Shown here: positions 1 to 64,000 of the stretch, one piece after another | How the letters are laid out: every line of letters starts with the position of its first letter | Numbering within the stretch: position 1 is the stretch's first letter | Source: Escherichia phage OSYSP | Sequence record: MF402939 | Length of the DNA stretch: 64,000 bases | Direction: 5' to 3' (one strand) | Made by a program: the position numbers and the translations under genes | The notes under the pieces: generated by a model | What the model was told of the DNA's origin: nothing | The model's input: the letters and a program-made list of their open reading frames with translations, nothing else | Databases searched by the model: none

Positions 1-6
1 TCTGCT

Positions 7-207
7 ATGGGTTTAATTGTTGCCCTAAATTTCTCTTTGTTCCATCCACGTGGTTTGGCTATATGTCGTATGCCTGATGATGGTTGTTCACCCCATCTTT
101 TACAGGTGGAAGATGATATTTGGGAGTACACTCCAGATATTCTCAAAGAAGCTAAAGAACAGTTAAACCATGTTGGGATCTATGTTCCAGGCTTGAATGA
201 TGAATGA
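7..207 (+). CDS. Small hypothetical protein, possibly the 3' end of a gene that starts upstream of the window (frame is open from position 1)
   Basis: ORF track; frame open to window edge; followed by a hairpin terminator. Confidence 0.3.
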   Translation: MGLIVALNFSLFHPRGLAICRMPDDGCSPHLLQVEDDIWEYTPDILKEAKEQLNHVGIYVPGLNDE

Positions 208-230
208 TTTTTATTAGCTGAACTCTGATT

Positions 231-256
231 ACCGAGTCATTTTGGCTCGGTTTTAT
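231..256 (+). terminator. Rho-independent terminator (ACCGAG ... CTCGGT stem followed by TTTT)
   Basis: Inverted repeat plus T-run read directly from the sequence. Confidence 0.5.
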
Positions 257-289
257 CCGTACTCAAGACCAATGATAGCACCATCCGGA

Positions 290-345
290 AAATTTTACTT
301 GCAGGATGCCCAAAATCTTGATATAATATTTATATTGAATTGAGA
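290..345 (+). promoter_or_regulatory. Early sigma70-type promoter (TATAAT at about 322-327) with the conserved downstream ATTGAGAGA leader module
   Basis: Match to the promoter module that recurs across the early region. Confidence 0.5.
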
Positions 346-826
346 GACATTAGTAAAAATTGATTTTGCTAATTTTTCTTGTTTACAATCCGCGATACGG
401 AACAGTTAGGCTGCCCCATTAAGGGTTGTTTTAACTGTTACGTGTTAGTTTTTAAACAAATAATTAATAGAATACTTAGCGATCTGCGTCCCGTAGGAAC
501 CCTGGTAAGGCCTCGAAGCAACCTAGATAGAGGTGGTTGTGAAGTGAGACGGGAGGAGTGAAAAACTCCGAGACGTGATTCTGTAAGTTATATTGCATCT
601 AGTATGAGCTAGTATATGAAGCATTAGGTGAGCAAATCTGGCTTAGCGGCCATCCTCAAGGATTTGTGCGGTATAGCAAAGCAGCAGCGCAGCGTGAAAG
701 TGGAAGTTGCCACCCCACTTCAGTATTTGCGATTAATTTGTTGAGAAATTGACAGTAACAGTTGTTCTATTCTTTCTGAATAGTCCTAAAGAAAACTTAT
801 TTCATTTCCAATACAGGAGTATTGTT

Positions 827-3616
827 GTGTTTTCAATCCTACAAGGTCATGCAGGATTTCATCGCGATTTAGCCACAGGCAATTGGCGAGAAGTTAAGGC
901 AGAAGATTATCTTTTTGCTAAAAGATTTTCCTCAAAGCATCCTGAAGGTAAACCAGCTTCAATGCCCTTCAAGTTTGATGTAATTGACGAAGTTGATCCT
1001 CAAACCCTAGTAGAAATGCTTCCTCTTATGAGACGTTTAACGTCTGATCCTCATATCGTTGCGGTACGAGGTAGATGTCTTGCACCTAAAAATAATGTGC
1101 GACGTAAGAAGGGCAACTTTAATGTATCTAATCCAAGTCATATAATCGCAATGGATGTGGATGGTATTGTAGATACAGGAGGTTGTAACAAGTTTGATCT
1201 TGTTGGCATGGCGCGTCATATTATTAGGATGTTGAATAGTATTAGTGAGGATATGTTTCCTCTTGATGCAGGGTTTATTGCTCATGCATCGTCTTCGGCT
1301 GGACTAAAACCAGGTATCCGAATGCATTTAATACTAGAATCTAATGTTAAAGTTACACAGGGTCAGATCAAGTTCTTATTTACATCTATCAACGAAAGTA
1401 GTAGACAAAAGTATGGTTTTGATATTGCCGACTTAGCTTATTACTCTTCAGTACAGCTCCACTATTTTGCAGATCCTTTATTTATTGATGGTATAGTTGA
1501 TCCGTTTAAAGCGGAGGATGCTTCACGTCTGGTATTTGTTAAGGGTTCTAAAGTAAATTTACCTAATAATCTAGTTGACTATGAAACAACTAGAGGGGAG
1601 TTTAAAGAGGAATTCTACTCTTTACTCGATCAAATTAAAGGTAAAAAAGCTGCCTCTGATAAAGTAGAAGAAACCATCAGCGAGTTAGAGGAAGCTGAGG
1701 ATGGTGTATATCTACGTATTATTCCTAAACTCTATCACCGAGCACTAGAGGATGGTGTAGATTTTGGTTGGCTAGAGAAGGAGATCCGCCCAGCTTTATC
1801 TGAGTATATTGCAACTAAAGATAATAGTCGTAATATTCAGGATTATTTTAATAACGGTCGAAAACAGGCTCTGAAAGCATTTGTTAATAATTCTAAACGT
1901 GATATACCTGATGTTTTAAAAGGTATTCCACTTAAAAAGCTAGAAACTAACTCTCTAGAAACAGATAATTTCTTGAAATTAAACACTGTGCCACCAGAAG
2001 GTTATATGACTTTTGTAAAAGCAAGTCTAGGTACAGGTAAAACCACGGCGGTTGTGCGTTGGTTAGATTCAGGAGTTATTAAAGGTAATTTCTTAGCAAT
2101 TACCAATACTAGGGCACTGGTGTCTTCAAATGCCAAGAAATTTAGTGCAGGACAATATGATAAGTCTGTAGATATGCTTAATTTTAAGCGTGGTGCTATT
2201 GACCGTATGTCCACAACTATCCACTCTTTACATAAGTTTAAGAGTTTTATTGGTCAAATTGATGCAATCTTTATCGATGAATGTGATGCAGTAATGAATG
2301 ACCTATTATTCGCCCCGGTTGTTAAGCAACGTCGTGAGTGTATTCAGGTTCTTCGTGATATTCTTGCAACTGCAAAAATCATTATACTATCCGATGGTGA
2401 TATTAGTGCGGAAACAATTGAAGCATATGGTTCTTTGATTGAGTTCGATAAACCAGTTGCATTCTATAATCATCACCGTAAGATGCTGTCAAAAGCCCAC
2501 GCTTATGAGTTTCCAGATGAATCCAGTATTTGGGTTGCACTTCAGACTTCTCTAGAGATGGGGGAGAAATCTATTCTAGTATCTGATTGTGGCCCTGATG
2601 AGCTGAATGAGAAGGGTATGGCACTGCGTCGTAACACGGGTGCGTTAGTTAAGGAAATCCATTCAAACTCTACCTCAGATGTGGATATTCGACGTATTCT
2701 GGATTATACAACTAATGAGCTAATTGATCAACAAATTGATTGCTTATTATGTAGTCCATCCGTAACGAGCGGTGTTGACTTCAACTATTTTGATAACGTA
2801 TTCGTTATTACTAGAACCAGTAATCAAGCGCCAAACATGCGTTTTCAAGCAATCAGGCGCGACCGTGGTGCTCAGAATATCTATTATTTTATTGATAAAT
2901 CCACTAGTGGGTTCTCTGCAGGTTCTGAACAATATAATATTGATGAAGGTTGGCTGGAGTTAGCACAGCAATTATACGCACGTCGTAGAGAGCTGGAATC
3001 TAGAAACTATACTAGTACCTTACGGTATTACTTGCTTGATCAGGGTGCAACTATTGATATTTTCAGCGAAAGCTGGGGAACTATTGAAGGTGCTGGTAAA
3101 GAATATACAGAAGAGCGAATCAAAGCTATTCTGCATTCAACTCCAGATTATTGTGCCCCACGTCATGCAGATGCATATGAAGCTAAACTACTTCTTGTTC
3201 GCTATTATCATCTTGAGTCTATTAAAGATGTAACAGTTGAGCATGTTGAACAATATATCAAAGATAAACCGAATGATCGAGCTGCATTCTTCCATAAGAT
3301 GCACGAGATGTTCTGGGAAGATATTAAAAAGTGTTCAAATGTGACCATTAAACCATTCATAGAGGCTCTGAAAGGTAAGAAGAAAGACTTCTTCCTTAAA
3401 ACAGGTCAGAGTGCTAACCCAAAATATGCTAGAATGTATCTTGGTATGATGGGTATTGGTAAGGATATGAACACTGAAAATATCGTAGACTGGTATAGAA
3501 CCTATTGTAAAATCGAGTGTATGCCAATTCCATATAAGTTCATGACTGACGAGGAAAAACATATGCACGATGAAGCAATGTCAGAGCTAGGTGCTAGAAA
3601 TGACAGTGAAGAATAA
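827..3616 (+). CDS. Large P-loop NTPase, putative replication-associated helicase or initiator; probable GTG start at 827 after an AGGAG Shine-Dalgarno
   Basis: Walker A (GTGKTT) and Walker B-like (IFIDECD) motifs in the ORF translation; position at the head of the replication module; ORF-track start at 749 looks like translated leader. Confidence 0.6.
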   Translation: MFSILQGHAGFHRDLATGNWREVKAEDYLFAKRFSSKHPEGKPASMPFKFDVIDEVDPQTLVEMLPLMRRLTSDPHIVAVRGRCLAPKNNVRRKKGNFNVSNPSHIIAMDVDGIVDTGGCNKFDLVGMARHIIRMLNSISEDMFPLDAGFIAHASSSAGLKPGIRMHLILESNVKVTQGQIKFLFTSINESSRQKYGFDIADLAYYSSVQLHYFADPLFIDGIVDPFKAEDASRLVFVKGSKVNLPNNLVDYETTRGEFKEEFYSLLDQIKGKKAASDKVEETISELEEAEDGVYLRIIPKLYHRALEDGVDFGWLEKEIRPALSEYIATKDNSRNIQDYFNNGRKQALKAFVNNSKRDIPDVLKGIPLKKLETNSLETDNFLKLNTVPPEGYMTFVKASLGTGKTTAVVRWLDSGVIKGNFLAITNTRALVSSNAKKFSAGQYDKSVDMLNFKRGAIDRMSTTIHSLHKFKSFIGQIDAIFIDECDAVMNDLLFAPVVKQRRECIQVLRDILATAKIIILSDGDISAETIEAYGSLIEFDKPVAFYNHHRKMLSKAHAYEFPDESSIWVALQTSLEMGEKSILVSDCGPDELNEKGMALRRNTGALVKEIHSNSTSDVDIRRILDYTTNELIDQQIDCLLCSPSVTSGVDFNYFDNVFVITRTSNQAPNMRFQAIRRDRGAQNIYYFIDKSTSGFSAGSEQYNIDEGWLELAQQLYARRRELESRNYTSTLRYYLLDQGATIDIFSESWGTIEGAGKEYTEERIKAILHSTPDYCAPRHADAYEAKLLLVRYYHLESIKDVTVEHVEQYIKDKPNDRAAFFHKMHEMFWEDIKKCSNVTIKPFIEALKGKKKDFFLKTGQSANPKYARMYLGMMGIGKDMNTENIVDWYRTYCKIECMPIPYKFMTDEEKHMHDEAMSELGARNDSEE

Positions 3617-3833
3617 AAAATGGGAAACAAGGAAGTTTCCAGTAAAAGAACGTAAAGTTCCTGTTTATGATACTTCGGAAAAGCTATGTAGGGTGGTACC
3701 GCACAGATTAGCTGGCATCCCTAACATATCCGAATGGTTACTTAAACAACGGAGGACTAACGTATCTCTTCGCATAGGGTTTGAGTTAGATAAAGTATAT
3801 GCTGAACTTTCTTCTTTGCTCAAAGAATCATAA
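3600..3833 (+). CDS. Small basic hypothetical protein overlapping the 3' end of the ATPase gene
   Basis: ORF track (3591..3833); ATG at 3600. Confidence 0.3.
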   Translation: MTVKNKKWETRKFPVKERKVPVYDTSEKLCRVVPHRLAGIPNISEWLLKQRRTNVSLRIGFELDKVYAELSSLLKES

Positions 3834-3900
3834 AAAATTTATTTGCTTTCAGGAAAATTTTTCTGTATAATAGATTCATAAATTTGAGAGAGGAGTTTAA
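3830..3900 (+). promoter_or_regulatory. T5 P-N25-like strong early promoter (TTGCTT -35, TATAAT -10, ATAAATTTGAGAGAGGAG leader)
   Basis: Sequence TTTATTTGCTTTCAGGAAAATTTTTCTGTATAATAGATTCATAAATTTGAGAGAGGAGTT matches the classical T5 N25 promoter as I recall it. Confidence 0.8.
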
Positions 3901-3902
3901 AT

Positions 3903-4607
3903 ATGGCTGGTTCTCACAGAAAGAAACATATCCATGAAATCCCGGATGAAGTCTTTAAAAAAGTTATAGAGCATCTGGAGAACGGTGGTACTAAGAAAGC
4001 AGCATGTGAAATGCTAGGCGTATCATCCAATCCAACTATGGAAAGGATGATTGAAGAGTGGCAAGACCGCCAGATTCAAGTTGCCGAAATGAAGAAAAAG
4101 AAACGTGGTACACTCATTGAAGGTATTGAGTTGGCCAACGTTATTGAACAGTATCTATCTGGCGATTCTTTTGAAGAGATTGCCGATCGTAATTACCGCT
4201 CTGTAGCAATGGTTAAATCTGTTCTGGAACGCTATGGTGCTCTGCTTCGTTTGAATGATATTGTAGATCCATTGAGTCCTCCAATTATTCCTGACGATGC
4301 TGTGGCAGAAGAATTTGAGGTAGGTGAGCTTGTTTGGGTTCCTGGATACCAGTGTATCGGTGAAATCAAAAAAGCAATGGATAACCCTGTTGGTTGTTAC
4401 CGTGTATGGCTCTTATCAGAAGGCAAACAACAGAACGTTCATTATATGAATTATGAGCTGGCTTCTGTTAAACACCTGGAAAAGCTAGGGGTTGATGTAA
4501 AGTCTCTGGGGTACAAATGGTCCCGGGAAGAAGTTATCACACTGATTAACGAAGCTGTTAAGGCTGCCTTGAAACTTGATAAAGATAAAGGAAAACGCCG
4601 TGAGTAG
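3903..4607 (+). CDS. Hypothetical early protein (234 aa)
   Basis: ORF directly downstream of the P-N25-like promoter and leader. Confidence 0.6.
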   Translation: MAGSHRKKHIHEIPDEVFKKVIEHLENGGTKKAACEMLGVSSNPTMERMIEEWQDRQIQVAEMKKKKRGTLIEGIELANVIEQYLSGDSFEEIADRNYRSVAMVKSVLERYGALLRLNDIVDPLSPPIIPDDAVAEEFEVGELVWVPGYQCIGEIKKAMDNPVGCYRVWLLSEGKQQNVHYMNYELASVKHLEKLGVDVKSLGYKWSREEVITLINEAVKAALKLDKDKGKRRE

Positions 4608-4851
4608 ACTAACTGATTTACTTAAAGATGGGGAAGTAAAAACGCTATATCGTAGAAGCTGGGATAACGATAATTACGGCTTAGTGTTACTAACTTTAGA
4701 TGCTGACTCGGATGTAGCTACTCAACATACCTGGGTAGCCGGTAACTATCCATATAGCGAGGCTGTTTCATTAACAGTATGCGAAGCTATTGCAGATGAT
4801 TGGGAGGTTGCCAGCATCGATGATATGCGTGCTGTTGGCCTGCTGGAGTAA
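4576..4851 (+). CDS. Hypothetical protein (91 aa)
   Basis: ORF track; start overlaps the upstream gene. Confidence 0.45.
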   Translation: MIKIKENAVSRLTDLLKDGEVKTLYRRSWDNDNYGLVLLTLDADSDVATQHTWVAGNYPYSEAVSLTVCEAIADDWEVASIDDMRAVGLLE

Positions 4852-4865
4852 CTACTTAAAAATTT

Positions 4866-4900
4866 CAGTTGCTTAATCCTACAATTCTTGATATAATATT
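4866..4900 (+). promoter_or_regulatory. Early promoter (TTGCTT ... TATAAT)
   Basis: Consensus -35/-10 hexamers read from the sequence. Confidence 0.55.
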
Positions 4901-4954
4901 CTCATAGTTTGAAAGAACTATTCTGTTTAATTCTTAATTAAGGAAATATAAAAT

Positions 4955-5365
4955 ATGACTACTCCAACTCAGTGGACTGATGAACTGTTCGAAAAAATGT
5001 CTTCCGAATACGTTGCTCGTATGGAGCAATTCCCAGAGGATGAACGTCCGGGTGTTAGCATGGAAATTGTTAGCGAAATTGCCCAGGAAAATGGTGTAAC
5101 TCCGAACGGTTTTCGTATGAAGCTGACTAAAGCAGGTTTGTATATCAAGAAAGCTGCTGGTTCTACTTCTAAATCTAGCGCATCTACTGGAGAAAAAGCT
5201 TCCGGTGGTTCTCGTACCTCCAAAGCCCAAGCTCATGCTGATCTTCGTTCAGCATTCTCTGATGCTGGCTTAGCGCCAGATTTTCTGGATGATGCAATTA
5301 TCGACAAACTGACCGGTAAAGCGGCTGCTCATCTGGCAGAAGCAATCCGAGCTATCACTAAGTAA
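4955..5365 (+). CDS. Hypothetical early protein with Ser/Ala-rich low-complexity C-terminal half
   Basis: ORF track; promoter upstream. Confidence 0.55.
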   Translation: MTTPTQWTDELFEKMSSEYVARMEQFPEDERPGVSMEIVSEIAQENGVTPNGFRMKLTKAGLYIKKAAGSTSKSSASTGEKASGGSRTSKAQAHADLRSAFSDAGLAPDFLDDAIIDKLTGKAAAHLAEAIRAITK

Positions 5366-5401
5366 TTTTAGATAAATCCACCAACAAAAGGAACTATAGC
5401 T

Positions 5402-5698
5402 ATGACTAAAGCTGAAATTATTGCACAGTGCGAAAAATTTGGTGAGTTTTATCTTCATTACGAGAAACTTCGTCAGAAAGGAACCACGTATCTTCAGGGT
5501 ACAATGGAATTTGATCCGGCCCAAGATAAATATCTGGCTGAGCGTATTAAACGCGAACGTATTCGTAAAGCGAAAGATGATGAAATCCTTGTCTTCTCTC
5601 GTACTAATGATAGCTTCCGTTTTATTCCTGTCGAGAAAGTTCGTCGTGTGACTAGCCTCCAATCAGAGTTAGATCGTGCTTCTCCAGTAGGCCGATAA
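5402..5698 (+). CDS. Hypothetical basic protein (98 aa)
   Basis: ORF track; terminator immediately downstream. Confidence 0.55.
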   Translation: MTKAEIIAQCEKFGEFYLHYEKLRQKGTTYLQGTMEFDPAQDKYLAERIKRERIRKAKDDEILVFSRTNDSFRFIPVEKVRRVTSLQSELDRASPVGR

Positions 5699-5708
5699 GA
5701 AAACAATT

Positions 5709-5731
5709 AGCCCCTATATGGGGCTTTTTGT
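5709..5731 (+). terminator. Rho-independent terminator (AGCCCC-TATAT-GGGGCT-TTTTT)
   Basis: Hairpin plus T-run. Confidence 0.7.
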
Positions 5732-5748
5732 GTATTTGGGATATGTAA

Positions 5749-6057
5749 ATGAGCGAACAGGTAAATCAAAACTATGAAGGACACGTTGATGACCAGTCCA
5801 TCATACTTTGGGAGAAGGAGGGGGAACAAGTAAGATTAACAGTATCTGAATTTCGTGGGAATCTATACATGGGTATTCGTTACTGGCTTCTTGATATTAA
5901 TGATGAGTGGTTTCCAACGAAATCTGGCTTCTCTTTTCCTTACACCCTAGAAACAACATCACAGCTTTTCTATGCGTTTACACAGATTCTTAGCGAATCT
6001 GAGGTTTTACATGAAGTACAGAAACGAGCTGAAGAACTCAAAGCCAAGAATGCCTAG
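5749..6057 (+). CDS. Hypothetical protein (102 aa)
   Basis: ORF track. Confidence 0.5.
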   Translation: MSEQVNQNYEGHVDDQSIILWEKEGEQVRLTVSEFRGNLYMGIRYWLLDINDEWFPTKSGFSFPYTLETTSQLFYAFTQILSESEVLHEVQKRAEELKAKNA

Positions 6058-6071
6058 TTCTTGGCTTTTTC
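6043..6071 (+). terminator. Rho-independent terminator (GCCAAGAA ... TTCTTGGC + TTTTTC)
   Basis: Hairpin plus T-run overlapping the stop codon. Confidence 0.65.
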
Positions 6072-6082
6072 TTTATAAATGT

Positions 6083-6125
6083 ATTTGCTTTCAACTCAGT
6101 TTTGTTATATAATATTTATATAAAT
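6083..6125 (+). promoter_or_regulatory. Early promoter with ATAAATT leader
   Basis: TTGCTT ... TATAAT consensus. Confidence 0.6.
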
Positions 6126-6144
6126 TAATGAGAGATATAAATAA

Positions 6145-7116
6145 ATGACTAATGTAAAAGAATTTATTAAACGCTGTCAAGAAGCATATTATCAAGGCAT
6201 GTCTTTAATCTCTGATGAGGAGTATGATCGCCTGGTAAAACGCTTCCCGTTAGAGGAAGAGATCGGGCCTAAGGGTGATATTCCACATCTATATCGTATG
6301 TATTCTTTACAGAAAGTTTACTATAACCGTGGAGATAAACCACCATTCAATCCTTTAGGTCAGGTGGAAACCGATAAGTTAGATGGTTGTGCAATTTCTC
6401 TGCTATATATTAATGGCGAATTTGTTCAAGCACTAACTCGTGGTAATGGTATTCTGGGGAATGATGTCACAAGCAACGTAAGATTGCTGAACATTCCTAA
6501 AAAGATTTCCCAAAAAGTACCTACTCAAATCACTGGTGAAGTTCTAATTACAAAAGAAGTAGAAAATAAACGTAACTTTGCCTCTGGTGCTATTAACCTC
6601 AAAGATAGCGATGCTTTCGTACAACGCATTGGAGAAGGCGGTTTAATCTTTGTTGCTTATGGTATCCAGTGTTCTGCTGAATCTGTAGGTATTACAGAAG
6701 CATATTTAAAAGATATGCTTTGGCTAGAGAATGAGAACTTCTTAACAGTCGTTAATGTGCGTTCCTTTTTTAAATGGATTCCGACGGACGGTAAAGTTGT
6801 TCGTATTAATGACAACAACAAATTCTTCCGCGAAGGCTGGACTAATAAATTCCCTCGTGGAGCATTCGCTATTAAAGAGGATGAAGAAGGCGAGATTACA
6901 ACTCTTACTAAAGTTGAATGGCAGGTAGGGGCTTCTGGTAAAGTAACTCCAGTTGGTTATTTCGAACCGGTAATTATTGATGATGCTACGATTGTTAAAG
7001 CGACTCTTAATAACGTTGATTATATTAACTCTCTCGATCTAGAGATCGGTTGCCAGATTCGAGTGATTCGTGCTGGTGGTGTAATCCCGTGCATAGTAGA
7101 GCGAGTATATGATTAA
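6145..7116 (+). CDS. NAD-dependent DNA ligase, N-terminal subunit (adenylation plus OB domains)
   Basis: KxDG adenylation motif (ETDKLDGCAISLLY) and LigA-like architecture in the translation. Confidence 0.8.
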   Translation: MTNVKEFIKRCQEAYYQGMSLISDEEYDRLVKRFPLEEEIGPKGDIPHLYRMYSLQKVYYNRGDKPPFNPLGQVETDKLDGCAISLLYINGEFVQALTRGNGILGNDVTSNVRLLNIPKKISQKVPTQITGEVLITKEVENKRNFASGAINLKDSDAFVQRIGEGGLIFVAYGIQCSAESVGITEAYLKDMLWLENENFLTVVNVRSFFKWIPTDGKVVRINDNNKFFREGWTNKFPRGAFAIKEDEEGEITTLTKVEWQVGASGKVTPVGYFEPVIIDDATIVKATLNNVDYINSLDLEIGCQIRVIRAGGVIPCIVERVYD

Positions 7117-7256
7117 TACATAACCCTTTGCTACCCATCTACCATATCGGAATTATAAAGTGGTTATTGACATTTTCGCCGCTTAGGTATATACTATTAT
7201 CATTCAGTTGAGGGATAGAAAGTTATGGCGAGGGTAAGCAAAGTTAGTTAAAATTG

Positions 7257-7300
7257 TAGTTGCTAAATGCTTAAATACTTGCTATAATATTTATATAAAT
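7257..7300 (+). promoter_or_regulatory. Early promoter sitting between the two ligase ORFs
   Basis: TTGCTA ... TATAAT plus ATAAATTGATAAGGAAG leader. Confidence 0.55.
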
Positions 7301-7318
7301 TGATAAGGAAGAAATTTG

Positions 7319-8095
7319 ATGAAAATCGAAATTCCAACACAATGTCCCTCTTGTGGTTCTAAGCTAGATCTTGTCAACGGACAATTATTCTGTCGTAATA
7401 AGTCCAACTGTCCAGCGCAATCAAGTAAGTTAATTGAGAACTTCTGTACAAAAATGAAGTTAAAGGGCTTTGGCCCGAAAACTATTGAAAAGCTGGAGCT
7501 GACTAAGATTTCAGAACTATTTTACCTAACCGAAGAAGATTTGGTTAGAGCCGTGGGTAGCAAGGTTGCCGCTAAGTTAATTAGCGAATTAAATACTAAA
7601 GTTCGTGGAGACATTGACTTTGGTTCAGTTCTCGGTTCTTTAGGAATCCCTCTAATTGGAGAGGTTGCAGCAAAGAAATTGTCCCAAAATTGCACCAGTT
7701 TTCAAGATGTGAGAGCTGATGGCAAAGCTGGAGAAAACTATAAAGCCTGGCTAAATTCCCCACAAGGCAAGGATGTTATCGAATTACCGTGGAAATTCTC
7801 AAATGGTATTAAGGGTGCTAAAGCTGACATCATTACTGATGGTCTAGTAGCCCAACCAAACGGAATAACGGTGTGTATTACCGGATCTTTGCAAGATTTT
7901 GCAAATCGAACGGATGCAACAAACTATTTAGAAGGTCTAGGATACACGGTTAAGAAATCCGTTACCAAAGACGTCAAATACCTAATCTGTGAGGATGAAT
8001 CGAAGCGTTCTTCCTCATCTTATAAGAAAGCCGAAACGAATGGGATAGAAATCCTGTCGATTAAAGAACTATTGGAGAAAAATAATAATGTCTAA
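7319..8095 (+). CDS. NAD-dependent DNA ligase, C-terminal subunit (Zn finger, HhH, BRCT-like)
   Basis: Cys4 motif CPSCGS...CRNKSNCPAQ; C-terminal BRCT-like region (ITGSL...KYLICEDE). Confidence 0.75.
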   Translation: MKIEIPTQCPSCGSKLDLVNGQLFCRNKSNCPAQSSKLIENFCTKMKLKGFGPKTIEKLELTKISELFYLTEEDLVRAVGSKVAAKLISELNTKVRGDIDFGSVLGSLGIPLIGEVAAKKLSQNCTSFQDVRADGKAGENYKAWLNSPQGKDVIELPWKFSNGIKGAKADIITDGLVAQPNGITVCITGSLQDFANRTDATNYLEGLGYTVKKSVTKDVKYLICEDESKRSSSSYKKAETNGIEILSIKELLEKNNNV

Positions 8096-8855
8096 ACTGA
8101 ACTGGAACGTAGAAGGTGTAACCGAGTCTCTGAAAGCAAAAGCCACTGCTCTGGGTGTTGCTGTAATCTCTCAAGAACAAGTAGCTGCTATCGCTGCTGA
8201 ACTGGCTGCTGAAACTGGCAAAGACGTTACCGCTCGCTCTGTTGGCTCTAAGCTGCGTAAAGAAGGTTTCGAAGTACAGAAAGCTAACGAAGTACAGAAA
8301 TCTCCGTGGACTCCTGAGCAGGAAGCTGAACTGGTTGATTTCCTGAACGCTCATGCTGGTCAGTATACCTATGCTGAAATCGCTGCTGCTGTAGCTGGTG
8401 GTCAATTTGGTGCTAGGCAGGTACAGGGTAAGATCCTGAGTCTGGAAATGACCGCTTCTGTTAAACCAACTGAAAAAGCAGCTGCTGTTCGTTCCTTCAC
8501 TCCTGATGAAGAAACTGATTTTGTTAATCAGGTTGTTGCTGGTGCTACTATTGAAGCTATCGCTGCTCACTTCGGTCGTAATATCAAGCAGATCCGTGGT
8601 AAAGCTCTGAGCCTGCTTCGTGAAGGTCGTATCGCTGCTATGCCGGTACAGGAAACTTCAAGTGCTAAAACTCGTGAAGATCTGCTAGAAGGTCTGGATC
8701 TGGTTAACATGACCGTTGCTGAGATCGCTGAGAAAACTGGTAAGTCTGAGCGTGGTGTTAAATCTATGTTGTCTCGTCGTGGTCTGGTTGCTAAGGACTA
8801 TGATGGTGCCGCTAAGCGTGCTAAACTGGATGCAAAAGCTGCGGCTGCTGAATAA
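8088..8855 (+). CDS. Ala-rich protein with internally duplicated helical modules; possible DNA-binding regulator
   Basis: ORF track; repeated AIAA...G(K/R) modules in the translation. Confidence 0.5.
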   Translation: MSKLNWNVEGVTESLKAKATALGVAVISQEQVAAIAAELAAETGKDVTARSVGSKLRKEGFEVQKANEVQKSPWTPEQEAELVDFLNAHAGQYTYAEIAAAVAGGQFGARQVQGKILSLEMTASVKPTEKAAAVRSFTPDEETDFVNQVVAGATIEAIAAHFGRNIKQIRGKALSLLREGRIAAMPVQETSSAKTREDLLEGLDLVNMTVAEIAEKTGKSERGVKSMLSRRGLVAKDYDGAAKRAKLDAKAAAAE

Positions 8856-8871
8856 TCTGGTAAATTAAACC

Positions 8872-8905
8872 TAAGGGGAGGGGGCTATGCTCCTTCCCCT
8901 TTTTG
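8872..8905 (+). terminator. Rho-independent terminator (AAGGGGA ... TCCCCTT + TTTT)
   Basis: Hairpin plus T-run. Confidence 0.7.
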
Positions 8906-8937
8906 CATTTAGAAGGCACGAAAGCGTGCAAAGGAGA

Positions 8938-10410
8938 ATGACCTTGTTTAACGTGCAAGCTGTAGTGTTGAAGATGCTTCTAGCTTCCGAACAGAAGCAA
9001 ATAGCATTGGAAACATTCTCAAAACTGCATAAAGATCATTTTAATGACGCTTTCTCCTCAATTTACCAAGCCGTCCAGAATTATTATAAAAAATATAACA
9101 CAATGCCGTCCATTGACGCACTGATGCTTGAGGCTAATAGGAACGCCCGCCTTTCTCAAGCTCTAGTCGTTTTAGCTAACACTCAAATTCCAGAAGTTAG
9201 CATGGAACAGGCACTTGAAGTCCTAGAGGCCGAGTATACACAGGATTTATTCCTGAAGCTTCTAGAAACAGACGTGCTTCAAGATTTAACAATGCTGGAT
9301 CAGGGAGAAATTCTTAACCGAGTTGCCTCCCTTCACTTAAAATTAGAAGAGAAAGTAACGAATACTGGAAAAGTATTCAACGCAGATAATATGCGTATTT
9401 TCCAGAGAGAAGAAGATACCAAACTGAACTTAATCGCTCTTGGTATTTGTAATGAGTTCGACGCTCAAATTGGTTTAGCTCGCACAGAAACGTTACTGCT
9501 TGGTGGTTGGCGTGGTACTGGTAAATCCATTATCTGTTCAAACATACAGGTTCAGCAATATTTGAATGGGGATATTGCTCCATACTTCTCAATTGAGATG
9601 AAAGAACATGAAGTATTTAGACGTAATCTAGCCATGTTAGCTGGTGTATCAGCACTAGCAATGCGTAATAATACTCTAGAAGGTGCAGCTCTGTTGAGAT
9701 TAGCCAGAACTAGAGCTAGGATGTTTAACGGTGGTGAAGAGCTCTTCGATAACTTCGTTAAACAGTATACAATGGCTAAGATGAGTGATTTCTACGACAT
9801 GGAGAGTAAGCTAATAGAAGGGTATGAGCTACATACTCCTATGATTATTGTTTATGACCCTGAGCTGTCTATTACAACAGTTGACGTAGAATTAAATAAA
9901 TTAGTTGCTAGATATGGGGATAAAGTTACAGTAGCTTTACTGGACTATATTAACCAAACCCGACTTCCAGACTCTAAAACCATTGATATGTATGACTGGA
10001 AAGAACAGATGGTTGTTAGCTCGTCTTTCAAATCTATCTGCCAGAAACATAACGTGGCTGGTGTAGCTCCTTACCAGATTGATCAAGATGGTAGAACACG
10101 TATGTCAAAAGGGATTCTTGATTCCGCAGACATGGCTGCTAATCTTAATGCTGCAAAAGCTGATAATGGTCAAGGTGCTATTATGTTTGACTTCGTTAAG
10201 ACTCGTTCTTCTGATAGCGTGAAGTTTATGCCTAAAATGAACTGGGAAACCCTGCGGATGGATAACACTACCAACCTAGCAATGGAAGATATATCTCAAA
10301 TGGAAGCTGAGTTCGTTATCCCTATTGAGAAGGATAAGCCGGCTCAATCTAAACGTGCTAAGAAAGACAAAGCTGAAAATTCAACAGGTGAACAGGCCAG
10401 CGATATATGA
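8938..10410 (+). CDS. Putative DnaB-like/RecA-fold replicative helicase
   Basis: Walker A GWRGTGKS; AAGGAG Shine-Dalgarno before ATG at 8938; lies directly upstream of primase. Confidence 0.55.
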   Translation: MTLFNVQAVVLKMLLASEQKQIALETFSKLHKDHFNDAFSSIYQAVQNYYKKYNTMPSIDALMLEANRNARLSQALVVLANTQIPEVSMEQALEVLEAEYTQDLFLKLLETDVLQDLTMLDQGEILNRVASLHLKLEEKVTNTGKVFNADNMRIFQREEDTKLNLIALGICNEFDAQIGLARTETLLLGGWRGTGKSIICSNIQVQQYLNGDIAPYFSIEMKEHEVFRRNLAMLAGVSALAMRNNTLEGAALLRLARTRARMFNGGEELFDNFVKQYTMAKMSDFYDMESKLIEGYELHTPMIIVYDPELSITTVDVELNKLVARYGDKVTVALLDYINQTRLPDSKTIDMYDWKEQMVVSSSFKSICQKHNVAGVAPYQIDQDGRTRMSKGILDSADMAANLNAAKADNGQGAIMFDFVKTRSSDSVKFMPKMNWETLRMDNTTNLAMEDISQMEAEFVIPIEKDKPAQSKRAKKDKAENSTGEQASDI

Positions 10411-11297
10411 GTAGAATAACAGAACTACTTGATCTGAAAGGCATTGAATATAAAGACACAGGTGGGGACATCCTCATCTGTTGTCTCAATCCAGATCATG
10501 ACGATAAACACCCAAGTTTGCGTATTGACCCTGAAACAGGTATTATGCACTGCTTGAGTTGTGGCTTCGGTAAAGGTATACCGAGCATTTACCATTATTT
10601 TAATGAGACTCAGTACCGACAGTCCCCAAGGCTATCGCAAGTACGTAAAAAGATTTCAGAGATTAGGAATGGATCAACGAATCTTGCAATTCCTGAATCT
10701 GCTTACCTTTTCGAAGGTGATTTCCGAGGTATAAGTTCTAAGACCTTGAAGAAATATTTTGCTTTCCAACACCAAGCAGACTGGGAAGGCAGAATTGTAT
10801 TCCCAATCACAGATGCTGTTGGACGCAATATCCTATTTTTGGGTCGTTCTATAAACAGTTCTGCCCCTCCTAAATACTTAGTAAAACCAAAACAAGTTTC
10901 ACCGCCAATTTTTCCTGTACGATATAATACTCCAGTCCTTATTCTAGTTGAAGGCATCTTTGATATGCTGAACCTAGAGGATAATGGTATAGACTATGCT
11001 TCTTGCTGCTTTGGTACACATCAGTTTACTTCGGATAACATTGCAGATAAGTTCAGTCCTTATATTATCGCCGGTGTAAAAGTTGTTGTTATCTTACTAG
11101 ATAATGATGCTTCTGGTAATAAAGCTGCCCAGGCTCTAGCAAAATTAATTCGTACAAAAACACGTTTAACACCTGTAGTTGCTAACTTCTTACTTCCAGA
11201 GGGTAAGGATCCTGGTGATTTAAATAAAGAAGAAGTCGATACGTTAGCAAAACGTATTGAAATTTTAGTTGCTGAATCACTTAAAGATTTGGTATAA
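10407..11297 (+). CDS. DNA primase (zinc-ribbon plus TOPRIM)
   Basis: CxxxxH...CxxC zinc motif and TOPRIM-like EGIFD / LLDNDASG motifs. Confidence 0.75.
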   Translation: MSRITELLDLKGIEYKDTGGDILICCLNPDHDDKHPSLRIDPETGIMHCLSCGFGKGIPSIYHYFNETQYRQSPRLSQVRKKISEIRNGSTNLAIPESAYLFEGDFRGISSKTLKKYFAFQHQADWEGRIVFPITDAVGRNILFLGRSINSSAPPKYLVKPKQVSPPIFPVRYNTPVLILVEGIFDMLNLEDNGIDYASCCFGTHQFTSDNIADKFSPYIIAGVKVVVILLDNDASGNKAAQALAKLIRTKTRLTPVVANFLLPEGKDPGDLNKEEVDTLAKRIEILVAESLKDLV

Positions 11298-11300
11298 TAT
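11285..11300 (+). promoter_or_regulatory. Extended -10 promoter (TGGTATAAT)
   Basis: TGnTATAAT motif. Confidence 0.4.
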
Positions 11301-11359
11301 ATTGGTAAGTTAGAGAAGAAACACTGAAGTTATACTTACTTACCAAGAGGAGATTAAAT

Positions 11360-13927
11360 TTGAAAATCGCAGTAGTTGATAAAGCTCTAAATAACACTCG
11401 TTACGATAAACATTTCCAGCTATACGGCGAGGAAGTTGATGTATTCCATATGTGTAACGAGAAGTTGTCCGGTCGTTTGCTCAAAAAGCATATTACTATC
11501 GGGACTCCGGAAAACCCATTTGACCCGAATGATTATGATTTTGTTATACTGGTAGGTGCCGAACCTTTTCTGTACTTTGCAGGTAAGAAAGGTATTGGTG
11601 ATTATACCGGTAAACGTGTAGAGTATAATGGATATGCTAACTGGATTGCTAGTATCAGCCCAGCCCAGTTACACTTTAAACCTGAAATGAAACCAGTTTT
11701 TGATGCAACAGTAGAGAATATCCACGATATTATCAATGGTCGTGAGAAGATTGCAAAAGCTGGTGATTACCGTCCTATTACTGACCCTGACGAGGCAGAA
11801 GAATATATCAAGATGGTGTATAATATGGTTATCGGACCTGTCGCATTCGACTCCGAAACCTCAGCACTATACTGTCGAGATGGTTATCTGCTTGGTGTTT
11901 CTATATCTCACCAAGAGTATCAGGGTGTATATATTGATTCTGATTGTCTCACAGAGGTTGCAGTATATTATCTCCAGAAAATTCTAGATAGTGAAAACCA
12001 CACTATTGTTTTTCACAACTTGAAGTTTGATATGCACTTTTATAAGTACCATCTGGGACTTACTTTTGATAAAGCACATAAAGAACGCAGGCTCCATGAT
12101 ACCATGTTGCAGCACTATGTTCTAGATGAACGTCGTGGTACTCATGGCTTGAAATCTCTAGCAATGAAGTATACCGATATGGGTGACTATGACTTCGAAC
12201 TAGATAAGTTCAAAGATGATTACTGCAAAGCACATAAAATCAAGAAAGAAGATTTCACCTATGATTTAATTCCATTTGATATTATGTGGCCGTATGCTGC
12301 GAAAGATACAGATGCTACTATACGTTTGCACAACTTCTTTTTACCAAAAATTGAGAAGAATGAAAAACTTTGCAGTCTGTACTATGATGTTTTGATGCCT
12401 GGTTGCGTATTCTTGCAACGTGTTGAGGATCGTGGAGTACCTATCTCTATTGATCGTTTGAAAGAAGCTCAGTATCAATTGACCCATAATTTGAATAAAG
12501 CCCGTGAGAAACTGTACACTTATCCAGAAGTTAAACAGCTAGAACAAGGTCAGAATGAAGCATTTAACCCGAACTCTGTTAAGCAACTTCGTGTTCTTCT
12601 GTTCGATTATGTTGGTTTGACTCCAACTGGTAAGTTAACAGATACGGGTGCAGATTCTACAAACGCAGAAGCTCTGAATGAGTTGGCAACCCAGCATCCT
12701 ATTGCTAAAACTCTTCTAGAGATTCGTAAGCTGACTAAGCTGATCTCTACTTATGTTGAGAAGATTCTACTGAGTATTGATGCAGATGGTTGCATTCGTA
12801 CTGGTTTCCATGAACATATGACTACTTCTGGTCGTCTGAGTTCTTCTGGTAAACTGAACCTGCAACAGCTACCTCGTGATGAATCTATTATTAAGGGTTG
12901 TGTAGTTGCACCACCTGGATACCGTGTAATCGCGTGGGACTTAACAACTGCGGAAGTTTACTATGCTGCTGTTCTATCTGGTGATAGAAATATGCAACAA
13001 GTATTTATCAACATGAGAAATGAACCCGATAAATACCCTGACTTCCACTCTAACATCGCCCACATGGTATTTAAATTGCAATGTGAACCTCGTGATGTTA
13101 AGAAGCTGTTCCCAGCTCTACGTCAGGCAGCTAAGGCAATTACCTTTGGTATTTTGTATGGTTCTGGCCCGGCTAAAGTAGCACATTCTGTTAACGAAGC
13201 ATTGCTAGAGCAAGCAGCCAAAACTGGTGAACCGTTTGTTGAATGTACTGTTGCAGATGCTAAAGAGTACATTGAGACTTACTTTAGTCAATTCCCACAG
13301 CTTAAGCGTTGGATTGATAAGTGCCACGATCAGATCAAGAATCATGGGTTTATCTATAGTCACTTTGGTCGTAAACGTCGTCTGCATAATATCCATTCCG
13401 AAGACCGTGGCGTTCAGGGTGAAGAAATTCGTTCTGGATTTAACGCAATCATTCAGTCTGCTTCTTCTGATAGTCTCCTTTTAGGTGCTGTAGATGCAGA
13501 TAATGAGATCATTTCTCTTGGCTTAGAACAAGAGATGAAGATTGTTATGCTGGTTCATGACTCCGTAGTTGCTATTGTTCGCGAGGATTTGATCGACCAG
13601 TACAATGAAATCCTGATTCGTAATATTCAGAAAGACCGTGGTATCAGTATTCCTGGCTGTCCTATTGGTATTGATTCAGATTCTGAAGCTGGAGGTTCTC
13701 GTGACTATTCTTGTGGTAAGATGAAGAAACAGCATCCATCAATTGCTTGTATTGATGATGACGAATATACTCGTTACGTTAAAGAAATGCTACTTGATGC
13801 AGATTTCGAGTATAAGAAATTAGCTGCAATGGATAAAGAACATCCAGACCACAGCAAGTACAAGGATGATAAGTTTATTGCTGTATGTAAAGATCTGGAT
13901 AACGTGAAAAGGATTCTCGGTGCTTAA
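11360..13927 (+). CDS. Family A DNA polymerase with 3'-5' exonuclease domain (855 aa, TTG start)
   Basis: Exo motif FDSETS, pol motif A (DLTTAE), motif B (KAITFGILYGSG), motif C (VHDS); length matches the T5 polymerase. Confidence 0.95.
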   Translation: MKIAVVDKALNNTRYDKHFQLYGEEVDVFHMCNEKLSGRLLKKHITIGTPENPFDPNDYDFVILVGAEPFLYFAGKKGIGDYTGKRVEYNGYANWIASISPAQLHFKPEMKPVFDATVENIHDIINGREKIAKAGDYRPITDPDEAEEYIKMVYNMVIGPVAFDSETSALYCRDGYLLGVSISHQEYQGVYIDSDCLTEVAVYYLQKILDSENHTIVFHNLKFDMHFYKYHLGLTFDKAHKERRLHDTMLQHYVLDERRGTHGLKSLAMKYTDMGDYDFELDKFKDDYCKAHKIKKEDFTYDLIPFDIMWPYAAKDTDATIRLHNFFLPKIEKNEKLCSLYYDVLMPGCVFLQRVEDRGVPISIDRLKEAQYQLTHNLNKAREKLYTYPEVKQLEQGQNEAFNPNSVKQLRVLLFDYVGLTPTGKLTDTGADSTNAEALNELATQHPIAKTLLEIRKLTKLISTYVEKILLSIDADGCIRTGFHEHMTTSGRLSSSGKLNLQQLPRDESIIKGCVVAPPGYRVIAWDLTTAEVYYAAVLSGDRNMQQVFINMRNEPDKYPDFHSNIAHMVFKLQCEPRDVKKLFPALRQAAKAITFGILYGSGPAKVAHSVNEALLEQAAKTGEPFVECTVADAKEYIETYFSQFPQLKRWIDKCHDQIKNHGFIYSHFGRKRRLHNIHSEDRGVQGEEIRSGFNAIIQSASSDSLLLGAVDADNEIISLGLEQEMKIVMLVHDSVVAIVREDLIDQYNEILIRNIQKDRGISIPGCPIGIDSDSEAGGSRDYSCGKMKKQHPSIACIDDDEYTRYVKEMLLDADFEYKKLAAMDKEHPDHSKYKDDKFIAVCKDLDNVKRILGA

Positions 13928-14417
13928 TTTCAAATTGCCCGTCTATGCGTTACGGGCGTTTGTATCAATTGAGCAAGAAGGTGATTATTCCGTAATTACA
14001 ACAAGGTATAATAAATATGTGCTAGATAACAGGAAGTTGCCTGGCACGTTTTCTCAACGTAGGCTTATTCTATTTGAGAAACGGAAAGAATTACCATACA
14101 AGCTCTACCCTATTAGAGGTAGAATATCAATGTTGTCTCAATTAGTTGGGTCAAAGCGTAGCCAATTTATAGATTCTGATGGAAATCTTATTAACTGGAA
14201 GAAAACTACGTTCTATGATGTTGTCACCTCTAAAGTTTTGCATTCAGCTAGAATTTATAATGGAAAATACCAATGCTATGTGGCTAAAGTCCCTTATCCA
14301 TTTGTATTATCCTATGTTCCAGCTTATATAAGCTATATTCTGGTAAATAATAGCCATGTTATTTATCAAGTCCATCAAGAGGAGCCTGAAATTCCTAGAC
14401 TTAGAATAAAATTATGA
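13920..14417 (+). CDS. Hypothetical protein (165 aa)
   Basis: ORF track; translationally coupled to neighbours. Confidence 0.5.
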   Translation: MLNFKLPVYALRAFVSIEQEGDYSVITTRYNKYVLDNRKLPGTFSQRRLILFEKRKELPYKLYPIRGRISMLSQLVGSKRSQFIDSDGNLINWKKTTFYDVVTSKVLHSARIYNGKYQCYVAKVPYPFVLSYVPAYISYILVNNSHVIYQVHQEEPEIPRLRIKL

Positions 14418-15766
14418 AGGTTGTTATATCTAATAAAGCCTATTTCAAGCCCGATGATGAACTTTGGGATTATTGTAGTAAGCAAACCACTTATCACATA
14501 GAGACAATGACTAGTAAATACCCTATTATGTATAAGAATAGTGGTGTTGTTGCCAAAGAGATTAAGTGGATTCCTATTACGCGTCTGGACTTACTAGATG
14601 CTAAAGGAGTAAAATACGAATTAGTCGATAAACGTACATTAGCTCCGGTAGACATACCAAAACCTAAGTTCAAATTGCGCGAAGAAGATCAACTTCCAAT
14701 ATACGAAGAGTGCGATGATACCTGTATTATTAATGGTAAGCCTGGATTTGGTAAAACTATCCTAGCCCTTGCACTTGCGTATAAATTTGGTCAGAAAACT
14801 TTGGTAATCTGTACGAATACATCCATTCGTGAAATGTGGGCGGCAGAAGTTCGTAAATGGTTTGGGTTTGAACCAGGCATCATAGGTTCTGGGAAATACA
14901 ATATTGATCCACCAATTGTAGTCAGTAATATTCAAACAGTGAATAAACACGCGAATAATCTTTCTAAAGTATTCGGTACTGTTATAGTTGATGAAGTTCA
15001 CCATTGTGTGGCTACAACTTTCACTAACTTCCTAGAAATATCATGTGCTCGCTATAAAATTGGACTATCCGGTACACTAAAACGAAAAGATGGTTTACAA
15101 GTTATGTTCAAAGATTTCTTTGGATATAAGATATTTAGCCCGCCGGTTAATAATACTGTTGCACCTACAATCCATAGGTACTCCGTGCCTGTTGAGCTAT
15201 CAGGAAACCAAAACGTGCCGTGGGCATTACGTGCTAACGATGTGTATAATCATCCTGAATATCGAGAGACTATTATAAACCTAGCACATTTATATGTGAA
15301 TATGGGACATAAAGTACTCATTGTAAGTGATAGAACAGAGTTAATCCAAACAGTACTAGAAGCACTATCTCAGAGAGGAGTCACAACCTATGAGATTATT
15401 GGCGCAACTCACTTAGATGACCGATTAAAAATTCAGGAAGATATAGCAAAAGGTGGGCCTTGTGTGCTTGCAGCAGCTCAAAGTATCTTCTCTGAGGGTA
15501 TTTCCCTTAATGAGCTATCTTGTTTAATAATGGGAAGCCTTATTAATAATGAATCTCTCATTGAACAGCTTGCAGGCCGTGTTCAACGTATTGTCGATGG
15601 TAAACTCGACCCTATTGTTGTAGATCTAATTATGAAAGGTGGCACTGGACTAAGACAGGCTTCTGGACGTATGGCAGTATATCGTAACAACGGGTGGAAA
15701 ACTATTACTATGACTCCGGAGAAAGCAGTTCAATTAGCTAAAATTGCATTTGGCAACAGCTCATAA
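14414..15766 (+). CDS. SF2 DNA helicase (D10-like)
   Basis: Walker A GKPGFGKT and DEVHH box. Confidence 0.85.
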   Translation: MKVVISNKAYFKPDDELWDYCSKQTTYHIETMTSKYPIMYKNSGVVAKEIKWIPITRLDLLDAKGVKYELVDKRTLAPVDIPKPKFKLREEDQLPIYEECDDTCIINGKPGFGKTILALALAYKFGQKTLVICTNTSIREMWAAEVRKWFGFEPGIIGSGKYNIDPPIVVSNIQTVNKHANNLSKVFGTVIVDEVHHCVATTFTNFLEISCARYKIGLSGTLKRKDGLQVMFKDFFGYKIFSPPVNNTVAPTIHRYSVPVELSGNQNVPWALRANDVYNHPEYRETIINLAHLYVNMGHKVLIVSDRTELIQTVLEALSQRGVTTYEIIGATHLDDRLKIQEDIAKGGPCVLAAAQSIFSEGISLNELSCLIMGSLINNESLIEQLAGRVQRIVDGKLDPIVVDLIMKGGTGLRQASGRMAVYRNNGWKTITMTPEKAVQLAKIAFGNSS

Positions 15767-15769
15767 ATG

Positions 15770-15800
15770 ATGTATAATATATACATAAATTTGAGAGAGA
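15770..15800 (+). promoter_or_regulatory. Early promoter (TATAAT + CATAAATTTGAGAGAGAG leader)
   Basis: Match to the recurring promoter module. Confidence 0.5.
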
Positions 15801-15849
15801 GAAAGTTTCGGATTGATAAGAAAGTCCGAAGCAGAAAAATAAAAATTTT

Positions 15850-15895
15850 AGTTGCTAAATTCTCTCGAAATCTAGTATAATATATACATAAATTC
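15850..15895 (+). promoter_or_regulatory. Early promoter (TTGCTA ... TATAAT + CATAAATTCGAGGAG leader)
   Basis: Consensus hexamers. Confidence 0.6.
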
Positions 15896-15988
15896 GAGGA
15901 GAAAACAAAAATTAAATTCTTCGATTATGAAAAGCTATACTTACTAGCTAGAGGAAATTCCGACCTAATTATTAAGCTATTCAAAAGA

Positions 15989-16273
15989 ATGCTTACGGAG
16001 CCTGATGCTCACCAATTATTGGTCGGTTCCTCATTCATTTTGAATGAATCAACAATAGTTGATAATCCAAATAAATTGTCTAATAGACAACTGGCAGAAT
16101 ATCTAGGAATTTTAAGTCTACGAAATTATGCCGAATACAAGTTTACAAACGATCCTAGTTTGGACATACAATATGTTCCAGTATGGATACCACGTTTAGT
16201 AATCGACACTAACCCACTAATCGCAATTAACAAATCGAAATTAATCTTTAAAGAGGAAATAAAATATGGCTAA
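15989..16273 (+). CDS. Hypothetical protein (94 aa)
   Basis: ORF track. Confidence 0.4.
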   Translation: MLTEPDAHQLLVGSSFILNESTIVDNPNKLSNRQLAEYLGILSLRNYAEYKFTNDPSLDIQYVPVWIPRLVIDTNPLIAINKSKLIFKEEIKYG

Positions 16274-17039
16274 GTCTTGGGGCGAAACTACTGGCGGTTC
16301 TAACGATAAAATCGAATTCCTGAAGTTCAACAACGGTATCACTCGTGTTCGTATCGTTTCTGGTGTTCTTCCACGTTATGTCTATTGGCTGACTAATAAA
16401 GAGGGTAGCGTAGCTCCTTTCGAATGTCTCCGTTTTAACCGTGACAAAGAGAGTTTTGTTCGTGGTAAAGCTGATCCGGTTCATGAGATGGGCTTCTTTG
16501 AGAAAGAGCTGGATAAAGATGGTAATCGCGTTCCGCTGAAACCGAAGAAAAACTATATCGCTTTTGTTATCGACCGTTCTGATAACAAACTGAAAGTAAT
16601 GGAAGTCAAAGCTACTATTCTGAAAGGCATCCAGTCTATCATGAAGCAGTTGAATCTGGCAACTCCGTTTGATATTGATATTTCTATCGAGAAAAAAGGT
16701 AAAGGTTTCGATACTGAGTATGATGTACAGCAGATTGCTGCTATGCAGTTCCAGATTAAGCTGCAAGATCCTAACAGTGCAGAATCTAAGCAATATGCTG
16801 CGGATGTAGATCTGATTGGTGAAGCTATGTGTGACGAAGATGGCGACATCATTAAGTTCGAAAAAGTTCCTTCTCTGGAACAAACTTATCCGGTTCCTAC
16901 CTATGAAGAGCAGAAAGAAGCAATTCAAGCCTTCATGGAAGGTCGTGAGAATAAAGATGATGATGCCAAGTCTGGTAACAGCACTGCTGGTTCCCAGAAA
17001 GGTATTGATCACGAAGCTGCAAGCGATCTGGATGACTAA
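16266..17039 (+). CDS. Putative ssDNA-binding or other DNA-binding protein with acidic C-terminal tail
   Basis: Acidic C-terminus (…DHEAASDLDD); location inside the replication/recombination module. Confidence 0.35.
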   Translation: MAKSWGETTGGSNDKIEFLKFNNGITRVRIVSGVLPRYVYWLTNKEGSVAPFECLRFNRDKESFVRGKADPVHEMGFFEKELDKDGNRVPLKPKKNYIAFVIDRSDNKLKVMEVKATILKGIQSIMKQLNLATPFDIDISIEKKGKGFDTEYDVQQIAAMQFQIKLQDPNSAESKQYAADVDLIGEAMCDEDGDIIKFEKVPSLEQTYPVPTYEEQKEAIQAFMEGRENKDDDAKSGNSTAGSQKGIDHEAASDLDD

Positions 17040-17044
17040 TAAAT

Positions 17045-17070
17045 AGAGGGGCTTCGGCCCCTTTCTTTTT
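17045..17070 (+). terminator. Rho-independent terminator (GGGGC-TTCG-GCCCC + TTTCTTTTT)
   Basis: Hairpin plus T-run. Confidence 0.75.
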
Positions 17071-17075
17071 AACCA

Positions 17076-18053
17076 ATGAGAATATTATTTAGTGCTGATC
17101 ATCATATCAAACTAGGACAGGATAAAGTTCCAAAGGAATGGCAGAAGCGTCGCTTCCTGATGCTAGGAGAACGGTTAAATGATATATTCCATAATCATAA
17201 CTGTGATCTTCATATTGCTGGTGGTGATATACTTGATGTTGCCGACCCGTCGTCAGAAGAAATAGAACTGCTTGAACAGTTCATGTCAAGACTTGACCAT
17301 CCAGGCAAAATCTTTACTGGAAATCATGAAATGTTAACTAAAACCATTTCGTGTCTATATCATTATGCGGGGGTTATTAATAAAGTAACTAGTGGGAAGT
17401 GGGAAGTAATTACCAAACCATATCGTTCCCCTGAATTTGATATTGTTCCGTATGATGAAATCCATAAGTCTAAGTGGAAACCATCTGAATCAAAACTATG
17501 TTTCACGCATGTTCGTGGTGAAATCCCTCCACATGTAAAACCAGAAATTGATCTAACTAAGTACAACTGTTATGATACTGTAATTGCTGGCGATTTACAT
17601 TCTTATACTAATAGCCAGACTATCGGATCTACTAGACTCCTCTACCCAGGGTCTCCATTAACTACATCGTTCCATAGAGAACGCACAAAAGGTACAAATG
17701 GTTGCTTTATCATTGATACCGACACATTAAAAGTAGAATGGATTGAACTAGGTGATTTACCACAACTGATCCGTAAAACAATCGGAGCAGGTGAAGAGAT
17801 GGAACCTAGTGATTATGATCGTGTAGTCTACGAAGTTACTGGTGACGTTGTTCAATTAAAGTCTATCAAAGACTCTGATTTATTAGATAAGAAGATTAAC
17901 CATCGAGTTACTAAAGATGCTAAGTTAAATCTTGTTGATCTTGATATGTTGGGCGAACTTGAACTTTACTTCCGTGAAGTCGAGAAGCTATCTCAAGGCG
18001 ACATTGATAGAATCTTGGCTAGAGCTGCGAAATATGTCAAAGATTACAATTAA
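17076..18053 (+). CDS. SbcD/Mre11-like metallophosphoesterase nuclease
   Basis: Calcineurin-like phosphoesterase motifs (SADHH, GGD, GNHE). Confidence 0.8.
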   Translation: MRILFSADHHIKLGQDKVPKEWQKRRFLMLGERLNDIFHNHNCDLHIAGGDILDVADPSSEEIELLEQFMSRLDHPGKIFTGNHEMLTKTISCLYHYAGVINKVTSGKWEVITKPYRSPEFDIVPYDEIHKSKWKPSESKLCFTHVRGEIPPHVKPEIDLTKYNCYDTVIAGDLHSYTNSQTIGSTRLLYPGSPLTTSFHRERTKGTNGCFIIDTDTLKVEWIELGDLPQLIRKTIGAGEEMEPSDYDRVVYEVTGDVVQLKSIKDSDLLDKKINHRVTKDAKLNLVDLDMLGELELYFREVEKLSQGDIDRILARAAKYVKDYN

Positions 18054-19872
18054 GACACTAAAATTTAGTAACGTTATGTCTTACGGTAAGGACATCGTAA
18101 TTCATTTCGATAAGAATCCAGTTACTCAACTAATCGGTGGCAATGGGCTAGGGAAATCTACTATCGCCACGGTTATAGAAGAGCTGTTCTATAATAAGAA
18201 CTCACGTGGTATTAAGAAAGATGCTCTGTTCTCTTGGTCTTCTCCGAAAAAAGAGTATGATATGCACGCTTACTTCTCAAAAGATGAAGATGAGTATGAA
18301 TTGCATAAAGTAGTTAAATCAACTGCTAAGGTTACACTCATTAAGAATGGAGAAGATATTAGTGGGCATACGGCAACCCAAACATATAAGATGATTGAAG
18401 AAATTATGGGGGGTGACTTTCAAACATTCACCAAACTGATTTATCAATCAGTGGGTTCTAATCTAGACTTCCTAAAAGCAACAGATGCAACACGTAAGGC
18501 TTTTCTTGTTAACTTGTTCAATCAAGAGCAATACAAAGAAATGTCAGAAACTATTAAGGCTGACCGTAAAGAAATAGCAAATACCTTAAATAATTTGCAG
18601 GGCCAGATGGCTGTAATTACGAAAATCCTTAATGGAAAAAATAATCTAGGAACTTTGCAGGAACCTGTAGAGGTGCCGGAGTTTGATGAAGAGCCATTAG
18701 CACAAGAACTTACTGAATCGAAAATTAAGGCGGCATTAGCCAAGTCTCAAGAGGCTAATATTACTAAGTTGCGTAATTTGGACAAAGCTGTACAAGTTGC
18801 CGAACAATCTTTCGAACCTTTCAAAAATTTGCCCGCGCCCACCGACCAAAGTGAAGAGATCTCGAGTGTTACGCGTGACCTAACGATTGTGACCTCACGT
18901 GCGAGCGAAGTTAAGAAACGTTATCAGAAGTTCAAGCAAGAGGCTTCAAATACTGAATGCCCTACTTGCGGTACTCATCTGGATACAACTGCTGCCCAAA
19001 AAGCAATGGATATGGCTAGAACAGAATATGATCCTCTGTTCAAAGAGAAGCAATCTCTTGAAGCTAAGCTAGAACAGTTGAAGAAAGAACAACTTGAGTA
19101 CGTTGCGTATACTAGAGCAAAGGATGCTTTGGATAAAGCGGTGGTAGCTAGAGACGAGTTCAAAAATTCAATGAGTGATGCTTCTTTTGAAGAACTCAAT
19201 GTGCAAATCCTACAGGTGCAAATCCGACAATTAGAACAGGAAATCGCTGATGGCCGCTCTAAGGTTGCAATTGCCAAAGAGCATAATGCAAATGTCGAAT
19301 TAGCCAACGCAAAATATAAAGCGAAACTAGAACAGATTGAGAAAGCTGAAGCAGAAATGTCTGAGATTACTTCCAAACTTGATGGAGTAGCCGAAGCTGT
19401 AGCTGATCTTGATATTCTAATTGCTGCTTTGAAAAATCTGGTGGGATATAAACTAGAGCATAGTGTGAAAGTATTCGAAGAATTAATTAATAAATACCTT
19501 TCTATTATGACTGGAGGTAAATTCGCACTTGGATTTGAACTTGATGAAACGAAGTTACAAGTAGTAATCTTCAATGATGGAAATCGTACCAGTATGGAGA
19601 ACTGCTCTACTGGTCAGCAAAGTAGAATTAATCTAGCAACCCTGTTAGCTATTCGTATGCTGTTAACATCTATTAGTAAAGTTAATATTAATCTTCTATT
19701 CCTTGATGAAGTAATTAGCTTTATTGATACGAAAGGACTTGATACTCTCGTTGAACTATTAAATGAGGAAGAAAGTCTAAATTCTATCATTGTTTCTCAT
19801 GGGCATACGCATCCATTAGCTCATAAGATTACTGTCAAAAAAGATGCAGAAGGATTTTCCTACTTAGAATAA
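18034..19872 (+). CDS. SbcC/Rad50-like ATPase
   Basis: Walker A GGNGLGKST, coiled-coil middle with CPTCG zinc hook, C-terminal ABC signature/D-loop (LLFLDEV). Confidence 0.85.
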   Translation: MSKITIKTLKFSNVMSYGKDIVIHFDKNPVTQLIGGNGLGKSTIATVIEELFYNKNSRGIKKDALFSWSSPKKEYDMHAYFSKDEDEYELHKVVKSTAKVTLIKNGEDISGHTATQTYKMIEEIMGGDFQTFTKLIYQSVGSNLDFLKATDATRKAFLVNLFNQEQYKEMSETIKADRKEIANTLNNLQGQMAVITKILNGKNNLGTLQEPVEVPEFDEEPLAQELTESKIKAALAKSQEANITKLRNLDKAVQVAEQSFEPFKNLPAPTDQSEEISSVTRDLTIVTSRASEVKKRYQKFKQEASNTECPTCGTHLDTTAAQKAMDMARTEYDPLFKEKQSLEAKLEQLKKEQLEYVAYTRAKDALDKAVVARDEFKNSMSDASFEELNVQILQVQIRQLEQEIADGRSKVAIAKEHNANVELANAKYKAKLEQIEKAEAEMSEITSKLDGVAEAVADLDILIAALKNLVGYKLEHSVKVFEELINKYLSIMTGGKFALGFELDETKLQVVIFNDGNRTSMENCSTGQQSRINLATLLAIRMLLTSISKVNINLLFLDEVISFIDTKGLDTLVELLNEEESLNSIIVSHGHTHPLAHKITVKKDAEGFSYLE

Positions 19873-19875
19873 AAC

Positions 19876-20358
19876 ATGGCTGTAGATAGTAGAGAGAAAG
19901 GTAAACGTGGTGAATATCAGGTAAGGGATATTCTACGTGAGCGTACAGGTCTTGAGTGGGAACGTGTTCCTGGCTCTGGTGCTTTTGGCCAGAGCCACGG
20001 ACTGAAGGGTGACATCTACCTTCCACCACAAAGCGGACACATTAGTAAATACTGCTTCGAAGTTAAGTGGTATAAAGATGATAATATATCAAGTAATTTA
20101 TTTAATGTTGGTGAATCCACTCTAGAGAAGTGGTGGCAGCAGTGCTCACGTGAAGGTGAGCAGATGAACTCCAAACCTGCATTAATATTCAAAAAAGACA
20201 GAGGACAGTGGTTAATAGCTTTGGATAGCTCAGACCCGATGGTTGACAACTTAATGAGTCGTACCCATATGGTGTTAAATAAGAAAGGCATGGAAATCGT
20301 AATCGGTTTATTTGAGCCGTGGCTACATAATGCATCTGTTGAGGACTTAATTAAATAA
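19876..20358 (+). CDS. Holliday junction resolvase-like PD-(D/E)xK nuclease
   Basis: Hjc-like pattern EKGKRGE ... GDIY ... FEVK. Confidence 0.6.
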   Translation: MAVDSREKGKRGEYQVRDILRERTGLEWERVPGSGAFGQSHGLKGDIYLPPQSGHISKYCFEVKWYKDDNISSNLFNVGESTLEKWWQQCSREGEQMNSKPALIFKKDRGQWLIALDSSDPMVDNLMSRTHMVLNKKGMEIVIGLFEPWLHNASVEDLIK

Positions 20359-21233
20359 TGAGTAAATCCTGGGGAAAATTTATTGAAGAAGAGGAAGCTG
20401 AAATGGCTTCCCGTCGTAACCTAATGATTGTCGATGGAACTAACTTAGGCTTTCGCTTCAAACATAACAACAGTAAAAAACCATTTGCCTCAAGTTATGT
20501 TTCCACTATTCAATCTTTAGCAAAATCCTACTCCGCAAGAACTACGATTGTTCTAGGTGATAAGGGGAAATCTGTATTTCGTCTAGAACATCTACCAGAG
20601 TATAAAGGTAATCGTGATGAAAAGTATGCACAACGTACAGAAGAAGAGAAAGCACTGGATGAACAGTTCTTTGAGTATTTGAAAGATGCTTTCGAGTTGT
20701 GTGAAACTACATTCCCAACTTTTACCATTCGTGGTGTAGAAGCAGATGATATGGCAGCTTATATTGTTAAACTCATCGGGCATCTTTATGATCACGTTTG
20801 GTTGATTTCTACCGATGGTGACTGGGATACGTTATTAACGGATAAAGTTTCTCGATTTTCTTTTACTACACGTCGTGAGTATCATCTTCGTGATATGTAT
20901 GAACATCATAATGTTGATGATGTTGAGCAGTTTATCTCCCTGAAAGCAATTATGGGTGATCTAGGGGATAATATTCGCGGCGTTGAAGGTATTGGGGCAA
21001 AACGCGGATATAATATTATTCGTGAGTTTGGTAACGTACTAGATATTATTGATCAGCTTCCACTGCCTGGAAAACAGAAATATATACAGAATCTGAATGC
21101 ATCGGAAGAACTGCTTTTCCGAAACTTGATTCTGGTTGATTTACCGACGTATTGTGTAGATGCTATTGCTGCCGCAGGGCAAGATGTATTAGATAAATTT
21201 ACAAAAGATATTTTGGAGATTGCAGGACAATGA
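20358..21233 (+). CDS. Flap endonuclease / 5'-3' exonuclease (D15-like, 291 aa)
   Basis: N-terminal LMIVDGTNLGFR motif typical of 5' nucleases; size and position. Confidence 0.85.
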   Translation: MSKSWGKFIEEEEAEMASRRNLMIVDGTNLGFRFKHNNSKKPFASSYVSTIQSLAKSYSARTTIVLGDKGKSVFRLEHLPEYKGNRDEKYAQRTEEEKALDEQFFEYLKDAFELCETTFPTFTIRGVEADDMAAYIVKLIGHLYDHVWLISTDGDWDTLLTDKVSRFSFTTRREYHLRDMYEHHNVDDVEQFISLKAIMGDLGDNIRGVEGIGAKRGYNIIREFGNVLDIIDQLPLPGKQKYIQNLNASEELLFRNLILVDLPTYCVDAIAAAGQDVLDKFTKDILEIAGQ

Positions 21234-21676
21234 TTAAAATTAAATTAACTCACCCAGATTGTATGCCTAAGATTGGTTCCGAAGATGCCGCAGGTATGGA
21301 TCTGCGAGCATTCTTTGGTACTAACCCTGCCGCAGATTTACGTGCTATTGCACCAGGCAAATCCTTAATGATTGACACCGGTGTCGCGGTGTCAATTCCG
21401 CGAGGCTGGTTCGGTTTGGTGGTTCCTCGTAGCTCTTTAGGTAAGCGCCATTTGATGATTGCAAACACCGCAGGGGTGATCGACTCAGACTATCGTGGTA
21501 CTATTAAGATGAACCTCTATAATTACGGTTCTGAAATGCAAACTCTGGAGAATTTCGAGAGACTTTGTCAGCTAGTAGTGCTACCACACTATTCAACTCG
21601 TAATTTTGAAATAGTTGACGAACTAGAGGAGACTATTCGTGGAGAAGGTGGATTTGGAAGCTCAGGAAGCAAATAA
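21230..21676 (+). CDS. dut: dUTP diphosphatase
   Basis: dUTPase motifs AAGMDLRA, RSSLG, GVIDSDYRG, GGFGSSG. Confidence 0.9.
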   Translation: MIKIKLTHPDCMPKIGSEDAAGMDLRAFFGTNPAADLRAIAPGKSLMIDTGVAVSIPRGWFGLVVPRSSLGKRHLMIANTAGVIDSDYRGTIKMNLYNYGSEMQTLENFERLCQLVVLPHYSTRNFEIVDELEETIRGEGGFGSSGSK

Positions 21677-21692
21677 TTTTACTGATCCTAAT

Positions 21693-21896
21693 ATGGTAGG
21701 TATTGATACTAATATGTCGGCTTATCAGATTAAAACTGAACCAGAAAAGTATGTACTGAAAACAGACAAAGAAGGTAATGTTACTTTCTGGGATCCTGAA
21801 GGTTTTGTGGAGCTTTGTACTAATAGTGACAACGAGCATTTAAAAATACTATTAACCATTTATAATCTTGGTATTATAGAAGGTTGTAGAAGCTAG
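21693..21896 (+). CDS. Small hypothetical protein (start uncertain)
   Basis: ORF track (21639..21896), trimmed to the first ATG after the dut stop. Confidence 0.3.
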   Translation: MVGIDTNMSAYQIKTEPEKYVLKTDKEGNVTFWDPEGFVELCTNSDNEHLKILLTIYNLGIIEGCRS

Positions 21897-21901
21897 TTAT
21901 A

Positions 21902-21940
21902 GAAAAACCCCAGCGGATTTTGTCCGCTGGGGTTTCTTTT
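21902..21940. terminator. Bidirectional rho-independent terminator between convergent early and late transcription units
   Basis: CCCCAGCGGA-TTTTG-TCCGCTGGGG flanked by an A-run and a T-run. Confidence 0.8.
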
Positions 21941-21953
21941 TACTATGTATACA

Positions 21954-24863
21954 TTATGAGTTATCTGGCTTAATGAGCTCACTCACAAGTTTTTTCAGTT
22001 CGGTTAATTCTTGCTCAAGTTTGTTAACTTTATCAGCTTGATAACGAAATGCACAAGCTAAATCCGCCATAATTACGTTATTATCAAGAGCTAATGTATC
22101 GTCCGCTTTATCAACAACAATTTGACGGTCTACATATTCTTCACCTTCTTCATTAACACCTATAACATCTGCAAAAATATCCCCGCCAGGAATTAATTTT
22201 ACATATTCCGGGTCTATTTTTAGTAGGTCTTGGGCTATTAAACCAAATCGCTGGATGTTGCTTCCATTGTATTTAAACATTGTAGGCAGCCACTGCATAA
22301 CGCGATCATAGCTTTCTTTTCCATCTGTATAAATTATATCATGCTTTAAATCTCTGTCAGAGTTGGCGGCCTTTTGAAAAATGAAATTTCCACTTGATGA
22401 CCATGTAGTTATATCGTTTGATGCTGGCTGAAACTGGAAGTTACAGAAAAAATTGCCATCACCACGAAGCCTTAACGAGCAAAAAGGCCAAGCATTATTT
22501 CCCTGTGGGATAAGACCCCAAGTTGCACGAATTGGATAACCACCAGTTGATTGTGTACCCCATGAAAGTCCAGGCGCCCATCCACCATCATTGTTAGGAA
22601 TAATCTCGCCCCAAACAAGAGCATTACCCCAATAGTTAGGATCATCCCAGCCCATTTGTTGGGTTTTGCCAGTGTATTGGGCGGAATGAGTTCTGCCGTC
22701 AGGGTAAAACTTGTGCATATAGGCCTGTATCCCTGCTTGATACAATTCTATTCCAAAAGATTCAATGTGTGTGTCGCCTCTTCTGATTAAACCAGCGATA
22801 GCGTAATCGTCATACCAATTGTAACGACTTACACCAGTCCATGTGTTTATGGGTGGATTCATGGTTGAAAATAGTTGTGACGCATTGCGTTCATTCCCGT
22901 CTGCATAAATACCAGCCCCCGGAGCTAATGAGATTGATTTTGCTCCTGAAAAAGTACCATTTTCATTAAATTGATAATAGTGAAACAAGTTATTATGAAA
23001 CACACCTATTGTATGTTTTCCTACGCCTACTTGAGTTTCGAAATAAGACTGAGAAGAACCAATATCCTCGCCTTGTGTGTTCTTTAATTTTGAATGGTAT
23101 ATACCTGCGTTTGCAGTATTTGCATTTTCCGTTTCATTTTCAACATTAAGGCTTAGAAATTTTGGTGCATGTTTTTCGCCAAGTCCTATATTGTTTCTAA
23201 TACCATTCGCATCCTTAGCACCCGTACCACCAAATTGAATACCTAGTGGTAGCCATTGATTGGTTGTAGCATCATAAACGCCCCAATGATCCCCACCATC
23301 TGGAATGGTTAGATACTTGTTTTTATTTGGGGAATATAAAACTGTTTCACCAGAAGTCTGAAACAGCCTATCAACTCCTAAATTATATCTAGCACCTTCA
23401 AGTGTATCCGCTCCAGTACCACCAGCAATAATTGATAATGGAAGAGATTCCCATGAGATACCATCACCATTTATGTTTTTCTGGAGTACAATAAGCCCAT
23501 CATCTCGCATAACAAATCTATATAATCTATTATGCGAGTATAAAAAAGTATGAACCCCATCCTGCACAAGTGAGTCTATAAGGAGCGTCTGACGAGAAGC
23601 ATTAATATCCGACAGATCTGAAAGATTATTTTCTTTTAGTAACGATTTACCAATAATACCTTCAGCTTTTCCAGCAGCCACTTCTGCACGTCCAGCGTCG
23701 GTAGATGCGCTTTGTGCGCTACTAGCAGCATTACTAGCTTGTTGCCCGGCCTCAACAGCACTGTTACCCGCTTGTGTAGCGGAAATAGCAGCGGCGTCTT
23801 TTAGCACGGTAGTTTCGGACACAGCGGCATCCTTAATTGCTTGCGTCTCGCTTACTGCACTATCCTTAATAGTCTGTGTGTCAGACTTTAATTTTTCAAC
23901 ATCTGCTTTTAAAGCTGTTGTTTCACCTACAGCGGCATCCTTAATTGCTTGCGTCTCGCTTACTGCACTATCCTTAATAGTCTGTGTGTCAGACTTTAAT
24001 TTTTCAACATCTGCTTTTAAAGCTGTTGTTTCACCTACAGCGCTATCTTTAATTAGTTGAGTATCTGATTTTAGTTGCTCAACATCTGATTTTAAGCCTT
24101 GAATAGTGGTTACTGACTGACTAGCTGAGGTTGCAGAACTAGCTGCGTTAGTCTCACTATCTTTGGCTTTAGTCTCACTAGTTTTAGCATTTGTTTCACT
24201 AGTTTTAGCATTTGTTTCAGAGGTTTTTGCAGCAGACGCTGATGTAGCAGCTTGTGTAGAGAATGTTTCCGCCTCATTCCTAAAACCACTGGAATCCGCA
24301 GCGGAAGCGGCAGCATTAGTCTCACTGATTTTTGCTTTATCTTCACTAATTTTTGCAACAGCAGCAGATGCAGCAGCATTAGTCTCACTGATTTTTGCTT
24401 TATCTTCACTAGCCTTTGCATTAATTTCGCTAGTTTTAGCTTTATCTTCACTAGCCTTTGCATTAATTTCGCTAGTTTTAGCTTTATCTTCACTAGTCTT
24501 TGCATTAGTTTCGGATATTTTAGCTGCTGCAGCGGATTCTGCAGACTTATTGGCTGACGTTGCGGACTGAGTAGCAGAAGTAGCTGATTGGGTAGCCGAT
24601 GCTTCAGAAGCTTCCGCGGAAATCGCAGCTTCCTGTTCAGAATTCTTAGCATTAAGCTCTGAAGTCTTAGCAGCTATTTCAGAATCTTTTGCAGCCGCAG
24701 CAGATTTAGCAGTGGCCTCTATAGAAGATACTAACTCATTAGCAGTAATAGAGCTAATAGAATTTCCAAGAGTTACTGTGTATCTAGGAAATTTACTAGC
24801 AGTAGCTTTAGTATCATCAATATTTAATATTTGTTGTACAATAATCTTAGTAGTTATTGCCAT
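21954..24863 (-). CDS. L-shaped tail fibre (pb1-like) with Ala/Ser/Thr/Lys-rich repetitive shaft and C-terminal intramolecular chaperone (peptidase S74-like)
   Basis: Tandem repeats in the translation; C-terminal SDRDLKHD ... GLIAQDL motif; position after dut as in T5-like phages. Confidence 0.8.
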   Translation of the reverse strand: MAITTKIIVQQILNIDDTKATASKFPRYTVTLGNSISSITANELVSSIEATAKSAAAAKDSEIAAKTSELNAKNSEQEAAISAEASEASATQSATSATQSATSANKSAESAAAAKISETNAKTSEDKAKTSEINAKASEDKAKTSEINAKASEDKAKISETNAAASAAVAKISEDKAKISETNAAASAADSSGFRNEAETFSTQAATSASAAKTSETNAKTSETNAKTSETKAKDSETNAASSATSASQSVTTIQGLKSDVEQLKSDTQLIKDSAVGETTALKADVEKLKSDTQTIKDSAVSETQAIKDAAVGETTALKADVEKLKSDTQTIKDSAVSETQAIKDAAVSETTVLKDAAAISATQAGNSAVEAGQQASNAASSAQSASTDAGRAEVAAGKAEGIIGKSLLKENNLSDLSDINASRQTLLIDSLVQDGVHTFLYSHNRLYRFVMRDDGLIVLQKNINGDGISWESLPLSIIAGGTGADTLEGARYNLGVDRLFQTSGETVLYSPNKNKYLTIPDGGDHWGVYDATTNQWLPLGIQFGGTGAKDANGIRNNIGLGEKHAPKFLSLNVENETENANTANAGIYHSKLKNTQGEDIGSSQSYFETQVGVGKHTIGVFHNNLFHYYQFNENGTFSGAKSISLAPGAGIYADGNERNASQLFSTMNPPINTWTGVSRYNWYDDYAIAGLIRRGDTHIESFGIELYQAGIQAYMHKFYPDGRTHSAQYTGKTQQMGWDDPNYWGNALVWGEIIPNNDGGWAPGLSWGTQSTGGYPIRATWGLIPQGNNAWPFCSLRLRGDGNFFCNFQFQPASNDITTWSSSGNFIFQKAANSDRDLKHDIIYTDGKESYDRVMQWLPTMFKYNGSNIQRFGLIAQDLLKIDPEYVKLIPGGDIFADVIGVNEEGEEYVDRQIVVDKADDTLALDNNVIMADLACAFRYQADKVNKLEQELTELKKLVSELIKPDNS
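23850..24560. repeat. Tandem direct DNA repeats inside the tail-fibre gene (roughly 40-60 bp units, several copies)
   Basis: Repeated blocks such as GCATTAGTCTCACTGATTTTTGCTTTATCTTCACTA and CTTTGCATTAATTTCGCTAGTTTTAGCTTTATCTTCACTAGC. Confidence 0.8.
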
Positions 24864-25285
24864 TATCTAGTTACCCCATCACTGATAAATACTTTACCCT
24901 CCATTATACGAAAAGAACTAATAGCTGATCCTATGACGTCTCGTGTCATAATTATATCATAGTATCCTGCAAAACGTTGGCGAGGGTTATACTTATCTCT
25001 CTCTTTGGTAGCTTTTTCGCCAATATTATCTACTGCCTCTACAGGTAAACTTATAGCTATAGCACCTTGAGCAGCATCAGTAATTTTAGTAGTAAAAGAT
25101 GCCAAAGTTTCCGCATTCTCATCAAGCCCGGCCTTTATAGTACCCCTTAGGGAATACCCTGTTAAGTTAACAGGGGTATTTGTAGGTGGATAAGTACTAT
25201 CATCAACATCTAAGAATTGCATCATTAGACCATAAGGTACTTTCTCATCTATCACTAAGTCTATAACTCTATTTTCAGTACTCAT
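24863..25285 (-). CDS. Tail collar protein (p132-like, 140 aa)
   Basis: Size and synteny with the T5-like tail tip module. Confidence 0.55.
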
Positions 25286-25291
25286 TATTTA

Positions 25292-27364
25292 TTACCTTAT
25301 ATGGATATACCCACTATTTAGGTCTATCTTCATCTTGTAGTATGCCTCAGGATTTCCTGATAACGCAGCGTTCCTATCATAAATGATGTTAACACCGATC
25401 TGAGATAAGAAAGCATTTCCTGCTACAATTTTATCTGCCGTCACCGTCCCGTTAACAATCATGTTTCCGTGGAGAACCATTGCAGGGTTAACCCAACCAG
25501 ACCCGTTCCATTGCCTTGTAAATGCTGATTGTGGGGCATTACTGTTAAATTCAGTTAATACATCATATTTAACTGGAGGAGAACCGAAGTTACTTTGAAA
25601 GAAGGAATTAGCTTGTCCATCATCCCAACCACCTAAACCTGCTATACCTACAGAGTACATCCCAGGACCACGTTGTCCATCATGCCCTATAGTACCTTCA
25701 GTACCACTCCACTGAACCACATCTGACCAGCTAGTACCCTCTAATAACCTATTAGTAACTGGATCAAGTGTACCCGTAGTCGCATAGATATTTTGTGTCA
25801 TATCTGTACGGTTAGGTGGAGTTTTTGACCAACCAGGAGGTGGATAATCTTGTTCTAGTGGTTTAGCAGGTAGAGATGTTGCTAACTTATAAACAAATAC
25901 TGTCTGTTTACCTTGTAAACCAGTTTCAATATCTACGTCACCATTTGGTGTCCCAATTACTACACCACTAGAGATACGCAAGGTAGTACCATCATAACGT
26001 ATCCATTGTGTAGCGTTACCAATGTCTAATTTAGCTTTGGCAGAGGTATTATCCATACCCATCCAAATACCGGAGTTATTATCCCCCCAAGATTTACCTT
26101 GAGTGTAAATTGCTGGGTTATCCTTACCAGATAAGTTAGTCATAATAAAGTTCGCAGCATTAATATCTCTAGTAATTACTTTACCATCAACGTTAACAAC
26201 ACGGTTTATAGGGTCGAAAGAAATAGGTGCTTTTCCTTCTTCATCCAGTAGACCAATGTTAATAGCACCAGTAGCTGCGTCGATTAAGAATGTCTGTCTC
26301 CAGATTTCTCCATCTTTCATGCTACCCTTAATAAAGGCATAATTAACGTCAATACCTGTCTCATTGACAAAGCTATTGTCTAGAGGAGTATCTTCATTCA
26401 ATATAAATGTTACAGGAGCTGATTCTGTTATATCTTGCTTATTTGGTCCCCAGGCAATTGATGATACCTTAAAAGTATGCTCAACTTTCCATGGGAATGA
26501 TATAATCGTTGCAGCTCTAGCAGCCCCAACGTTTATCTTTTGAGCTTTATCCCAGCCAGTCTTAGCGTATTCTTCAGAGTTTATATAAGTAACCAGAAAT
26601 TCACGGACATTAGCACCCGCACCACGTTCCCAGTCCCACTCTATTCTGACATCATATCGTTCCTTACCATCTGCAATTCGTGCAGCTTTAAAGGCAATGT
26701 TAGTAGGTGCAGTAGGTGGTACAAAATTATAAGCTACAGTGAAAACGCTAGGATATTCATAATAACCAGATGAGTCAACTGTAACACCATCTGGCATCGT
26801 AACTTGACCAGATATTCTGATCTTATAGTCGCCAACGGGAACACCACCAAATTTGATAGTAGGTCCCAGCGCGCCTATATAGTATTTAACCCATTCACTA
26901 TCTTCTGATGCAGTACTTTTTAATTCAATAGTGCAGTAACTAGCTTCACCAGTAGTCTCTACAACAACTATTGGAGCACCAACACCAACGTCAACGGGTT
27001 CTGATTCAGATCTTGCTGCAGTAATTATTGGCTTTTCCTTTGTTCTAAAGTTAGTTTCATTAGAGAGGTTTATACCAATTTTTGCATTTAAAAGTTCTGA
27101 GTCGATAATTGAATCATAGAAAGCCCCCTGAACCTGGTAGGTGGTTGAGGGGGTTAAATTATTAATCATTACGAAGAAAGTATCTATACCGGTATAATCA
27201 CGTCTATCTATACTTTCTCCTATTTTTAACCAAAAAGATCTACCAATAACATCATAATCAGTATAAATGGAGTGCTGGACATAAGCCAAAGTATATCCAG
27301 TCATTATACTATTTAAGACCATTTTGGCTGGTGCATTATTTGAAATCATTAAATGGATGCCCAC
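25292..27364 (-). CDS. Tail tip / central fibre protein (pb4-like)
   Basis: Size (690 aa) and synteny. Confidence 0.6.
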   Translation of the reverse strand: MGIHLMISNNAPAKMVLNSIMTGYTLAYVQHSIYTDYDVIGRSFWLKIGESIDRRDYTGIDTFFVMINNLTPSTTYQVQGAFYDSIIDSELLNAKIGINLSNETNFRTKEKPIITAARSESEPVDVGVGAPIVVVETTGEASYCTIELKSTASEDSEWVKYYIGALGPTIKFGGVPVGDYKIRISGQVTMPDGVTVDSSGYYEYPSVFTVAYNFVPPTAPTNIAFKAARIADGKERYDVRIEWDWERGAGANVREFLVTYINSEEYAKTGWDKAQKINVGAARAATIISFPWKVEHTFKVSSIAWGPNKQDITESAPVTFILNEDTPLDNSFVNETGIDVNYAFIKGSMKDGEIWRQTFLIDAATGAINIGLLDEEGKAPISFDPINRVVNVDGKVITRDINAANFIMTNLSGKDNPAIYTQGKSWGDNNSGIWMGMDNTSAKAKLDIGNATQWIRYDGTTLRISSGVVIGTPNGDVDIETGLQGKQTVFVYKLATSLPAKPLEQDYPPPGWSKTPPNRTDMTQNIYATTGTLDPVTNRLLEGTSWSDVVQWSGTEGTIGHDGQRGPGMYSVGIAGLGGWDDGQANSFFQSNFGSPPVKYDVLTEFNSNAPQSAFTRQWNGSGWVNPAMVLHGNMIVNGTVTADKIVAGNAFLSQIGVNIIYDRNAALSGNPEAYYKMKIDLNSGYIHIR

Positions 27365-30198
27365 TCCACAGACTGTTCTCCATCATCCCCTTCTGCCCTA
27401 ATACGAAAATACAATTTTCTATTTATACCTAGAGCACCGCTGTTCTGGAGAGCAAAGTCTGCCTTATTATATGTTAATAAATAGTCATAAGTATACTGAT
27501 TTTCAATACGTACACTTCTTAACATCCTATTTTGTGAATCGTGTATTTCAAGGGTATAAAATATACTCTCTATTATATCTTCTTCAGGTATTCTATCCCA
27601 GGCTAGTTTCACATCTGGGCCAACAAACTCAGTTACATCTCCAGAAGCAGTATTAGTTACCCTAAAATTAGATACTACACTAAGGTTTTTAGCAGAGTTA
27701 AGTTCTATAGACAGAGTCACCGGGGAACTTCTTCTACCATTAATATCTACTGCCCTTATCTCAAATATAGCCAGACCTGCTGGTTCCCCAATTATTTCTT
27801 GGACCATACGTTCGTTAGGATTGGTCTCTAACTGTTGTATTATGTAAGGTTCGGCATGGCCTGAGTGCACAATAGAGTAGTAAACTACATTATTGGTTAG
27901 ACTCGGAAGCCAGGATAACTCACCATTTTTACCTATAGAGCCTACTAAACCGCCAGGAGTAGGAGTATATTTAAAGTCTCTAGGAGGAAGGACATTGTTA
28001 CTAATATCAGGAATATCATTACCGCTATTATCAACCTGCTCAGAGTTGATGAATACATCCTCTCCATACTCCTGTAAGGTAACATTTATCTTACCCTCTC
28101 TAGAGTTTTCAACCTCATCAACTAGGAAATACTTTTTGTTCCACCCGTAACGGTCATACGTGAATGCAATAGCATCATTGGGTTCAATCCCTATGAACTG
28201 GTATGGTAATGAGAAAGAAAGTGTTCTTGAGTATCTGGATTTCTTAAGTTCTCTATCCGCAAAACTTCTTGCAGTATAGTAGTTAGTAATATTAGCAAAA
28301 GATAGTTGTAATTTTTTATCTAGGTTCTTGTCCTGTTCCTTATACTTGGAATTATAGAATGTAATAGAATTAGTTTTCCAGCTAAGGGCGGGATCTACGA
28401 TAGATGCTTGAACTGAGTTGAATTTATTTCTACCAGTAGTATCTGATAGCTCCAAATCACCGTAAGTATCTAGAAAATTAATCTCTAAGGGAGTATTAGA
28501 GTATTTTTCTACAGTAACCCTATACTGACCAGATAAATTGTTAATAGCCCCACCATAGGACTCTAACAAACCTTGCACATTTTTAAATACTGATTCAGAT
28601 GTATCCAAAATAGTATTCATTTGTACTATTTGTCTATTTTCTGCTAGTGGATCAGTCCACCCAACGTATCTCCAATATGGCTGCCAAGATACCTGATAGG
28701 ATTCATCTATAATATCTAAAATAGCTGCCTCCTGTATTAATTGCTGAAGAGGGAACTGATCAATGGTAATATTAGCGCCATATCTATCAGAGGTTAAGTA
28801 ATCAAGTGTTTGCCAAATACCATTTAAACTAGTACTATTAGCAGTTACTCTACCATCAGAATGATAGACTTTTACTTTTTTACCTTGAATTTCAGCACTA
28901 ACTTCTGGAATCTCAGTCCTATTTTCATTAATAGTGAAGCGCACCACTGCGTATGCAGTATCTAGTAGCTTATATCTAGCATCCCAGTACTCCGGCCCAT
29001 TGCCATTCATATTCTGAAGGTAGAATCCACGTTCTTTAGCTATATCTACTAGTACTTCAGAGGCTGTTTGATCAGATTTTCCGTGATAAGTCCAAATCCT
29101 TATGTCACCATTTCCATCATTATACTTATACTCTTGACCATGGACGGATGGACTACTAGAAGAGGTTCCAGATGCTATCCTCTGCATTGTATCTCCTGCT
29201 ATTTTTTTAGTACCAAAGCAGGTTCTAGCGGAGCTATCATTAGCATCTACGCAGATCATAGGATTATCACCGAAGGAGAAATCAAGAAAACCATCAATCT
29301 CCCCCTCAGCAAAGGCGTATACGACATAAACTATGTTGGGATTGTGTAGTTCTGTATCAGCAAAAATAGGTATTCCAGGAATTTTTTGAACCCCATAAAC
29401 CACCGGTATGTATTTAGCAGCAAGGTTAAAATCTATATCCACTTCCTTAGTGACAGTTTCATAGTATTTTTTAAGGCTGTAGCTTCTAGATAAACCAAAT
29501 AATTTTTTCTTTGATTTTAGCTTGTATCTTTCTTCTTGAACCTGATATTTTGCTAGGATAGAGATACTTTTATTAGAGTGGAAGAAGCCGTAGTCTTCTT
29601 GATACTCTGGTCTTTTAGCACCATTAGATGGTACTAACTGTCCAGCTACAACTTCAAGCCCCCTATGGGAAGCGTCATCAGTATATCTACCATTAACTCT
29701 ATCAAAGTCATAGAATTGGTTAGAACAATTCCAGGTAATTGTAGAGGTTCCTACTCCAGAGGTACTAATGTTATCTTTAATACCCCCTCCAGTAATCCTC
29801 CCCCTAAAATATAGTAAAGGACCATTTGTATCTGGGTCTACTGGCAGAATAGAACCATCTTCAGTAATAATTGCTTGATGAATTGATACGGTTCTATCTA
29901 AGAAGGATACACCATTTTGTACTAGTTTTAGTACTTCATCCTGAGCTGTACCAGTAATAGTAAAAGATAGACTACCAATAGATAAATCTCTATTTTGTTT
30001 ATGTGAGCTAATAGACTTAACTTTACCCGCCTGGTATAAGATGCCATTATATAGTACATCCCTAAAATAATCAGTTAAATAAATAAAAGCAGTACTAGTA
30101 CCAGTAGAGCCAGGTAACTCTAGAGAAATTAGACTAGCAGTTTTTATTCTGCTATTATTTTTTAAGTAGTTTCTAGCACTATCTAGTATTTTTTTCAT
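27349..30198 (-). CDS. Baseplate hub / tail tip protein (pb3-like, 949 aa)
   Basis: Length and position match the T5-like baseplate hub. Confidence 0.65.
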   Translation of the reverse strand: MKKILDSARNYLKNNSRIKTASLISLELPGSTGTSTAFIYLTDYFRDVLYNGILYQAGKVKSISSHKQNRDLSIGSLSFTITGTAQDEVLKLVQNGVSFLDRTVSIHQAIITEDGSILPVDPDTNGPLLYFRGRITGGGIKDNISTSGVGTSTITWNCSNQFYDFDRVNGRYTDDASHRGLEVVAGQLVPSNGAKRPEYQEDYGFFHSNKSISILAKYQVQEERYKLKSKKKLFGLSRSYSLKKYYETVTKEVDIDFNLAAKYIPVVYGVQKIPGIPIFADTELHNPNIVYVVYAFAEGEIDGFLDFSFGDNPMICVDANDSSARTCFGTKKIAGDTMQRIASGTSSSSPSVHGQEYKYNDGNGDIRIWTYHGKSDQTASEVLVDIAKERGFYLQNMNGNGPEYWDARYKLLDTAYAVVRFTINENRTEIPEVSAEIQGKKVKVYHSDGRVTANSTSLNGIWQTLDYLTSDRYGANITIDQFPLQQLIQEAAILDIIDESYQVSWQPYWRYVGWTDPLAENRQIVQMNTILDTSESVFKNVQGLLESYGGAINNLSGQYRVTVEKYSNTPLEINFLDTYGDLELSDTTGRNKFNSVQASIVDPALSWKTNSITFYNSKYKEQDKNLDKKLQLSFANITNYYTARSFADRELKKSRYSRTLSFSLPYQFIGIEPNDAIAFTYDRYGWNKKYFLVDEVENSREGKINVTLQEYGEDVFINSEQVDNSGNDIPDISNNVLPPRDFKYTPTPGGLVGSIGKNGELSWLPSLTNNVVYYSIVHSGHAEPYIIQQLETNPNERMVQEIIGEPAGLAIFEIRAVDINGRRSSPVTLSIELNSAKNLSVVSNFRVTNTASGDVTEFVGPDVKLAWDRIPEEDIIESIFYTLEIHDSQNRMLRSVRIENQYTYDYLLTYNKADFALQNSGALGINRKLYFRIRAEGDDGEQSVEWASI

Positions 30199-30809
30199 AA
30201 ACTTTCCCGTAAATTTAATGAGATGCCGGAATATGTTCCGTTATTATTTAATGTAGATCCGAAAGCATCACCATTCATGAGTTTTGTTCTAAACAGTATC
30301 CCATTAAATACTGGTTTTTCAGCTCCAGTAGTCGTTACAAATAAATCAGGGTATACGTTAATAGACCATGAATTACCAGATCTATTAAATGATGTTATTT
30401 TATAAACTTTTGGGTGATTGGATAATTTAAATAAATCACCTGGTTTAGGGATGCCGGTAAGAACACCTTTTGTATCCATAGTAATATTGGAACCTTTTTG
30501 TCCTGCTGGTATATTTACTAAGTTAGTATTGCCCCTAACCCTAAAAGCCTCATACTGAGGTAATATAACATCAATGTAGCCTCCTGTCCTCTTATACTCT
30601 AGAATAAAGGAATCTAGAACACTATATTCATCAGGAAACAATTCTGGGTAAGAAATATTTATACCCCAGTACTGAGCAGATACCTTAACTTCGTTAACTT
30701 TACCATTAGGTAACTCATCACGAATTACTGGGTCATTATCAATCAGGTTAACACTTTCGAATCCTAATCCTGAAAGTTCTGGATTCGTGTATGGGTCTGG
30801 TAATCTCAT
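30195..30809 (-). CDS. Distal tail protein (Dit, pb9-like, 204 aa)
   Basis: Size and position immediately downstream of the tape measure gene. Confidence 0.65.
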   Translation of the reverse strand: MRLPDPYTNPELSGLGFESVNLIDNDPVIRDELPNGKVNEVKVSAQYWGINISYPELFPDEYSVLDSFILEYKRTGGYIDVILPQYEAFRVRGNTNLVNIPAGQKGSNITMDTKGVLTGIPKPGDLFKLSNHPKVYKITSFNRSGNSWSINVYPDLFVTTTGAEKPVFNGILFRTKLMNGDAFGSTLNNNGTYSGISLNLRESL

Positions 30810-30887
30810 AGTTAATTTCTCCTCTTAGATACAATTATTATAATAGTATTAGAAAATTTTATCAAGAAATTTTTATTTTTCCATATA

Positions 30888-30913
30888 GAAAAGGAGGACT
30901 CAAAGTCCTCCTC
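30888..30913 (-). terminator. Hairpin terminator after the tape measure gene (GGAGGAC ... GTCCTCC + T-run), followed by a TATGGAAAAATAAAAA element
   Basis: Read from the minus strand. Confidence 0.5.
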
Positions 30914-30918
30914 CAGTT

Positions 30919-33900
30919 TTAAGAATTTCCTAGTGTTTTTAGGCTAGCACCATTCTCATTCAGAGCTAGTTCTACTGCATCCCTCAGAGCACCGCTATTA
31001 CTAGAGGCGAACTCTCTAAAACTAGCAGCATCCATAGCACTAATATTCAGGATGATAGGTCTTCCTGAGATTGAATTAGAGGAATTTTTTAACTCATCAT
31101 TAGGTGTAGCTTTCATAGGAATCATAGGTGTAATTACTTCTGTACCATGTTCTCCCATCTGGTAGCTAACCCCTGGGTACATATTACCACCTTCGGCACG
31201 AGGCACAAATGAATTAGCATTACCAATACCTTGATCACCACGTATATAGGATAGTTCCCCAGCGTTAGCAGACATAGATACATCAATGTTCTTCTGACGC
31301 TCTCCAAGAGTTAAATAACTAGTAGTATCCGCTCCAGAATCTGCAATACTTGACATACTAGAGGCAGAGGATGCCTGCGCTAATGCCAGAGCACCTGCTA
31401 ATCCTGCCGCTACCATCAGAGGGATAGAGAACGGGTATGGTACAGCTGTTGCTGCCTGCATAACTGCTACTGCAGTTTGGATGATAATCTGCTTCTTAGC
31501 TGCATCTTGTTGAATCTTCAGCTTTTCAGCTTCTAGCTTCTTCAATTTAGCTTTAGATGCTTCTGATTTACCATCACGTTTCTGCTCCGCTGCGATAGCT
31601 GCATCAATAGCACTAACCTGCTGACTAGTACTGTATTGAATCATAGAAGCCACAGTTTGCATACCAGAAGCAATCAAGGAAGTAGTATCTAGAGATCCCT
31701 GAGAGAACTGAATCATAGCATTAGTTAAGTTACCCATACTTTGTGCTACTGCAGTTGCTTCAGAATTTAGCTCAGATAGCTTAGAGATTGCTTGGTCATA
31801 AGAAGCCATTCTATTTTGCATATCAGCAAAATCTTTATCTTCTCCAGATAATCCCGTTGTAGGAGTGTACACAGCACCTACAGAGGATCCTACCTGTTGT
31901 TGCATTTGAGCATTACGTTGCGCCGTTAAAGCAGACATTTGAGCCCTTGTCTTAGCTATTTCAGCATTCCAGCGCATTTGCTCGTTAGCATTACCTTTGG
32001 TAAGTTCTTTCATCTGAGTATAAAAATCTAACTGCATTTCCATTTTTTGCATTTCCCCTGCCAGAGGGAACATGGAAGTTAGAGTATTTTCAAAGGCTTC
32101 TTGCCTTTTACTGGTCATTTCAGCTTGCTGATCCTGACGGAATTTCCATATTTCACGTTCAATTTGAGCTTGAGAACGTCTAGACTGTTCAGCCTCTTTC
32201 TGTTTATCAGCCTGTTTTGTATACCATTCGTACTTCTCTTTTTCAATGGTCAATTCAAGATTTAACTGTGCTAGACGATACTGAGTATCTGTCATAGTAC
32301 GGTTATTTAAGAGAGCTATCTCACGATCTACACCAAGAATTTTATCTGTGTAATCCTTGACCTTCTTCTGAGCTTCCATACCCTGATTAGTAAGTTTAAG
32401 TTTCTCCAGCTGAATTTTTTCAATTTCTTTCTCAACAGCTTTATTTCCCTGGTTTGTTTGAAGAACACGGCGTAAAGCAGCTTCTTGCTCTTCTAACTGT
32501 TGGAGTTCTAAACGTCTACCAGCTTCCTGAGCCTTTTCCTTATCCTTAGTTTGATTATACACATCAGCTATTTTCTGTTGAACTGCTAACTGATTTTTAG
32601 TTTCATTACCAGTTAGTTTAACATACTCAGATAGAGCCTGAGATGCAGTTTTCATTTCAGACAGGGTGTTATAACCCAGGTTAAGGTTTTTAACATATTC
32701 ATCGGCACTCTTACCGGTACCTAAGGATAGAGATTCTATATTTTTTATAGCATCTGCCAAAGTAGCACTAGTTTTAGCAGCAGTATCTGTATTATGAGCA
32801 ACGTTCTGTATATCATTAGCTAAGTCACTAGCCGTTTTCTTAGTCTGATTGTACGCTTTCTGCTGCTCAGTTAGTCCTTTTAATACAGTAGAGTTAAAAT
32901 CGTATACAGCATCAGGATCAGTAGTATCTCTCTGTAGATTAATTTGCTTCTGAAACTCTGGACTAGCCTTTGCAGCAGCGGCACCAGCAGCTTGATACGC
33001 TGATTTCCAAGCATTGAGATTCTCTGTAGAATCCTCTACTTCCTTACCAAGTCTAGTTACTTGTAGACCCATAGCTGCAGTTTCTGCTACAAATTGCTTA
33101 TTGGCCTCCGAAGCACCTGCTGCTGCAAGACCAACAGGAATACCTTCACCAACTTGACGTATAGCTAATTTTGTATAGAAATCTGCTTGTTCCATTCGTT
33201 TATCAAACTCAGATTTTAGCTTATTACGCTTATCAAGAGATTCCTTATACATATCTAGAGCTTTATTATAGCCTTCTTCAGAAGCAGCTAAACTTAAAGC
33301 AACAGCACCAACGTTGGTAGGGTCTATCTGTCTATTAGTTTTTTCTTGGGCCCTAGCTGCTTCAGCAGATATAGAAGCCTGAGATGTATAAAATACTGTG
33401 TTGATAGCATCAATTACTGGCCCTAAATACTTAGCAGCAGCTTGTTGTATTTTTCTTAGTGCAGCATCTGCATTAGCAGCAAATTGCTCCCACGGAGTTG
33501 CACGTAGTACTTCATCTAGGTAGCCAAAACGCTTAGTAGATTCAGCAATTACCGCGTTAGCGTATGCTTGTTGCTTCTGGAAAGTGGTAAGACTATTAAC
33601 ATTATATGTTATACCTGTGTTTGCAGCATTTAACTGTTTAACATAATCAGCGTATGCATCATTAAGACGGATGGTGACACCCAGCTCATCCAGAAGTTCG
33701 ATTTCTTGTTTAGATACGCCCTTAATTACACGGTTAAGTGCATCAGTCATATCAACGCCAAGAACAGCAGCCGCACGACGAGCTACTAAACCAAATTTAT
33801 TAAGTTGTTCGGCATCAAATCCATAAGCAGATGCTGAAGATGCCTGTCTCATTGCTTCCTCAAAAGAAATAGCATATCCAGCAGCTTCTTGTAGTGATCT

Positions 33901-34602
33901 AGCAAGGGTCTGAACAGGAGTACCTGTCTGAGTACCTACTATAACACCAAATTTTTCTAGACGATTTAGCTGATCACCTAGTTTAAGTTGTTCAAATGCT
34001 GATTGCAAAACGAAGATGTTGGAAGCAAGAGCTGCGTACATAATAGGTAGACTACCACCGATCTTAGCCATTGCCGCAAAATCACGAGTTGCACCACGTG
34101 CTGAACCAGAAGTATTACCAATAGCTCTAGAAGCTCTACCAGCGGCACCAGCAGTATCATTAAAACCCCTAGCTGTGCCACCTAATGCTCTATTAGTATC
34201 ATATAATCTATCCTGGACTTTTTCTGTTGCAGCTGCAACATCATTACCCATTGTTTTAACAGATCTAGAAACTCCATCGAATCCAATTTCTAGTTTATCT
34301 GTTACTTCAATAAGCTGGATAGCTAGGTAATCTAGTTTATCACCAATATCATTAATAGATTTGGTGATACCAGCCATACCCCTACTAGCTTGCATTTTAG
34401 TAAGACTTTTTGCTGCTCTGTCTGCTGCCCTCTCAATGGAATAAAGAGTTTTGGGCATTTTACCTAACTGCTCATTTGTTAGTTCGGAAGCAGCAGCAGC
34501 ATTTTCCAACGCATCAGATACGTTTTCAATAGACTTTGCAGTACGAGTTGCCCCCTTCTGTTTAACGTCTATTAGTAATTCTCGTATTAGCTTATCAGTC
34601 AT
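30919..34602 (-). CDS. Tail tape measure protein (pb2-like, 1227 aa)
   Basis: Length; long coiled-coil regions; position between chaperone genes and Dit. Confidence 0.85.
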   Translation of the reverse strand: MTDKLIRELLIDVKQKGATRTAKSIENVSDALENAAAASELTNEQLGKMPKTLYSIERAADRAAKSLTKMQASRGMAGITKSINDIGDKLDYLAIQLIEVTDKLEIGFDGVSRSVKTMGNDVAAATEKVQDRLYDTNRALGGTARGFNDTAGAAGRASRAIGNTSGSARGATRDFAAMAKIGGSLPIMYAALASNIFVLQSAFEQLKLGDQLNRLEKFGVIVGTQTGTPVQTLARSLQEAAGYAISFEEAMRQASSASAYGFDAEQLNKFGLVARRAAAVLGVDMTDALNRVIKGVSKQEIELLDELGVTIRLNDAYADYVKQLNAANTGITYNVNSLTTFQKQQAYANAVIAESTKRFGYLDEVLRATPWEQFAANADAALRKIQQAAAKYLGPVIDAINTVFYTSQASISAEAARAQEKTNRQIDPTNVGAVALSLAASEEGYNKALDMYKESLDKRNKLKSEFDKRMEQADFYTKLAIRQVGEGIPVGLAAAGASEANKQFVAETAAMGLQVTRLGKEVEDSTENLNAWKSAYQAAGAAAAKASPEFQKQINLQRDTTDPDAVYDFNSTVLKGLTEQQKAYNQTKKTASDLANDIQNVAHNTDTAAKTSATLADAIKNIESLSLGTGKSADEYVKNLNLGYNTLSEMKTASQALSEYVKLTGNETKNQLAVQQKIADVYNQTKDKEKAQEAGRRLELQQLEEQEAALRRVLQTNQGNKAVEKEIEKIQLEKLKLTNQGMEAQKKVKDYTDKILGVDREIALLNNRTMTDTQYRLAQLNLELTIEKEKYEWYTKQADKQKEAEQSRRSQAQIEREIWKFRQDQQAEMTSKRQEAFENTLTSMFPLAGEMQKMEMQLDFYTQMKELTKGNANEQMRWNAEIAKTRAQMSALTAQRNAQMQQQVGSSVGAVYTPTTGLSGEDKDFADMQNRMASYDQAISKLSELNSEATAVAQSMGNLTNAMIQFSQGSLDTTSLIASGMQTVASMIQYSTSQQVSAIDAAIAAEQKRDGKSEASKAKLKKLEAEKLKIQQDAAKKQIIIQTAVAVMQAATAVPYPFSIPLMVAAGLAGALALAQASSASSMSSIADSGADTTSYLTLGERQKNIDVSMSANAGELSYIRGDQGIGNANSFVPRAEGGNMYPGVSYQMGEHGTEVITPMIPMKATPNDELKNSSNSISGRPIILNISAMDAASFREFASSNSGALRDAVELALNENGASLKTLGNS

Positions 34603-34614
34603 GTTTTATTTTTC

Positions 34615-34652
34615 CCAATAAAAAAGGCTCTGGGCAAATCACCCAGAGCCAA
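34615..34652 (-). terminator. Hairpin plus T-run (GGCTCTGGG ... CCCAGAGCC, TTTTTT) followed by ATTGGGAAAAATAAAAC and the tape measure start codon
   Basis: Read from the minus strand. Confidence 0.5.
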
Positions 34653-34685
34653 GCCTCATCGTGGAACGCCCATTGGAGGAAACTT

Positions 34686-35054
34686 TTACCGTGCACGAGA
34701 TCTAGCATGTGGCTTAACGTTAGGAATCCTTCCGTTTTGCGGTTTATGCTTCTCAGCACGCTTACGTGCAGCATCTACAGCTTTAGCATCAAATATATTG
34801 ATAATGTGTAGAACAAATTCTTTTTCTATAGGATCAGTAATCCCATAAATATCAAATAAAACACCTAATGCAGCCTTATCCTTACCTATAAAAATAGGAA
34901 AGTCACCCGGTATGAAACAGTCAATCAGACTGTTATAAATATTCATACTAATAGATACAATAGGTGGAAAATCTTCGAGTTCAACAGGCATAGCCTTTGG
35001 ATCAGGTTCTATACCCATTGACTCGCAAAGTATTAAATATTGTTGTTTAGTCAT
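34686..35054 (-). CDS. Tail assembly chaperone, downstream ORF (possible frameshift partner)
   Basis: Position between tail tube genes and tape measure; its frame is open upstream across the preceding stop. Confidence 0.45.
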   Translation of the reverse strand: MTKQQYLILCESMGIEPDPKAMPVELEDFPPIVSISMNIYNSLIDCFIPGDFPIFIGKDKAALGVLFDIYGITDPIEKEFVLHIINIFDAKAVDAARKRAEKHKPQNGRIPNVKPHARSRAR

Positions 35055-35115
35055 TTTAGATGCTGAGCTTTTAATACATTTGTCTGCAAAATCAGCAACA
35101 GCATCTAGGAGTTCT

Positions 35116-35520
35116 TTACGCTTTTGGGCTACGAAAAGTGTCTAAGTGGAACACTGTCTGGTTGATCCAAGAATCAAACGCAGCAGAGTTCTGCATGAGC
35201 ATTACAGCGTTATCGCGGCTAAAAGGAACTTCAGTAGCAGGATCAGCATCTGTTTCAATCAGCATCAGTTTTTCAACGTCACCAACAGTTAAGCCAGTCC
35301 AGCCTTTAATAGCTGCGTCAACAAAGGCTTCAATGAACTTATCGTCATCCTGTACCTGAATCAAAGTACCGTTAACCCATTCATCGCGTTTAGCAGAGGA
35401 AATAACACGTTTAGAAGTAGCACGAGACATGTAGTTAAGTTCTAATTTAAAGTTCGGCATACCTGGGTAGGAAAGAGTAATAGTACGAGTATCAAGAGTA
35501 ATATCTTTTAAATTAATCAT
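35116..35520 (-). CDS. Tail assembly chaperone (134 aa)
   Basis: Position; acidic small protein upstream of tape measure. Confidence 0.45.
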   Translation of the reverse strand: MINLKDITLDTRTITLSYPGMPNFKLELNYMSRATSKRVISSAKRDEWVNGTLIQVQDDDKFIEAFVDAAIKGWTGLTVGDVEKLMLIETDADPATEVPFSRDNAVMLMQNSAAFDSWINQTVFHLDTFRSPKA

Positions 35521-36416
35521 TTTTTAATTTCTCCAAAGAAATCTATTCTCACTGGGTCTGAAGAAGCAGTAGGTATAATATCCCACTCAACTCTATACAC
35601 ATCTGAGAACTCTAGGCGTTTTGTAATACGTGCTGAAGGAAAATCTATAGAAATATTATTATTTCTTATCGTTAAAGGTACATCTATCTCCGGTTCTATA
35701 TTATAAACCATATCTCCTGCAAAACGTTTTAAGTAGTACAGAGAAATGGTTGCCGAAGCATTCATTTCAGTTACATAGGCTCTTTTATTATTATAAATTT
35801 TATTTATATCAAAAACACTCTTATCCTCTCTCCAGGAGCACTGCTGCTGGAAAGATAAAGAGGCAGAAATAAGACCGGGTAAGATGCTGCCATTAGTAGA
35901 AGCTATTACTGGGCTGTAAGACATTACTTCACCCTGTATAATAGAAGCTGCTTCTCTATACGTAGATACTTCTGAGAATTTCCCAGACTCAATACCAACA
36001 TTAAGAATTGGTATGTTCTTATCTAAAGAAAAATCTACCGTAGATACATAACAGTTTTCAAAATATACACAGTTATTATCTTTGTTTACTATATAGATAT
36101 TGAACATAATAGGTTCAATATTACTACTATATAGTGGGAGTAAGAAAGTATTACCTTTTCTATCAAAACCTAACCATTCAAAGAAGTTAGCTTCAGTAAG
36201 AGTATTACTAAAATTTACTGCTAGAGAGATAGAAGAGGGGGTTTGAGCATTTATAATAGAGTCTGCATAGTTAGTTCTACGATGAACAGTCCTACGAAGA
36301 GTCTTGAATTCCTCGTAGGAAGTCTGTATATCATAGTTTGATAGGGCATCAAAATGAAATGCCCTACCATCATACTCAACTATAACTTTTGACTCTCTCA
36401 TTAGAGAGTAGTACAT
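35517..36416 (-). CDS. Tail protein (p140-like, 299 aa)
   Basis: Size and synteny. Confidence 0.5.
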   Translation of the reverse strand: MYYSLMRESKVIVEYDGRAFHFDALSNYDIQTSYEEFKTLRRTVHRRTNYADSIINAQTPSSISLAVNFSNTLTEANFFEWLGFDRKGNTFLLPLYSSNIEPIMFNIYIVNKDNNCVYFENCYVSTVDFSLDKNIPILNVGIESGKFSEVSTYREAASIIQGEVMSYSPVIASTNGSILPGLISASLSFQQQCSWREDKSVFDINKIYNNKRAYVTEMNASATISLYYLKRFAGDMVYNIEPEIDVPLTIRNNNISIDFPSARITKRLEFSDVYRVEWDIIPTASSDPVRIDFFGEIKK

Positions 36417-36420
36417 TTAA

Positions 36421-37818
36421 TTAGCCACCTGCTGTTACAGTAATCTGTTTAGTACCTTTAACTCCAGAACCATCTTTAGCAGTAGCTTCTACAGTTACTT
36501 CACCAGTTTTAGTGGTGTCCGCAGTTAATAGGCCAGATTCTGGATCAATTGTAGCTGCATCACCGGCAGTGATAGCCCAAGTAACTTCCTTATTCTTTGC
36601 GGAAGAAGGAGTAACTTCAACACTCATTTGAAGAGTAGCCGAGTTATTTACTGTAGTAGCATCACCAGCAGATTTAACAGTAATTGCGGTTACAGCATTA
36701 GTAGCACCATCACCATTAACAATCAAGTTATTAATAGTTGTTTTGGTATATTTACTAGAGAAGCCTAAGTAACCTTCGTCACCAGCATCCAGATCAGATG
36801 GAATAGCTTTAAACTCTACTGAAGTACCAAGTACATCATCAGTTTCAATAGTAGGAATATTAACGTGTGCTTGTTTAGCTACCAGAATAGCCGCAGGACG
36901 TTCTTCATCGTATTCACCACCAAGTACTAGAGCAATTTCGAAGCGGTTAACTACCTTCAGAGTTTTGATAAGATCTTTATACAGCTCCATAGAACCAAGA
37001 GACTTATCATTCAGATAAGCAGTTAATGAACCAGTTAATTCAAAAGCACCAGTAAATGAACCAATTGGAATATTAACACGAGACATAATATTCGGGGTTA
37101 GGTACGTGATGTTGTTATTAATAGTGAAAGTACCACCAGTAATAGGAATATCATAAGACTTATTGGTATCCATGTCTTTGATCTTCAAGATCGTTAGTTT
37201 GTTCTTAATATAAGAACCCTGGATAGTCATATAAGTTTCATCATCAATACCTAACTCATCTGGGTCAAATGGTTGCGCATCCAGAGGAATGAGCTGATTA
37301 CCATTACCAGACCAAGTTACACGGCCAATATCTTCGATATCAACGTTAACTTCTGCCTGATTAATCTGACAGGAATCGATATAACTCCATGCTTTATCAG
37401 TCAGAATATAAATATGTAACATTGCTAACTCATGGTAGGAGTTATCTTTGAAGTTAACCATGAAGTTAGCTTCGTTATTGTGTGCCCCTGTATTACCTTC
37501 TAAGTTAATAGCTTTACCACTAGAAAGTGCATGCCATAACATATAGTCAGGAACGATTTGCTTCTGATCATCTTTATTGATATAGGGCAGGATGTAAGTA
37601 GAGAAACTCCACTCAGCCGCGTTTAAAGAGTCATTAAAACGTTTAGAACCACGAGTTGGACGCGGACCAGCTTCATTAACAGTAATATCTGTTGAGTTAC
37701 TGTCCTGACCCCAAGAAATATCATCCTGAACTAGAATCTCTTGCGTGTTGGTCTTATTATGACCAGTCTTAACCGTAGACACGAAGATTCGAGTATTACG
37801 TAATAGTTGTAAAGACAT
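36421..37818 (-). CDS. Major tail tube protein (pb6-like, 465 aa) with C-terminal Ig-like domain
   Basis: Length; C-terminal Ig-like (Big_2-type) segment; position. Confidence 0.75.
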   Translation of the reverse strand: MSLQLLRNTRIFVSTVKTGHNKTNTQEILVQDDISWGQDSNSTDITVNEAGPRPTRGSKRFNDSLNAAEWSFSTYILPYINKDDQKQIVPDYMLWHALSSGKAINLEGNTGAHNNEANFMVNFKDNSYHELAMLHIYILTDKAWSYIDSCQINQAEVNVDIEDIGRVTWSGNGNQLIPLDAQPFDPDELGIDDETYMTIQGSYIKNKLTILKIKDMDTNKSYDIPITGGTFTINNNITYLTPNIMSRVNIPIGSFTGAFELTGSLTAYLNDKSLGSMELYKDLIKTLKVVNRFEIALVLGGEYDEERPAAILVAKQAHVNIPTIETDDVLGTSVEFKAIPSDLDAGDEGYLGFSSKYTKTTINNLIVNGDGATNAVTAITVKSAGDATTVNNSATLQMSVEVTPSSAKNKEVTWAITAGDAATIDPESGLLTADTTKTGEVTVEATAKDGSGVKGTKQITVTAGG

Positions 37819-37844
37819 TTAATTATTTTCTCCTAATCTGTAAC

Positions 37845-38330
37845 TTATCTGCGAAGTGACCTACGTGGAGGCTGATACCTCACTGTTACATTTATTTCTG
37901 CTAAACCATATGGGGCCAGTAGACCCTCATCTGTACTAACTGATGTAATGCTCATATCAGTCGCCTCACATGGGAAGGTCGATCCATTAGGTTTACTAAC
38001 AGTATATTCTAAATTTCCACCTGTGTCAATAACGGTTTTTATATCCGCTACGAGTTTTTCAAGTTGCTCTTGAATGTCTGTTTTCTCTTTATCATACACC
38101 AGGATAGGAAGTTCTAAAAACATCCATTGTTGACCTGAGGGAAGATACTGCCCAGTTTCAGTTCCGATATGAACTGCAACATAAGGAAACTCTCGTATCT
38201 CCTCAAACTTATAAGTTTGACGTGAGACGTTTCCATACAAGTTATTAAAATATTCATCTGGTTGAGAGCCATCCATTTGTTTGGCTATTCGGTCAACCAG
38301 AGCTTGTGCTATACTTGTTCTGTGATCCAT
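37845..38330 (-). CDS. Tail terminator / completion protein (161 aa)
   Basis: Synteny between connector genes and tail tube. Confidence 0.45.
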   Translation of the reverse strand: MDHRTSIAQALVDRIAKQMDGSQPDEYFNNLYGNVSRQTYKFEEIREFPYVAVHIGTETGQYLPSGQQWMFLELPILVYDKEKTDIQEQLEKLVADIKTVIDTGGNLEYTVSKPNGSTFPCEATDMSITSVSTDEGLLAPYGLAEINVTVRYQPPRRSLRR

Positions 38331-38333
38331 TTA

Positions 38334-39101
38334 TTAGGTTCCTTGATTAACCTTAATTTTGTACCTGGAGTGAATTAAGTCTCTTGCAGCTTTAGCTATC
38401 GCCTCTCCAATTAGTCTTTGGGGGTTTCTAGCACCTGGGTAGGGTCGTAATGACAATCTTCGATATGTAGATACTGCAGGATTAAATACTGAATATGGAC
38501 GTACCATATAATTATATGTAACATTTAATTCAGGAGAACCTTTGCTAGTTCCAGCATCTCTAAGCATAACATCTTTAACTTTTAGAGAATTTGCAAAACG
38601 ACCTGTTCTAAATTTAAGTGGAGCTCCTGCTTTTTTCATATCCTTTATTAAGTATTCTTTAGCAACCAACTCCAGAATAACCTTCATATTACTATTTGAT
38701 ACAAAACGACCAGAGGCACCTGTTACTGCACCAGAATATCCATCTTCTACGTCTCTAGGATCCCCAAAGTTTACTTGAACTCTACCAGTAGAACGTTTTT
38801 TACCTACAGAGGATTTTTTACCAGCGGTTGCTTGAATAAGACTTTCTAAAGCACCTAAGTCTCCTGTTAGATCTAAGCTAGAAGAAACTGCTTTTAGAAT
38901 AGAAGCGGTCCTAACATTAAGGAGATCTTGGGATACAGGTTTTGAGAACTTAAAAGATACCTGAGCAACAGTACCATCCCTAGTAGGATCTTTTAGTCCT
39001 GTTTCAACAGAGTATACAACAGTATTCTTATTGTTCTCGGAACGCCCAACATTATCTAGCTGCTCCTTAATAATTTGTGTAGCTAAATCAGAAAGAGACA
39101 T
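38334..39101 (-). CDS. Head-tail connector / tail completion protein (255 aa)
   Basis: Synteny. Confidence 0.4.
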   Translation of the reverse strand: MSLSDLATQIIKEQLDNVGRSENNKNTVVYSVETGLKDPTRDGTVAQVSFKFSKPVSQDLLNVRTASILKAVSSSLDLTGDLGALESLIQATAGKKSSVGKKRSTGRVQVNFGDPRDVEDGYSGAVTGASGRFVSNSNMKVILELVAKEYLIKDMKKAGAPLKFRTGRFANSLKVKDVMLRDAGTSKGSPELNVTYNYMVRPYSVFNPAVSTYRRLSLRPYPGARNPQRLIGEAIAKAARDLIHSRYKIKVNQGT

Positions 39102-39613
39102 TATACTCTCCTGTAAACTTCAATAATAGTACGAATATGCTCTGGAATACCAGATTTAGTATTATTAAATGTAACCGTTTCCCCACCAATTGTTTTAGCT
39201 TGACGGTAATCCTGTTTATGCCAATGATCTACTAGCATACATGCTGCAAGTTTGAGATCCTCAGGAATTGGGTTAAATCCACCTTGTGTGTACTCTACAT
39301 CCATATAACCTTCTGGAGGACTAAATTTAAGAAGTATAACCCCATCAGAGTACAGCCTATATTGCTCAGGGTCTATCTCCTTATCATTAATAGTCATTTT
39401 GGTCACTGAAGTAGCCGAGGGAGAGCTTAAAAAGTATTTTTTACGAGTAGGTTTTGTATTGATTAACTGGTCTACCGCATCAGCATCATCCATACCTAAA
39501 AGGCTAGTAATCAGCGCATTGGCAGCAGTAATCATCATTTCTACTCCAGACTCTAGTTCAGGTCGTTTTAACCCGCCGTATAATCTATAGTCTTCAGCTG
39601 TGATTATTTGCAT
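39101..39613 (-). CDS. Head completion / head-tail adaptor protein (170 aa)
   Basis: Synteny directly downstream of the capsid gene. Confidence 0.4.
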   Translation of the reverse strand: MQIITAEDYRLYGGLKRPELESGVEMMITAANALITSLLGMDDADAVDQLINTKPTRKKYFLSSPSATSVTKMTINDKEIDPEQYRLYSDGVILLKFSPPEGYMDVEYTQGGFNPIPEDLKLAACMLVDHWHKQDYRQAKTIGGETVTFNNTKSGIPEHIRTIIEVYRRV

Positions 39614-39625
39614 TTATTTTTCCCA

Positions 39626-39650
39626 ATAAAAAAGAGAGCCGAAGCTCTCC
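39626..39650 (-). terminator. Terminator after the capsid gene (GAGAGC-TTCG-GCTCTC + TTTTTT) followed by ATTGGGAAAAATAA and a start codon
   Basis: Read from the minus strand. Confidence 0.6.
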
Positions 39651-39671
39651 TTATCGGCTGAAAAGCCTGTA

Positions 39672-41048
39672 TTAAGATGCAGCGTAAGCACCAGATACAA
39701 CGCCATTTGCAAAGTAACGTTGCAGGTTAACACGCTGAGTAACGTAGTATGCGTCACGCTGTTTACCAGCTTGGCGCTCACGTTCAACAGTAACAGCACG
39801 CTGGCGTGGCATTACGAAGTTATCTTTATAAACAATAACTGCGAACTCTGCGGAAGTAGCTTTAGCTGGGAAGTATTCTGAAACTACAACCGGCAGACCA
39901 TAAATACGACCAACCTGACCCTGCAGTTTAACAGCATCATTACCAACTTGGGCAACATCCTGCCATTCTTCATCTTCCAGCAGATCGTAGTAAGCATCCA
40001 TAGATACAATCAGTACCAGTTTGGACAGTTTCAGACCATGGCGGCCCAGTTTACGACGCAGTTTAGAGATAGTTTTAGCAGTTACCAGTACGGAACCATC
40101 AGCTTTAGCTTCAGTAATAACTTTAGCACTATCTTCACTAGCAAGAGTCAGCAGACCTTTCGGCTTACCGGAACCATCACCAGTCATGAAGGCTTCTTCA
40201 ATAGAAACAGCGTGTGCTTCAATCAGACGCTTACGAAGCAGTGGCAGCAGGGAGAAGATTGCATCTTCTTCAGTTTCATCAGTAATGAAGGATTTAGCAG
40301 CCAGTTTGTAAGTACTGAAGTGGATCTCTTTAAGAGCTCCTTTAACTTCCTCACCAGTAGTTGTATCGGTACCATAAGTAGAAGCAGCAACCCAAGTAGC
40401 TTTACCAGCATCCGGTTCAACCAGCATAGTAAGAATCTTACTGGACATCGGCAGTTCTTCGAACAGTGCGCCAACTACCAGCTCTTTCTGCAGGTCACGG
40501 ATAATACGCTGAGAGAAAATAGTTTCATAGCTTTCACTAGAAACTTCTACAGAAGAAGACTGATTCACTGCTTTCAGGTGTCTCTGACCATGCTCGGTCT
40601 CGAATACGCCTTTTTCCATTACATAAGATAACAGAACCAGTTTTTCAACTTCATCTTCAAAGTTTTCCTGAGTACCGTACAGTGCTTTAGCAACACTATC
40701 ACCAACGAAGGAACGACCTTCACGAGCTGTTAGCAGAGATTTGATTTCGTCTTGAAGACCGACAATAGTTTCCTGTTGTTTTTCTACAGTTTGTGCAAAC
40801 AGTTCTGCGCTCTTCTTAGATTTCTCATCCAGAGACTTAACCAGATCCAGAGCCTCTTCCAGACGCTTACGGTCTTCACCAACAGCTTTAGAAACCAGGT
40901 CATTCATACGAGCCAGTTCTTTTTCTTCCTGCTCTTTACGCATACGTTCAGCTTCCTGAGCTTTCTGAGCAGCGGTCAGACCTTCCAGAGATTTAGCCAG
41001 ATCACCCAGACCAAGTTCTTCTTTCAGCTTATTAATATCAATAGTCAT
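39672..41048 (-). CDS. Major capsid protein (pb8-like, 458 aa) with N-terminal coiled-coil scaffold (delta) domain
   Basis: Length; charged coiled-coil N-terminal ~150 aa; downstream of prohead protease. Confidence 0.85.
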   Translation of the reverse strand: MTIDINKLKEELGLGDLAKSLEGLTAAQKAQEAERMRKEQEEKELARMNDLVSKAVGEDRKRLEEALDLVKSLDEKSKKSAELFAQTVEKQQETIVGLQDEIKSLLTAREGRSFVGDSVAKALYGTQENFEDEVEKLVLLSYVMEKGVFETEHGQRHLKAVNQSSSVEVSSESYETIFSQRIIRDLQKELVVGALFEELPMSSKILTMLVEPDAGKATWVAASTYGTDTTTGEEVKGALKEIHFSTYKLAAKSFITDETEEDAIFSLLPLLRKRLIEAHAVSIEEAFMTGDGSGKPKGLLTLASEDSAKVITEAKADGSVLVTAKTISKLRRKLGRHGLKLSKLVLIVSMDAYYDLLEDEEWQDVAQVGNDAVKLQGQVGRIYGLPVVVSEYFPAKATSAEFAVIVYKDNFVMPRQRAVTVERERQAGKQRDAYYVTQRVNLQRYFANGVVSGAYAAS

Positions 41049-41065
41049 TTTTAAATAATTCTCCG

Positions 41066-41698
41066 TTATTCTTTAACGTAGCCTAAAGCTATCGCAAGTT
41101 TTTCTAGTTCAGAAAGATTACGTTCTTGAGCTGGGACAGCTTTAGAACTTATTGCAGTAAAAGATTTACGCCATTCAGTATAATCATGACCATTCATGCT
41201 CTTAGCGAGATTGAATGTTGAGTCCTGATTACAAGGTACAGAAACTACCGAAACTTCGTATAGTTCTAAATCTTTAATAATAAATATATCAGTAGCTTCA
41301 TCCCACTCTGCATCTAGGCAGCGGAATCCGATACTAAAAGTTTTCAGTACACCGTTTTTAATTAGTGAAAAGATAGCCGGGTCAGAACTTTCATAGATCT
41401 CGCATTCGATTTCGAGACCCATTTCAGTAGGGTTAAGATCAATACACTTACCGATTGGACGACGATGATCGTGTCCGAAAAGAATAATCGGGTTTTTCAT
41501 ATAGTTAGTAAGTGCATTAGATGTTTTCCACGCAGAAGCAGGAATTACATCACCAGCGCGATCTTTACTAATTGTATTAGCGAATCCACGGATTTTTACA
41601 ACGCCCTCTTTGGATTCGCTATCAATAGATTTAATATAAGCATCTAAATGAACGGGTGCTGATTTTAACTTGTTATAGTCAATAGCAGCTTGTGTCAT
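41066..41698 (-). CDS. Prohead maturation protease (210 aa)
   Basis: Size and position between decoration and capsid genes. Confidence 0.65.
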   Translation of the reverse strand: MTQAAIDYNKLKSAPVHLDAYIKSIDSESKEGVVKIRGFANTISKDRAGDVIPASAWKTSNALTNYMKNPIILFGHDHRRPIGKCIDLNPTEMGLEIECEIYESSDPAIFSLIKNGVLKTFSIGFRCLDAEWDEATDIFIIKDLELYEVSVVSVPCNQDSTFNLAKSMNGHDYTEWRKSFTAISSKAVPAQERNLSELEKLAIALGYVKE

Positions 41699-41701
41699 TT
41701 A

Positions 41702-42196
41702 TTAGCCTCCAGGAACAGTAGGATTAACTGTCACAGCACATGCAGTAGAATCCTTACTTACTTGCTTACTATCTGTTACAGTTACTTTATAAGAACCGGC
41801 ATCCCCAGCTGCTGCTGTAGGCTTAGTATAGGTAGCTCCTGAAGCATCCGGAATAGGAGAACCATCTTTAGTCCATGCATAAGTATATGGACCAGTACCA
41901 CCAGTTGCAGTAACAGAAAGTGTTAATGCTGCTCCCTCTTCAACTGACATGCTAGCAGTTAAATCTTTAGAAAGAGTTAACGGTGGGGCCGGTGGAGTAG
42001 GAGGAACTGCTTTACCATAAGCCTCTACAAATTTCTTCCATACTTTACGGTTAGTATGCGCAGATGAAAGCCCTAGTTCTCTACGCAGAAAAGCATAGCT
42101 AGGAACATATTTATGCGCAGCAACCGTAGCAAAGAAGATATGAGATTCTGGCAGTTTTTCACCAAAAATGGTCTTTAGACCATTATAATCAATCAT
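41702..42196 (-). CDS. Capsid decoration protein with C-terminal Ig-like domain (pb10-like, 164 aa)
   Basis: Ig-like motif (GPYTYAW ... GSYKVTVTD); size. Confidence 0.65.
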   Translation of the reverse strand: MIDYNGLKTIFGEKLPESHIFFATVAAHKYVPSYAFLRRELGLSSAHTNRKVWKKFVEAYGKAVPPTPPAPPLTLSKDLTASMSVEEGAALTLSVTATGGTGPYTYAWTKDGSPIPDASGATYTKPTAAAGDAGSYKVTVTDSKQVSKDSTACAVTVNPTVPGG

Positions 42197-43410
42197 TCTT
42201 TATCTCCCTCGGTGGAACCTTGAGGTCTACCACCTTCTTGACCAGATACACCTGTTGCAGAACCAGCAACGTTAGCAGGAATACGAATCCTATCCATCTG
42301 CTCATCATCTAAAGGTTCCAGGTTCAGCTCTAAACGAGCTTCGTTACCAGTCATAATACCATTATTAACCAATGAGGTTAAATGTTTAGCCTCAGCTTCT
42401 TTATCTGGTGTTAATGCAGCTACCTCCTTAGTATTAGGGGTAATCTTATAACCAAAAAAGAAAGTAAGAGAACTAGTCAGTTTGTTCAGCATAGGAATGA
42501 TAGTCATATAATAGAACAATTCGATGTTTGGTCGAATATTCGCATTATTACCACCATCAAGCAGTACTTGCGGAACTCCAAAGGCTAGACAAATAGATTT
42601 ATTAAATCCTTCGATGTCTTCCTTAAAGTCTAGATCTTTAAAAGAGGATATTTGGGAGTACGGTTTAGCTTTCATACCACCATCTAGAATCAGGACAGAA
42701 GACTGACCAGTACTAGGATTATAATCGAGTTGTAATTCTTCTTGTTTACGCTCACGCAATTTCTTGTTCAGGATTTCATCCGTCTCAAGAATAAGACCAA
42801 TCACGGTTCCATTATCTAGGAATTTCTCTTTAAAGTTAAGCATCTTGGAACGCTTCTCAAGAGAATCAATAACAGTAGCAACACGAGATTGTCCAGAAAT
42901 TTGAGAATTTGTGCCGCACACGTAACTGTTATCCTTTATAAAGATAATCTCATCTACGCGATAGTCTATCTGATTATTAAATATAAATTTTTTGATAAAC
43001 TTATTGGCATCTGCCTCGACCTGCATAAGAGCAGCCGGGACATGGTAAAGCGATGTGCCATCCCAATAGATGTATGCACAACCTTCAAAAAGTAGGTCAG
43101 TGACTACAAGTCTACGGAATGTGCTTATATCCATGAATGGATTAGGTCGTACATTTAAGAGAGTGTCTAGAGTCTTTGTTTTGACGCCATTAGCGTACGT
43201 AACAATATTATATTTATCTCCGACAGTATAAGAACACTCCGCCGCACTATCTATAACCATATTGGCAGTTCGATTGAGAATCTCAATCTTGCTATAGGCT
43301 TGTCCAGTGGTAAAAGGCTTACGGTTAGTGCGATGACTAACTGGTTCCATGTCTCTTATAATACGTTGACCCGGATTTAACTTTTCAGTAATCCAGCTTT
43401 TTAAACCCAT
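42193..43410 (-). CDS. Portal protein (405 aa)
   Basis: Size and position between terminase and protease. Confidence 0.75.
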   Translation of the reverse strand: MGLKSWITEKLNPGQRIIRDMEPVSHRTNRKPFTTGQAYSKIEILNRTANMVIDSAAECSYTVGDKYNIVTYANGVKTKTLDTLLNVRPNPFMDISTFRRLVVTDLLFEGCAYIYWDGTSLYHVPAALMQVEADANKFIKKFIFNNQIDYRVDEIIFIKDNSYVCGTNSQISGQSRVATVIDSLEKRSKMLNFKEKFLDNGTVIGLILETDEILNKKLRERKQEELQLDYNPSTGQSSVLILDGGMKAKPYSQISSFKDLDFKEDIEGFNKSICLAFGVPQVLLDGGNNANIRPNIELFYYMTIIPMLNKLTSSLTFFFGYKITPNTKEVAALTPDKEAEAKHLTSLVNNGIMTGNEARLELNLEPLDDEQMDRIRIPANVAGSATGVSGQEGGRPQGSTEGDKE

Positions 43411-43847
43411 TATAAGAACCTTGCGAATCCTGATTTTATTTCAGTCTTGACTTGTGTCTTTTCTTGAGGATTCTGTAATTTGTCTTTCTGCTTTTGAACC
43501 CATGCTTTCTGTTTATTAGCAGAAAATAATGGAGGTTCTTTCGTGTAAACCTTATGTAATAGTTGGTGATGGTGTACACAAAGGGTAACAGTGTCTTCTA
43601 CTAGCTCATGCCTATATCGATCATAGAATGCCGTCCTATTTGAAAGGACTGTTTCTTCGTCAGTGAAATCCAATTGGAGTTCTTTAGCAAATTTTTTAAC
43701 TAGTAGAGACACCGTATGGTAATGATGAAGCTCTAATTCTTCAGCACAACCGCAGATAGCACATTGAGAGTCTTTTTTATATTGACTTTTTATTCCGTCT
43801 CTCATAAGGGATATAGCATCGCGTTTATATTTTATATTGCTTGCCAT
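43410..43847 (-). CDS. HNH-type endonuclease / zinc-binding protein; start taken at the ATG preceded by GAGGAG
   Basis: CAICGC ... HHYH ... CVHHHQLLH motif pattern. Confidence 0.55.
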   Translation of the reverse strand: MASNIKYKRDAISLMRDGIKSQYKKDSQCAICGCAEELELHHYHTVSLLVKKFAKELQLDFTDEETVLSNRTAFYDRYRHELVEDTVTLCVHHHQLLHKVYTKEPPLFSANKQKAWVQKQKDKLQNPQEKTQVKTEIKSGFARFL

Positions 43848-43961
43848 AGTGTTCTCCTCAACTGTATGAATATAGTATACATAATCGTATCGAATTTGTA
43901 AAGGGGATTTTAAAATACAGGAATGGGATACCAACTGAGTAGTATCCCATCCTATACTTAT

Positions 43962-45278
43962 TTATTTACCACGGGAAATAGAGTAAATTCCATAGCGGAG
44001 CGCATCACAAAGGTGAGAGTTAGCATCATGACGTGGTTTTTCACGTGATAATTTCTCTTCACCTTCTTGGAAGTCCCACTTATAGTTCTGCAATGCATGA
44101 ATTAGGGAGGAACATGAGGCATCTACAATAATCTTGCCCTGCTGAAATAACGCTTGCAAACATGCTAGGCCATCTAGAACAGATTTTTTAGCTGGAGCTG
44201 ATGCAATTTCATGCTCATAAGCTAAGTCCTGGCGGAACTGAGCAGCGGCAGAGTCAACAAAAATACGATCAACTTTATAACGATCTATACAGTGCTGAAT
44301 ATAAGCAGCATGCTGAGCTGTAGTTTTCTCCACCTGCTGGTACTCTTCTAATACATAGTAAGTATCCGTATCGTAATGATATTTAATAGTAAGAACTGCT
44401 GTAGGATCACGATAACCAACGTCAATACCAAGCAACGTTTCGAATGCTTCATCATCTTTAAAGAAGTGGCGCATACCTTTGAGGTCTTTAACATGATCGA
44501 TAGCATTAAAAGTATCAAAGATCTGGCCTTCAAATACAGAGAAGTCAGCCTCGTATTCCTGGCGGAAGTAGTTTTTACTAACTGTACGACGTGCTTCCTC
44601 AATGTCATTCAAATCAGCACGTGGGTTATCACGATATGTACCATGAATAGATACCCAGTTAGGCAACGTATCATCAAATCCGTAGGCGTAAAACTCTTTA
44701 AACCAGTTACCCCCACGAGGGGTGGAAATAAATAGAGCCTTAGAATTAGGTTTATCTAGAGTAGGACGCAGCTGAACCCTGAAGGCATCACCACCCACAT
44801 CGGAAATTGCCGCCTCGTCAAAGATGATAAAATCATATGAACGTCCAACTGCGGAGTCAGCCTGAGCCGCGGAAGCTAGTTTAAATAGGGAACCATTTGC
44901 CAGTTCAATCTCTTTATCTTTAGCGTTTTCACGTTCGGTTTGTAGGCCGTACTTCTTAATAAGACCACGAATCTGAGACCACCCGATATTGGCCAGTGAG
45001 TAGTTAGGGGCAACTACTAGTACCTTCACATTAGGTTCCAGCAATTTTAGGAACCCAAGAGTATATGCGATGAAGGATTTACCTACACGGCGTGATACAC
45101 ACGCCGTTACAAAACGATGTCTAGGGTCCTCTAGAGCATTAATAATCGCTATTTGAGGGCCATTAGGTGTAATACCCTCTTGTGCTAGTATTCCCGAAAC
45201 AGGTAGACGGAAGAAACGTTTGTCTATTCCGAAATCAATAACATCTACTGTGTTAACGTAGGGTCTTGATACTTCCAT
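43962..45278 (-). CDS. Terminase large subunit (438 aa)
   Basis: Walker A-like RRVGKS near the N-terminus; size; position. Confidence 0.85.
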   Translation of the reverse strand: MEVSRPYVNTVDVIDFGIDKRFFRLPVSGILAQEGITPNGPQIAIINALEDPRHRFVTACVSRRVGKSFIAYTLGFLKLLEPNVKVLVVAPNYSLANIGWSQIRGLIKKYGLQTERENAKDKEIELANGSLFKLASAAQADSAVGRSYDFIIFDEAAISDVGGDAFRVQLRPTLDKPNSKALFISTPRGGNWFKEFYAYGFDDTLPNWVSIHGTYRDNPRADLNDIEEARRTVSKNYFRQEYEADFSVFEGQIFDTFNAIDHVKDLKGMRHFFKDDEAFETLLGIDVGYRDPTAVLTIKYHYDTDTYYVLEEYQQVEKTTAQHAAYIQHCIDRYKVDRIFVDSAAAQFRQDLAYEHEIASAPAKKSVLDGLACLQALFQQGKIIVDASCSSLIHALQNYKWDFQEGEEKLSREKPRHDANSHLCDALRYGIYSISRGK

Positions 45279-45760
45279 TACTTCTTACCTCCAGTAGCTA
45301 GGGAAGTAATTAAGTCCATGTAGTTTTGATCCCCAGCTCCAGCAATAATATTATTCTGGATGTTGGTCTGATTGGCTGGAGTACGGGCTGCTGCCTTCAC
45401 TTTCTCCAGTTCTACCATCATTTTCATTTCTTCCATCTTCATCTTGTGTGCCTTCCAGAGAATGTTCATAATATCCTGGTCAGAACCCATGCCGGTTTCT
45501 TCTAGTTCCTCCAGCTTACGCTTGATAACTTCATCCAGAACACCAAATAAACGATCCCTATTACGGAAACCACTCTCCATAAAAATATCATTTAAGTAGT
45601 TCTTAACTTCACTACGATTCATAATATCTCGGAAAGCAATTTCTGACATTCCAAGACTACGTGCGGCAGAAGGCACATCGCTGCCACACTGTAAATAAGC
45701 TTCAATCACATCCATCCCCTCAGGGGACATAAGATCTGGTACTAATACATCATTTGCCAT
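45278..45760 (-). CDS. Terminase small subunit (160 aa)
   Basis: Position immediately upstream of and coupled to the large subunit gene. Confidence 0.6.
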
Positions 45761-45770
45761 ATTTCCTCCT

Positions 45771-47558
45771 TTAGGTAAGGCGTTGAACTGTTACTCTTAA
45801 TCTCGGTAGGAAAATAGCTGCAGCCTCATCAGCGTGAATAATTACGCCCAATTCAGCATTACCATTTCCTAGATTTTTAATAGTATAAATATATCCGTTT
45901 CTTCTAAATGTTAACTCATCAGGTCTACTTGCCCAAGTTTGAGTATAGCTGTATGCAGTAGTGGAGTGATAAGGGACTAAGTATCCAGGAGGTAAGGTTA
46001 ATATTTGATGGAATATTCCATCACCTTCCGTGTAACTATGCTGTCTTCTTCCTTGTACTTGCCAAGCAACACCACCATATGTGCGTATAGCTCCTCCTGC
46101 GGTATTAATATTCCCCATGATAACTTCAGTAGTTAATATTACTGTTGCGTTAGCGTTAGGCAATCCTAATCCTATGGTGGCCAAAGCTCTATAGTAGTTA
46201 CCTGCTCCAGGATATGTTGGAGTTATATCATCGCCAACGTAAGTGCTAGCAACATTATTAGGAAATAGTCTTAAGGGTACAGTACTAGGACTCCACACAG
46301 CTCCATGCTCATTACCTATAGTGTTATTACTTGAGTTTACGTACCATTGCTTACCCGCTCCGAATTTGTAAATACTAATTTGAGACTTAGCCCCTCCATA
46401 ATCTACGGGAGACCATAAAGATCCATTACTAGATCCTACAATTTCACAGCGCGCAGTAGTATCCCCGAAGGCTCCAGTGTACGCTGCGTTATTTCCAATG
46501 TACTCCATATCTGGCCTATAGCCTAAGTTACCAAAAGCATTTTGGTTGATAAACTTATATCCAGTATTTGGTAAACTAACCCCTTTTATAGTAAAATTAG
46601 ATGGAGTTATAAGTATATCTGACCCAGTAAATGGATTACCGGATACGCCCATATTACCATTAGAGTACCTTAGATTAAGTACATACCAAATAACTTTGGT
46701 AGGTGTAATATTATAACCATCCTGCACATATACTTTCTTAGCGGCCTGTGCTGCTAGATTAGATGTTGAACCTTTACATATATAAACCTTATCAGGGTAA
46801 GTAGGAGATTGGTACAATAAGTTAACATTATCGGGTACTGTGCCTTTTTTACCTACGTAACTTCGTATATTAGAGTTACAAACGTAAAAACAATTATGCC
46901 CTCTATGGGCGGCCCCTATAGGAGCTTGCCAGTTAGGATGCCAGTAGTCAGCATTACCACCGTCTATAGGTACTGTAGACGCTCCCGCTGGAAATCCTGC
47001 TAAAGTCCATGCCCTACCTATAGCCTCACCAGCATATGCTCCTCCCGGCCTATATAAATTAAACCCGGAGGCTTGAGATATAGTACCTCCTGTACCTTGC
47101 CTAGCAATTGATTCTTCATGGCCTAAACCAGAGTTATAAATATAGGTGCCATGTGCTAAACTATTACCTGATGCAAAAGCTGACGTAAGACCTACTTCTG
47201 CACCTGCCCTACCAATAGGCGGATCTTCAAAAAATGTAGTAAATTGACCAACTTGAGATTGAGTACCATTAAGAAAAGCCCTATGAGTACCATTAATCTC
47301 AATAGCAGTTAGTATAACTCTACCTGGGTCATTGGATTTAATATTTATTATGTCAGAAGGCATCTGACATACAAAAAACCCATTTCCGGCATTACCTAGC
47401 CCAGCCTCGTAAGTACCATCAACTAGGACAAATGGCATATCACTATGAAAAATACTATTGGCATTTGGACTATAGTGACGATTAATGTCACCCCCAGATT
47501 CAGTATTTAAAGATAGTACGGTCTTACCATCGCTATACTTTCCAGCGAAAAAACCCAT
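45771..47558 (-). CDS. Receptor-binding protein (pb5/Oad-like, 595 aa)
   Basis: Position after terminase and divergent to the lipoprotein gene, as in T5-like phages; Gly/Asn/Tyr-rich. Confidence 0.65.
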
Positions 47559-47583
47559 ATAATCTCCTATTATAAAAATGTAT

Positions 47584-47625
47584 TTGCTTTTATCCCTCTA
47601 TTTTGCTATAATAGACTCATAAATT
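47584..47625 (+). promoter_or_regulatory. Strong early-type promoter for the lipoprotein gene
   Basis: TTGCTT - 17 bp - TATAAT followed by CATAAATTAGAAATGGAGAG leader. Confidence 0.65.
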
Positions 47626-47643
47626 AGAAATGGAGAGATAAAT

Positions 47644-47910
47644 ATGAAAAAGTTTGTGATTGCACTAGTTGCCGCAGTTATGTTGTCTGGTTGTGCACCT
47701 GCCCCCAAACCATTTTGTACGGGATTTGTAAAATCTTTTGGCGGTGCGGGAGAGGAGCATTACGGCCTCAAGGTTCAAAAAGTTCGTATTAAGGGAGATC
47801 GCTTTCCAGTAGTACAGCTCCGTACTAAGTTTGGGTGGTGGGATCTCAGTCAGTTTGACCTTAAATACGGTGATTGTAAATTTAAACTAGAGCAATCTAA
47901 CTACCTGTAA
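47644..47910 (+). CDS. llp: Lytic-conversion lipoprotein (Llp-like receptor-blocking lipoprotein, 88 aa)
   Basis: Signal peptide with lipobox LSGC; divergent from the receptor-binding protein gene. Confidence 0.75.
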   Translation: MKKFVIALVAAVMLSGCAPAPKPFCTGFVKSFGGAGEEHYGLKVQKVRIKGDRFPVVQLRTKFGWWDLSQFDLKYGDCKFKLEQSNYL

Positions 47911-48023
47911 TTAGTATAAAGCAAAAAGACATCCAAGTAAACTAAATTTTTTATTTCTTGGACGGTATACTGGCAGAAACCACTATATAAGAAAAGTAGA
48001 AGTCCTTCTAGGAAGTCGCAAGC

Positions 48024-48215
48024 ATGGTTGGTTATGCACAAACTATAAAATATTTTAAATACCACACTTATAGGAGCATGAAAGATATGTCAAACAAAAG
48101 AAAGAGTAGGCGCGGAGAAGTGTACGATAGTTGGATTAATAGTTTTGGATTCGGAACTATCCTATTCTTTATTTTCGTAGGTTTTTGGTTAGCAGCTATG
48201 GCGGGGTGGATTTAA
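48024..48215 (+). CDS. Small membrane protein with C-terminal transmembrane helix
   Basis: ORF track; hydrophobic C-terminus (ILFFIFVGFWLAAMAGW). Confidence 0.45.
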   Translation: MVGYAQTIKYFKYHTYRSMKDMSNKRKSRRGEVYDSWINSFGFGTILFFIFVGFWLAAMAGWI

Positions 48216-48322
48216 TGGAATGGGTAATTATTGCGTTGCTAGGGATTGTGATTATTGGGCAATGTATTTTAGATAATCACTTAGCTAGAATTGAAACTTT
48301 ACTAACGGAGAAACGTAAATGA
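48215..48322 (+). CDS. Unannotated micro-ORF (about 35 aa, MEWVIIALLGIVIIGQCIL...), single transmembrane helix
   Basis: Hand translation; start overlaps the previous stop (TAATG) and its stop overlaps the next start (ATGA). Confidence 0.35.
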   Translation: MEWVIIALLGIVIIGQCILDNHLARIETLLTEKRK

Positions 48323-48513
48323 TGGAAGTAGTAGCTACACTAATAGTAATACTAGTCTGGGCAACTTTCATTGTTTCTTATAACGCGTATGTTCGCCTAA
48401 AAACTCTAGAGGCCCAGGTAAAGCAGCAACAATTTGCACTAGAAAAATTAGTAGAGCTTCAACGCTGTGATAGTACCCGTATTCTGCAAATTGAGAGGGA
48501 ATTAGATGTTTAG
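48319..48513 (+). CDS. Small membrane protein (transmembrane helix plus coiled coil)
   Basis: ORF track; hydrophobic N-terminus. Confidence 0.45.
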   Translation: MMEVVATLIVILVWATFIVSYNAYVRLKTLEAQVKQQQFALEKLVELQRCDSTRILQIERELDV

Positions 48514-48751
48514 TATTATAATTGCTTTTATTATCGGGATACTCACGGGAGTTTTCGGAATGACTGCGGCAATCAACAAGCATCGTAAATATATTGCGGA
48601 AGTATCGCGGGAGATTGCGGAAAGGGAGCGGAAGTTTGATGAGAAACGTGCGGAGTTCGAACGAGAGTGGTCGGACGGTTCTCGGGCGTCGCGGAAGAGA
48701 TTCCGTGAGTTCAGACCAGAATACAGGTTTGATGACCCTTCTATGCGCTAA
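48506..48751 (+). CDS. Small membrane protein (N-terminal transmembrane helix, charged Arg/Glu-rich tail)
   Basis: ORF track. Confidence 0.45.
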   Translation: MFSIIIAFIIGILTGVFGMTAAINKHRKYIAEVSREIAERERKFDEKRAEFEREWSDGSRASRKRFREFRPEYRFDDPSMR

Positions 48752-48854
48752 TTTGACTTTTGCCAATTTCTTTGGATTACGTACGCGTGGGTGTGTCCAG
48801 TGGCCCCCCAGATGAGAATGAGTCTCATTACCGCCTGGTACTTAGCAGGCTAAT

Positions 48855-48887
48855 AGTCCCGGCATGTTATCATTACACACCGGGACT
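48855..48887. other. Stem-loop (AGTCCCGG ... CCGGGACT) next to the ATGAGAATGAGTCTCAT and TTAGCAGGCTAA motifs
   Basis: Inverted repeat read from the sequence. Confidence 0.4.
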
Positions 48888-48903
48888 ATTTCAACTTTAA
48901 TTA

Positions 48904-49680
48904 CTACGCAACTTTTAATTTCTCAATATATTGTTGCGGGCTGCAACTATATTCTGCGCGTTCTTCTTCGGTCATACCTTCCCAACATAATTGCAGGCGG
49001 TCGGCTAGGAACTGATAATCATTATCATCCTCAAGAGATTCATCGATAAAGGTTTCACCTATCAATGTAACCCCAATCGATAGAATATCGTTAACGGCTT
49101 GTGCGTCCAGCGTTTTAAATCCGTATGATGCCGCCGCTGATAGCACGCCTTTATGATCATCAATCATCGTGAAATCAGCGTTCGGATATAATTGTTTAAA
49201 TAACTCAAAGTAATGGCTTTTATAAATAGCGTCTTTGCTGTGGTATATTTCGCTAACTTTATCAGCCTCAAAATATTTGTGTAGTGTATCGCGGGAAAAT
49301 ACACGGATATTACTATCCCCACGCCCTCGCAATCCTTGTTTACGCAAATAATAATAATCCGACTTGCTCATCAGTCGAGCGGTGCAAATAATGTTTAATG
49401 TATTTGCGTCATTCATGCACTGGCGCATATATGTAACAAGGGGCAATAAAGTATCTTGCATTATTAAATCATGTTTGCAGGCTTCATTTTTATACTTATT
49501 TAAATCTAAATTGCCCTCGCTATCAAAGCAAGGCGCTACACGATGGAAAGAATTAATGATAGTGCCGTCCAGATCCCAAATCATGACGCGGGAAATATGC
49601 GGGAAATTACGGGTAATATTCATTTTAACTTGATTCATTTTGTTACGTTCTCCATTAAAGGGATTTAGTTTATCCAGCAT
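48904..49680 (-). CDS. dmp: HAD-family 5'-deoxyribonucleotidase (Dmp-like); true start possibly at 49638
   Basis: HAD motif I (IWDLDGTI); position next to the A1-like gene. Confidence 0.6.
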   Translation of the reverse strand: MLDKLNPFNGERNKMNQVKMNITRNFPHISRVMIWDLDGTIINSFHRVAPCFDSEGNLDLNKYKNEACKHDLIMQDTLLPLVTYMRQCMNDANTLNIICTARLMSKSDYYYLRKQGLRGRGDSNIRVFSRDTLHKYFEADKVSEIYHSKDAIYKSHYFELFKQLYPNADFTMIDDHKGVLSAAASYGFKTLDAQAVNDILSIGVTLIGETFIDESLEDDNDYQFLADRLQLCWEGMTEEERAEYSCSPQQYIEKLKVA

Positions 49681-49718
49681 TGCCCGCTATTTATCAGCGG
49701 GCAATAATAAATCAACTA

Positions 49719-50111
49719 TTAAAGACCATAAGCCAACGCATCAGCGATAAAACTAATATCTTCACCTGATACGCTGGAACGAATCCCCGCACAAGTATAT
49801 ACTTTTGCGCTGATCAATTGATCATCGAGGCAAGCGGGGCAAGGCGCGACAACTGCAAAGGCTAGGCCGGATTTTACGGCGTCGATGATAATCGTTTCTT
49901 GTTTCACAGTATCAACATAAACACCTTTTGCTTTAATATGGCTGGTTAGTTTACCTTGCATATATGCAAAGGTAGTAACCTGCAAAGCGTCATTAAAATC
50001 TAATAGGTCATCAATAACGTGCCCCGCCTCGACGTGGTAACGTTCACCATTAGAATAAACCAGAACAATTGAGGACTGAGCGCGATCGAATGGAATATTT
50101 TGCTTTTTCAT
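49719..50111 (-). CDS. Hypothetical pre-early protein (130 aa)
   Basis: ORF track. Confidence 0.5.
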   Translation of the reverse strand: MKKQNIPFDRAQSSIVLVYSNGERYHVEAGHVIDDLLDFNDALQVTTFAYMQGKLTSHIKAKGVYVDTVKQETIIIDAVKSGLAFAVVAPCPACLDDQLISAKVYTCAGIRSSVSGEDISFIADALAYGL

Positions 50112-50149
50112 ATTTATAAAACTCCAATTAGTTTAATAATGGATTTAAT

Positions 50150-50407
50150 TTATTTGATAATAATCTGCATCTGGTACGGCGTTAATTCACCGTTTACGGG
50201 TAAATTATTATCGCTCAGCCACTCATAAAAAGCGTCATCGTCATCAAAAGGAACAATATCGTTATCACGGGAATCGACGGAAATAATACCATCCGTATTA
50301 GTTTTGGCGGCTAGGATAGGCCCGAAGCTGTAAACTTTATCAGATTCCATTTCATCCGGTGAAATGAATACTTTTTCGTCTAATGTTTTGGGAAGAGTAA
50401 CTTTCAT
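50150..50407 (-). CDS. Small strongly acidic protein (85 aa); DNA-mimic / anti-defence candidate
   Basis: Large excess of Asp/Glu over Lys/Arg, including a DDDD run. Confidence 0.45.
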   Translation of the reverse strand: MKVTLPKTLDEKVFISPDEMESDKVYSFGPILAAKTNTDGIISVDSRDNDIVPFDDDDAFYEWLSDNNLPVNGELTPYQMQIIIK

Positions 50408-50462
50408 TTAATTTAGCTCCTATAATAGCGGCTATATTTCAAGCCGCTAGGGTATTAATTAT

Positions 50463-52127
50463 TTACGCGAAAAATTTACCGTTTTTAAAGTCGATCAAAG
50501 TGCGCTGACCGTTTGCATAGGTAATAACATGCGTTTGCGTCCAGCTTGACGCGCCAACGTTGTAACCCATGTCCAGACTACCAGCTACGCCAGCGGTATA
50601 TACCCCGCCGTAAATGCTTGCCGTATGAGTATGCCCCGTGTTTAATTTGCCCAATTTCTTAAACTGTTTAGGATTGCCACGGCTGCCGTTAATGCCATTG
50701 TGACCGTGTACGCCGCACTCGATGCCTGCAATTTTAAATGATTGGTCAGTTGTTAGGAAAATGGCGTTAAATTCACAACCTGCAACCTTACGCAGCGCAT
50801 AATCAAGCACGTTGAAAGTATCGTCATGATCACCGATTGCCGCGTAAATTGCAGCATTTAGGCGGTGATATAGTTCCGCGTTTGCGGGATCGTCTTTAAT
50901 GTTAGCATTACGATCATCAAGCCAACGGGATAGCGCTAAATCGTGGTTTGATTCCACGATGATTGTTTGAGAAAAATCGCGCTCCATTGACTCCAGCACG
51001 CGCCCCGTATCGATGAGATCATCCAGAACCTTATCACGTCCGGCGGCGTATTGTTTTGCTAGGAATACACCCGAAGCGCGGTTGTGATGGTTGCGGGATG
51101 TAAAATCATGCACGTCATGAATAAACTGATATTTAGGCTTGAGAATATCAAGCAAGCTATTTTCGCCAGCCCATGACGCAACGGCGCAATCGTCATCTAA
51201 TTTTTCGGCGTGAATATCGCCATATTGCAAGCCTAAAACATGCCCCGATGTTTCATAACATCCGGCGGGAGTGGCGCAAATATTCAAATCGTAAAACACG
51301 CCGCTTTCGTCCATCGTTTCAAGCTGGCGAACAAAAAATTCTCCGTCTTCGTCAAACTCAACAACAAGCGCACCGAAATTATGCAGCGCCTCGGCCTTTT
51401 GTCCTGCTTTCTGCTGGATGTAATTTTTTAGGGTTGCCGTTCCAGTTGAATACATACGACGCACTACTTCACCTTTTAAAGCTGGCACGCTTTCGGCGGT
51501 AATTTTAGCGTGACCAATTGCCAGACCTTCCAGATTAAGCGCCGTTGCAGTTTCAGCGAATCCAGAAAGCGGATAATCTGCGGTTGGCAAAACGTTAATT
51601 TCAGCCATGAAAGCAAAACGGCGGTTATTTAAAAACACGTTTTTATTGCAGATATATTTGTCAAATGCGGAATCATATTTTATTCCTTCTGCACCCTCGC
51701 CATTTTGAAAACCGTTTTTGTTATAAATAAACTTGCTAACCAGCAAATCAGCGCCGATATATTTAGCAAATTGCTCCAGTGAGGCTAAAAAGTTTTTATG
51801 CGGGAAAGTATTATTCTGAATCGACGTAATAATAAAGCGTTTACCCTGCTTTACTTCCCATTGCTCAACCGTGCTAGAAACAATCCCCGCCGCTTCTGGA
51901 CGCTCATCGTTTTTAATGGCTTTTGCTACTTTCGCCGCTTTCGGTTTAGCTGGTTTATTTGCTTCCAACCAGTCGCAGATAGCGGTCGAGTGTTTTGTTG
52001 TATCGTAGACCGCTTTTGATATATCGTCGCAGACCTCCAGTTTAGTAGCGCGCAGACGTTTACCATAGAAATTAAAGTCAGCGGCCATTTTCAGGATAAC
52101 GGTTTGTTTTTCTGCGGAAATAATCAT
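50463..52127 (-). CDS. A1: A1-like pre-early protein with metallophosphoesterase domain (554 aa)
   Basis: Phosphoesterase motifs (GDIH, SNHD, GHNG, GHTH) in the C-terminal half; size close to T5 A1; adjacent to the A2-like and dmp-like genes. Confidence 0.65.
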   Translation of the reverse strand: MIISAEKQTVILKMAADFNFYGKRLRATKLEVCDDISKAVYDTTKHSTAICDWLEANKPAKPKAAKVAKAIKNDERPEAAGIVSSTVEQWEVKQGKRFIITSIQNNTFPHKNFLASLEQFAKYIGADLLVSKFIYNKNGFQNGEGAEGIKYDSAFDKYICNKNVFLNNRRFAFMAEINVLPTADYPLSGFAETATALNLEGLAIGHAKITAESVPALKGEVVRRMYSTGTATLKNYIQQKAGQKAEALHNFGALVVEFDEDGEFFVRQLETMDESGVFYDLNICATPAGCYETSGHVLGLQYGDIHAEKLDDDCAVASWAGENSLLDILKPKYQFIHDVHDFTSRNHHNRASGVFLAKQYAAGRDKVLDDLIDTGRVLESMERDFSQTIIVESNHDLALSRWLDDRNANIKDDPANAELYHRLNAAIYAAIGDHDDTFNVLDYALRKVAGCEFNAIFLTTDQSFKIAGIECGVHGHNGINGSRGNPKQFKKLGKLNTGHTHTASIYGGVYTAGVAGSLDMGYNVGASSWTQTHVITYANGQRTLIDFKNGKFFA

Positions 52128-52223
52128 ATTAATAAAACTCCATTAAAGGGATTAAAAACGTTTGTTATTGGCAAATATTGCCAAATATAACGCCTTGAAT
52201 AATAGGCGTTATAATTTGCAACA

Positions 52224-52421
52224 TTAATTTAAAGGCATAAGGCTAGAACTAACACCACAAGCAACGGCGGCAATAAAACAAATCAGACCTAAACGCTTTG
52301 CCAATTTAGACTTACGTTTAAAATAATATGAGTCTAAATCATTTTGAAAATAAGCGAATAATAACGAGGCCGCCATAATAAATAAGCCTAGAATGAGGGA
52401 TTCAGTAGGGTAAAAGATCAT
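52224..52421 (-). CDS. Small two-helix membrane protein (65 aa)
   Basis: ORF track; two hydrophobic segments. Confidence 0.4.
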   Translation of the reverse strand: MIFYPTESLILGLFIMAASLLFAYFQNDLDSYYFKRKSKLAKRLGLICFIAAVACGVSSSLMPLN

Positions 52422-52477
52422 TTTAAAACTCCAGTCAAAGGGAAATTATAGTGGGGAATATTCCCCACTAATTAAAT

Positions 52478-52885
52478 TTATTCGCCTGCGGCTTGTTTTA
52501 CTTCATCGGCAACGCCTAACAGTTGCGCCACGGCGTCCAGTGTTTCAAGTTTTGCACTTTCCAGACTTGCCAGATCATCGGCGTCTTTGATAATGCCGGA
52601 ATCAATAGCATGTTTAGCGATAACGCGTACATAGTGAGCTTTGCGGATTGAGCTACCGCCGCCAACTTTGCGCGGCTTATCGCTTTTCTGATACGCTTTC
52701 GCGCTGGTCAATTTTGACCGAACGGATACGGGAGAAGCCGCGCCCACTGCTTTTGCAATCTCTTTTAAACCGTAGCTATTTGCGAAATCTAAACCGTTTT
52801 CATTGATTAACTGCTGATACATGGAAACGGCTTTTTGGGTGTTTTCTTCATTCCAAGCAAATTTTGCGGTTTTAACGTTAGTCAT
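52478..52885 (-). CDS. A2: A2-like pre-early DNA-binding protein (135 aa)
   Basis: Size and position next to the A1-like gene; basic segment. Confidence 0.5.
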   Translation of the reverse strand: MTNVKTAKFAWNEENTQKAVSMYQQLINENGLDFANSYGLKEIAKAVGAASPVSVRSKLTSAKAYQKSDKPRKVGGGSSIRKAHYVRVIAKHAIDSGIIKDADDLASLESAKLETLDAVAQLLGVADEVKQAAGE

Positions 52886-52983
52886 GGTAAAAACTCCTAT
52901 TAGTTTAATTTAAGGGATAAGATTAACATAGTGTTAATCATTATATTCCCCATATTTCAGAGGAATATAAAGTTAACACTAAA

Positions 52984-53235
52984 TTATAACACAGCTTCCC
53001 ATTTTTCGTTACGCTGTACAACCTTTACAACGTCGCCGGATTTAACGCGAACGCTAAAAACGGTTTTGCCGTTGTTACTACGTTCATTTTCAGCGTATAC
53101 CGCGTCGATTGTATCAAACGGCATAAGCGCCGCACCTTTAATACGTTCGGCTTTTCCGGTTAGTTCATCCGTTTTAGTAACGAAAGGAATAAAAACGGAT
53201 TGACCAATTTTAGGCGCGGTAATAACGTTTTTCAT
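52984..53235 (-). CDS. Hypothetical pre-early protein (83 aa)
   Basis: ORF track. Confidence 0.45.
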   Translation of the reverse strand: MKNVITAPKIGQSVFIPFVTKTDELTGKAERIKGAALMPFDTIDAVYAENERSNNGKTVFSVRVKSGDVVKVVQRNEKWEAVL

Positions 53236-53462
53236 AATATAAACTCCTAGTTATTTGGGGATTGTTCCGCATTACCTGCTAGAAAGTAGCAGGTAATAAG
53301 CAACAATCCGCTCACCGCTATAATCAATTTAAAGAACTCCATGCAGGCCGCTATATCCCAGTTAGGGGGCGGGACACATTATGGTAAGTGCCGACCGTCA
53401 GATTTTATCAAGTTATCGCTCTTATCGAACTGAGTACATCTTAAAGCCTATCGGCTAGGTTG

Positions 53463-53666
53463 TCAAACAATTTTTTGCAGTTTTTTATAATTCTCTTTCA
53501 AGTCAATCATAATATTTCGCCAGATCATTTCTAAACCTTGCTGGCGGCCTTTCTTGTACTGCGTGAATCGGTATTTTACCGATCTTTGCGCTACTGTCAA
53601 CAAATTTTTTGTTTTGCTGTCCAGTGCCTTGCTAGGTTTACCAGTGATCAATAAAGTTTGTTTCAT
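53463..53666 (-). CDS. Small basic protein (67 aa), possibly DNA-binding
   Basis: ORF track; Lys/Arg-rich. Confidence 0.4.
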   Translation of the reverse strand: MKQTLLITGKPSKALDSKTKNLLTVAQRSVKYRFTQYKKGRQQGLEMIWRNIMIDLKENYKKLQKIV

Positions 53667-54091
53667 ATCTGCGATTCCTTATAATGTATAAGTTTACCGC
53701 CGATAGACTTTAAGATGTACCCAATTTTTAAAGAGCGCGGCGGTAAACTTCCCGCCGTGTAGTTCGTCATTGCCGCCCTACGAGATAAATAATAAGGGAT
53801 TCACAAAAATGGCGCAACCTTATTTTTGTAAAGAAACGTAAAGACAAATGCCACCGGACACCGTGCGGCGACCTGGGCGCGACGCACTAAAATTAAAAGA
53901 AACGGGCGCGCGAATACCACAAAACATAGCAGATAGGCAAGTAATTTTTTCATTTATATTTGCTTTGCCCTACTTGACAAAATCTAAAAAACTCGTGGTA
54001 GCGATAAACGAGGGTAGGCAATGCAATGGCATGGCTAAAAACTTCATCGCGTTCTAGGGCGTTTTAGGCGCATTCTAGCCTTGTTGATAAC

Positions 54092-54534
54092 TTATCCCCA
54101 GAAGCAAAAATGAAATTTTCCTAGTTATCCACTTGACTTTTATTTTCCAGTGGATAACTACTTATTTTATAAAATAAATTAATTGACTTTTATTTGTTAG
54201 TATGCGTCGGAAAGATAGCAGACTAATAATTGCTAGGATGATAATCATGCTGGTGGATTGTAACGGCTTAAATTATTAGCAGACTATTAATCACGGAAAA
54301 TCTCATTAGCCAACTAACTATTTCATGATATATAATATACTTATAAATTAAGGAGAAATAATAATTATAAGAAATAATAGCTACAGTAAATATTAACTAT
54401 AAGAAACTATCGGCCTAAGTGAGAACCACTATCATTTAAGTTATCCACAACGTTATCCACAGCACAAAATGATTTGACATAATAGGCGGTGATATAAGGA
54501 CTTTTACACAGACTTATCCACAGCTTATCCTACT
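54092..54534. promoter_or_regulatory. DnaA-box cluster in the divergent intergenic region (perfect TTATCCACA at 54441, 54453, 54514; variants at 54092, 54125, 54150 inverted, 54526)
   Basis: Direct match to the 9-mer DnaA box consensus. Confidence 0.7.
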
Positions 54535-54549
54535 GTATAAATATACAAG
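54508..54549 (+). repeat. Left arm of a 42-bp inverted repeat (ACAGACTTATCCACAG..TATCCTACTGTATAAATATACA), with DnaA box and -10-like TATAAAT
   Basis: Reverse complement of 58209-58250, identical except 2 central bases (hand-aligned). Confidence 0.8.
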
Positions 54550-54815
54550 GTAAAAAGGTAGTGTTAACAACTGCAATCAATTTTAAGCGGCCTAAAACGC
54601 TTTCTAACGAGCTAAATGCGGTGGGGTAATATTAAAGTAAAGTCTTCACCCGTCGCCCTGGTGGCTTCACTGTGTTTTGCTCTTTATTGCACCGCTGCGC
54701 GGTTAGCATAAAACTAGGCGCTAGGCAAGGAAAATAAAAAGGTAAAATAATATTTGCCCCTAGAAAGAAAATACCTTTATCATTCACTCACCGATTAACG
54801 AGGGAGGCCGAACAA

Positions 54816-55808
54816 ATGAGGCTTTATAAACCAGATAACGCAACCGTCTTAAAAGGTGCATTGCGCAACCTGCTGGATGGTAGCAGAACAACCAGCATTA
54901 AACATTTTGTTTTCAATATTGAAACACTTCATCGTAATTTTCTTGATGATTACGATGCTTATAATATGAATAGTTTTCTACCGTTATATAATCAAGGGGC
55001 AACGCTTGTTTTATATAATCAGGAATCTCACTTGCTTACTAGTCGAGGGCCAGATACTGATTTTATTATAGTGAAAGGCAGTACAGTAAAAGCCTATGAT
55101 GCGGGGGCGGGCTTAGAAGTTTTCACGATAGAAAATTATGAGCCTTATGATAAGGATCTTTATGACGTAGAAAATTTTCTCGATTCATTTTGGCGTTATT
55201 TATCAATTGGGTGGAATCGATCAGATTATCACGGGTATCGTTTTGCGGCTATAATGGCTTTTGATGATAACGGTAATTTTTTGCTACCGTCGGAATTATA
55301 CCCGTATGTATATAATGATTTAATAGAGGAGGCTGGTTTTACTTTCTGGAAAGATGAAGATCAGCCTATTGACAACACGGAAAAACATGCTGTAAATTCT
55401 AACACTCAAAGCGTTAACACTCAAACTACTGAAAATAAAGGGAAAAATACTATGACCAAGATCGCTAACATCGTTGCCGCTAATAAATCCGCTGTTGTAA
55501 ACGCTGCAAAACTGGAAGCGGGTAAAATTGCACTGACTCAAATCACGAAAGTAGCGGCTAAAAAACCGCCGTTTATTATCAAGGGTTATATTGATACGCC
55601 GATTGGTCGGGTAGTGATTGCCAACCTGCTGAGTGTAGCGGTTGACCAGTACGCCCCGAGTAACCAGAAAGCGAAAGCGGTAGCAGGAGCGGCTATGGAA
55701 GCGGCAATGCTAGAAATGGTGCAAAGTTTTAACATCGCTGAAATGATCGATGAAATGGTAAAAGGTATCGATATTTCTACTTTCACCGTTAACAACGAAA
55801 GCGAGTAA
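54816..55808 (+). CDS. Hypothetical pre-early protein (330 aa)
   Basis: ORF track; GGAGG Shine-Dalgarno upstream. Confidence 0.6.
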   Translation: MRLYKPDNATVLKGALRNLLDGSRTTSIKHFVFNIETLHRNFLDDYDAYNMNSFLPLYNQGATLVLYNQESHLLTSRGPDTDFIIVKGSTVKAYDAGAGLEVFTIENYEPYDKDLYDVENFLDSFWRYLSIGWNRSDYHGYRFAAIMAFDDNGNFLLPSELYPYVYNDLIEEAGFTFWKDEDQPIDNTEKHAVNSNTQSVNTQTTENKGKNTMTKIANIVAANKSAVVNAAKLEAGKIALTQITKVAAKKPPFIIKGYIDTPIGRVVIANLLSVAVDQYAPSNQKAKAVAGAAMEAAMLEMVQSFNIAEMIDEMVKGIDISTFTVNNESE

Positions 55809-55872
55809 TAATATTAAGCGGGGATTGTTACCCCGCTTTAATGTTCCCTTGTTAATTAATAGGAGGCTAATT

Positions 55873-56367
55873 ATGTCAGAAGAAAAATATGGCTTCTCAC
55901 TGGGAGAAGTGAGCACGGCTAAACACGATATGATCATTTTGGTCGATTGTCATACTGGCTATTGCGGAGAAGGCTGGACGGAGGAACATTTTGTTCCAGC
56001 TGGCTGTAATCTGGACGCTTTCGCTCAGGAAATGGCTGTTGATAATGCTTCTCGTTTCGGTAGCGATGGCTATGAAGACGAGGAAACTGGCGAATGGTAT
56101 GAAAATGAAAACGTATACGCTAGTCTTTATCATTATCAATTAAGTAAATCCGGCGCATATGTAAACGGCGGCGATCCTATTAATTCCATCATGAGATTAA
56201 TTATTAAACATGGTGGCGTCGAGATAATTGATAACAAAGCGGTAATATACGCAAACCGATTAAAACAGCTTGTTTATATTCCTGATAATACCCGATGGGA
56301 TGAATATGCTGTTTTGCATGACGAATTGAAACGATGTTTCAATATTGAATCCTTACAAGTAGTCTAA
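55873..56367 (+). CDS. Hypothetical acidic protein (about 164 aa, start at MSEEKYG)
   Basis: AGGAGG Shine-Dalgarno 6 nt before ATG at 55873. Confidence 0.55.
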   Translation: MSEEKYGFSLGEVSTAKHDMIILVDCHTGYCGEGWTEEHFVPAGCNLDAFAQEMAVDNASRFGSDGYEDEETGEWYENENVYASLYHYQLSKSGAYVNGGDPINSIMRLIIKHGGVEIIDNKAVIYANRLKQLVYIPDNTRWDEYAVLHDELKRCFNIESLQVV

Positions 56368-56472
56368 TGTAAAGTTTTGTAAAGGTCGCCTTTTATGGTG
56401 GCCTTTTTTGTTATAATGCTTTTACACCAAAACGGTGGATTGAAAATTTTCCCAAAAATTTGGAGGCTTAAA

Positions 56473-56703
56473 ATGGTTGCATACTCTTCTGCTAGTCATC
56501 TGTTTACCGCGCAAGGCTGGGTATCTAATCGCGTCATCATTCATGAAATGGTGCAGGAGTTCGGCATTGCTAAAACTTACACTACCATTCAGGAACTATA
56601 CAACGCCGATAAAATCGATCAGCAAACGGCTGGCTTTTTGCTGGATACCCTGAAGGCGGAACATTGCACCAAAAAACAAGCCGCTAAAATTGTTTTAATG
56701 TAA
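56473..56703 (+). CDS. Hypothetical protein (about 76 aa, start at MVAYSS)
   Basis: GGAGG Shine-Dalgarno before ATG at 56473. Confidence 0.5.
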   Translation: MVAYSSASHLFTAQGWVSNRVIIHEMVQEFGIAKTYTTIQELYNADKIDQQTAGFLLDTLKAEHCTKKQAAKIVLM

Positions 56704-56749
56704 TTAATAACGGGGCGTTATTTTCGCCCCGCTAACTAGGAGAATGAAA

Positions 56750-56899
56750 ATGGTTATTTTTCGAGCTATTCTGGCAGGTATCTTGGGCGCTATTTTATCG
56801 TTGTTTGCAATAGCTTTCGGTGTTCACGCCGTTATTGTCGGCGCGGGTATCGCCGTTTTTTCTTATCTGCTGGGCTGCATGATTAGTAAAGGAGAATAA
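56750..56899 (+). CDS. Unannotated hydrophobic micro-protein (49 aa, MVIFRAILAGILGAILSLFAIAFGVHAVIVGAGIAVFSYLLGCMISKGE)
   Basis: Hand translation; AGGAG Shine-Dalgarno; stop lies 2 nt before the next ATG. Confidence 0.5.
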   Translation: MVIFRAILAGILGAILSLFAIAFGVHAVIVGAGIAVFSYLLGCMISKGE

Positions 56900-56901
56900 A
56901 A

Positions 56902-57114
56902 ATGATCCGCAACGTTTCTCTTGCTCGTTCGAAAGGCTTTAAGCTGGTGGACGTTAACACGTTCGAGCGTGAAGATTGTAAAATCGAATATGTAGCGCGG
57001 AATAAAAACGCCTTTCGTGTTACCGAGAAAAAATTCGATAAGCGCGGCAACGTGGTCGCTGAAACGGTTAAACATTTTGCCACCTTTTACGCTGCGTTTC
57101 GTGGGGTACTATGA
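56902..57114 (+). CDS. Hypothetical basic protein (70 aa)
   Basis: ORF track. Confidence 0.5.
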   Translation: MIRNVSLARSKGFKLVDVNTFEREDCKIEYVARNKNAFRVTEKKFDKRGNVVAETVKHFATFYAAFRGVL

Positions 57115-57236
57115 AAAGCGTTATCATTATTAGCCTTGCAATGGTTGGCGGTTTTACCGCCACCTTATTTAAAAATGATCCCCTTTTACTGGGGATTTTT
57201 ATGCTTTTATCTGGCTATCTGATTGGGAGGTTATAA
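57111..57236 (+). CDS. Unannotated hydrophobic micro-protein (41 aa, MKSVIIISLAMVGGFTATLFKNDPLLLGIFMLLSGYLIGRL)
   Basis: Hand translation; ATGA start/stop overlap with the upstream gene. Confidence 0.5.
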   Translation: MKSVIIISLAMVGGFTATLFKNDPLLLGIFMLLSGYLIGRL

Positions 57237-57237
57237 A

Positions 57238-57582
57238 ATGGTAATTTATGAAGGCAATCGTTTTGTTGCTAATTGCCGTCCTGCATTGCTAGCAAATTAC
57301 TTAAATCAGCTTTCACCAGCTTATAAGGGCGTTATTAATATTTATGAGGGCAAAGTGCATTATAAGGTTAATGCGGTCGTTGCCCGTGAACTAGCGTTTC
57401 AATTTTTGACCTTTGCATCTTGTGACGTTCAGGTTATGGGTGAGGCGTTAATTGCAGAAAATGAAGATGATTTTATTAACATTTTTCGCAAGATATGCAC
57501 CGAGCGCCTGATCATGAAAGGCGCTTATATTCAATCCACTGCGGATAGTATTGAAACAGCGTTTCGAAAGGTGGCGCAATGA
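57238..57582 (+). CDS. Hypothetical protein (about 114 aa, start at MVIYEG)
   Basis: GGGAGG Shine-Dalgarno before ATG at 57238. Confidence 0.5.
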   Translation: MVIYEGNRFVANCRPALLANYLNQLSPAYKGVINIYEGKVHYKVNAVVARELAFQFLTFASCDVQVMGEALIAENEDDFINIFRKICTERLIMKGAYIQSTADSIETAFRKVAQ

Positions 57583-57737
57583 AAAAGTTTTTAATAGCTG
57601 GCATGTTTCCGTTGTTGCCTTATGTAATTTGCTGGGCTTTATATGCTCATGGTGCTAGTGTTCCCGGTGTGGCTTCATTTGGTGTATCGGCGGGCTTTCT
57701 AGCTGGACTATTGGCAAGCGTATATTTACGCAAATAA
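57579..57737 (+). CDS. Unannotated hydrophobic micro-protein (52 aa, MKKFLIAGMFPLLPYVICWALYAHGASVPGVASFGVSAGFLAGLLASVYLRK)
   Basis: Hand translation; ATGA overlap with the upstream gene. Confidence 0.5.
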   Translation: MKKFLIAGMFPLLPYVICWALYAHGASVPGVASFGVSAGFLAGLLASVYLRK

Positions 57738-57756
57738 TTAATAACGGAGCGTTATT

Positions 57757-57951
57757 ATGAGCAATAAAATTGTTGTAACCAAAATCAGTACAATGGTTGA
57801 TGTTTTTTACGTGCCCGATACGCCGGAGAATCGGCGAGCGGTCGAGCGTGGCGAGTATGATAAAGTGATTTATGATCACGATGGTTACTATCAACATTTG
57901 GTGGATTCCTACGGGGAGGAGGAAAAAATCACGCATCGACTACCAGACTAA
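57757..57951 (+). CDS. Small acidic protein (64 aa)
   Basis: ORF track. Confidence 0.5.
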   Translation: MSNKIVVTKISTMVDVFYVPDTPENRRAVERGEYDKVIYDHDGYYQHLVDSYGEEEKITHRLPD

Positions 57952-57992
57952 TAATCACGGGGCGCAACTACCAGGGAGTGCCCCCAATTCTC

Positions 57993-58087
57993 AAATGAGA
58001 ATCATTCTCATTTGACTGCGCCCGCGATGGTTAGCCTGCTAATGATTAGGGTGTTACGTGTCGCCTTGTGTGATCGTTAGCAGGCTA
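57993..58087. repeat. Palindromic elements: AAATGAGAATCATTCTCATTT and a 12-bp inverted pair TTAGCCTGCTAA / TTAGCAGGCTAA
   Basis: Read from the sequence; related motifs occur at 48812-48853. Confidence 0.7.
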
Positions 58088-58208
58088 ACTAATTTTTAAG
58101 CCTCCTCCAATTTTGCCCTTGTTTTAGTACCCCCACCAAAATTAAACGCGTTAGAATGCGATCTAGGACGTTTTAGCGGTATACTAGAATTATTCACTAC
58201 ATAGGAAT

Positions 58209-58250
58209 ACTGTATATTTATACAGTAGGATATCCTGTGGATAAGTCTGT
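58209..58250 (-). repeat. Right arm of the 42-bp inverted repeat (reverse orientation), includes DnaA box TGTGGATAA at 58236; a second box at 58309
   Basis: Hand-computed reverse complement matches 54508-54549. Confidence 0.8.
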
Positions 58251-58334
58251 TAATAACGCCTCAAAATGGCTAGGATTCTGTCAAATCAAATCGTGCTGTT
58301 AATAAGTCTGTGGATAACTTAAATAACAGTGTTT

Positions 58335-58510
58335 CTCACTTCCATTCTTAAATGAGAATCATTATCATTCGCAGTCCACTGTCTAACCGATAATCATTTC
58401 CTTTCTTAAATGAGAATCATTTCACTTTTTGAATAGTTCTCATTTCCTTTCTTAAATGAGAATAATTATCATTCGCATTCCACTTCTTAAATGATAATGA
58501 TTCTCATTCA
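58335..58510. repeat. Cluster of at least 4 copies of TTCTTAAATGAGAAT(C/A)ATT in direct and inverted orientation
   Basis: Read from the sequence. Confidence 0.75.
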
Positions 58511-58515
58511 AAGTC

Positions 58516-58533
58516 GCAGGGCAATTGCCCTGC
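58516..58533. repeat. Perfect 18-bp palindrome GCAGGGCAATTGCCCTGC
   Basis: Self-complementary by inspection. Confidence 0.85.
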
Positions 58534-58538
58534 GCTTT

Positions 58539-59141
58539 TGTGCAAATCCGACATTGCTCCACGGGTGTTACGTGCGGGCATGTATGTGCGAATCCGACAA
58601 TTTTTGGTAGTGTGCGAATCCGACCCTAAAAACTTTTGTGATGTGCGAATCCAACAATGAATTTTCCCAAAAACTCCAGCAATCACGAACTGCGTTCGAA
58701 TCCTGTGGGATATGTGCAAATCCGACACGGTTTTTCTAGGATTAAGATGTGCAAATCCGACAAGATTTTTGTGACTTCGATGAGAGGGTGTGTGATTGTA
58801 TAGGTTTGAGGAGAAGATGAGAGAGCGAGAAAAGTTTGGGAGGCTAGAAGGATGCGGGCGCAGGATTGGTGCGGAGCACCTGATTTGCGGGGATTTTGGG
58901 GAAGAGTTGAGATAATTTGGGAAGATTTGAGATAGGTGCAGAAAAAGTAAAATTTTATTAGCAAAATGGGGCAAAATAGCTTGACAAGTGAAAATTTCTG
59001 TGGCTCTAAAAACTCAGGCAATCATGGGCCTTCGGCCCGAAATAATGCTGCCATTTTCAAGAGATTATATGTTCCTAAAAACTTAGGCGTTTGTGCAAAT
59101 CCGACCATAAATTTCTAGGAACACAATGTACAAATCCGACA
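58539..59141 (+). repeat. Iteron-like array: 8 same-orientation copies of 15-bp TGTGC(G/A)AATCCGAC(A/C) at 58539, 58585, 58611, 58642, 58713, 58748, 59092, 59127
   Basis: Direct repeats located by hand; copy 4 carries CCAACA and copy 8 TGTACA variants. Confidence 0.8.
58790..58945. repeat. Purine-rich (G/A) strand-asymmetric tract with short GAGATA / TTGGG repeats
   Basis: Read from the sequence. Confidence 0.6.
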
Positions 59142-59169
59142 GTAATTTCTGGAAATGTGTTTTCAAAAA

Positions 59170-59240
59170 ATGTCTCCTAGAAATAACCGCCCTCCCTATA
59201 ACCGCCCTGTATTAACCGCCCTGTATTAACCGCCTATTGC
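59170..59240. repeat. Short tandem repeats (A/T)TAACCGCC(CT), 4 copies, flanked by TTCTAGGAA / TTCCTAGAA inverted motifs
   Basis: Read from the sequence. Confidence 0.65.
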
Positions 59241-59662
59241 TAGAGTTTCTAGGAATATGAAAACCGCCTGAGTTGACTAGAGAAACAGATTTAAAGTTTA
59301 ATGTAAACTCTAGAGTTAGTGCTCAACTATTCCTAGAAACTTAGGAGTCTAGAAGAAAGTGTTGTGCCATCCTAGCAGATGAGCGGCAACAGGTGTATCA
59401 TCTTGAACACAAATATTGCCTTTAAATATTTTTAGTTATTTAAAAGTAAATATACCCCCATTTCATGAGAGCTTACTCGTGGGGCGCGTGAGTATTACGG
59501 AAGACTTAGTAATTAGATCTATACTCGTGCTGTCGCAACGTATAGACGTAATACTAAGTGTAATAATCATCGCCCCTAGAGTTCAAAACAAGAGTTGTTT
59601 TTAATCTATGAGATTATTATAACATGTGCCGCAATGAGTTGTCAAGAAGATTTTGTTAATGT

Positions 59663-60019
59663 TTATACATCTCCTTCGAAATTGGTATTGGGATCGTAAA
59701 TCTTTTTGGCTCCTGTATTTAATAGGAATCGTTCTGCAAGTTGTGGGTGAATATCAAAGAACTCTGTACATCCTTCGAATCCCTTTAAATTACAGCGGTA
59801 TTTCTTAAAGTAGATATGAGCAGCGGCTTCTAGATCTCTAGGGTTATGGGTTTCATAGATTCCATACACATATAAATCGTCAAAACCTCGATAGACTATC
59901 TTATCTAAGTTTAGAGTTTGAATCCTATTATGTGGATTCATGCTAATACCGATCTTTGTTCTCTTAGGGATCTTTGTCAGATCCCTGTTCGCAAGAATAT
60001 ATACTTTATATAGTGACAT
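59663..60019 (-). CDS. T5orf172 / GIY-YIG-like domain protein (118 aa)
   Basis: Pattern VYILAN ... KIGIS.NP..R resembles the T5orf172 (GIY-YIG superfamily) signature. Confidence 0.45.
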   Translation of the reverse strand: MSLYKVYILANRDLTKIPKRTKIGISMNPHNRIQTLNLDKIVYRGFDDLYVYGIYETHNPRDLEAAAHIYFKKYRCNLKGFEGCTEFFDIHPQLAERFLLNTGAKKIYDPNTNFEGDV

Positions 60020-60737
60020 TCTTTCTAGCCTTTAGATAGATTCCTTTAGATGCTAAATAAATATATGTAGCAAGGAATGAAGATGTAGATCCTGTTTCTT
60101 CAAGAGTAATAGATCCCTTTGCATAACGCTTGGTTCTAGGAGCCTGGTTAAGCACAAGCGCAGTGAGACTACCTAATCCTAGAGCATCCATTAGACGTTT
60201 GAAGGAGTCCTTTTCATCATGGATAGCGTATAGGATATAATCTTCCGCTGTAGTAAGTTCTATGTCACGATGATGTGCCACTGCAATCCGTGCTACTACA
60301 GCTCCAATCGTTCTATAAATATCTTCAAACGTGATACTAGTTTCAAATGCTAACGCTGGAAGATGATCGAACTTACATTTCTTAGGCGGAATGTATAATT
60401 GTTCTGGATATGCTTCTAATGCTTCTCTAGCGGATGTTTCTCTATAAGCCGGGAGAGGTTCATCAATGATAACATGGATATAGTTTCCCATGTGACCTTT
60501 AGCAGTGGGGTCTAAAGACTTGAGGAGTTTATTCATATCAACGTAAGAATAAGCAAGGTCGGCTTTTGCTGCTTTGTTATCATACTTAATCTTACCACCC
60601 TCCCATCTAGCTGGGAACATTTCGCAAACAAACATTACTGCATGTTTCTCTTCAGTGGTTAAATCAGAGAAACAGCGATGATCAGCCCCCTTAGCGAGGG
60701 CTAGAATATTCTTAAACTTTACAGCCAAATCTTTCAT
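60006..60737 (-). CDS. Hypothetical early protein (243 aa)
   Basis: ORF track; coupled to neighbours. Confidence 0.55.
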   Translation of the reverse strand: MKDLAVKFKNILALAKGADHRCFSDLTTEEKHAVMFVCEMFPARWEGGKIKYDNKAAKADLAYSYVDMNKLLKSLDPTAKGHMGNYIHVIIDEPLPAYRETSAREALEAYPEQLYIPPKKCKFDHLPALAFETSITFEDIYRTIGAVVARIAVAHHRDIELTTAEDYILYAIHDEKDSFKRLMDALGLGSLTALVLNQAPRTKRYAKGSITLEETGSTSSFLATYIYLASKGIYLKARKNVTI

Positions 60738-61357
60738 TAATTACCTCTCTTATCTTCATTAATGACAGCTCCCAACGCTTCCATAATTGCATCTTCTAAA
60801 CTTCCATGTTTACTAGGATTATTAAAATGAATAGTACAAACAGAACCCCTAGAAACTCCAGCATCCGCAGGTGCTACGCTTCGCATATCAGATTCAAAAG
60901 CTTCTTGGGTATGTTGCAACTGTACAGAAGGGCCGTAATCTTCACCAAACTTATATGACTTCGTACTACTTACCACACCCCCACAAGGAACATTGTGCAT
61001 ATCCGACATTAATCTTTTATCGGAGTTATTCAGCATTGAGATTGTCCCTGACTGCCATGGATCTCTAATAGTCACTGGAGTACTAGGGCGGTTCACCTCA
61101 GTCTTCACAAGTTTGTACCCTGCATCGATTAGTGCATTAATCAGGTTATCCGCCGGGATGCGAGCCGTACCAAAAATCTTACGAGCGTTGTTGAGCCTAC
61201 CTTCAAAATCTTTACATGCTTTAATATTAGTGTGTGCAAAGGTTAGCTTCATAGATTTGAACTGTACAGTGGCAGTTAAATCTTTAAAGCTATAATCCCA
61301 CGTATTCAGTTCATGATCTGGTACTACTTGAATAGATTGTTGTGCATATAAAGTCAT
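60737..61357 (-). CDS. Hypothetical early protein (206 aa)
   Basis: ORF track. Confidence 0.55.
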   Translation of the reverse strand: MTLYAQQSIQVVPDHELNTWDYSFKDLTATVQFKSMKLTFAHTNIKACKDFEGRLNNARKIFGTARIPADNLINALIDAGYKLVKTEVNRPSTPVTIRDPWQSGTISMLNNSDKRLMSDMHNVPCGGVVSSTKSYKFGEDYGPSVQLQHTQEAFESDMRSVAPADAGVSRGSVCTIHFNNPSKHGSLEDAIMEALGAVINEDKRGN

Positions 61358-61542
61358 TATTTATTCCCCAGTTTGTCTAACAGCTTATGAGCTGCTAGAT
61401 TATATTGTTTAAGTTCACGATTAAGAATTTGGTTCTCACACTTTAACTCTAAATTCTTATTATTAAGAATATTGCAGATTAGTAGAAGTGCTAGTATAAC
61501 TAGCAGAGAACCTACGAGCATTAAAAGAAAAAGAGTTTCCAT
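61357..61542 (-). CDS. Small membrane protein (transmembrane helix plus coiled coil, 61 aa)
   Basis: ORF track; hydrophobic N-terminus. Confidence 0.45.
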   Translation of the reverse strand: METLFLLMLVGSLLVILALLLICNILNNKNLELKCENQILNRELKQYNLAAHKLLDKLGNK

Positions 61543-61775
61543 TATTTAACTCCCATGTAACGTTTGAGATATATGATGAAGTCTTCTGCTGTATGCTCTA
61601 CGCTACCTTGAGCTACAAATAGCTTGAGGGCTTCACGTTGTAGTTTAAGAGCAGCCAACTCACCACGTAATTTTATTAGATCTTCTGCTAGTTCTCTAGC
61701 TCTACGCATAATAGCAAAAGATACAAGTACTACGATGAATAACATAACTACTAAAATAATTGCTATGATTTCCAT
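61542..61775 (-). CDS. Small membrane protein (transmembrane helix plus coiled coil, 77 aa)
   Basis: ORF track. Confidence 0.45.
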   Translation of the reverse strand: MEIIAIILVVMLFIVVLVSFAIMRRARELAEDLIKLRGELAALKLQREALKLFVAQGSVEHTAEDFIIYLKRYMGVK

Positions 61776-62053
61776 ATTAACATCCAGCTTTTATCACACA
61801 TTTGGGCATGATCTATCAGTTCATTCATTGATGTATTGTTATCATAAATGCACTCTAGTATATACCTTCTGTCAAATTCGTCAACCAAATATTCTACATT
61901 ATTTATTACTACTTTATACAGATCTGGGACTAGAGAGCATGTATTTGGTATGGGGCGACTGCTTAAGTCTATTTCATTATAGCCCCATGTTGTTTTAAAT
62001 AGTTTGTTACTAAGTGCTGCTAATGGATTTGACCATATAATATAGCTACTCAC
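61763..62053 (-). CDS. Hypothetical protein (96 aa)
   Basis: ORF track. Confidence 0.4.
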   Translation of the reverse strand: MSSYIIWSNPLAALSNKLFKTTWGYNEIDLSSRPIPNTCSLVPDLYKVVINNVEYLVDEFDRRYILECIYDNNTSMNELIDHAQMCDKSWMLIWKS

Positions 62054-62492
62054 TATTTATCTCCATTCTTAACTTTGAAAACTTATTATACCAAACTATA
62101 TGATTATCGTCAATTACAAATTTATGATAACATGCTGGTACGGTATAAGTTCCATAATCCGTGACACGCTGCACAACCTTGTGTACACACAGTCGACAAC
62201 CATGCCCTTCTAAATGAGATCTAGCAGTCTGCCAGTAATAACCATCATGATCTGGACAATAAATCTCGACTTGTTGCTGCATTGTTTTATAATTTACACG
62301 CTCATACCCAAAGAAAGCTCCATGAGCTGCAACGGCTTTCTTGATAAATATAAGGTTTAGTGCTTCTTGTTGAAAGTCGGGGTGTAGCTGCTTAATCTTA
62401 GTTCTATTAATAGACCCATCCGATTTTACGAATCTATTTATAGGGAAGTTGTTAGCTTCCTCGATTAATAATTCATTTACTTTTTCTCTCAT
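62046..62492 (-). CDS. Hypothetical Cys/His-containing protein (start taken at MREKVNELL)
   Basis: ORF track (62046..62594), trimmed to an internal ATG that removes the overlap with the upstream gene. Confidence 0.4.
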   Translation of the reverse strand: MREKVNELLIEEANNFPINRFVKSDGSINRTKIKQLHPDFQQEALNLIFIKKAVAAHGAFFGYERVNYKTMQQQVEIYCPDHDGYYWQTARSHLEGHGCRLCVHKVVQRVTDYGTYTVPACYHKFVIDDNHIVWYNKFSKLRMEINSE

Positions 62493-62493
62493 A

Positions 62494-62697
62494 CTAAATA
62501 GTCTCACAGCTAAGGTGGAAACATTCGTAAGCATCTCCAGTAAACTCTTTATCTTGTAGTATACACTTAGCCTGGTCTTCCGGTACTCCAACATCTAATA
62601 ATTGTTGTTTACTTGGCTTTTCAGCGAATACTTTTACAAAATACTCACCATCCTGATTATACTCATTTATATCTCTAGTAAGGACATACACTTGCAT
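62494..62697 (-). CDS. Hypothetical protein (67 aa)
   Basis: ORF track. Confidence 0.4.
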   Translation of the reverse strand: MQVYVLTRDINEYNQDGEYFVKVFAEKPSKQQLLDVGVPEDQAKCILQDKEFTGDAYECFHLSCETI

Positions 62698-62753
62698 TTG
62701 AAGTTCCTTGAAAACACAAAAGGCCAGAACAATTAAGTCCTGGCCTCCTAAAA

Positions 62754-63125
62754 TTAATGAAGTTGTTTACCACTTCTTAACATAGTGGCCGTTTCCATAA
62801 GACCTAGCGTAGCATCACGCTTATTGATCTGTTTACCAAGTTCATCAGTACGTTTACTGATGTAAGCATTAATAGCCATATTCATAGCTGTAGCGAGATC
62901 TTCTTTGGTTATCTCTTCATCGTCTAAAGCTAATTTAGCCAAAGAATCAAATGTGCTAGAGAGTCCTATAAGATCTGAGGTTTCTCCCGCCAAAATAGGA
63001 TTAATATTATCTACTGTTACTTCTAGCATGGAGTTGACAATATCTTCACCGTCTATTAGACCAGTTTCAATATTACTCTCCCACTCCTTCATCTGCTCCA
63101 ATAATGGATTTTTCTTTTCTGTCAT
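62754..63125 (-). CDS. Hypothetical acidic protein (start taken at MTEKKNPLL)
   Basis: ORF track (62754..63191), trimmed. Confidence 0.4.
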   Translation of the reverse strand: MTEKKNPLLEQMKEWESNIETGLIDGEDIVNSMLEVTVDNINPILAGETSDLIGLSSTFDSLAKLALDDEEITKEDLATAMNMAINAYISKRTDELGKQINKRDATLGLMETATMLRSGKQLH

Positions 63126-63534
63126 GGTAGAGGTTTCCTGTGTCAGTCGGTAAGAAGGATGATTGCGTTTTAGGTGGATGTTGCTTAGCAATCCAGTTAA
63201 GAATCAGCACGCGACTAGGAACAATATCGGTGTTATACCAAAAATCGTGAACCCATTGACGAGCATCTTCAAACTTACCAAATTTATATGCTTTCTTAAA
63301 CAATTCAAATCCAAAACAATCTGGTGTAAAGTCTACTTCGCGATATTGAATTACTTTAGAACCAGTTAGGTCTTGGATCGCTGCATTAATTTCTGTATGC
63401 GAGAATTTTGTTTCATGAAACTTATTAAAGAATCGGTAGTTGAAGCGTCCGTTCGTTTCGACAAACAACTGGATGAAGAGATCGTTAAATTGGTTATCAA
63501 ACCAGTAATTCTGTAGTTGTTGTAGTGCTGTCAT
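63073..63534 (-). CDS. Hypothetical protein (153 aa)
   Basis: ORF track. Confidence 0.45.
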   Translation of the reverse strand: MTALQQLQNYWFDNQFNDLFIQLFVETNGRFNYRFFNKFHETKFSHTEINAAIQDLTGSKVIQYREVDFTPDCFGFELFKKAYKFGKFEDARQWVHDFWYNTDIVPSRVLILNWIAKQHPPKTQSSFLPTDTGNLYHDRKEKSIIGADEGVGE

Positions 63535-63731
63535 TTACGAACTCCGTTAATTTCCACGATGATGCCTTCGTACATAAAAGGAAGTAGTTCAGAAGTGTAG
63601 AAGATATTTTCCGTTATTCCTAGATGTCGAAAAAGTATATTAAATAATGCTGTTAGAAATACAATCTGAGGCAGTAATACAAAATACTCAGTTATAATCT
63701 TTGGTGCCTGATAAACAAGACGTTTTACCAT
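63531..63731 (-). CDS. Small membrane protein (66 aa)
   Basis: ORF track; hydrophobic core. Confidence 0.4.
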   Translation of the reverse strand: MVKRLVYQAPKIITEYFVLLPQIVFLTALFNILFRHLGITENIFYTSELLPFMYEGIIVEINGVRK

Positions 63732-64000
63732 TGTTTTTAAGTCTCCTTATTACTTTGGCCTGCTCCACAATAATGAAAACTGCGAGCACTAATAGTGCTA
63801 TTAGTCCCGCAGTAATTGGTACTAAATCAATCATGGTAGACGCCATACGTAATTAGCTGTCTGTAGGATCTTAGGTGTGTCATTATGATACATTACTACA
63901 GACTTTGGTGAGTAGCTATCAGCTAGTTCTTTACGAATCATTTCACACTCTTCACCAGTATCAATATTTTTAACTATCACTTTCATATTAAGTGGTGTTA

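What the first reader, a model, noticed from the sequence alone, without database searches (positions are those of the whole stretch)
30873..39640. Recurring late-region module: hairpin, T-run, then T(A/T)TGG(G/A)AAAAATAAA before a start codon
Read on the minus strand, three sites show a terminator-like hairpin followed by TTTTTTATTGGGAAAAATAA(AAC)ATG (before the tape measure gene at 34602 and before the head completion gene at 39613) or TTTTCTATATGGAAAAATAAAAA (after the tape measure gene, 30873-30890). The shared sequence sits where a late promoter or reinitiation signal would be, and the start codons that follow lack a classical Shine-Dalgarno.
Basis: seen in the sequence. Interest (0 to 1): 0.55.

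Follow-up and report, generated by a model that had tools for sequence, protein, structure and literature searches.

The report
T5-type terminators abutting weak ribosome sites
The recurring "module" in this T5-like phage is ordinary and largely already annotated in T5: three transcription terminators, two followed at once by the weak ribosome-binding site of the next gene and one followed by the known late promoter P-G25.

Summary
GGAAAAATAAA occurs exactly three times in the window (0.13 expected), always on the minus strand just after a stable hairpin plus T-run.

The window is a T5-like phage, and T5 GenBank records already annotate rho-independent terminators at all three orthologous places.

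- **Site 1 (after the tape-measure gene):** the motif is the A-rich UP-like "-43" block of late promoter P-G25 (TTGATA-17-TATAAT, then a strong SD). T5 promoters of every temporal class carry this block.
- **Sites 2 and 3:** there is no promoter core, and the ATG lies 7-10 nt after the motif. The shared 21-mer is a generic terminator tail (TTTTTTATT), then a degenerate Shine-Dalgarno (GGGA, -4.2 kcal/mol), then an A-rich spacer.
- **Across ten Demerecviridae lineages:** the same slot always holds a G-block 4-9 nt before the ATG. It becomes a canonical GGAGG, AGGAG or GAGG in Vibrio phi3, Pectobacterium My1 and one IMG/VR contig.

Most likely function: leaky terminators plus weak ribosome sites lower the dose of the head-completion and tape-measure proteins relative to the capsid and tail-tube proteins.

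The late-promoter reading holds only at site 1. Nothing here is new in kind. The unusually strong conservation of the whole junctions, including an anti-SD-like block before the site-2 hairpin, remains unexplained.

The parts
39631..39652 (-). Site 3 intrinsic terminator after the major capsid gene: AAGGAGAGC-TTCG-GCTCTCTTT. The T-run TTTTTTATT occupies 39633-39625.
   Evidence: dG -12.3, z -4.0. T5 orthologue annotated as a terminator at 101563-101586. The stem is kept in 9 lineages.
39611..39624 (-). Site 3 ribosome-binding region of the head-completion gene: GGGA (39624-39621), spacer AAAATAA, ATG (39613-39611).
   Evidence: SD pairing -4.2 kcal/mol with 6-nt spacing. The slot holds GGAGG, GGAG or AGAGG in phi3, My1 and L033. 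Pfam HCP profile positions 1-169 of 169 align from this ATG.
39655..39666 (-). Small conserved hairpin GGC-TTTTCA-GCC between the capsid-gene stop codon and the terminator. Function unknown.
   Evidence: The GGC/GCC stem is invariant and the loop varies in sequence and length in 8 lineages. There is no covariation, so structure is not proven.
34626..34650 (-). Site 2 intrinsic terminator after the second tail-assembly-chaperone ORF: GGCTCTGGGT-GATTT-GCCCAGAGCC. The T-run TTTTTTATT occupies 34625-34617.
   Evidence: dG -20.3, z -6.0. T5 terminator annotated at 96553-96587. Compensatory GC-to-AU changes occur in the stem across genera.
34600..34616 (-). Site 2 ribosome-binding region of the tape-measure gene: GGGA (34616-34613), spacer AAAATAAAAC, ATG (34602-34600).
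   Evidence: SD pairing -4.2 kcal/mol with 9-nt spacing. TTGGGAAAAATAAA is fixed, and only the 0-3 nt next to the ATG vary in 26 relatives. Canonical SDs fill the slot in My1, phi3 and KKP_3711.
34653..34683 (-). Conserved non-coding block upstream of the site-2 hairpin: AAGTTTCCTCCAATGGGCGTTCCACGATGAGG. It contains an anti-SD-like CCTCC and a GAGG. Function unknown.
   Evidence: Kept in 8 lineages with 1-nt indels between sub-blocks, so it is not coding. It is unique in the window and has no Rfam match.
30891..30913 (-). Site 1 intrinsic terminator after the tape-measure gene: GAGGAGGACT-TTG-AGTCCTCCTT, followed by TTTTCTATAT.
   Evidence: dG -15.5, z -3.4. T5 terminator annotated at 92087-92113. 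A hairpin is present at this junction in all 9 lineages.
30866..30885 (-). Site 1 motif TATGGAAAAATAAAAATTTC, which is the A-rich UP-like ('-43') block of the P-G25 orthologue. It lies at about -55 to -36 relative to the predicted start.
   Evidence: It lies directly upstream of the -35 hexamer. The same kind of block is present in early and late T5 promoters. The -43 AAAAATT block is described for T5-like promoters in PMC3326045.
30837..30865 (-). Core of the late promoter orthologous to T5 P-G25: TTGATA (30865-30860), 17-nt spacer, TATAAT (30842-30837). The predicted start is near 30830.
   Evidence: 11 of 12 matches. T5 feature 'promoter P-G 25'. Late kinetics by primer extension (PMC7472727). 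A -35/-10 pair is kept at this junction in 9 lineages.
30807..30826 (-). Strong SD AAGAGGAGA (30826-30818) and the ATG (30809) of the distal tail protein (pb9) gene.
   Evidence: SD pairing -9.1 kcal/mol. Pfam DTP-pb9 domains.
38001..38029 (-). Orthologue of T5 late promoter P-J5 (TTGACA-17-TATACT), inside the tail-terminator gene. It is the only other promoter-like site between sites 3 and 2.
   Evidence: 11 of 12 matches. T5 feature P-J5. BF23 record D12824 marks an mRNA start at the orthologous place.

Best explanation
The late operon of this T5-like phage is punctuated by three intrinsic (rho-independent) terminators. Their downstream tails look alike for two different reasons.

**After the major capsid gene (site 3) and after the tail-assembly-chaperone genes (site 2):** the terminator's U-tract (UUUUUUAUU) runs straight into the translation-initiation region of the next gene. 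That region is a degenerate Shine-Dalgarno (GGGA), a 7-10 nt A-rich unstructured spacer, and AUG. No promoter lies between either terminator and the next gene. The head-completion and tape-measure genes must therefore be transcribed by read-through. The leaky terminator and the weak ribosome site together keep these low-copy virion proteins far below the capsid and tail-tube proteins encoded upstream.

**After the tape-measure gene (site 1):** the terminator is followed by the known sigma-70 late promoter P-G25. The look-alike sequence GGAAAAATAAAAATTTC is that promoter's A-rich UP-like '-43' block. A strong SD then restarts high expression of the baseplate genes.

**Shown here:** the hairpins, the promoter core, the SD strengths, orthology to annotated T5 elements, and the substitution pattern across genera.

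**Inferred:** that termination is partial, and that the purpose is dosage control.
For: **Identity.** The window is a Tequintavirus relative, and 455 phage records match it. T5 records annotate terminators at all three junctions and P-G25 at site 1. P-G25 and P-J5 transcripts accumulate late (PMC7472727).

**Terminators.**
- The stems are stable, each is followed by a T-run, and each is kept in 9 lineages, with compensatory changes at site 2.
- The GAGAGC-TTCG-GCTCTC-TTTTTTATT form recurs in unrelated viral contigs with unrelated downstream sequence. The T-run half of the shared 21-mer is therefore generic.

**RBS slot.**
- In 10 lineages the 9-20 nt between TTTTT(T)ATT and the ATG always contain a G-block 4-9 nt from the ATG.
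- The G-block is GGGA, GGGT or AGGT (-3.3 to -4.3 kcal/mol) in enterobacterial phages.
- It is GGAG or GAGG in My1 (-5.9 and -6.9), AGAGG in L033 (-7.1), and GGAGG or AGGAG in Vibrio phi3 (-10.6 and -7.3).
- Only the bases next to the ATG vary among close relatives.
- The ATG at 39613 opens a full-length head-completion protein. The pb2 N-terminus is recorded as sequenced in T5.
- T5 itself has lost the site-2 motif to a gene insertion, and pb2 there uses a different weak AGGA site overlapping the inserted gene's stop codon.

**No promoter at sites 2 and 3.** The best -35/-10 pair reaches 8 of 12 or fewer, against 11 of 12 at site 1.

**Site 1.** The A-rich block sits at about -55 to -36 and resembles the block in early promoters. 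The -43 AAAAATT block is a described feature of T5-like promoters. Terminator, promoter and strong SD are kept in 9 lineages.

**General layout.** All 6 start codons in the window that lie within 25 nt of a terminator have weak SDs (-1.7 to -5.4). Those 36 nt or more away have strong SDs (-8.7 to -10.9).
Against: - No transcript-end or translation data exist for these sites in the papers I could search. Termination efficiency, read-through and the dosage rationale are therefore inferred.
- A plain weak RBS does not obviously explain the exact 12-nt identity GGGAAAAATAAA between two sites 5 kb apart.
- It also does not explain the near-zero diversity of the whole junctions: pi is 0.0014 and 0.021, against 0.13-0.28 at flanking synonymous sites.
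- Nor does it explain the conserved blocks upstream of the hairpins.
- The resemblance of the site-1 UP-like block to the RBS spacers may reflect common descent rather than coincidence of A-rich sequence. I could not tell these apart.
Confidence: 0.8

Rival explanations
1. Sites 2 and 3 are late promoters, as the reader suggested and as Wang et al. predicted for site 3 (T5P40). The A-rich motif would be their upstream element, and transcription would start inside or just before the following gene.
For: - AY587007 annotates 'putative late promoter T5P40' across site 3.
- The motif is nearly identical to the upstream block of the real promoter P-G25.
Against: - No -35/-10 pair better than 8 of 12 lies within 110 nt either side of either ATG, against 11 of 12 at site 1.
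- The ATG lies 7-10 nt after the motif, and the Pfam HCP profile aligns from position 1 at that ATG. T5P40 therefore depends on a truncated ORF137.
- The st0 T5 record places no promoter there.
- In distant genera the slot holds SD sequences rather than A-tracts.
- Known T5 late promoters are ordinary sigma-70 promoters (PMC7472727).
Confidence: 0.04
2. The junctions are dedicated post-transcriptional control elements. The conserved blocks (the GGC-loop-GCC hairpin at site 3, the CCUCC...GGGCGUUCC...GAGG block at site 2, and the UUGGGAAAAAUAAA tail) would bind a phage or host factor, act as a processing or stand-by site, or otherwise set head-completion and tape-measure synthesis beyond what a terminator and weak SD would do.
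For: - The whole intergenic regions are about 10-100 times less diverse than flanking synonymous sites, and less diverse than first and second codon positions.
- The site-2 upstream block persists in genera whose neighbouring proteins are 30-40% identical, with indels that rule out coding.
- The identical 12-mer sits at two sites.
Against: - There is no covariation for any structure beyond the terminator stems and no Rfam match.
- T5 tolerates complete replacement of the site-2 tail by an inserted gene.
- Distant lineages replace GGGAAAAATAA with unrelated SD and spacer sequences.
Confidence: 0.12
3. The similarity is historical. A terminator-plus-tail cassette was duplicated or homogenised by recombination among the three junctions, as with the promoter-stem-loop cassettes of T4-type phages. 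The shared sequence would have no function of its own beyond what any A/T-rich spacer provides.
For: - The tails are identical while the stems differ.
- Short similarity also exists upstream of the hairpins: CCGATAAGG at site 3 and CGATGAGG at site 2.
- T5 has other pairs of terminator-promoter junctions with near-identical tails and different stems, for example at 18607 and 55694.
- Within each lineage the two RBS tails resemble each other.
Against: - The junctions are syntenic across the whole family and do not flank variable genes.
- Strong purifying selection acts on every position.
- Substitutions preserve a G-block at SD distance, which indicates function.
- This rival explains origin rather than role, and it is compatible with the main explanation.
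Confidence: 0.1
4. In read-through RNA the terminator stem extends so that upstream pyrimidines pair with the U-tract and GGGAA. This would sequester the SD and give structure-based translational attenuation.
For: Minimum-free-energy folds of both junctions pair UUCC or UUUUC with GGAA or GAAAA, and CGAUGAGG or CCGAUAA with UUUUAUUG or UUAUUGG. The z-scores are -3.7 and -2.9.
Against: - The comparative fold keeps only the terminator stem at site 3.
- At site 2 it keeps the stem plus an invariant, G-U-rich extension that does not include the GGGA block.
- There are no compensatory changes in the extension.
Confidence: 0.05

Closest known systems
Annotated regulatory features of phage T5 (AY543070, AY587007, AY692264): terminators after pb8, after T5.142 and after pb2, and late promoter P-G25 (T5P39)
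   Same: The elements are orthologous, sit at the same gene junctions and have nearly the same sequence. P-G25 is an experimentally observed late promoter.
   Different: The window keeps the ancestral site-2 tail. T5 has lost it through insertion of gene T5.141 directly after TTTTTTATT. None of the records comments on the shared tail sequence.
T-phi terminator of phage T7, a leaky intrinsic terminator directly after the major capsid gene 10 (from established knowledge; its incomplete efficiency is also stated in the abstract of PMC9157156)
   Same: A stem-loop terminator is placed right after the most abundant structural gene, and downstream low-copy structural genes are expressed by read-through.
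   Different: T7 uses its own RNA polymerase. Here the host sigma-70 polymerase transcribes, and partial termination is inferred rather than measured.
UP element / A-tract '-43 region' of strong sigma-70 promoters (rrnB P1; T5 promoters such as P-N25)
   Same: At site 1 the motif is an A-tract block at about -55 to -36, directly upstream of a near-consensus -35/-10 pair. The same kind of block occurs in other T5 promoters.
   Different: At sites 2 and 3 the same words have no core promoter behind them, so they cannot act as an UP element.
Weak or non-canonical Shine-Dalgarno sites with A/U-rich unstructured leaders (ribosomal protein S1-assisted initiation; from established knowledge)
   Same: A GGGA block lies 6-9 nt from the AUG, followed by an A-rich spacer with little predicted structure.
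   Different: No measurement of initiation exists here. The sequence is conserved far more strictly than a generic weak site would need.
PeSL (promoter-early stem-loop) mobile regulatory cassettes of T4-type phages (from memory: Arbiol et al. 2010; not checked in the library)
   Same: A recurring unit made of a terminator stem-loop followed by a conserved tail or promoter, with stems that differ between copies.
   Different: PeSLs flank variable genes and mediate shuffling. These junctions are fixed and syntenic throughout Demerecviridae.

Membership tests
Intrinsic (rho-independent) terminator | G+C-rich stem-loop more stable than shuffled sequence | tested here: met
   dG is -15.5, -20.3 and -12.3 kcal/mol, with z-scores of -3.4, -6.0 and -4.0. 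None of 200 shuffles folded as well.
Intrinsic (rho-independent) terminator | Run of T (U) immediately 3' of the stem on the transcribed strand | tested here: met
   TTTTTTATT at sites 2 and 3. A weaker TTTTCTATAT at site 1.
Intrinsic (rho-independent) terminator | Stem maintained in relatives, with compensatory changes | tested here: met
   Site 2 shows GC-to-AU and UA-to-CG double changes. The site 3 stem is nearly invariant, with 2 pairs changed on both sides. Site 1 has different stems at the same junction in 9 lineages.
Intrinsic (rho-independent) terminator | RNA 3' ends formed at the U-tract in vivo or in vitro, and their efficiency | not testable with these tools
   No Term-seq or in vitro termination data were found for T5-like phages.
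Sigma-70 promoter of the T5 type (with A-rich -43/UP block) | -35 and -10 hexamers close to consensus, 16-18 nt apart | tested here: met
   Met at site 1 only: TTGATA-17-TATAAT, 11 of 12 matches. It is kept in 9 lineages.
Sigma-70 promoter of the T5 type (with A-rich -43/UP block) | The same hexamer pair downstream of the motif at sites 2 and 3 | tested here: not met
   The best pairs reach 7.5-8 of 12 near the ATGs. The ATG follows the motif by 7-10 nt.
Sigma-70 promoter of the T5 type (with A-rich -43/UP block) | Transcription start observed experimentally | not testable with these tools
   For the T5 orthologue P-G25, primer extension is reported with late kinetics (PMC7472727). Nothing is reported for sites 2 and 3.
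Shine-Dalgarno ribosome-binding site | Purine block complementary to the 16S 3' end, 4-9 nt upstream of the start codon | tested here: met
   UGGGAA pairs at -4.2 kcal/mol with spacing of 6 and 9 nt. This is weak compared with -6 to -11.6 for most late genes.
Shine-Dalgarno ribosome-binding site | Orthologous slot occupied by recognisable SD sequences in relatives | tested here: met
   GGAGG or AGGAG in phi3, GGAG or GAGG in My1, AGAGG in L033, AGGTGA in KKP_3711.
Shine-Dalgarno ribosome-binding site | The start codon is the real one | tested here: met
   The HCP Pfam profile (positions 1-169 of 169) aligns to residues 2-170. tblastn covers residues 1-170 even in Vibrio phages. The pb2 N-terminus is recorded as sequenced in T5.
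T4-type late promoter (TATAAATA at -10, no -35) | TATAAATA box about 6-7 nt upstream of a start that precedes the gene | tested here: not met
   The motif reads AAAAATAAA, not TATAAATA, and it abuts the ATG. T5 late genes use sigma-70 promoters.
Mobile promoter/stem-loop cassette (PeSL-like) | Copies flank variable, non-syntenic genes | tested here: not met
   All three junctions lie between the same core structural genes in 9 lineages of 4 or more subfamilies or genera.
Described structured RNA family (Rfam) | Match to a covariance model | tested here: not met
   No match with E-value up to 1 in 30500-40000 on either strand.

The most novel reading that the evidence does not exclude
The near-invariant junctions are more than a terminator plus a weak ribosome site. 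The family-wide non-coding block with an anti-SD-like CCUCC and a GAGG upstream of the site-2 hairpin, the GGC-loop-GCC hairpin at site 3, and the shared UUGGGAAAAAUAAA tail would together form a dedicated RNA operator. It might bind a factor, act as a stand-by site, or be a processing site. It would set tape-measure and head-completion protein dosage in Demerecviridae.
Probability: 0.12. Interest if true: 0.5.

Novelty: already known. Interest (0 to 1): 0.14.

Why it matters
It matters little as a discovery. The terminators and the promoter are already annotated in T5, and the shared tail reduces to a U-tract plus a weak ribosome site.

The result is useful in three practical ways:
- It shows that the old 'T5P40' late-promoter prediction, and the truncated ORF137 that goes with it, are probably wrong.
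- It gives a clean comparative picture of how T5-like phages may set the ratios of structural proteins: a leaky terminator plus a weak SD before low-copy proteins, and a terminator plus promoter plus strong SD where high expression restarts.
- It flags two strongly conserved non-coding blocks that nobody seems to have described.

Tried and rejected
1. **SD sequestration by an extended terminator stem.** Single-sequence folds suggested it, but comparative folding does not support it.
2. **A small upstream ORF at site 2.** It would start at the TTG after GAGGC, run through the hairpin and end at the TGA overlapping the tape-measure ATG. It is in frame in the window and in S147. It is broken by 1-nt length variants in close relatives and is absent in IME260 and Kamaji, so I rejected it.
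3. **The conserved site-2 upstream block as coding sequence.** I rejected this because of 1-nt indels between sub-blocks and variable distance from the stop codon.
4. **Rfam.** No match.
5. **T4-like late promoter box.** The sequence does not fit.
6. **Motif as a late-specific promoter signature.** I rejected this because early promoters carry the same A-rich block, while late P-J5 and the promoter upstream of pb5 do not carry the GG...ATAAA form.
7. **A mis-specified anchor pattern.** My first anchor pattern for the site-3 hairpin was one T short. It missed most T5-like contigs, but it usefully showed that the hairpin plus TTTTTTATT occurs in unrelated phages. The corrected scan is.
8. **Literature.** I found no transcript-end mapping of T5 late mRNAs. 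The BF23 gene 24/25 paper (PMC197117) is not held, and the promoter alignment figure of PMC7472727 is an image only.
9. **Conservation among close relatives.** On its own it cannot separate the motif from its flanks, because the whole junction is invariant. The informative comparisons were the distant genera.

Full report
**What is there.**
- Site 3: hairpin 39652-39631, then TTTTTTATTGGGAAAAATAA, then the ATG at 39613.
- Site 2: hairpin 34650-34626, then TTTTTTATTGGGAAAAATAAAAC, then the ATG at 34602.
- Site 1: hairpin 30913-30891, then TTTTCTATATGGAAAAATAAAAA.

The hairpins are stable, with dG of -12.3, -20.3 and -15.5 kcal/mol and z-scores of -4.0, -6.0 and -3.4. The exact 11-mer GGAAAAATAAA occurs three times in the window, against 0.13 expected, and all three copies are at these places. 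The recurrence is therefore real.

**Where the window comes from.** The region matches 455 phage records at 80-95% identity, all T5-like Demerecviridae. Gene order and sizes match the T5 late operon. Pfam confirms the head-completion protein (39101-39613) and the distal tail protein pb9 (30195-30809).

**What is already annotated.**
- T5 record AY543070 carries 'putative rho-independent transcription terminator' features at the orthologues of all three hairpins. It carries 'promoter P-G 25' directly after the site-1 hairpin.
- AY587007 adds 'putative late promoter T5P39' (= P-G25) and a 'putative late promoter T5P40' across site 3. The latter goes with an ORF137 that starts 78 nt downstream of the ATG used here.
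- The st0 record AY692264 starts the gene at the same ATG as here and places no promoter there.
- Klimuk et al. observed P-G25 and P-J5 transcripts by primer extension from 30 min onward. They state that T5 late genes use strong sigma-70 promoters (PMC7472727).

**Site 1 is a terminator followed by a known promoter.**
- Downstream of the motif lie TTGATA (30865-30860), a 17-nt spacer and TATAAT (30842-30837). This is 11 of 12 matches and among the best three promoter-like sites in the 20-kb late region.
- A strong SD (AAGAGGAGA, -9.1 kcal/mol) and the ATG at 30809 follow.
- The motif occupies about -55 to -36, which is the position of an UP element.
- Aligning the annotated T5 promoters shows the same A-rich block in all temporal classes. 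Early P31B reads GAAAAATAAAAATTTTAGTTGCT, and late P-G25 reads GGAAAAATAAAAATTTCTTGATA.
- The AKFV33 genome paper describes the consensus for T5-like promoters as TTGCTw / TATAATA with an AT-rich -43 AAAAATT block (PMC3326045).
- The block is therefore not late-specific.
- The terminator, promoter and strong-SD arrangement at the tape-measure/distal-tail junction is present in all nine lineages examined, from Tequintavirus to Vibrio phage phi3.

**Sites 2 and 3 are terminators abutting ribosome-binding sites.**
- No -35/-10 pair better than 8 of 12 lies within 110 nt either side of either ATG.
- The ATG follows the motif by 7 nt (site 3) or 10 nt (site 2).
- The Pfam head-completion profile aligns over its whole length (positions 1-169 of 169) to the ORF opened by the ATG at 39613. 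tblastn aligns residues 1-170 even to Vibrio phages.
- That ATG is therefore the real start, and a promoter across or after it could not serve the gene.
- The T-run half of the shared 21-mer is generic. The hairpin GAGAGC-TTCG-GCTCTC followed by TTTTTTATT occurs in unrelated viral contigs with unrelated downstream sequence.

**Comparative evidence for the RBS reading.** I sampled relatives by protein homology rather than by motif and read both junctions in ten lineages. Every lineage has a hairpin, then TTTTT(T)ATT, then a short slot, then the ATG. The slot always contains a G-block 4-9 nt before the ATG, followed by an A/T-rich spacer.

| Lineage | Slot content |
|---|---|
| Tequintavirus, Epseptimavirus, Serratia Kamaji (HCP junction) | GGGAAAAATAA (Kamaji GGGAAAAATTC) |
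| Klebsiella IME260, Erwinia KEY, Kamaji (one junction each) | GGGTAAAAT(AA) |
| Enterobacter KKP_3711 and KEY (HCP junction) | ATGGGTACTAC / ATAGGTACATA |
| Pectobacterium My1 | TGGAGTAAAT and TGAGGTAATAAA |
| IMG/VR contig L033 | AGAGGTATATA |
| Vibrio phi3 | GGAGGTAATAAA and AGGAGAAAACTCATA |

- Predicted pairing with the 16S 3' end is -3.3 to -4.3 kcal/mol in the enterobacterial phages and -5.9 to -10.6 in My1, L033 and phi3.
- The distal-tail gene behind the promoter always has a strong SD, -9.1 to -10.8.
- Among 26 close relatives, TTGGGAAAAATAAA is fixed at site 2, and only the 0-3 bases next to the ATG vary.
- T5 provides a natural replacement test. An accessory gene (T5.141, with a CapR-homology domain and a treble-clef zinc finger) is inserted exactly after TTTTTTATT at site 2.
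- In T5, pb2 is preceded by ACAGGAAAACATTAG, and its ATG overlaps the inserted gene's stop codon.
- The specific motif is therefore dispensable for tape-measure expression.

**How it most likely works.**
- Between the site-3 terminator and the next promoter-like site (the P-J5 orthologue at 38029-38001) lie the head-completion and tail-completion genes. Between the site-2 terminator and the tape-measure ATG there is nothing.
- Both downstream genes must therefore be transcribed by read-through, so the terminators have to be leaky. This step is inferred.
- From established knowledge of the T5 virion, the capsid protein pb8 (hundreds of copies) and the tail-tube protein pb6 (about 120 copies) precede the terminators. 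The head-completion protein (a dodecamer) and the tape measure (a trimer) follow them.
- A partial terminator plus a weak SD is a simple way to set those ratios. It parallels the T7 T-phi terminator after gene 10.
- The layout is general in this phage. All six start codons within 25 nt of a terminator T-run have weak SDs (-1.7 to -5.4 kcal/mol). These are at 5749, 17076, 56416, 62697, 39613 and 34602.
- Starts 36 nt or more from a terminator have strong SDs (-8.7 to -10.9).

**What remains unexplained.**
- Among 24-26 close relatives, the whole junctions are far less diverse (pi 0.0014 and 0.021 per site) than flanking synonymous sites (0.13-0.28). They are also less diverse than first and second codon positions of most flanking genes.
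- Upstream of the site-2 hairpin, the roughly 30-nt block AAGTTTCCTCCAATGGGCGTTCCACGATGAGG persists across genera whose neighbouring proteins are 30-40% identical. It has 1-nt indels that exclude coding.
- That block contains an anti-SD-like CCTCC and a GAGG. It is unique in the window and matches no Rfam family.
- Upstream of the site-3 terminator, a small GGC-loop-GCC hairpin is kept with variable loops.
- Single-sequence folds suggested that these upstream segments pair with the U-tract and the GGGA block. Comparative folding supports only the terminator stems.
- The exact 12-nt identity of the two tails may reflect common descent or gene conversion. Within each lineage the two tails resemble each other. 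I could not separate this from shared constraint.

**Verdict.**
- The elements are orthologues of features already annotated in T5, so the finding is already known in kind and ordinary in mechanism.
- The residual interest lies in the unusually strict conservation of the junctions and the undescribed non-coding block before the tape-measure terminator.

Noticed in passing
window 34653-34683 (minus strand): A non-coding block of about 30 nt, AAGTTTCCTCCAATGGGCGTTCCACGATGAGG, lies between the chaperone stop codon and the site-2 terminator. It is conserved in 8 Demerecviridae lineages, including Klebsiella, Erwinia, Serratia, Pectobacterium and partly Vibrio phages. One-nt indels rule out coding. 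It contains an anti-SD-like CCTCC and a GAGG. It has no Rfam match and is unique in the window.
   Followed up: partly
window 39655-39666 (minus strand): A small GGC-TTTTCA-GCC hairpin lies between the capsid-gene stop codon and the site-3 terminator. The stem is invariant, and the loop differs in sequence and length in 8 lineages.
   Followed up: partly
window 34686-35054 and 35116-35520 (minus strand): The second tail-assembly-chaperone ORF has essentially no SD (-0.1 kcal/mol). Its frame stays open 31 codons upstream of its ATG and overlaps the end of the first chaperone ORF. It is in the +1 (or -2) frame relative to that ORF, and CCCAAAAG lies at the end of the first ORF. This looks like the usual chaperone frameshift product, but not a simple -1 shift.
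   Followed up: partly
L001 5376-6128 (T5 record AY543070, 95777-96529), relative to window 34603-34616: T5 carries an extra gene (T5.141, with a CapR-homology domain and a treble-clef zinc finger) inserted exactly after the TTTTTTATT of the site-2 terminator. The window and most relatives lack it. In T5 its stop codon overlaps the pb2 ATG.
   Followed up: partly
window start codons 5749, 17076, 56416 (+) and 62697, 39613, 34602 (-): Every start codon lying within 25 nt of a terminator T-run has a weak SD (-1.7 to -5.4 kcal/mol). Starts 36 nt or more from a terminator have strong SDs. The site at 5749 reads TTTGGGATATGTAAATG, which resembles the late-region tail TTGGGAAAAATAAATG.
   Followed up: partly
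L112 9952-10079 (T5 record AY587007, 101590-101679 and ORF137): Wang et al.'s 'putative late promoter T5P40' and the shortened ORF137 conflict with the full-length head-completion protein profile. The gene almost certainly starts at the ATG right after the terminator tail.
   Followed up: yes
T5 genome (L003/L004): terminators at 18607-18637 and 55694-55729: Two early-region terminator-promoter junctions have different stems but nearly identical tails (TTTTATTTTAYTTGCTTTCAGCTAAAAAT...TATAATA). Recurring terminator-plus-tail cassettes are therefore a general feature of the T5 genome.
   Followed up: no
L065-L081 (IMG/VR contigs): The terminator GAGAGC-TTCG-GCTCTC-TTTTTTATT is found word for word in unrelated viral contigs (8-245 kb) with unrelated flanks. 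This probably reflects convergence on a strong UUCG-tetraloop terminator.
   Followed up: no
window 23871-23896 and 23979-24004 (plus strand), inside the 969-aa minus-strand gene 21954-24863: The same 27-nt stretch, AGTCTGTGTGTCAGACTTTAATTTTTC, occurs twice 108 nt apart inside the large tail-fibre-like gene. It was picked up as terminator-like on the non-coding strand, and it is probably a repeat within the protein.
   Followed up: no
L021, L023, L028 (IMG/VR relatives), upstream of the site-3 hairpin: Some relatives carry an additional ORF between the capsid gene and the site-3 terminator. The terminator and tail are retained (as TTGGAAAAATAAATG or ATTATTAGGAAAAATAAATG).
   Followed up: no

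Follow-up and report, generated by a model that had tools for sequence, protein, structure and literature searches.

The tail assembly chaperones of phage lambda, gpG and gpGT, are made by a conserved -1 frameshift (Levin 1993; Xu, Hendrix & Duda 2004, as cited in PMC5009743). In this system the pair of ORFs is flanked by the tail tube and tape measure genes. Standard decoding yields the short product, and a minor fusion arises when ribosomes shift, a few codons short of the stop codon, into a second ORF devoid of its own start signals. Pairs of this type make both proteins at a fixed low ratio, and these are required for tail assembly but do not occur in virions. Such gene pairs, working on the same principle but with a non-canonical direction of shifting, are found in Mu (-2), archaeal HSTV-2 (+1, predicted) and many actinobacteriophages (PMC5009743, PMC3498833, PMC10274946), which are of different families and have different shift sites.

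A second group of described systems concerns the +1 motif UUU_CGN. This is the shift site of influenza A PA-X, where it has been proven by mass spectrometry and is approximately 1% efficient (PMC3498833), and it is the predicted +1 site in amalgaviruses (PMC5052127). The motif has been put forward as a class that is active in eukaryotes (PMC3498833, PMC5052127), and our literature search turned up no paper that extends it to a phage. In bacteria, UUU_Ynn sequences are especially prone to +1 shifting (PMC5009743).

Here we compare a pair of small ORFs from a T5-like phage with these systems and conclude that the pair probably encodes a tail assembly chaperone of the lambda G/GT type that arises through +1 frameshifting at UUU_CGU. 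Tail assembly is under active study in T5, a model siphophage.

Results

Organization of the chaperone locus

The DNA that we analyzed, called the window below, is a stretch of 64,000 nucleotides (record MF402939) from a T5-like phage (Tequintavirus) that is 98% identical to SPC35/SSP1. All genes of the chaperone locus are carried on the minus strand:

35116..35520, minus strand: upstream chaperone ORF, gpG-like, 134 aa, homologue of T5.143, read by standard decoding
35116..35141, minus strand: overlap where a frame change would have to happen, from three-frame translation and frame analysis
35055..35115, minus strand: annotated "intergenic spacer" of 61 nt, coding in the +1 frame (..KELLDAVADFADKCIKSSASK)
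34686..35054, minus strand: downstream ORF with a gpT-like domain, 122 aa from its own ATG, homologue of T5.142
30919..34602, minus strand: tape measure protein gene, pb2-like, 1227 aa, from the ORF list and named tape measure or pb2 in homologous records

The order of genes is a 465-aa pb6-like tube ORF, a 299-aa p140-like ORF (PF23779), the 134-aa ORF, the 122-aa ORF, the tape measure gene and pb9. An earlier note on this DNA had placed two small ORFs (35520..35116 and 35054..34686) between the tail tube and tape measure genes, and this was confirmed; it is the position that G and T occupy in lambda. The tape measure protein (30919..34602) is the presumed client of the chaperone. Unlike in lambda, 61 nt separate the stop codon from the annotated second ORF, so that the pair looks non-overlapping to annotators. 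We found no phage-encoded tRNAs in the window.

Both ORFs belong to one protein family. The upstream ORF matches positions 12-139 of the PHROG 313 profile and the downstream ORF matches positions 170-258, while a predicted 277-aa fusion of the two aligns in one stretch (residues 1-262 to profile positions 12-258, E 1.4e-53). The downstream ORF also matches PHROG 3914 (E 1e-56). The closest fold to that of the 134-aa ORF is the HK97 chaperone 2ob9, followed by YqbN 3klu and 3fgx, and the first ORF thus resembles gpG-like chaperones as in a lambda-type pair. A Pfam search of both ORFs (local copy) matched no family, and a PDB sequence search of the ORFs gave nothing meaningful. Using tblastn with the fusion we obtained 908 phage records, and among the full-length matches listed each was in two pieces. 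A protein-database search with the 277-aa fusion gave no matches from 1,180 candidates, and the same search with the 134-aa ORF gave just 12 proteins.

Conservation of the overlapping frames

Relative to the 134-aa ORF, the 122-aa ORF lies in the +1 frame, and this frame is open across the upstream stop codon (TAA, 35118..35116), both as the earlier note had it. The open stretch ahead of the ATG is longer than the roughly 19 codons estimated there. It comprises 29 codons starting at 35141 and shares 23 nt with the upstream ORF, the bounds being the +1-frame TAG at 35144..35142 and the zero-frame TAA at 35118..35116. At least 29 open codons precede the first ATG in 7 of the 58 window ORFs of at least 100 aa, and the probability that 29 codons stay open, calculated from the stop frequency in +1 frames, is about 0.14. 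Thus, the open extension is not significant within the window and gains significance only from comparison with relatives.

Overlap of the second frame with the first was kept in all 76 loci that we sampled, at +1 in 50 and at -1 in 26. The +1 loci represent 13 lineages with protein identity down to 28% (Tequintavirus, Epseptimavirus, Eos, Hongcheonvirus, Sugarlandvirus, Pantoea/Erwinia, Enterobacter, five Vibrio genera or groups and one metagenomic contig). D28 has an overlap of only 11 nt, Eos and VPG01 have one of 14 nt, and KKP_3711 has one of 17 nt. Relatives from Proteus, Aeromonas and Providencia phages match by tblastn and lie outside the 76-locus sample, and single-protein scans with Vibrio and Pantoea queries yielded few extra loci.

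The -1 arrangement occurs in a metagenomic sister clade that is monophyletic in our tree and has the T frame at -1 in 26/26 loci. Every one of these loci carries a single canonical heptamer, either G_GGA_AAC or A_AAT_TTT, at or adjoining an invariant Phe codon that corresponds to Phe129 of the 134-aa ORF. A -1 clade with its heptamer at the same Phe argues that a frameshift fusion is the conserved trait of the family. At the level of sequence, this one protein family documents what would be a natural switch between -1 and +1 recoding.

The 61-nt spacer and the downstream ATG

The 61-nt spacer evolves as +1-frame coding sequence. Among 32 unique T5-like sequences, the first, second and third positions of the +1 codons are variable at 6, 1 and 17 sites (of 20 each), and dN/dS is 0.053 for the spacer versus 0.053 and 0.061 for the flanking ORFs. 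The peptide predicted from the spacer (for example, ELLDAVADFADK) is conserved in Pectobacterium, Klebsiella, Pantoea, Enterobacter, Eos and Yersinia phages.

Signals for separate initiation of the second ORF are sparse. There is no ATG, GTG or TTG in the +1 frame ahead of 35054, and the 15 nt preceding the ATG of the 122-aa ORF contain nothing that matches a Shine-Dalgarno sequence. This ATG is retained in T5 and the rest of Tequintavirus, in the Epseptimavirus and Hongcheonvirus groups, and in the -1 groups. It is missing in Klebsiella, Pantoea, Erwinia, Enterobacter, Eos and all Vibrio phages and in locus L070, and the homologous position in other genera reads ATA, GTT, CTA, TTC or TTA (Ile, Val, Leu, Phe). 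Three loci (L063, L070 and L071) have no canonical start codon anywhere in the T frame. The starts that gene callers choose for the T ORF in different records are non-homologous. The conserved overlap of a second frame that lacks its own initiation signals is again the arrangement of lambda G/GT.

These data bear on the reading that most annotations imply, in which two independent chaperone proteins are made with no recoding and translation of the 122-aa ORF starts solely at its own ATG. Two separate CDS are given in nearly all GenBank/RefSeq records checked, and a passage of a genome announcement, citing Zivanovic 2014, states that no frameshift signal is predicted in T5 (PMC6256483). Expressed by itself, T5.142 is folded and active and triggers a Schlafen defence (PMC13056530). 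However, independent translation does not account for purifying selection on the 29 codons ahead of the ATG or for the conservation of their peptide across genera, and it requires initiation at a codon that has no Shine-Dalgarno sequence, is covered by a predicted hairpin and is absent from several genera. We therefore regard it as unlikely that the two proteins are only ever made separately. Since the ATG is kept in some groups and T5.142 is active alone, a separate T product may be made in addition to a fusion.

A candidate +1 shift site

Four features within or next to the overlap bear on where a shift may occur:

35131..35136, minus strand: candidate +1 shift site UUU_CGU, a conserved motif covering zero-frame Phe129-Arg130
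35122..35128, minus strand: C_CCA_AAA heptamer, which appears incidental
35057..35107, minus strand: predicted hairpin inside the spacer, with a 9-bp stem of UAGAUGCUG (35107..35099) and CAGCAUCUA (35065..35057)
complement(join(34686..35132,35134..35520)): predicted fusion CDS of 277 aa, comprising the G domain (residues 1-129) and then VAQKRKELL...

All 50 of the +1 loci, in 13 lineages, contain an in-frame TTT_CG[T/A] within the overlap. In the window the motif is UUU_CGU and lies four codons upstream of CCCAAAA. Phe129 is invariant in an alignment of diverse homologues; because Phe-Arg is conserved as zero-frame protein, part of the nucleotide conservation could be protein-driven. The pairing properties of the overlap also point to this codon. 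UUU is the sole re-pairable codon in six loci (L060, L063, L064, L072, L075 and L076), and UUU to UUC is the sole fully re-pairable +1 site in D28, Eos and VPG01 as well as in L060, L063 and L072. In overlaps of 11-14 nt, -2 re-pairing is impossible and UUU to UUC is the single +1 option. More generally, -2 re-pairing at UUU fails because the preceding bases vary (CU, CC, AC, GG, UG, CG), and the re-pairing 2 nt upstream within the overlap that a Mu-type site would use was not found.

The site shares some, and lacks other, properties of described +1 sites. As in PA-X, an in-frame UUU_CGN is located at the 5' edge of the overlap and is kept among relatives, the core being the identical UUU_CGU (UUU_CGA in several Vibrio phages), and CGN is favoured over the rest of the CNN codons. 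Unlike in PA-X, the E-site codon varies (ACU in the window, and ACC, ACG, AAC, GGG, UUG or CAC elsewhere); the stimulatory UCC occurs only in Pectobacterium phage DU_PP_V, which carries the full PA-X-type UCC_UUU_CGU. The A-site codon is not seldom used as in PA-X. CGU is the most frequent Arg codon of the phage (319 of 737 in window ORFs) and is frequent in E. coli (20.2 per 1000), so the rationale of a slow A-site codon does not obviously hold; the CGA of several Vibrio phages is rarer. In prfB-type sites a stop codon directly follows the shift codon and a Shine-Dalgarno-like stimulator precedes it by about 3 nt. Here CGU follows UUU, and GUGUUCCACUUAGACACU, upstream of UUU_CGU, contains no such stimulator. 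Transcriptional slippage was rejected as a mechanism, the T-run being merely 3-4 nt in all lineages, which is too short.

The window ORFs contain 8 in-frame TTT_CGN sites versus 11 expected. Seven of these are outside the chaperone site, suggesting that the motif alone gives only low-level shifting. At the other in-frame TTT_CGT sites of the window, the +1 tails are all at most 22 codons long.

The hairpin starts 26 nt past the candidate shift site and 8 nt past the UAA, and ends 2 nt short of the ATG. Its predicted minimum free energy is -20.7 kcal/mol (z -2.8), with a compensatory U-A to C-G change in two relatives and U-G in two more, and it is confined to the T5/Epseptimavirus group. We rejected it as a 3' frameshift stimulator because it is both too distant and group-restricted. 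No suitably spaced 3' structure is present at UUU_CGU, and the fold upstream of the site was not significant (z -1.5). The placement of the stem, together with its partial covariation support, would suit termination-reinitiation, with the hairpin bringing UAA and AUG close for a restart at the ATG 61 nt downstream. Such a mechanism leaves unexplained the codon-phased conservation of the spacer, and also the overlapping frames and the motif in lineages that have neither hairpin nor ATG. We consider reinitiation very unlikely as the explanation of the locus; at most it would be a second route in the T5 group.

The heptamer and the A-run

The earlier note had drawn attention to CCCAAAA as a heptamer two codons before the stop codon. 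It is present in frame but ends one codon before the stop. As a canonical heptamer in the correct phase in the window, C_CCA_AAA could drive a -1 shift that adds a short C-terminus, ..SPKSVKNS. The -1 frame ends after about seven codons, as the note had stated (CCC AAA AGC GTA AAG AAC TCC TAG), and does so at all T5-like loci. The heptamer is polymorphic, reading C_TCA_AAA in T5 and in 15 of 32 unique close relatives, and there is no stimulatory structure 5-9 nt downstream of it. The -1 tail of 5-6 residues is not conserved as protein, which argues that C_CCA_AAA is incidental, and it is extremely improbable that it acts as the frameshift signal. A canonical X_XXY_YYZ heptamer leading into the T frame, as in lambda, is absent here and present in the sister clade.

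The A-run near the stop codon (YCA_AAA_G) is another place where a fusion could arise, by a -2 shift or by a +1 slip of tRNA-Lys from AAA to AAG. Salmonella phage Shivani (KP143763), which is 98% identical, has a joined 277-aa "tape measure chaperone" CDS (AJA73579.1 / YP_009194776.1) and is the sole record annotating a fusion among the public records examined. An exact look-up showed that AJA73579.1 is the product of a -2 shift after AAA, reading ..TFRSSK followed by KRKELL.., so that the join is at the A-run (..SSK, KRK..) and not at UUU_CGU. There is also a documented -2 shift in the Mu chaperone (as cited in PMC3498833), and AAA_G can be re-paired after a +1 shift in the T5-like group. However, the family does not keep the A-run as a shift site: phiR2-01 has AAG_T, Klebsiella phages have AAA_C, and the run is missing from the overlap of PG07, D51, D28, Eos and VPG01, whereas UUU_CGN is found in every lineage. 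A -2 shift would also put CAA in the P site, a first-position mismatch for tRNA-Lys. On this evidence we rejected the A-run, whether by -2 shift or slip, as a family-wide site, and think it improbable that the fusion is made there.

The genome announcement of Shivani is silent on the joined CDS, and the annotation was not carried into the other records examined.

The candidate sites differ in the junction peptides that they predict. A +1 shift at UUU_C would give DTFVAQKRKELL (AspN), reading DTFVAQK.., a -2 shift at UUU would give DTFFVAQKRKELL, and a shift in the A-run would give DTFRS[P/S]K(K)RKELL.

Discussion

Our comparative results (50 +1 loci and a coding spacer) strongly support the suggestion of the earlier note that the pair yields a chaperone fusion through a shift into the +1 frame. 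The direction, which the note called atypical, is indeed unusual but has precedents: forward shifts make up 350 of the 2,718 slippery-site cases annotated in SEA-PHAGES genomes (PRFect paper).

We propose the following model for frameshifting at UUU_CGU. Most ribosomes would terminate at UAA and make the 134-aa G-like protein. A minority would pause when the P site holds tRNA-Phe on UUU (Phe129) and the A site holds CGU, and the tRNA would re-pair from UUU (35136..35134) to UUC (35135..35133), its better-matched codon. Decoding would then restart in the +1 frame at GUA (35132..35130) and continue through the spacer and the 122-aa ORF to give a 277-aa G-T fusion. By analogy with lambda, the G part may bind the tape measure protein and the T part may recruit the tail tube protein, with the G:GT ratio set by a low frequency of shifting. 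Low efficiency would also be expected from the likeness to PA-X and fits the biology.

The locus is like lambda G/GT in its gene arrangement and in its predicted minor fusion, for which ribosomes would shift a few codons ahead of the stop codon; it differs in its +1 direction. It differs from PA-X in that the host and its ribosomes are bacterial. The proposed slip is also like those at bacterial UUU_Y sites and in Yersinia YopN-TyeA, where tRNA-Phe moves from UUU to UUY with no adjacent stop codon (PMC5009743). Unlike UUU_Y error sites and the YopN-TyeA secretion hybrid, the T5-family site is fixed family-wide and would serve structural assembly.

We lean towards a wider reading, in which UUU_CGN is a cross-kingdom +1 signal: throughout the T5 family it would be the programmed chaperone site on bacterial ribosomes, having taken the place of a -1 heptamer at the same Phe codon. 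The locus would then provide a bacterial system for examining why CGN follows UUU, a question that is open for influenza PA-X. The T5 family concerned comprises over 900 sequenced genomes. Hundreds of genome records would list the two ORFs as separate genes with a spurious 61-nt intergenic gap between them, for which UUU_CGU would be a simple annotation rule in Demerecviridae. If the model is correct, T5.142, which triggers the Schlafen defence pSlfn5, would naturally occur as a rare 31-kDa T5.143-142 fusion and not as a free 14-kDa protein, which bears on which protein species the Schlafen defence senses during T5 infection.

Organization of the tail assembly chaperone locus

The two chaperone ORFs of the window lie among tail genes on the same strand:

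35520..35116, minus strand: upstream chaperone ORF (gpG-like), 134 aa
35054..34686, minus strand: downstream ORF (gpT-like), 122 aa
34602..30919, minus strand: tape measure gene, 1227 aa, below the chaperone ORFs
Below, with the tape measure gene, minus strand: pb9-type distal tail protein gene
Above the chaperone ORFs, minus strand: 465-aa tube-like gene
Above the chaperone ORFs, minus strand: 299-aa gene of the T5 p140 baseplate-tube family (PF23779, E 3e-140)

By megablast, the region matched 443 T5-like genomes; identity was 98.4% with Shigella phage SSP1 as well as with Salmonella phages Th1 and Spc35. An extra ORF of about 250 aa separates the chaperone and tape measure genes in T5 (L055, 2430..3182; T5.141, which resembles an RB49 ORF) and in Vibrio relatives (L060-L064, approximately 2040..2850), and has no counterpart in the window. 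Between these genes the window contains a strong intrinsic-terminator-like hairpin (34620..34650, minus strand; 11 bp, 7 G-C pairs, then T6), an odd place directly 5' of an essential late gene; the homologous element is labelled a terminator in the T5 record. A 59-aa ORF (34595..34774, minus strand) that overlaps this element and the end of the T ORF matches short 'hypothetical protein' CDSs of some relatives, such as I14 CDS0021 and GEC_vB_N7 gp170c, and is probably an artefact of gene calling. We found no tRNA genes within the 64-kb window (1..64000); the tRNA cluster known from T5-like phages must lie outside it.

By profile matching, the two ORFs are halves of one family. The upstream ORF aligned with positions 12-139 of PHROG 313 ("tail assembly chaperone", 258 positions) and the downstream frame with positions 170-258, and a 277-aa fusion gave a single unbroken match (12-258, E 1.4e-53).

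Read on the minus strand, the junction is CAC TTA GAC ACT TTT CGT AGC CCA AAA GCG TAA, followed by 61 nt and the ATG. Frame translation bore out an earlier note that these were two small ORFs before the tape measure gene, the second in the +1 frame relative to the first. The observation holds, and the frame is indeed open across the upstream stop, but its extension 5' of the downstream ATG is 29 codons rather than about 19, running from 35141, directly after a TAG at 35144..35142, with a 23-nt overlap. Taken alone, this extension is not beyond chance in this window: 7 of 58 ORFs have one equally long (P ~0.14 from stop frequency). The C_CCA_AAA heptamer to which the note pointed is present (35128..35122) and was rejected as the shift site; it leads into a -1 frame that, as the note had said, closes after 7 codons.

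Conservation of the second frame

We analysed 76 related loci from IMG/VR and annotated phage records. In 50 of these, from 13 lineages and with protein identity to the window down to 28%, a long second frame lies at +1 and runs across the stop of the first ORF. The +1 set comprised Tequintavirus, Epseptimavirus (including Yersinia phiR2-01), phage Eos, Pectobacterium Hongcheonvirus, Klebsiella Sugarlandvirus, Pantoea AAS21/Erwinia KEY, Enterobacter KKP_3711, Vibrio PG07, Ceto, JSF12, VPG01, D51 and D28, and one metagenomic contig (L070). The other 26, all metagenomic, have the second frame at -1 and form a single clade in a neighbour-joining tree. This clade (L030-L054 and L068) consists of IMG/VR contigs up to 102 kb, from T5-sized phages; the phage collection contained no cultured member with identity above 60%. 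When the hypothetical fusion was used as a tblastn query, 908 phage records matched; among the matches listed, each full-length match was in two pieces, as expected from a frame change.

The spacer of 20 codons from the upstream stop to the ATG was compared across 32 unique T5-like sequences. Variable sites fell at +1 codon positions 1/2/3 in the numbers 6/1/17, a strong codon phasing, and dN/dS was 0.053 in the spacer, 0.053 in the upstream ORF and 0.061 in the downstream ORF. The peptide is recognisably alike across genera.

Spacer peptides in the +1 frame
This window: KELLDAVADFADKCIKSSASK
DU_PP_V: STLLKEVEKFAERCVKSSASK
Klebsiella: NRLLKEIDAFAERCVKGGDSK
Eos: ARLLDEVKKFAERTIKGSASK

A separate T product made from the ATG is possible in the T5 group. 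There is no Shine-Dalgarno match in the 15 nt 5' of this ATG, while the first ORF has GGAG, and no ATG, GTG or TTG occurs in the +1 frame 5' of it. The ATG is replaced by ATA, GTT, CTA, TTC, TTT, CTT or TTA in Klebsiella, Pantoea, Erwinia, Enterobacter, Eos and Vibrio phages and L070; the Met position behaves as an internal hydrophobic residue. The starts picked by gene callers for the downstream ORF differ among records and are non-homologous. Since the spacer is coding, lacks start signals and leads to an ATG that is not kept across genera, ribosomes must enter the +1 frame from the upstream ORF.

The spacer also contains a 9-bp hairpin (35057..35107, minus strand; z-score -2.8) whose 5' arm starts 8 nt past the first ORF's UAA and whose 3' arm ends 2 nt short of the second ATG. 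Two relatives have compensatory U-A to C-G changes, and those from Klebsiella, Pantoea and Vibrio lack the hairpin. Its role may be to block internal initiation, or to bring the stop and start codons together.

Candidate shift site

The only +1 re-pairable zero-frame codons in the window's overlap are TTT_C and AAA_G. In-frame TTT_CG[T/A] lies inside the overlap in all 50 +1 loci, even where the overlap is as short as 17 nt (KKP_3711), 14 nt (Eos and VPG01) or 11 nt (Vibrio phage D28, AAC AAC TTT CGT TAA). For the three phages with overlaps of 11 or 14 nt, the sole perfect re-pairing is UUU to UUC, and there is no -2 re-pairing. Neither phiR2-01 (AAG_T) nor the Klebsiella phages (AAA_C) have kept the A-run, and several Vibrio phages have none in the overlap.

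The Phe encoded at this site, Phe129, is among only eight invariant G-domain residues. In the +1 group its codon is always TTT, whereas TTC accounts for 41% of the Phe codons here; the Arg that follows, found in this group only, is always CGN, whereas AGR accounts for 36% of the Arg codons. In the -1 clade this Phe (TTT or TTC) precedes Thr or Ser, and each locus has exactly one canonical heptamer, either G_GGA_AAC on Gly-Asn codons directly 5' of the Phe (15 loci) or A_AAT_TTT on Asn-Phe codons (11 loci). Thus, with both kinds of site at this Phe codon or adjacent to it, the fusion appears to be kept with two different recoding signals.

Because the motif is conserved and UUU_CGN is a known +1 signal, we propose P-site slippage of tRNA-Phe. 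The tRNA would slip at 35136..35133 and decoding would restart at GUA in the +1 frame, giving a predicted 277-aa product, complement(join(34686..35132,35134..35520)).

Among approximately 20 annotated records, only one has a joined chaperone CDS:

L074 (Salmonella phage Shivani, KP143763), 1198..2029: joined chaperone CDS

By exact sequence look-up, this protein is a -2 join at the A-run (..TFRSSK/KRKELL..), placed at TCA_AAA_G. RefSeq retains it as YP_009194776.1, and the Shivani genome announcement does not mention it. The comparative data gave no support for this site.

Comparison with known frameshift systems

In influenza A, PA-X is made when tRNA-Phe moves from UUU to UUC within UCC_UUU_CGU, as found by mass spectrometry, with ~1% efficiency, and A-site CGN is preferred in related viral sites, which the authors leave unexplained (PMC3498833). 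Among amalgavirus motifs UUU_CGN predominates (PMC5052127), and UUU_Ynn has been described as especially +1-prone in bacteria (PMC5009743). Pectobacterium phage DU_PP_V has the complete UCC_UUU_CGU. The direction that the earlier note called atypical is +1 here, and other phages also have forward shifts in their tail assembly chaperones: 350 of the 2,718 slippery-site cases scored positive in SEA-PHAGES genomes (PMC10274946), archaeal HSTV-2 (PMC5009743) and phage Mu at -2 (PMC3498833). A passage in a genome announcement, citing Zivanovic 2014, describes T5 as without a predicted frameshift signal (PMC6256483), and a Schlafen study that handled T5.142 as a free protein makes no mention of frameshifting (PMC13056530). 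The 40 best-ranked full-text matches included no phage paper on UUU_CGN-type strings.

CGU is not rare in the codons of this phage or of E. coli, the E-site codon is not conserved across lineages, and the shift site has neither a Shine-Dalgarno-like stimulator nor a suitably positioned one on its 3' side. Part of the Phe-Arg conservation could reflect selection on the protein. In window ORFs of at least 120 aa (an uncurated set), a pyrimidine follows in-frame TTT less often than codon frequencies predict (91 observed, ~140 expected), which fits a general avoidance of this +1-prone tetranucleotide.

On comparative grounds, we regard the locus as a genuine and conserved site of recoding whose function, that of a G/GT tail assembly chaperone, is of a known kind. 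It has a putative PA-X-like +1 signal, and we found no earlier description of such a signal for the T5 family. TTT_CGN occurs seven more times in other window ORFs (8 observed, 11 expected), with +1 tails all of 22 codons or fewer, suggesting that shift efficiency is probably low. The G:GT ratio in lambda is 30:1 (PMC5009743) and the Mu chaperone shift is 2.2% (PMC3498833). A low efficiency would be what G/GT systems need.

What the first reader, a model, noticed from the sequence alone, without database searches (positions are those of the whole stretch)
43410..43847. HNH-type nuclease between portal and terminase genes
The product carries Cys pairs and His-rich motifs (CAICGC, HHYH, CVHHHQLLH) typical of HNH endonucleases. 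HNH proteins next to terminase genes are packaging cofactors in some phages and homing endonucleases in others; the position makes either plausible.
Basis: partly seen in the sequence, partly recalled or inferred. Interest (0 to 1): 0.35.

Follow-up and report, generated by a model that had tools for sequence, protein, structure and literature searches.

The report
T5-type SciA genome-nicking endonuclease gene
This small gene between the terminase and portal genes of a T5-like phage is the already known SciA enzyme, which makes the site-specific single-strand nicks typical of T5 DNA, so the finding is real but ordinary.

Summary
The ORF at 43410..43847 (minus strand, 145 aa) is real, and the quoted Cys/His motifs are present. 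It is the orthologue of phage T5 gene T5.153 (T5p149/ORF142), with 83% amino-acid identity. That protein is SciA, the site-specific nicking endonuclease. Two crystal structures exist: PDB 9QGV and 9QGX, 'SciA(H42Q/H42A) endonuclease from Escherichia phage T5 in complex with 10 bp DNA (GCGC sequence)', released 2026-03-25.

An AlphaFold model of the window protein superposes on 9QGV at TM 0.98 and rmsd 0.7 Å.

The gene sits between TerL and portal in 897 of 899 matching phage records, including distant Vibrio T5-like phages. It is therefore a core gene, not a mobile homing endonuclease. The mobile element at this locus is a different gene, T5.154, a T5orf172/GIY-YIG-like protein. It lies next to sciA in T5 and is absent here.

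Two of T5's mapped major nick sites (R/GCGCRGG) occur as exact 22-mers on the minus strand of the window.

The HNH assignment is only loosely supported by sequence. Pfam gives no significant hit, and the two halves of the motif are separated by a roughly 40-residue helical insert.

Verdict: already known, low interest. Neither of its two proposed roles is the documented one.

The parts
43410..43847 (-). sciA coding sequence (145 aa): site-specific nicking endonuclease and orthologue of T5.153/T5p149. Candidate Zn ligands are C29, C32, C90 and H93. H42 is the catalytic His. H41, H94 and H98 are candidate metal ligands. The helical insert spans about residues 46-84. The C-terminal tail from about residue 126 has low model confidence.
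43848..43961 (-). TerL-sciA intergenic region (114 nt). It holds a terminator-like hairpin at 43952..43921, a promoter-like TTTACA-17-TATACT at 43902..43874, and the GAGGAG ribosome-binding site. In T5 this position carries the extra gene T5.154.
   Evidence: the BF23 record annotates a promoter here, 'absent in T5 phage'; T5 layout
42193..43410 (-). Portal protein gene. Its ATG overlaps the sciA stop codon (TAATG).
43962..45278 (-). Terminase large subunit gene.
45278..45760 (-). Terminase small subunit gene. Its orthologue is annotated 'probable sciB protein, involved in formation of single-chain interruptions in T5 DNA'.
18827..18848 (-). Predicted SciA target. It is an exact 22-mer copy of the T5 major single-chain interruption at T5 78573/78574 (the 64.8% nick, inside the D13 gene): GGTCGGTGG/GCGCGGGCAAAT. 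The predicted nick lies between 18839 and 18838 on the minus strand.
58524..58545 (-). Predicted SciA target. It is an exact 22-mer copy of the T5 major single-chain interruption at T5 9748/9749 (the 7.9%/99.6% nick, inside the injection-stop-signal region of the terminal repeat): GCACAAAA/GCGCAGGGCAAT. The predicted nick lies between 58536 and 58535 on the minus strand.
31374..31381 (-). A further minus-strand match to R/GCGCRGG (A/GCGCAGG). It is a candidate additional or minor nick site and was not verified.

Best explanation
The gene encodes SciA, the late-expressed site-specific nicking endonuclease of T5-like phages (Demerecviridae).

SciA is a small enzyme with a His-Me-finger-like active site. 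A CxxC...CxxH zinc site (C29, C32, C90, H93) holds together a beta-hairpin and a helix. H42, at the end of the first strand, is the catalytic histidine. H94 and H98 on the helix, and possibly H41, hold the catalytic metal. A helical insert of about 40 residues separates the two strands. That insert, together with the conserved basic and aromatic residues R16, K20, Y23, R71, Q113 and W116, presumably reads the DNA.

The enzyme binds duplex DNA at GCGC-containing sites and cuts one strand 5' of GCGC. The consensus at the major sites is R/GCGCRGG. Cutting leaves the fixed single-strand interruptions found in one strand of virion DNA. Two such sites lie in this window, at 18838/18839 and 58535/58536 on the minus strand.

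Shown here: orthology to T5 SciA, identity of fold with the solved DNA complex, conservation of the active-site residues, conserved synteny, and conservation of two mapped T5 nick sites. Taken from database records and literature: that SciA is the nicking enzyme, that sciB corresponds to TerS, that nicks are made before encapsidation, and that nick-less mutants are viable. Inferred: the residue roles other than H42, and actual nicking at these two sites in this particular phage.
For: A profile of 52 family members hits only PDB 9qgv_A and 9qgx_A, named 'Nicking endonuclease', at E 9e-62 over the full length. The two chains differ at H42, which is Q in one and A in the other.

The AlphaFold2 model (pLDDT 88.5) matches 9qgv_A, 'SciA(H42Q) endonuclease from Escherichia phage T5 in complex with 10 bp DNA (GCGC sequence 2)'. 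The match has Foldseek E 5e-18, TM 0.98 normalised to the target, rmsd 0.7 Å and 82% identity.

The window protein is 83% identical to T5.153 without gaps, E 5e-95. GenBank records name the orthologue 'sciA: nicking site-specific endonuclease' (DT571/2) or 'nicking endonuclease' (BF23). UniRef also names it 'Nicking endonuclease'. PMC10194208 describes the same gene order and the same name.

The TerL-sciA-portal order is kept in Vibrio phage River4, which belongs to a different subfamily. 897 of 899 matching records carry at least 80% of the protein.

All four distinct T5 nick sites annotated in AY543070 read R/GCGCRGG on the minus strand. Two of them are exact 22-mers in the window on the same strand.

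PMC3517423 gives the consensus R/GCGCRGG, the mapping of sciA and sciB to the late region, and the existence of viable nick-less mutants. bioRxiv 10.64898/2026.01.13.699316, citing Davison 2015, states that the nicks are introduced prior to encapsidation.
Against: No primary paper on the SciA structure or biochemistry is in the searchable library. The functional assignment therefore rests on PDB entry titles, database names and older genetics as cited by others.

Nicking by this particular orthologue, which is 17% diverged from T5 SciA, has not been demonstrated.

The motif RGCGCRGG also occurs twice on the plus strand of the window. Five matches in total are not significantly more than chance: 9 of 100 shuffles reach 5. 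The short motif alone therefore does not explain strand or site choice.

Sequence profiles do not place the family in Pfam HNH.
Confidence: 0.95

Rival explanations
1. The protein is a terminase-associated HNH packaging cofactor of the HK97 gp74 type. It would stimulate terminase cleavage of concatemers and be needed for DNA packaging.
For: The gene lies inside the packaging module, between TerL and portal, and is translationally coupled to portal. The other nicking gene, sciB, is annotated as the small terminase subunit. PMC3592412 notes that many phages carry an HNH next to the terminase genes (abstract).
Against: There is no Pfam HNH hit. The gene order differs: here it is TerL-gene-portal, not HNH-cos-TerS. 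From my own knowledge, T5 packages genomes with long direct terminal repeats, not cos ends. Nick-less sci mutants are viable (PMC3517423), which a required packaging cofactor would not allow. In Klebsiella phage pKMKP103 the gene appears disrupted in a deposited genome of an isolated phage. The solved complexes are with GCGC nick-site DNA.
Confidence: 0.03
2. The gene is a free-standing homing endonuclease that has inserted between the portal and terminase genes and spreads by cutting genomes that lack it.
For: It is small, has an HNH-like motif, and sits in an intergenic-like position in a phage family rich in homing endonucleases. A distant relative, P0261, fuses a SciA-like domain to the CapR and treble-clef DNA-binding modules typical of such endonucleases.
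Against: The gene is present at the same locus in 897 of 899 records across at least three subfamilies (Markadamsvirinae, Ermolyevavirinae, Sugarlandvirus). Its sequence divergence roughly follows the taxonomy: 97-100% identity in the closest relatives, 80-91% in other Tequintavirus-type phages, 70% in Klebsiella phages and 47-50% in Vibrio phages. The patchily distributed gene at this locus is the neighbour T5.154 (T5orf172/MUG113 GIY-YIG-like). T5.154 is found at 80% identity or more in about 80 records, has a remnant in DT571/2, and is absent here.
Confidence: 0.01

Closest known systems
SciA nicking endonuclease of Escherichia phage T5 (T5.153 / T5p149 / ORF142; PDB 9QGV, 9QGX)
   Same: 83% identical over all 145 residues, and the same length. 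All invariant Cys, His and basic residues are shared. The predicted fold superposes at 0.7 Å. The position between TerL and portal is the same, and the same target sequences are present in the genome.
   Different: 24 substitutions separate the two proteins, including several in the helical insert (residues 46-84) and next to the zinc site (G33 S34 in T5, against G33 C34 here). In T5 a T5orf172-type endonuclease gene (T5.154) separates sciA from TerL. Here a 114-nt spacer with a terminator-like hairpin and a promoter-like site takes its place.
HNH / His-Me finger endonucleases (Pfam PF01844 and relatives)
   Same: The motif order is CxxC ... HH ... CxxH-H...H, with the His pair at the end of a strand and the last His residues on a helix. 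There are weak PHROG HNH matches (phrog_8048, E 7e-6). Weak BFVD fold matches are dominated by HNH, HNHc, NinG and endonuclease VII proteins.
   Different: A helical module of about 40 residues is inserted between the two strands. No conserved Asn is found. No Pfam HNH model reaches threshold, even after the insert is deleted in silico. There is no hhalign similarity to T5 HegF.
Terminase-associated HNH proteins of cos phages (HK97 gp74 type; PMC3592412)
   Same: A small Cys/His nuclease encoded next to the terminase genes.
   Different: The position in the module is different, the family is not detectable as the same, the packaging strategy is different, and the documented activity is nicking at internal GCGC sites rather than assisting end formation.
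Nicking systems of other phages with localized interruptions (Pseudomonas phages tf and phiKMV-like; PMC3517423)
   Same: Site-specific nicks in one strand of virion DNA at a short consensus, with unknown biological purpose.
   Different: The consensus sequences differ (TACTGTGAC for tf; CGACxxxxxCCTA/CTCCGG for phiKMV-likes). I did not test whether their enzymes are homologous. The SciA family as found here is small, and the members that carry a name or were traced to a genome are T5-like phages.

Membership tests
SciA nicking endonuclease family (T5 SciA; precomputed Pfam accession PF26848) | Full-length sequence homology to T5 SciA | tested here: met
   BLASTP against T5.153 gives 83% identity, E 5e-95 and no gaps. 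The family profile against PDB SciA chains gives E 9e-62. Every homologue returned carries PF26848. That model is not in the local Pfam copy, so its name could not be read.
SciA nicking endonuclease family (T5 SciA; precomputed Pfam accession PF26848) | Same three-dimensional fold as the solved SciA-DNA complexes | tested here: met
   The AF2 model (pLDDT 88.5) against 9qgv_A gives TM 0.98 (target-normalised) and rmsd 0.7 Å over 119 columns. Against 9qgx_A it gives TM 0.97.
SciA nicking endonuclease family (T5 SciA; precomputed Pfam accession PF26848) | Catalytic His42 and the Cys/His metal ligands conserved | tested here: met
   C29, C32, H41, H42, C90, H94 and H98 are invariant in 52 sequences, and H93 is at least 90% conserved. 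H42 is the residue mutated to Q or A in the crystallised proteins.
SciA nicking endonuclease family (T5 SciA; precomputed Pfam accession PF26848) | [quoted passage not shown] | tested here: met
   Seen in the window, BF23, T5, DT571/2, Vibrio phage River4 and Klebsiella phage pKMKP103.
SciA nicking endonuclease family (T5 SciA; precomputed Pfam accession PF26848) | Cognate nick-site sequences (R/GCGCRGG in one strand) present in the genome | tested here: met
   Exact 22-mer copies of two mapped T5 major nick sites lie on the minus strand, at 18827..18848 and 58524..58545.
SciA nicking endonuclease family (T5 SciA; precomputed Pfam accession PF26848) | Strand-specific nicking activity in vivo or in vitro | not testable with these tools
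   This needs virion DNA analysis or an enzyme assay.
HNH / His-Me finger endonucleases | Significant match to an HNH sequence profile | tested here: not met
   Pfam gives no family at E<=1, and NCBIfam gives none. Ten of 52 members match AI2M-like_HNH at best E 0.051, and two match PF01844 at 0.027. Distant members reach 16-18 bits on PF01844 against a cut-off of 21.4. Insert-deleted constructs give no HNH hit apart from one at E 0.017 to HNHc_6. The only support is the PHROG HNH family phrog_8048 at E 7e-6.
HNH / His-Me finger endonucleases | Beta-beta-alpha-metal core, with the catalytic His at the end of strand 1 and a metal-binding His on the helix | tested here: inconclusive
   The model has strand 38-42 (ELHHY), strand 86-90 (TVTLC) and helix 91-101 (VHHHQLLHKVY), with helices 46-84 inserted between the strands. 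Weak BFVD matches are mostly HNH proteins, the best at E 0.015. In the PDB library nothing but SciA itself passes E 0.001. Coordinates could not be inspected.
HNH / His-Me finger endonucleases | Conserved Asn between the two His residues | tested here: not met
   N70 of the window protein aligns with M in most Vibrio-phage homologues. No Asn column is invariant or nearly invariant.
Terminase-associated HNH packaging cofactors (HK97 gp74 type) | HNH (PF01844-type) protein encoded next to cos and TerS in a cos-packaging phage | tested here: not met
   There is no PF01844 hit. The gene lies downstream of TerL and upstream of portal. The T5 records annotate 10-kb direct terminal repeats rather than cos ends.
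Terminase-associated HNH packaging cofactors (HK97 gp74 type) | Stimulates terminase-mediated end cleavage and is required for packaging | not testable with these tools
   Indirect evidence is against it: nick-less mutants are viable (PMC3517423).
Free-standing homing endonuclease genes | Sporadic presence or absence among close relatives at an otherwise conserved locus | tested here: not met
   897 of 899 records carry the gene at 80% coverage or more. The neighbouring T5.154-type gene does show this patchy pattern.

The most novel reading that the evidence does not exclude
SciA may not act alone. It could be recruited by the small terminase subunit (the presumed sciB product, encoded two genes upstream), so that nicking is physically coupled to DNA packaging. 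Strand choice and the preference for a few 'major' GCGC sites would then come from the direction in which the packaging machinery travels, not from sequence alone. That would explain why the short motif RGCGCRGG also occurs un-nicked on the other strand, including a positionally conserved copy about 320 nt from the injection-stop-signal nick in both T5 and this phage.
Probability: 0.2. Interest if true: 0.45.

Novelty: already known. Interest (0 to 1): 0.08.

Why it matters
It matters little as a discovery. The gene, its name, its target motif and its crystal structure are all already in public databases. The practical value is in annotation. Many T5-like genomes, including the closest relative VSe12, still label this gene 'hypothetical protein'. 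It should be called SciA nicking endonuclease, not homing endonuclease or packaging HNH. The biological purpose of the T5 nicks remains an old open question (PMC3517423). This window holds the enzyme, its presumed partner TerS/sciB and two cognate sites together, but it adds no new handle on that question.

Tried and rejected
Searches and tests that found nothing or no support:
- Pfam-A and NCBIfam scans of the protein gave no hit.
- A Pfam scan of all 52 aligned members gave only faint HNH matches.
- I deleted the helical insert (residues 48-79) in seven family members to bring the two halves of the putative HNH motif together, then rescanned Pfam. There was still no significant HNH match. 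The 'split HNH' idea therefore has no sequence-profile support.
- hhalign of the family profile against T5's own HNH homing endonuclease HegF (F-TflVI) gave probability 0.3%, so no relationship was found.
- Foldseek against PDB gave nothing significant apart from SciA itself. The Cap5 HNH effectors appear only at E about 3.
- The motif RGCGCRGG gives 5 matches in the window, 3 on the minus strand and 2 on the plus strand. This is not more than chance, since 9 of 100 shuffles reach 5. GCGC itself is only mildly under-represented, observed/expected 0.83, in the same range as other GC-rich palindromic tetramers. Motif counts therefore prove nothing on their own. The evidence for the sites is the exact identity to mapped T5 sites.
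- Literature searches for the PDB codes and for 'SciA' found no primary paper. Davison 2015 (PMC4743489) and Zivanovic 2014 (DOI 10.1128/JVI.02262-13) are not held.

Rejected interpretations:
- Homing endonuclease, rejected because of the gene's distribution.
- gp74-type packaging cofactor, rejected because of position, lack of homology and the viability of nick-less mutants.
- The longer TTG start at 43934.

Full report
OBSERVATION

It runs from 43410 to 43847 on the minus strand and encodes 145 aa. The ATG at 43847 is preceded by GAGGAG-N6. The TAA stop overlaps the portal ATG as TAATG. The quoted motifs are real: C29-AI-C32-G-C34, H41-H42-Y-H44 and C90-V-HH93-H94-QLL-H98. The flanking genes are portal (PF04860, E 9e-51) and the terminase large subunit, followed by the small subunit. 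The window is a T5-like phage (Tequintavirus). The region is 98.4% identical to Salmonella phage VSe12 and 97.7% identical to BF23.

IDENTITY

A profile built from 52 homologues (alignment A1) was searched against all PDB sequences. It hit only two chains, 9qgv_A and 9qgx_A, both named 'Nicking endonuclease'. The hits had E 9e-62 over the full length. The two chains differ at residue 42, which is H-to-Q in one and H-to-A in the other.

An AlphaFold2 model of the window protein has mean pLDDT 88.5 and pTM 0.76. In Foldseek it matches 9qgv_A, titled 'SciA(H42Q) endonuclease from Escherichia phage T5 in complex with 10 bp DNA (GCGC sequence 2)' and released 2026-03-25. The match has TM 0.98 normalised to the target, rmsd 0.7 Å and 82% identity. 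It matches 9qgx_A (H42A, GCGC sequence 1) about as well.

The window protein is 83% identical to T5.153 without gaps. GenBank records call the orthologue 'sciA: nicking site-specific endonuclease' (DT571/2) or 'nicking endonuclease' (BF23). PMC10194208 describes the same order: nicking endonuclease, then TerL, then TerS. The gene is therefore the known SciA.

TARGET SITES

The T5 record AY543070 annotates four distinct major single-chain interruptions on the minus strand. I did not look at the copy of the first site expected in the right terminal repeat. Extracting the four sites gives:
- ...ACAAAA/GCGCAGGGCAAT
- ...AGGAGA/GCGCAGGGGGAA
- ...TGGAGA/GCGCAGGGCTTT
- ...CGGTGG/GCGCGGGCAAAT

This is R/GCGCRGG, the consensus quoted in PMC3517423.

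Two of these sites are exact 22-mers in the window, on the same strand. One is at 18827..18848, inside the D13 homologue. The other is at 58524..58545, in the injection-stop-signal region of the terminal repeat. The window thus holds the enzyme and two of its mapped substrates.

The short motif by itself is not informative. It gives five matches, three on the minus strand and two on the plus strand, and 9 of 100 shuffles do as well. GCGC is only mildly depleted, at 0.83 of expectation. PMC3517423 already noted that the motif also occurs on the un-nicked strand of T5, so further determinants must exist.

IS IT MOBILE?

tblastn finds the protein in 899 phage records, and 897 of them cover at least 80% of its length. 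The records include phages of Salmonella, Escherichia, Klebsiella (about 70% identity), Proteus (65%), Aeromonas, Providencia and 356 Vibrio phages (46-50%). In Vibrio phage River4 (Ermolyevavirinae) the order TerL-homologue-portal is kept. SciA is therefore a core gene of the Demerecviridae, not an insertion.

T5 has an extra 277-aa gene, T5.154, between sciA and TerL. T5.154 carries T5orf172/MUG113, treble-clef zinc-finger and CapR domains. It occurs at 80% identity or more in only about 80 records, always next to the 'nicking endonuclease'. DT571/2 keeps a remnant of it, and Sugarlandvirus has a diverged copy.

In this window that position is a 114-nt spacer. It has a terminator-like hairpin just after TerL and a promoter-like TTTACA-17-TATACT. 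This matches the promoter that the BF23 record annotates as 'absent in T5 phage'.

IS IT AN HNH?

The evidence here is mixed and should be stated as such.

In favour:
- The motif order is CxxC...HH...CxxH-H...H, and all of these positions are invariant or nearly so.
- The model shows strand 38-42, strand 86-90 and helix 91-101 carrying these residues.
- The PHROG HNH family phrog_8048 matches at E 7e-6.
- BFVD fold matches below the orthologues are mostly HNH, HNHc, NinG or endonuclease VII proteins, the best at E 0.015.
- H42 is the residue the crystallographers inactivated.

Against:
- Pfam and NCBIfam give nothing.
- Family members and distant relatives give only sub-threshold PF01844 fragments, covering either the first or the second half of the model.
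- Removing the 32-residue core of the insert in silico does not rescue a match.
- hhalign sees no similarity to T5's HNH homing endonuclease HegF.
- There is no conserved Asn.

My reading is that SciA is a divergent His-Me finger with a helical insert of about 40 residues between the two strands. The homologues carry a precomputed Pfam accession of their own, PF26848, which is not in the local library.

MECHANISM

From general knowledge of His-Me finger chemistry, the His at the end of strand 1 (H42) activates the water. His residues on the helix (H94, H98), perhaps with H41, hold the catalytic metal. C29, C32, C90 and H93 (Asp in some homologues) hold a structural zinc. These residue roles are inferred, except H42, which is supported by the mutant constructs.

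The T5 record's notes on three of the annotated sites describe the nick consensus as 5'-NPu pGCGCN-3'. That implies a 5'-phosphate on GCGC.

Two genes, sciA and sciB, were mapped to the late region, and nick-less mutants are viable (PMC3517423). AY692264 labels the protein now recognised as TerS 'probable sciB protein'. According to Davison 2015, as cited in bioRxiv 10.64898/2026.01.13.699316, the nicks are introduced before encapsidation. The purpose of the nicks is still unknown.

RIVALS

A gp74-type packaging cofactor is unlikely. The position is different, there is no homology, T5 uses direct terminal repeats, and nick-less mutants are viable. A homing endonuclease is excluded by the distribution.

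VERDICT

The gene is the already known SciA nicking endonuclease, so interest is low. No primary paper on the structure could be found in the library, so the functional statements rest on PDB titles, database annotation and secondary citations.

Noticed in passing
window 43848..43961; L002 (T5) 5774..6607: T5 carries an extra 277-aa gene, T5.154 (T5orf172/MUG113 GIY-YIG-like, treble-clef zinc finger and CapR domains), between sciA and TerL. It is absent here and replaced by a 114-nt spacer with a terminator-like hairpin and a promoter-like site. The gene is patchily distributed, at 80% identity or more in about 80 records, with a remnant in DT571/2. That pattern fits a homing endonuclease gene.
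   Followed up: yes
L010 (Klebsiella phage pKMKP103, OR426634) about 2995..3409: The sciA orthologue looks like a pseudogene. The N-terminal part (VAANVKYKRD...CAICGSAEN) and the C-terminal part (EVVLSNRDKFY...) are in different frames, and residues of about 37-64, including the catalytic HH strand, are missing. It sits right next to an inserted T5.154-like endonuclease gene. It may be a natural nick-less phage or an assembly error.
   Followed up: partly
window 58857..58864 (+) and L007 (T5) 1571..1578 (+): A plus-strand copy of the nick motif (GGCGCAGG) lies about 320 nt from the injection-stop-signal nick site in both this phage and T5. The T5 record annotates nicks only on the minus strand. 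The position is conserved, although the flanking 28-mer is not identical. A second plus-strand copy is at window 56840..56847.
   Followed up: partly
window 31374..31381 (-): A third minus-strand match to R/GCGCRGG (GCATTA/GCGCAGGCATCC). It does not correspond to any of the annotated T5 major nicks and is a candidate minor nick site.
   Followed up: no
protein P0261 (335 aa, from the representative library): A distant relative has CapR and treble-clef zinc-finger modules, the same DNA-binding modules as T5.154, fused to a C-terminal SciA-like domain (residues 220-312, E 9e-5). This hints that the SciA nuclease domain also occurs in homing-endonuclease-like architectures.
   Followed up: partly
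window about 48000..60200: GCGC sites are much denser here (56 of the 88 in the window) than in the late-gene region. This stretch corresponds to the pre-early/terminal-repeat region of T5, since the injection-stop-signal nick site is at 58.5 kb. The window continues beyond it, so the terminal repeat may be collapsed or the assembly permuted.
   Followed up: no
protein P0114: A 117-aa NCBI entry named 'PhoH family protein, partial [Enterococcus faecalis]' is 78% identical to the N-terminal 41% of SciA. It is most likely a chimeric or contaminated contig carrying T5-like phage sequence.
   Followed up: no
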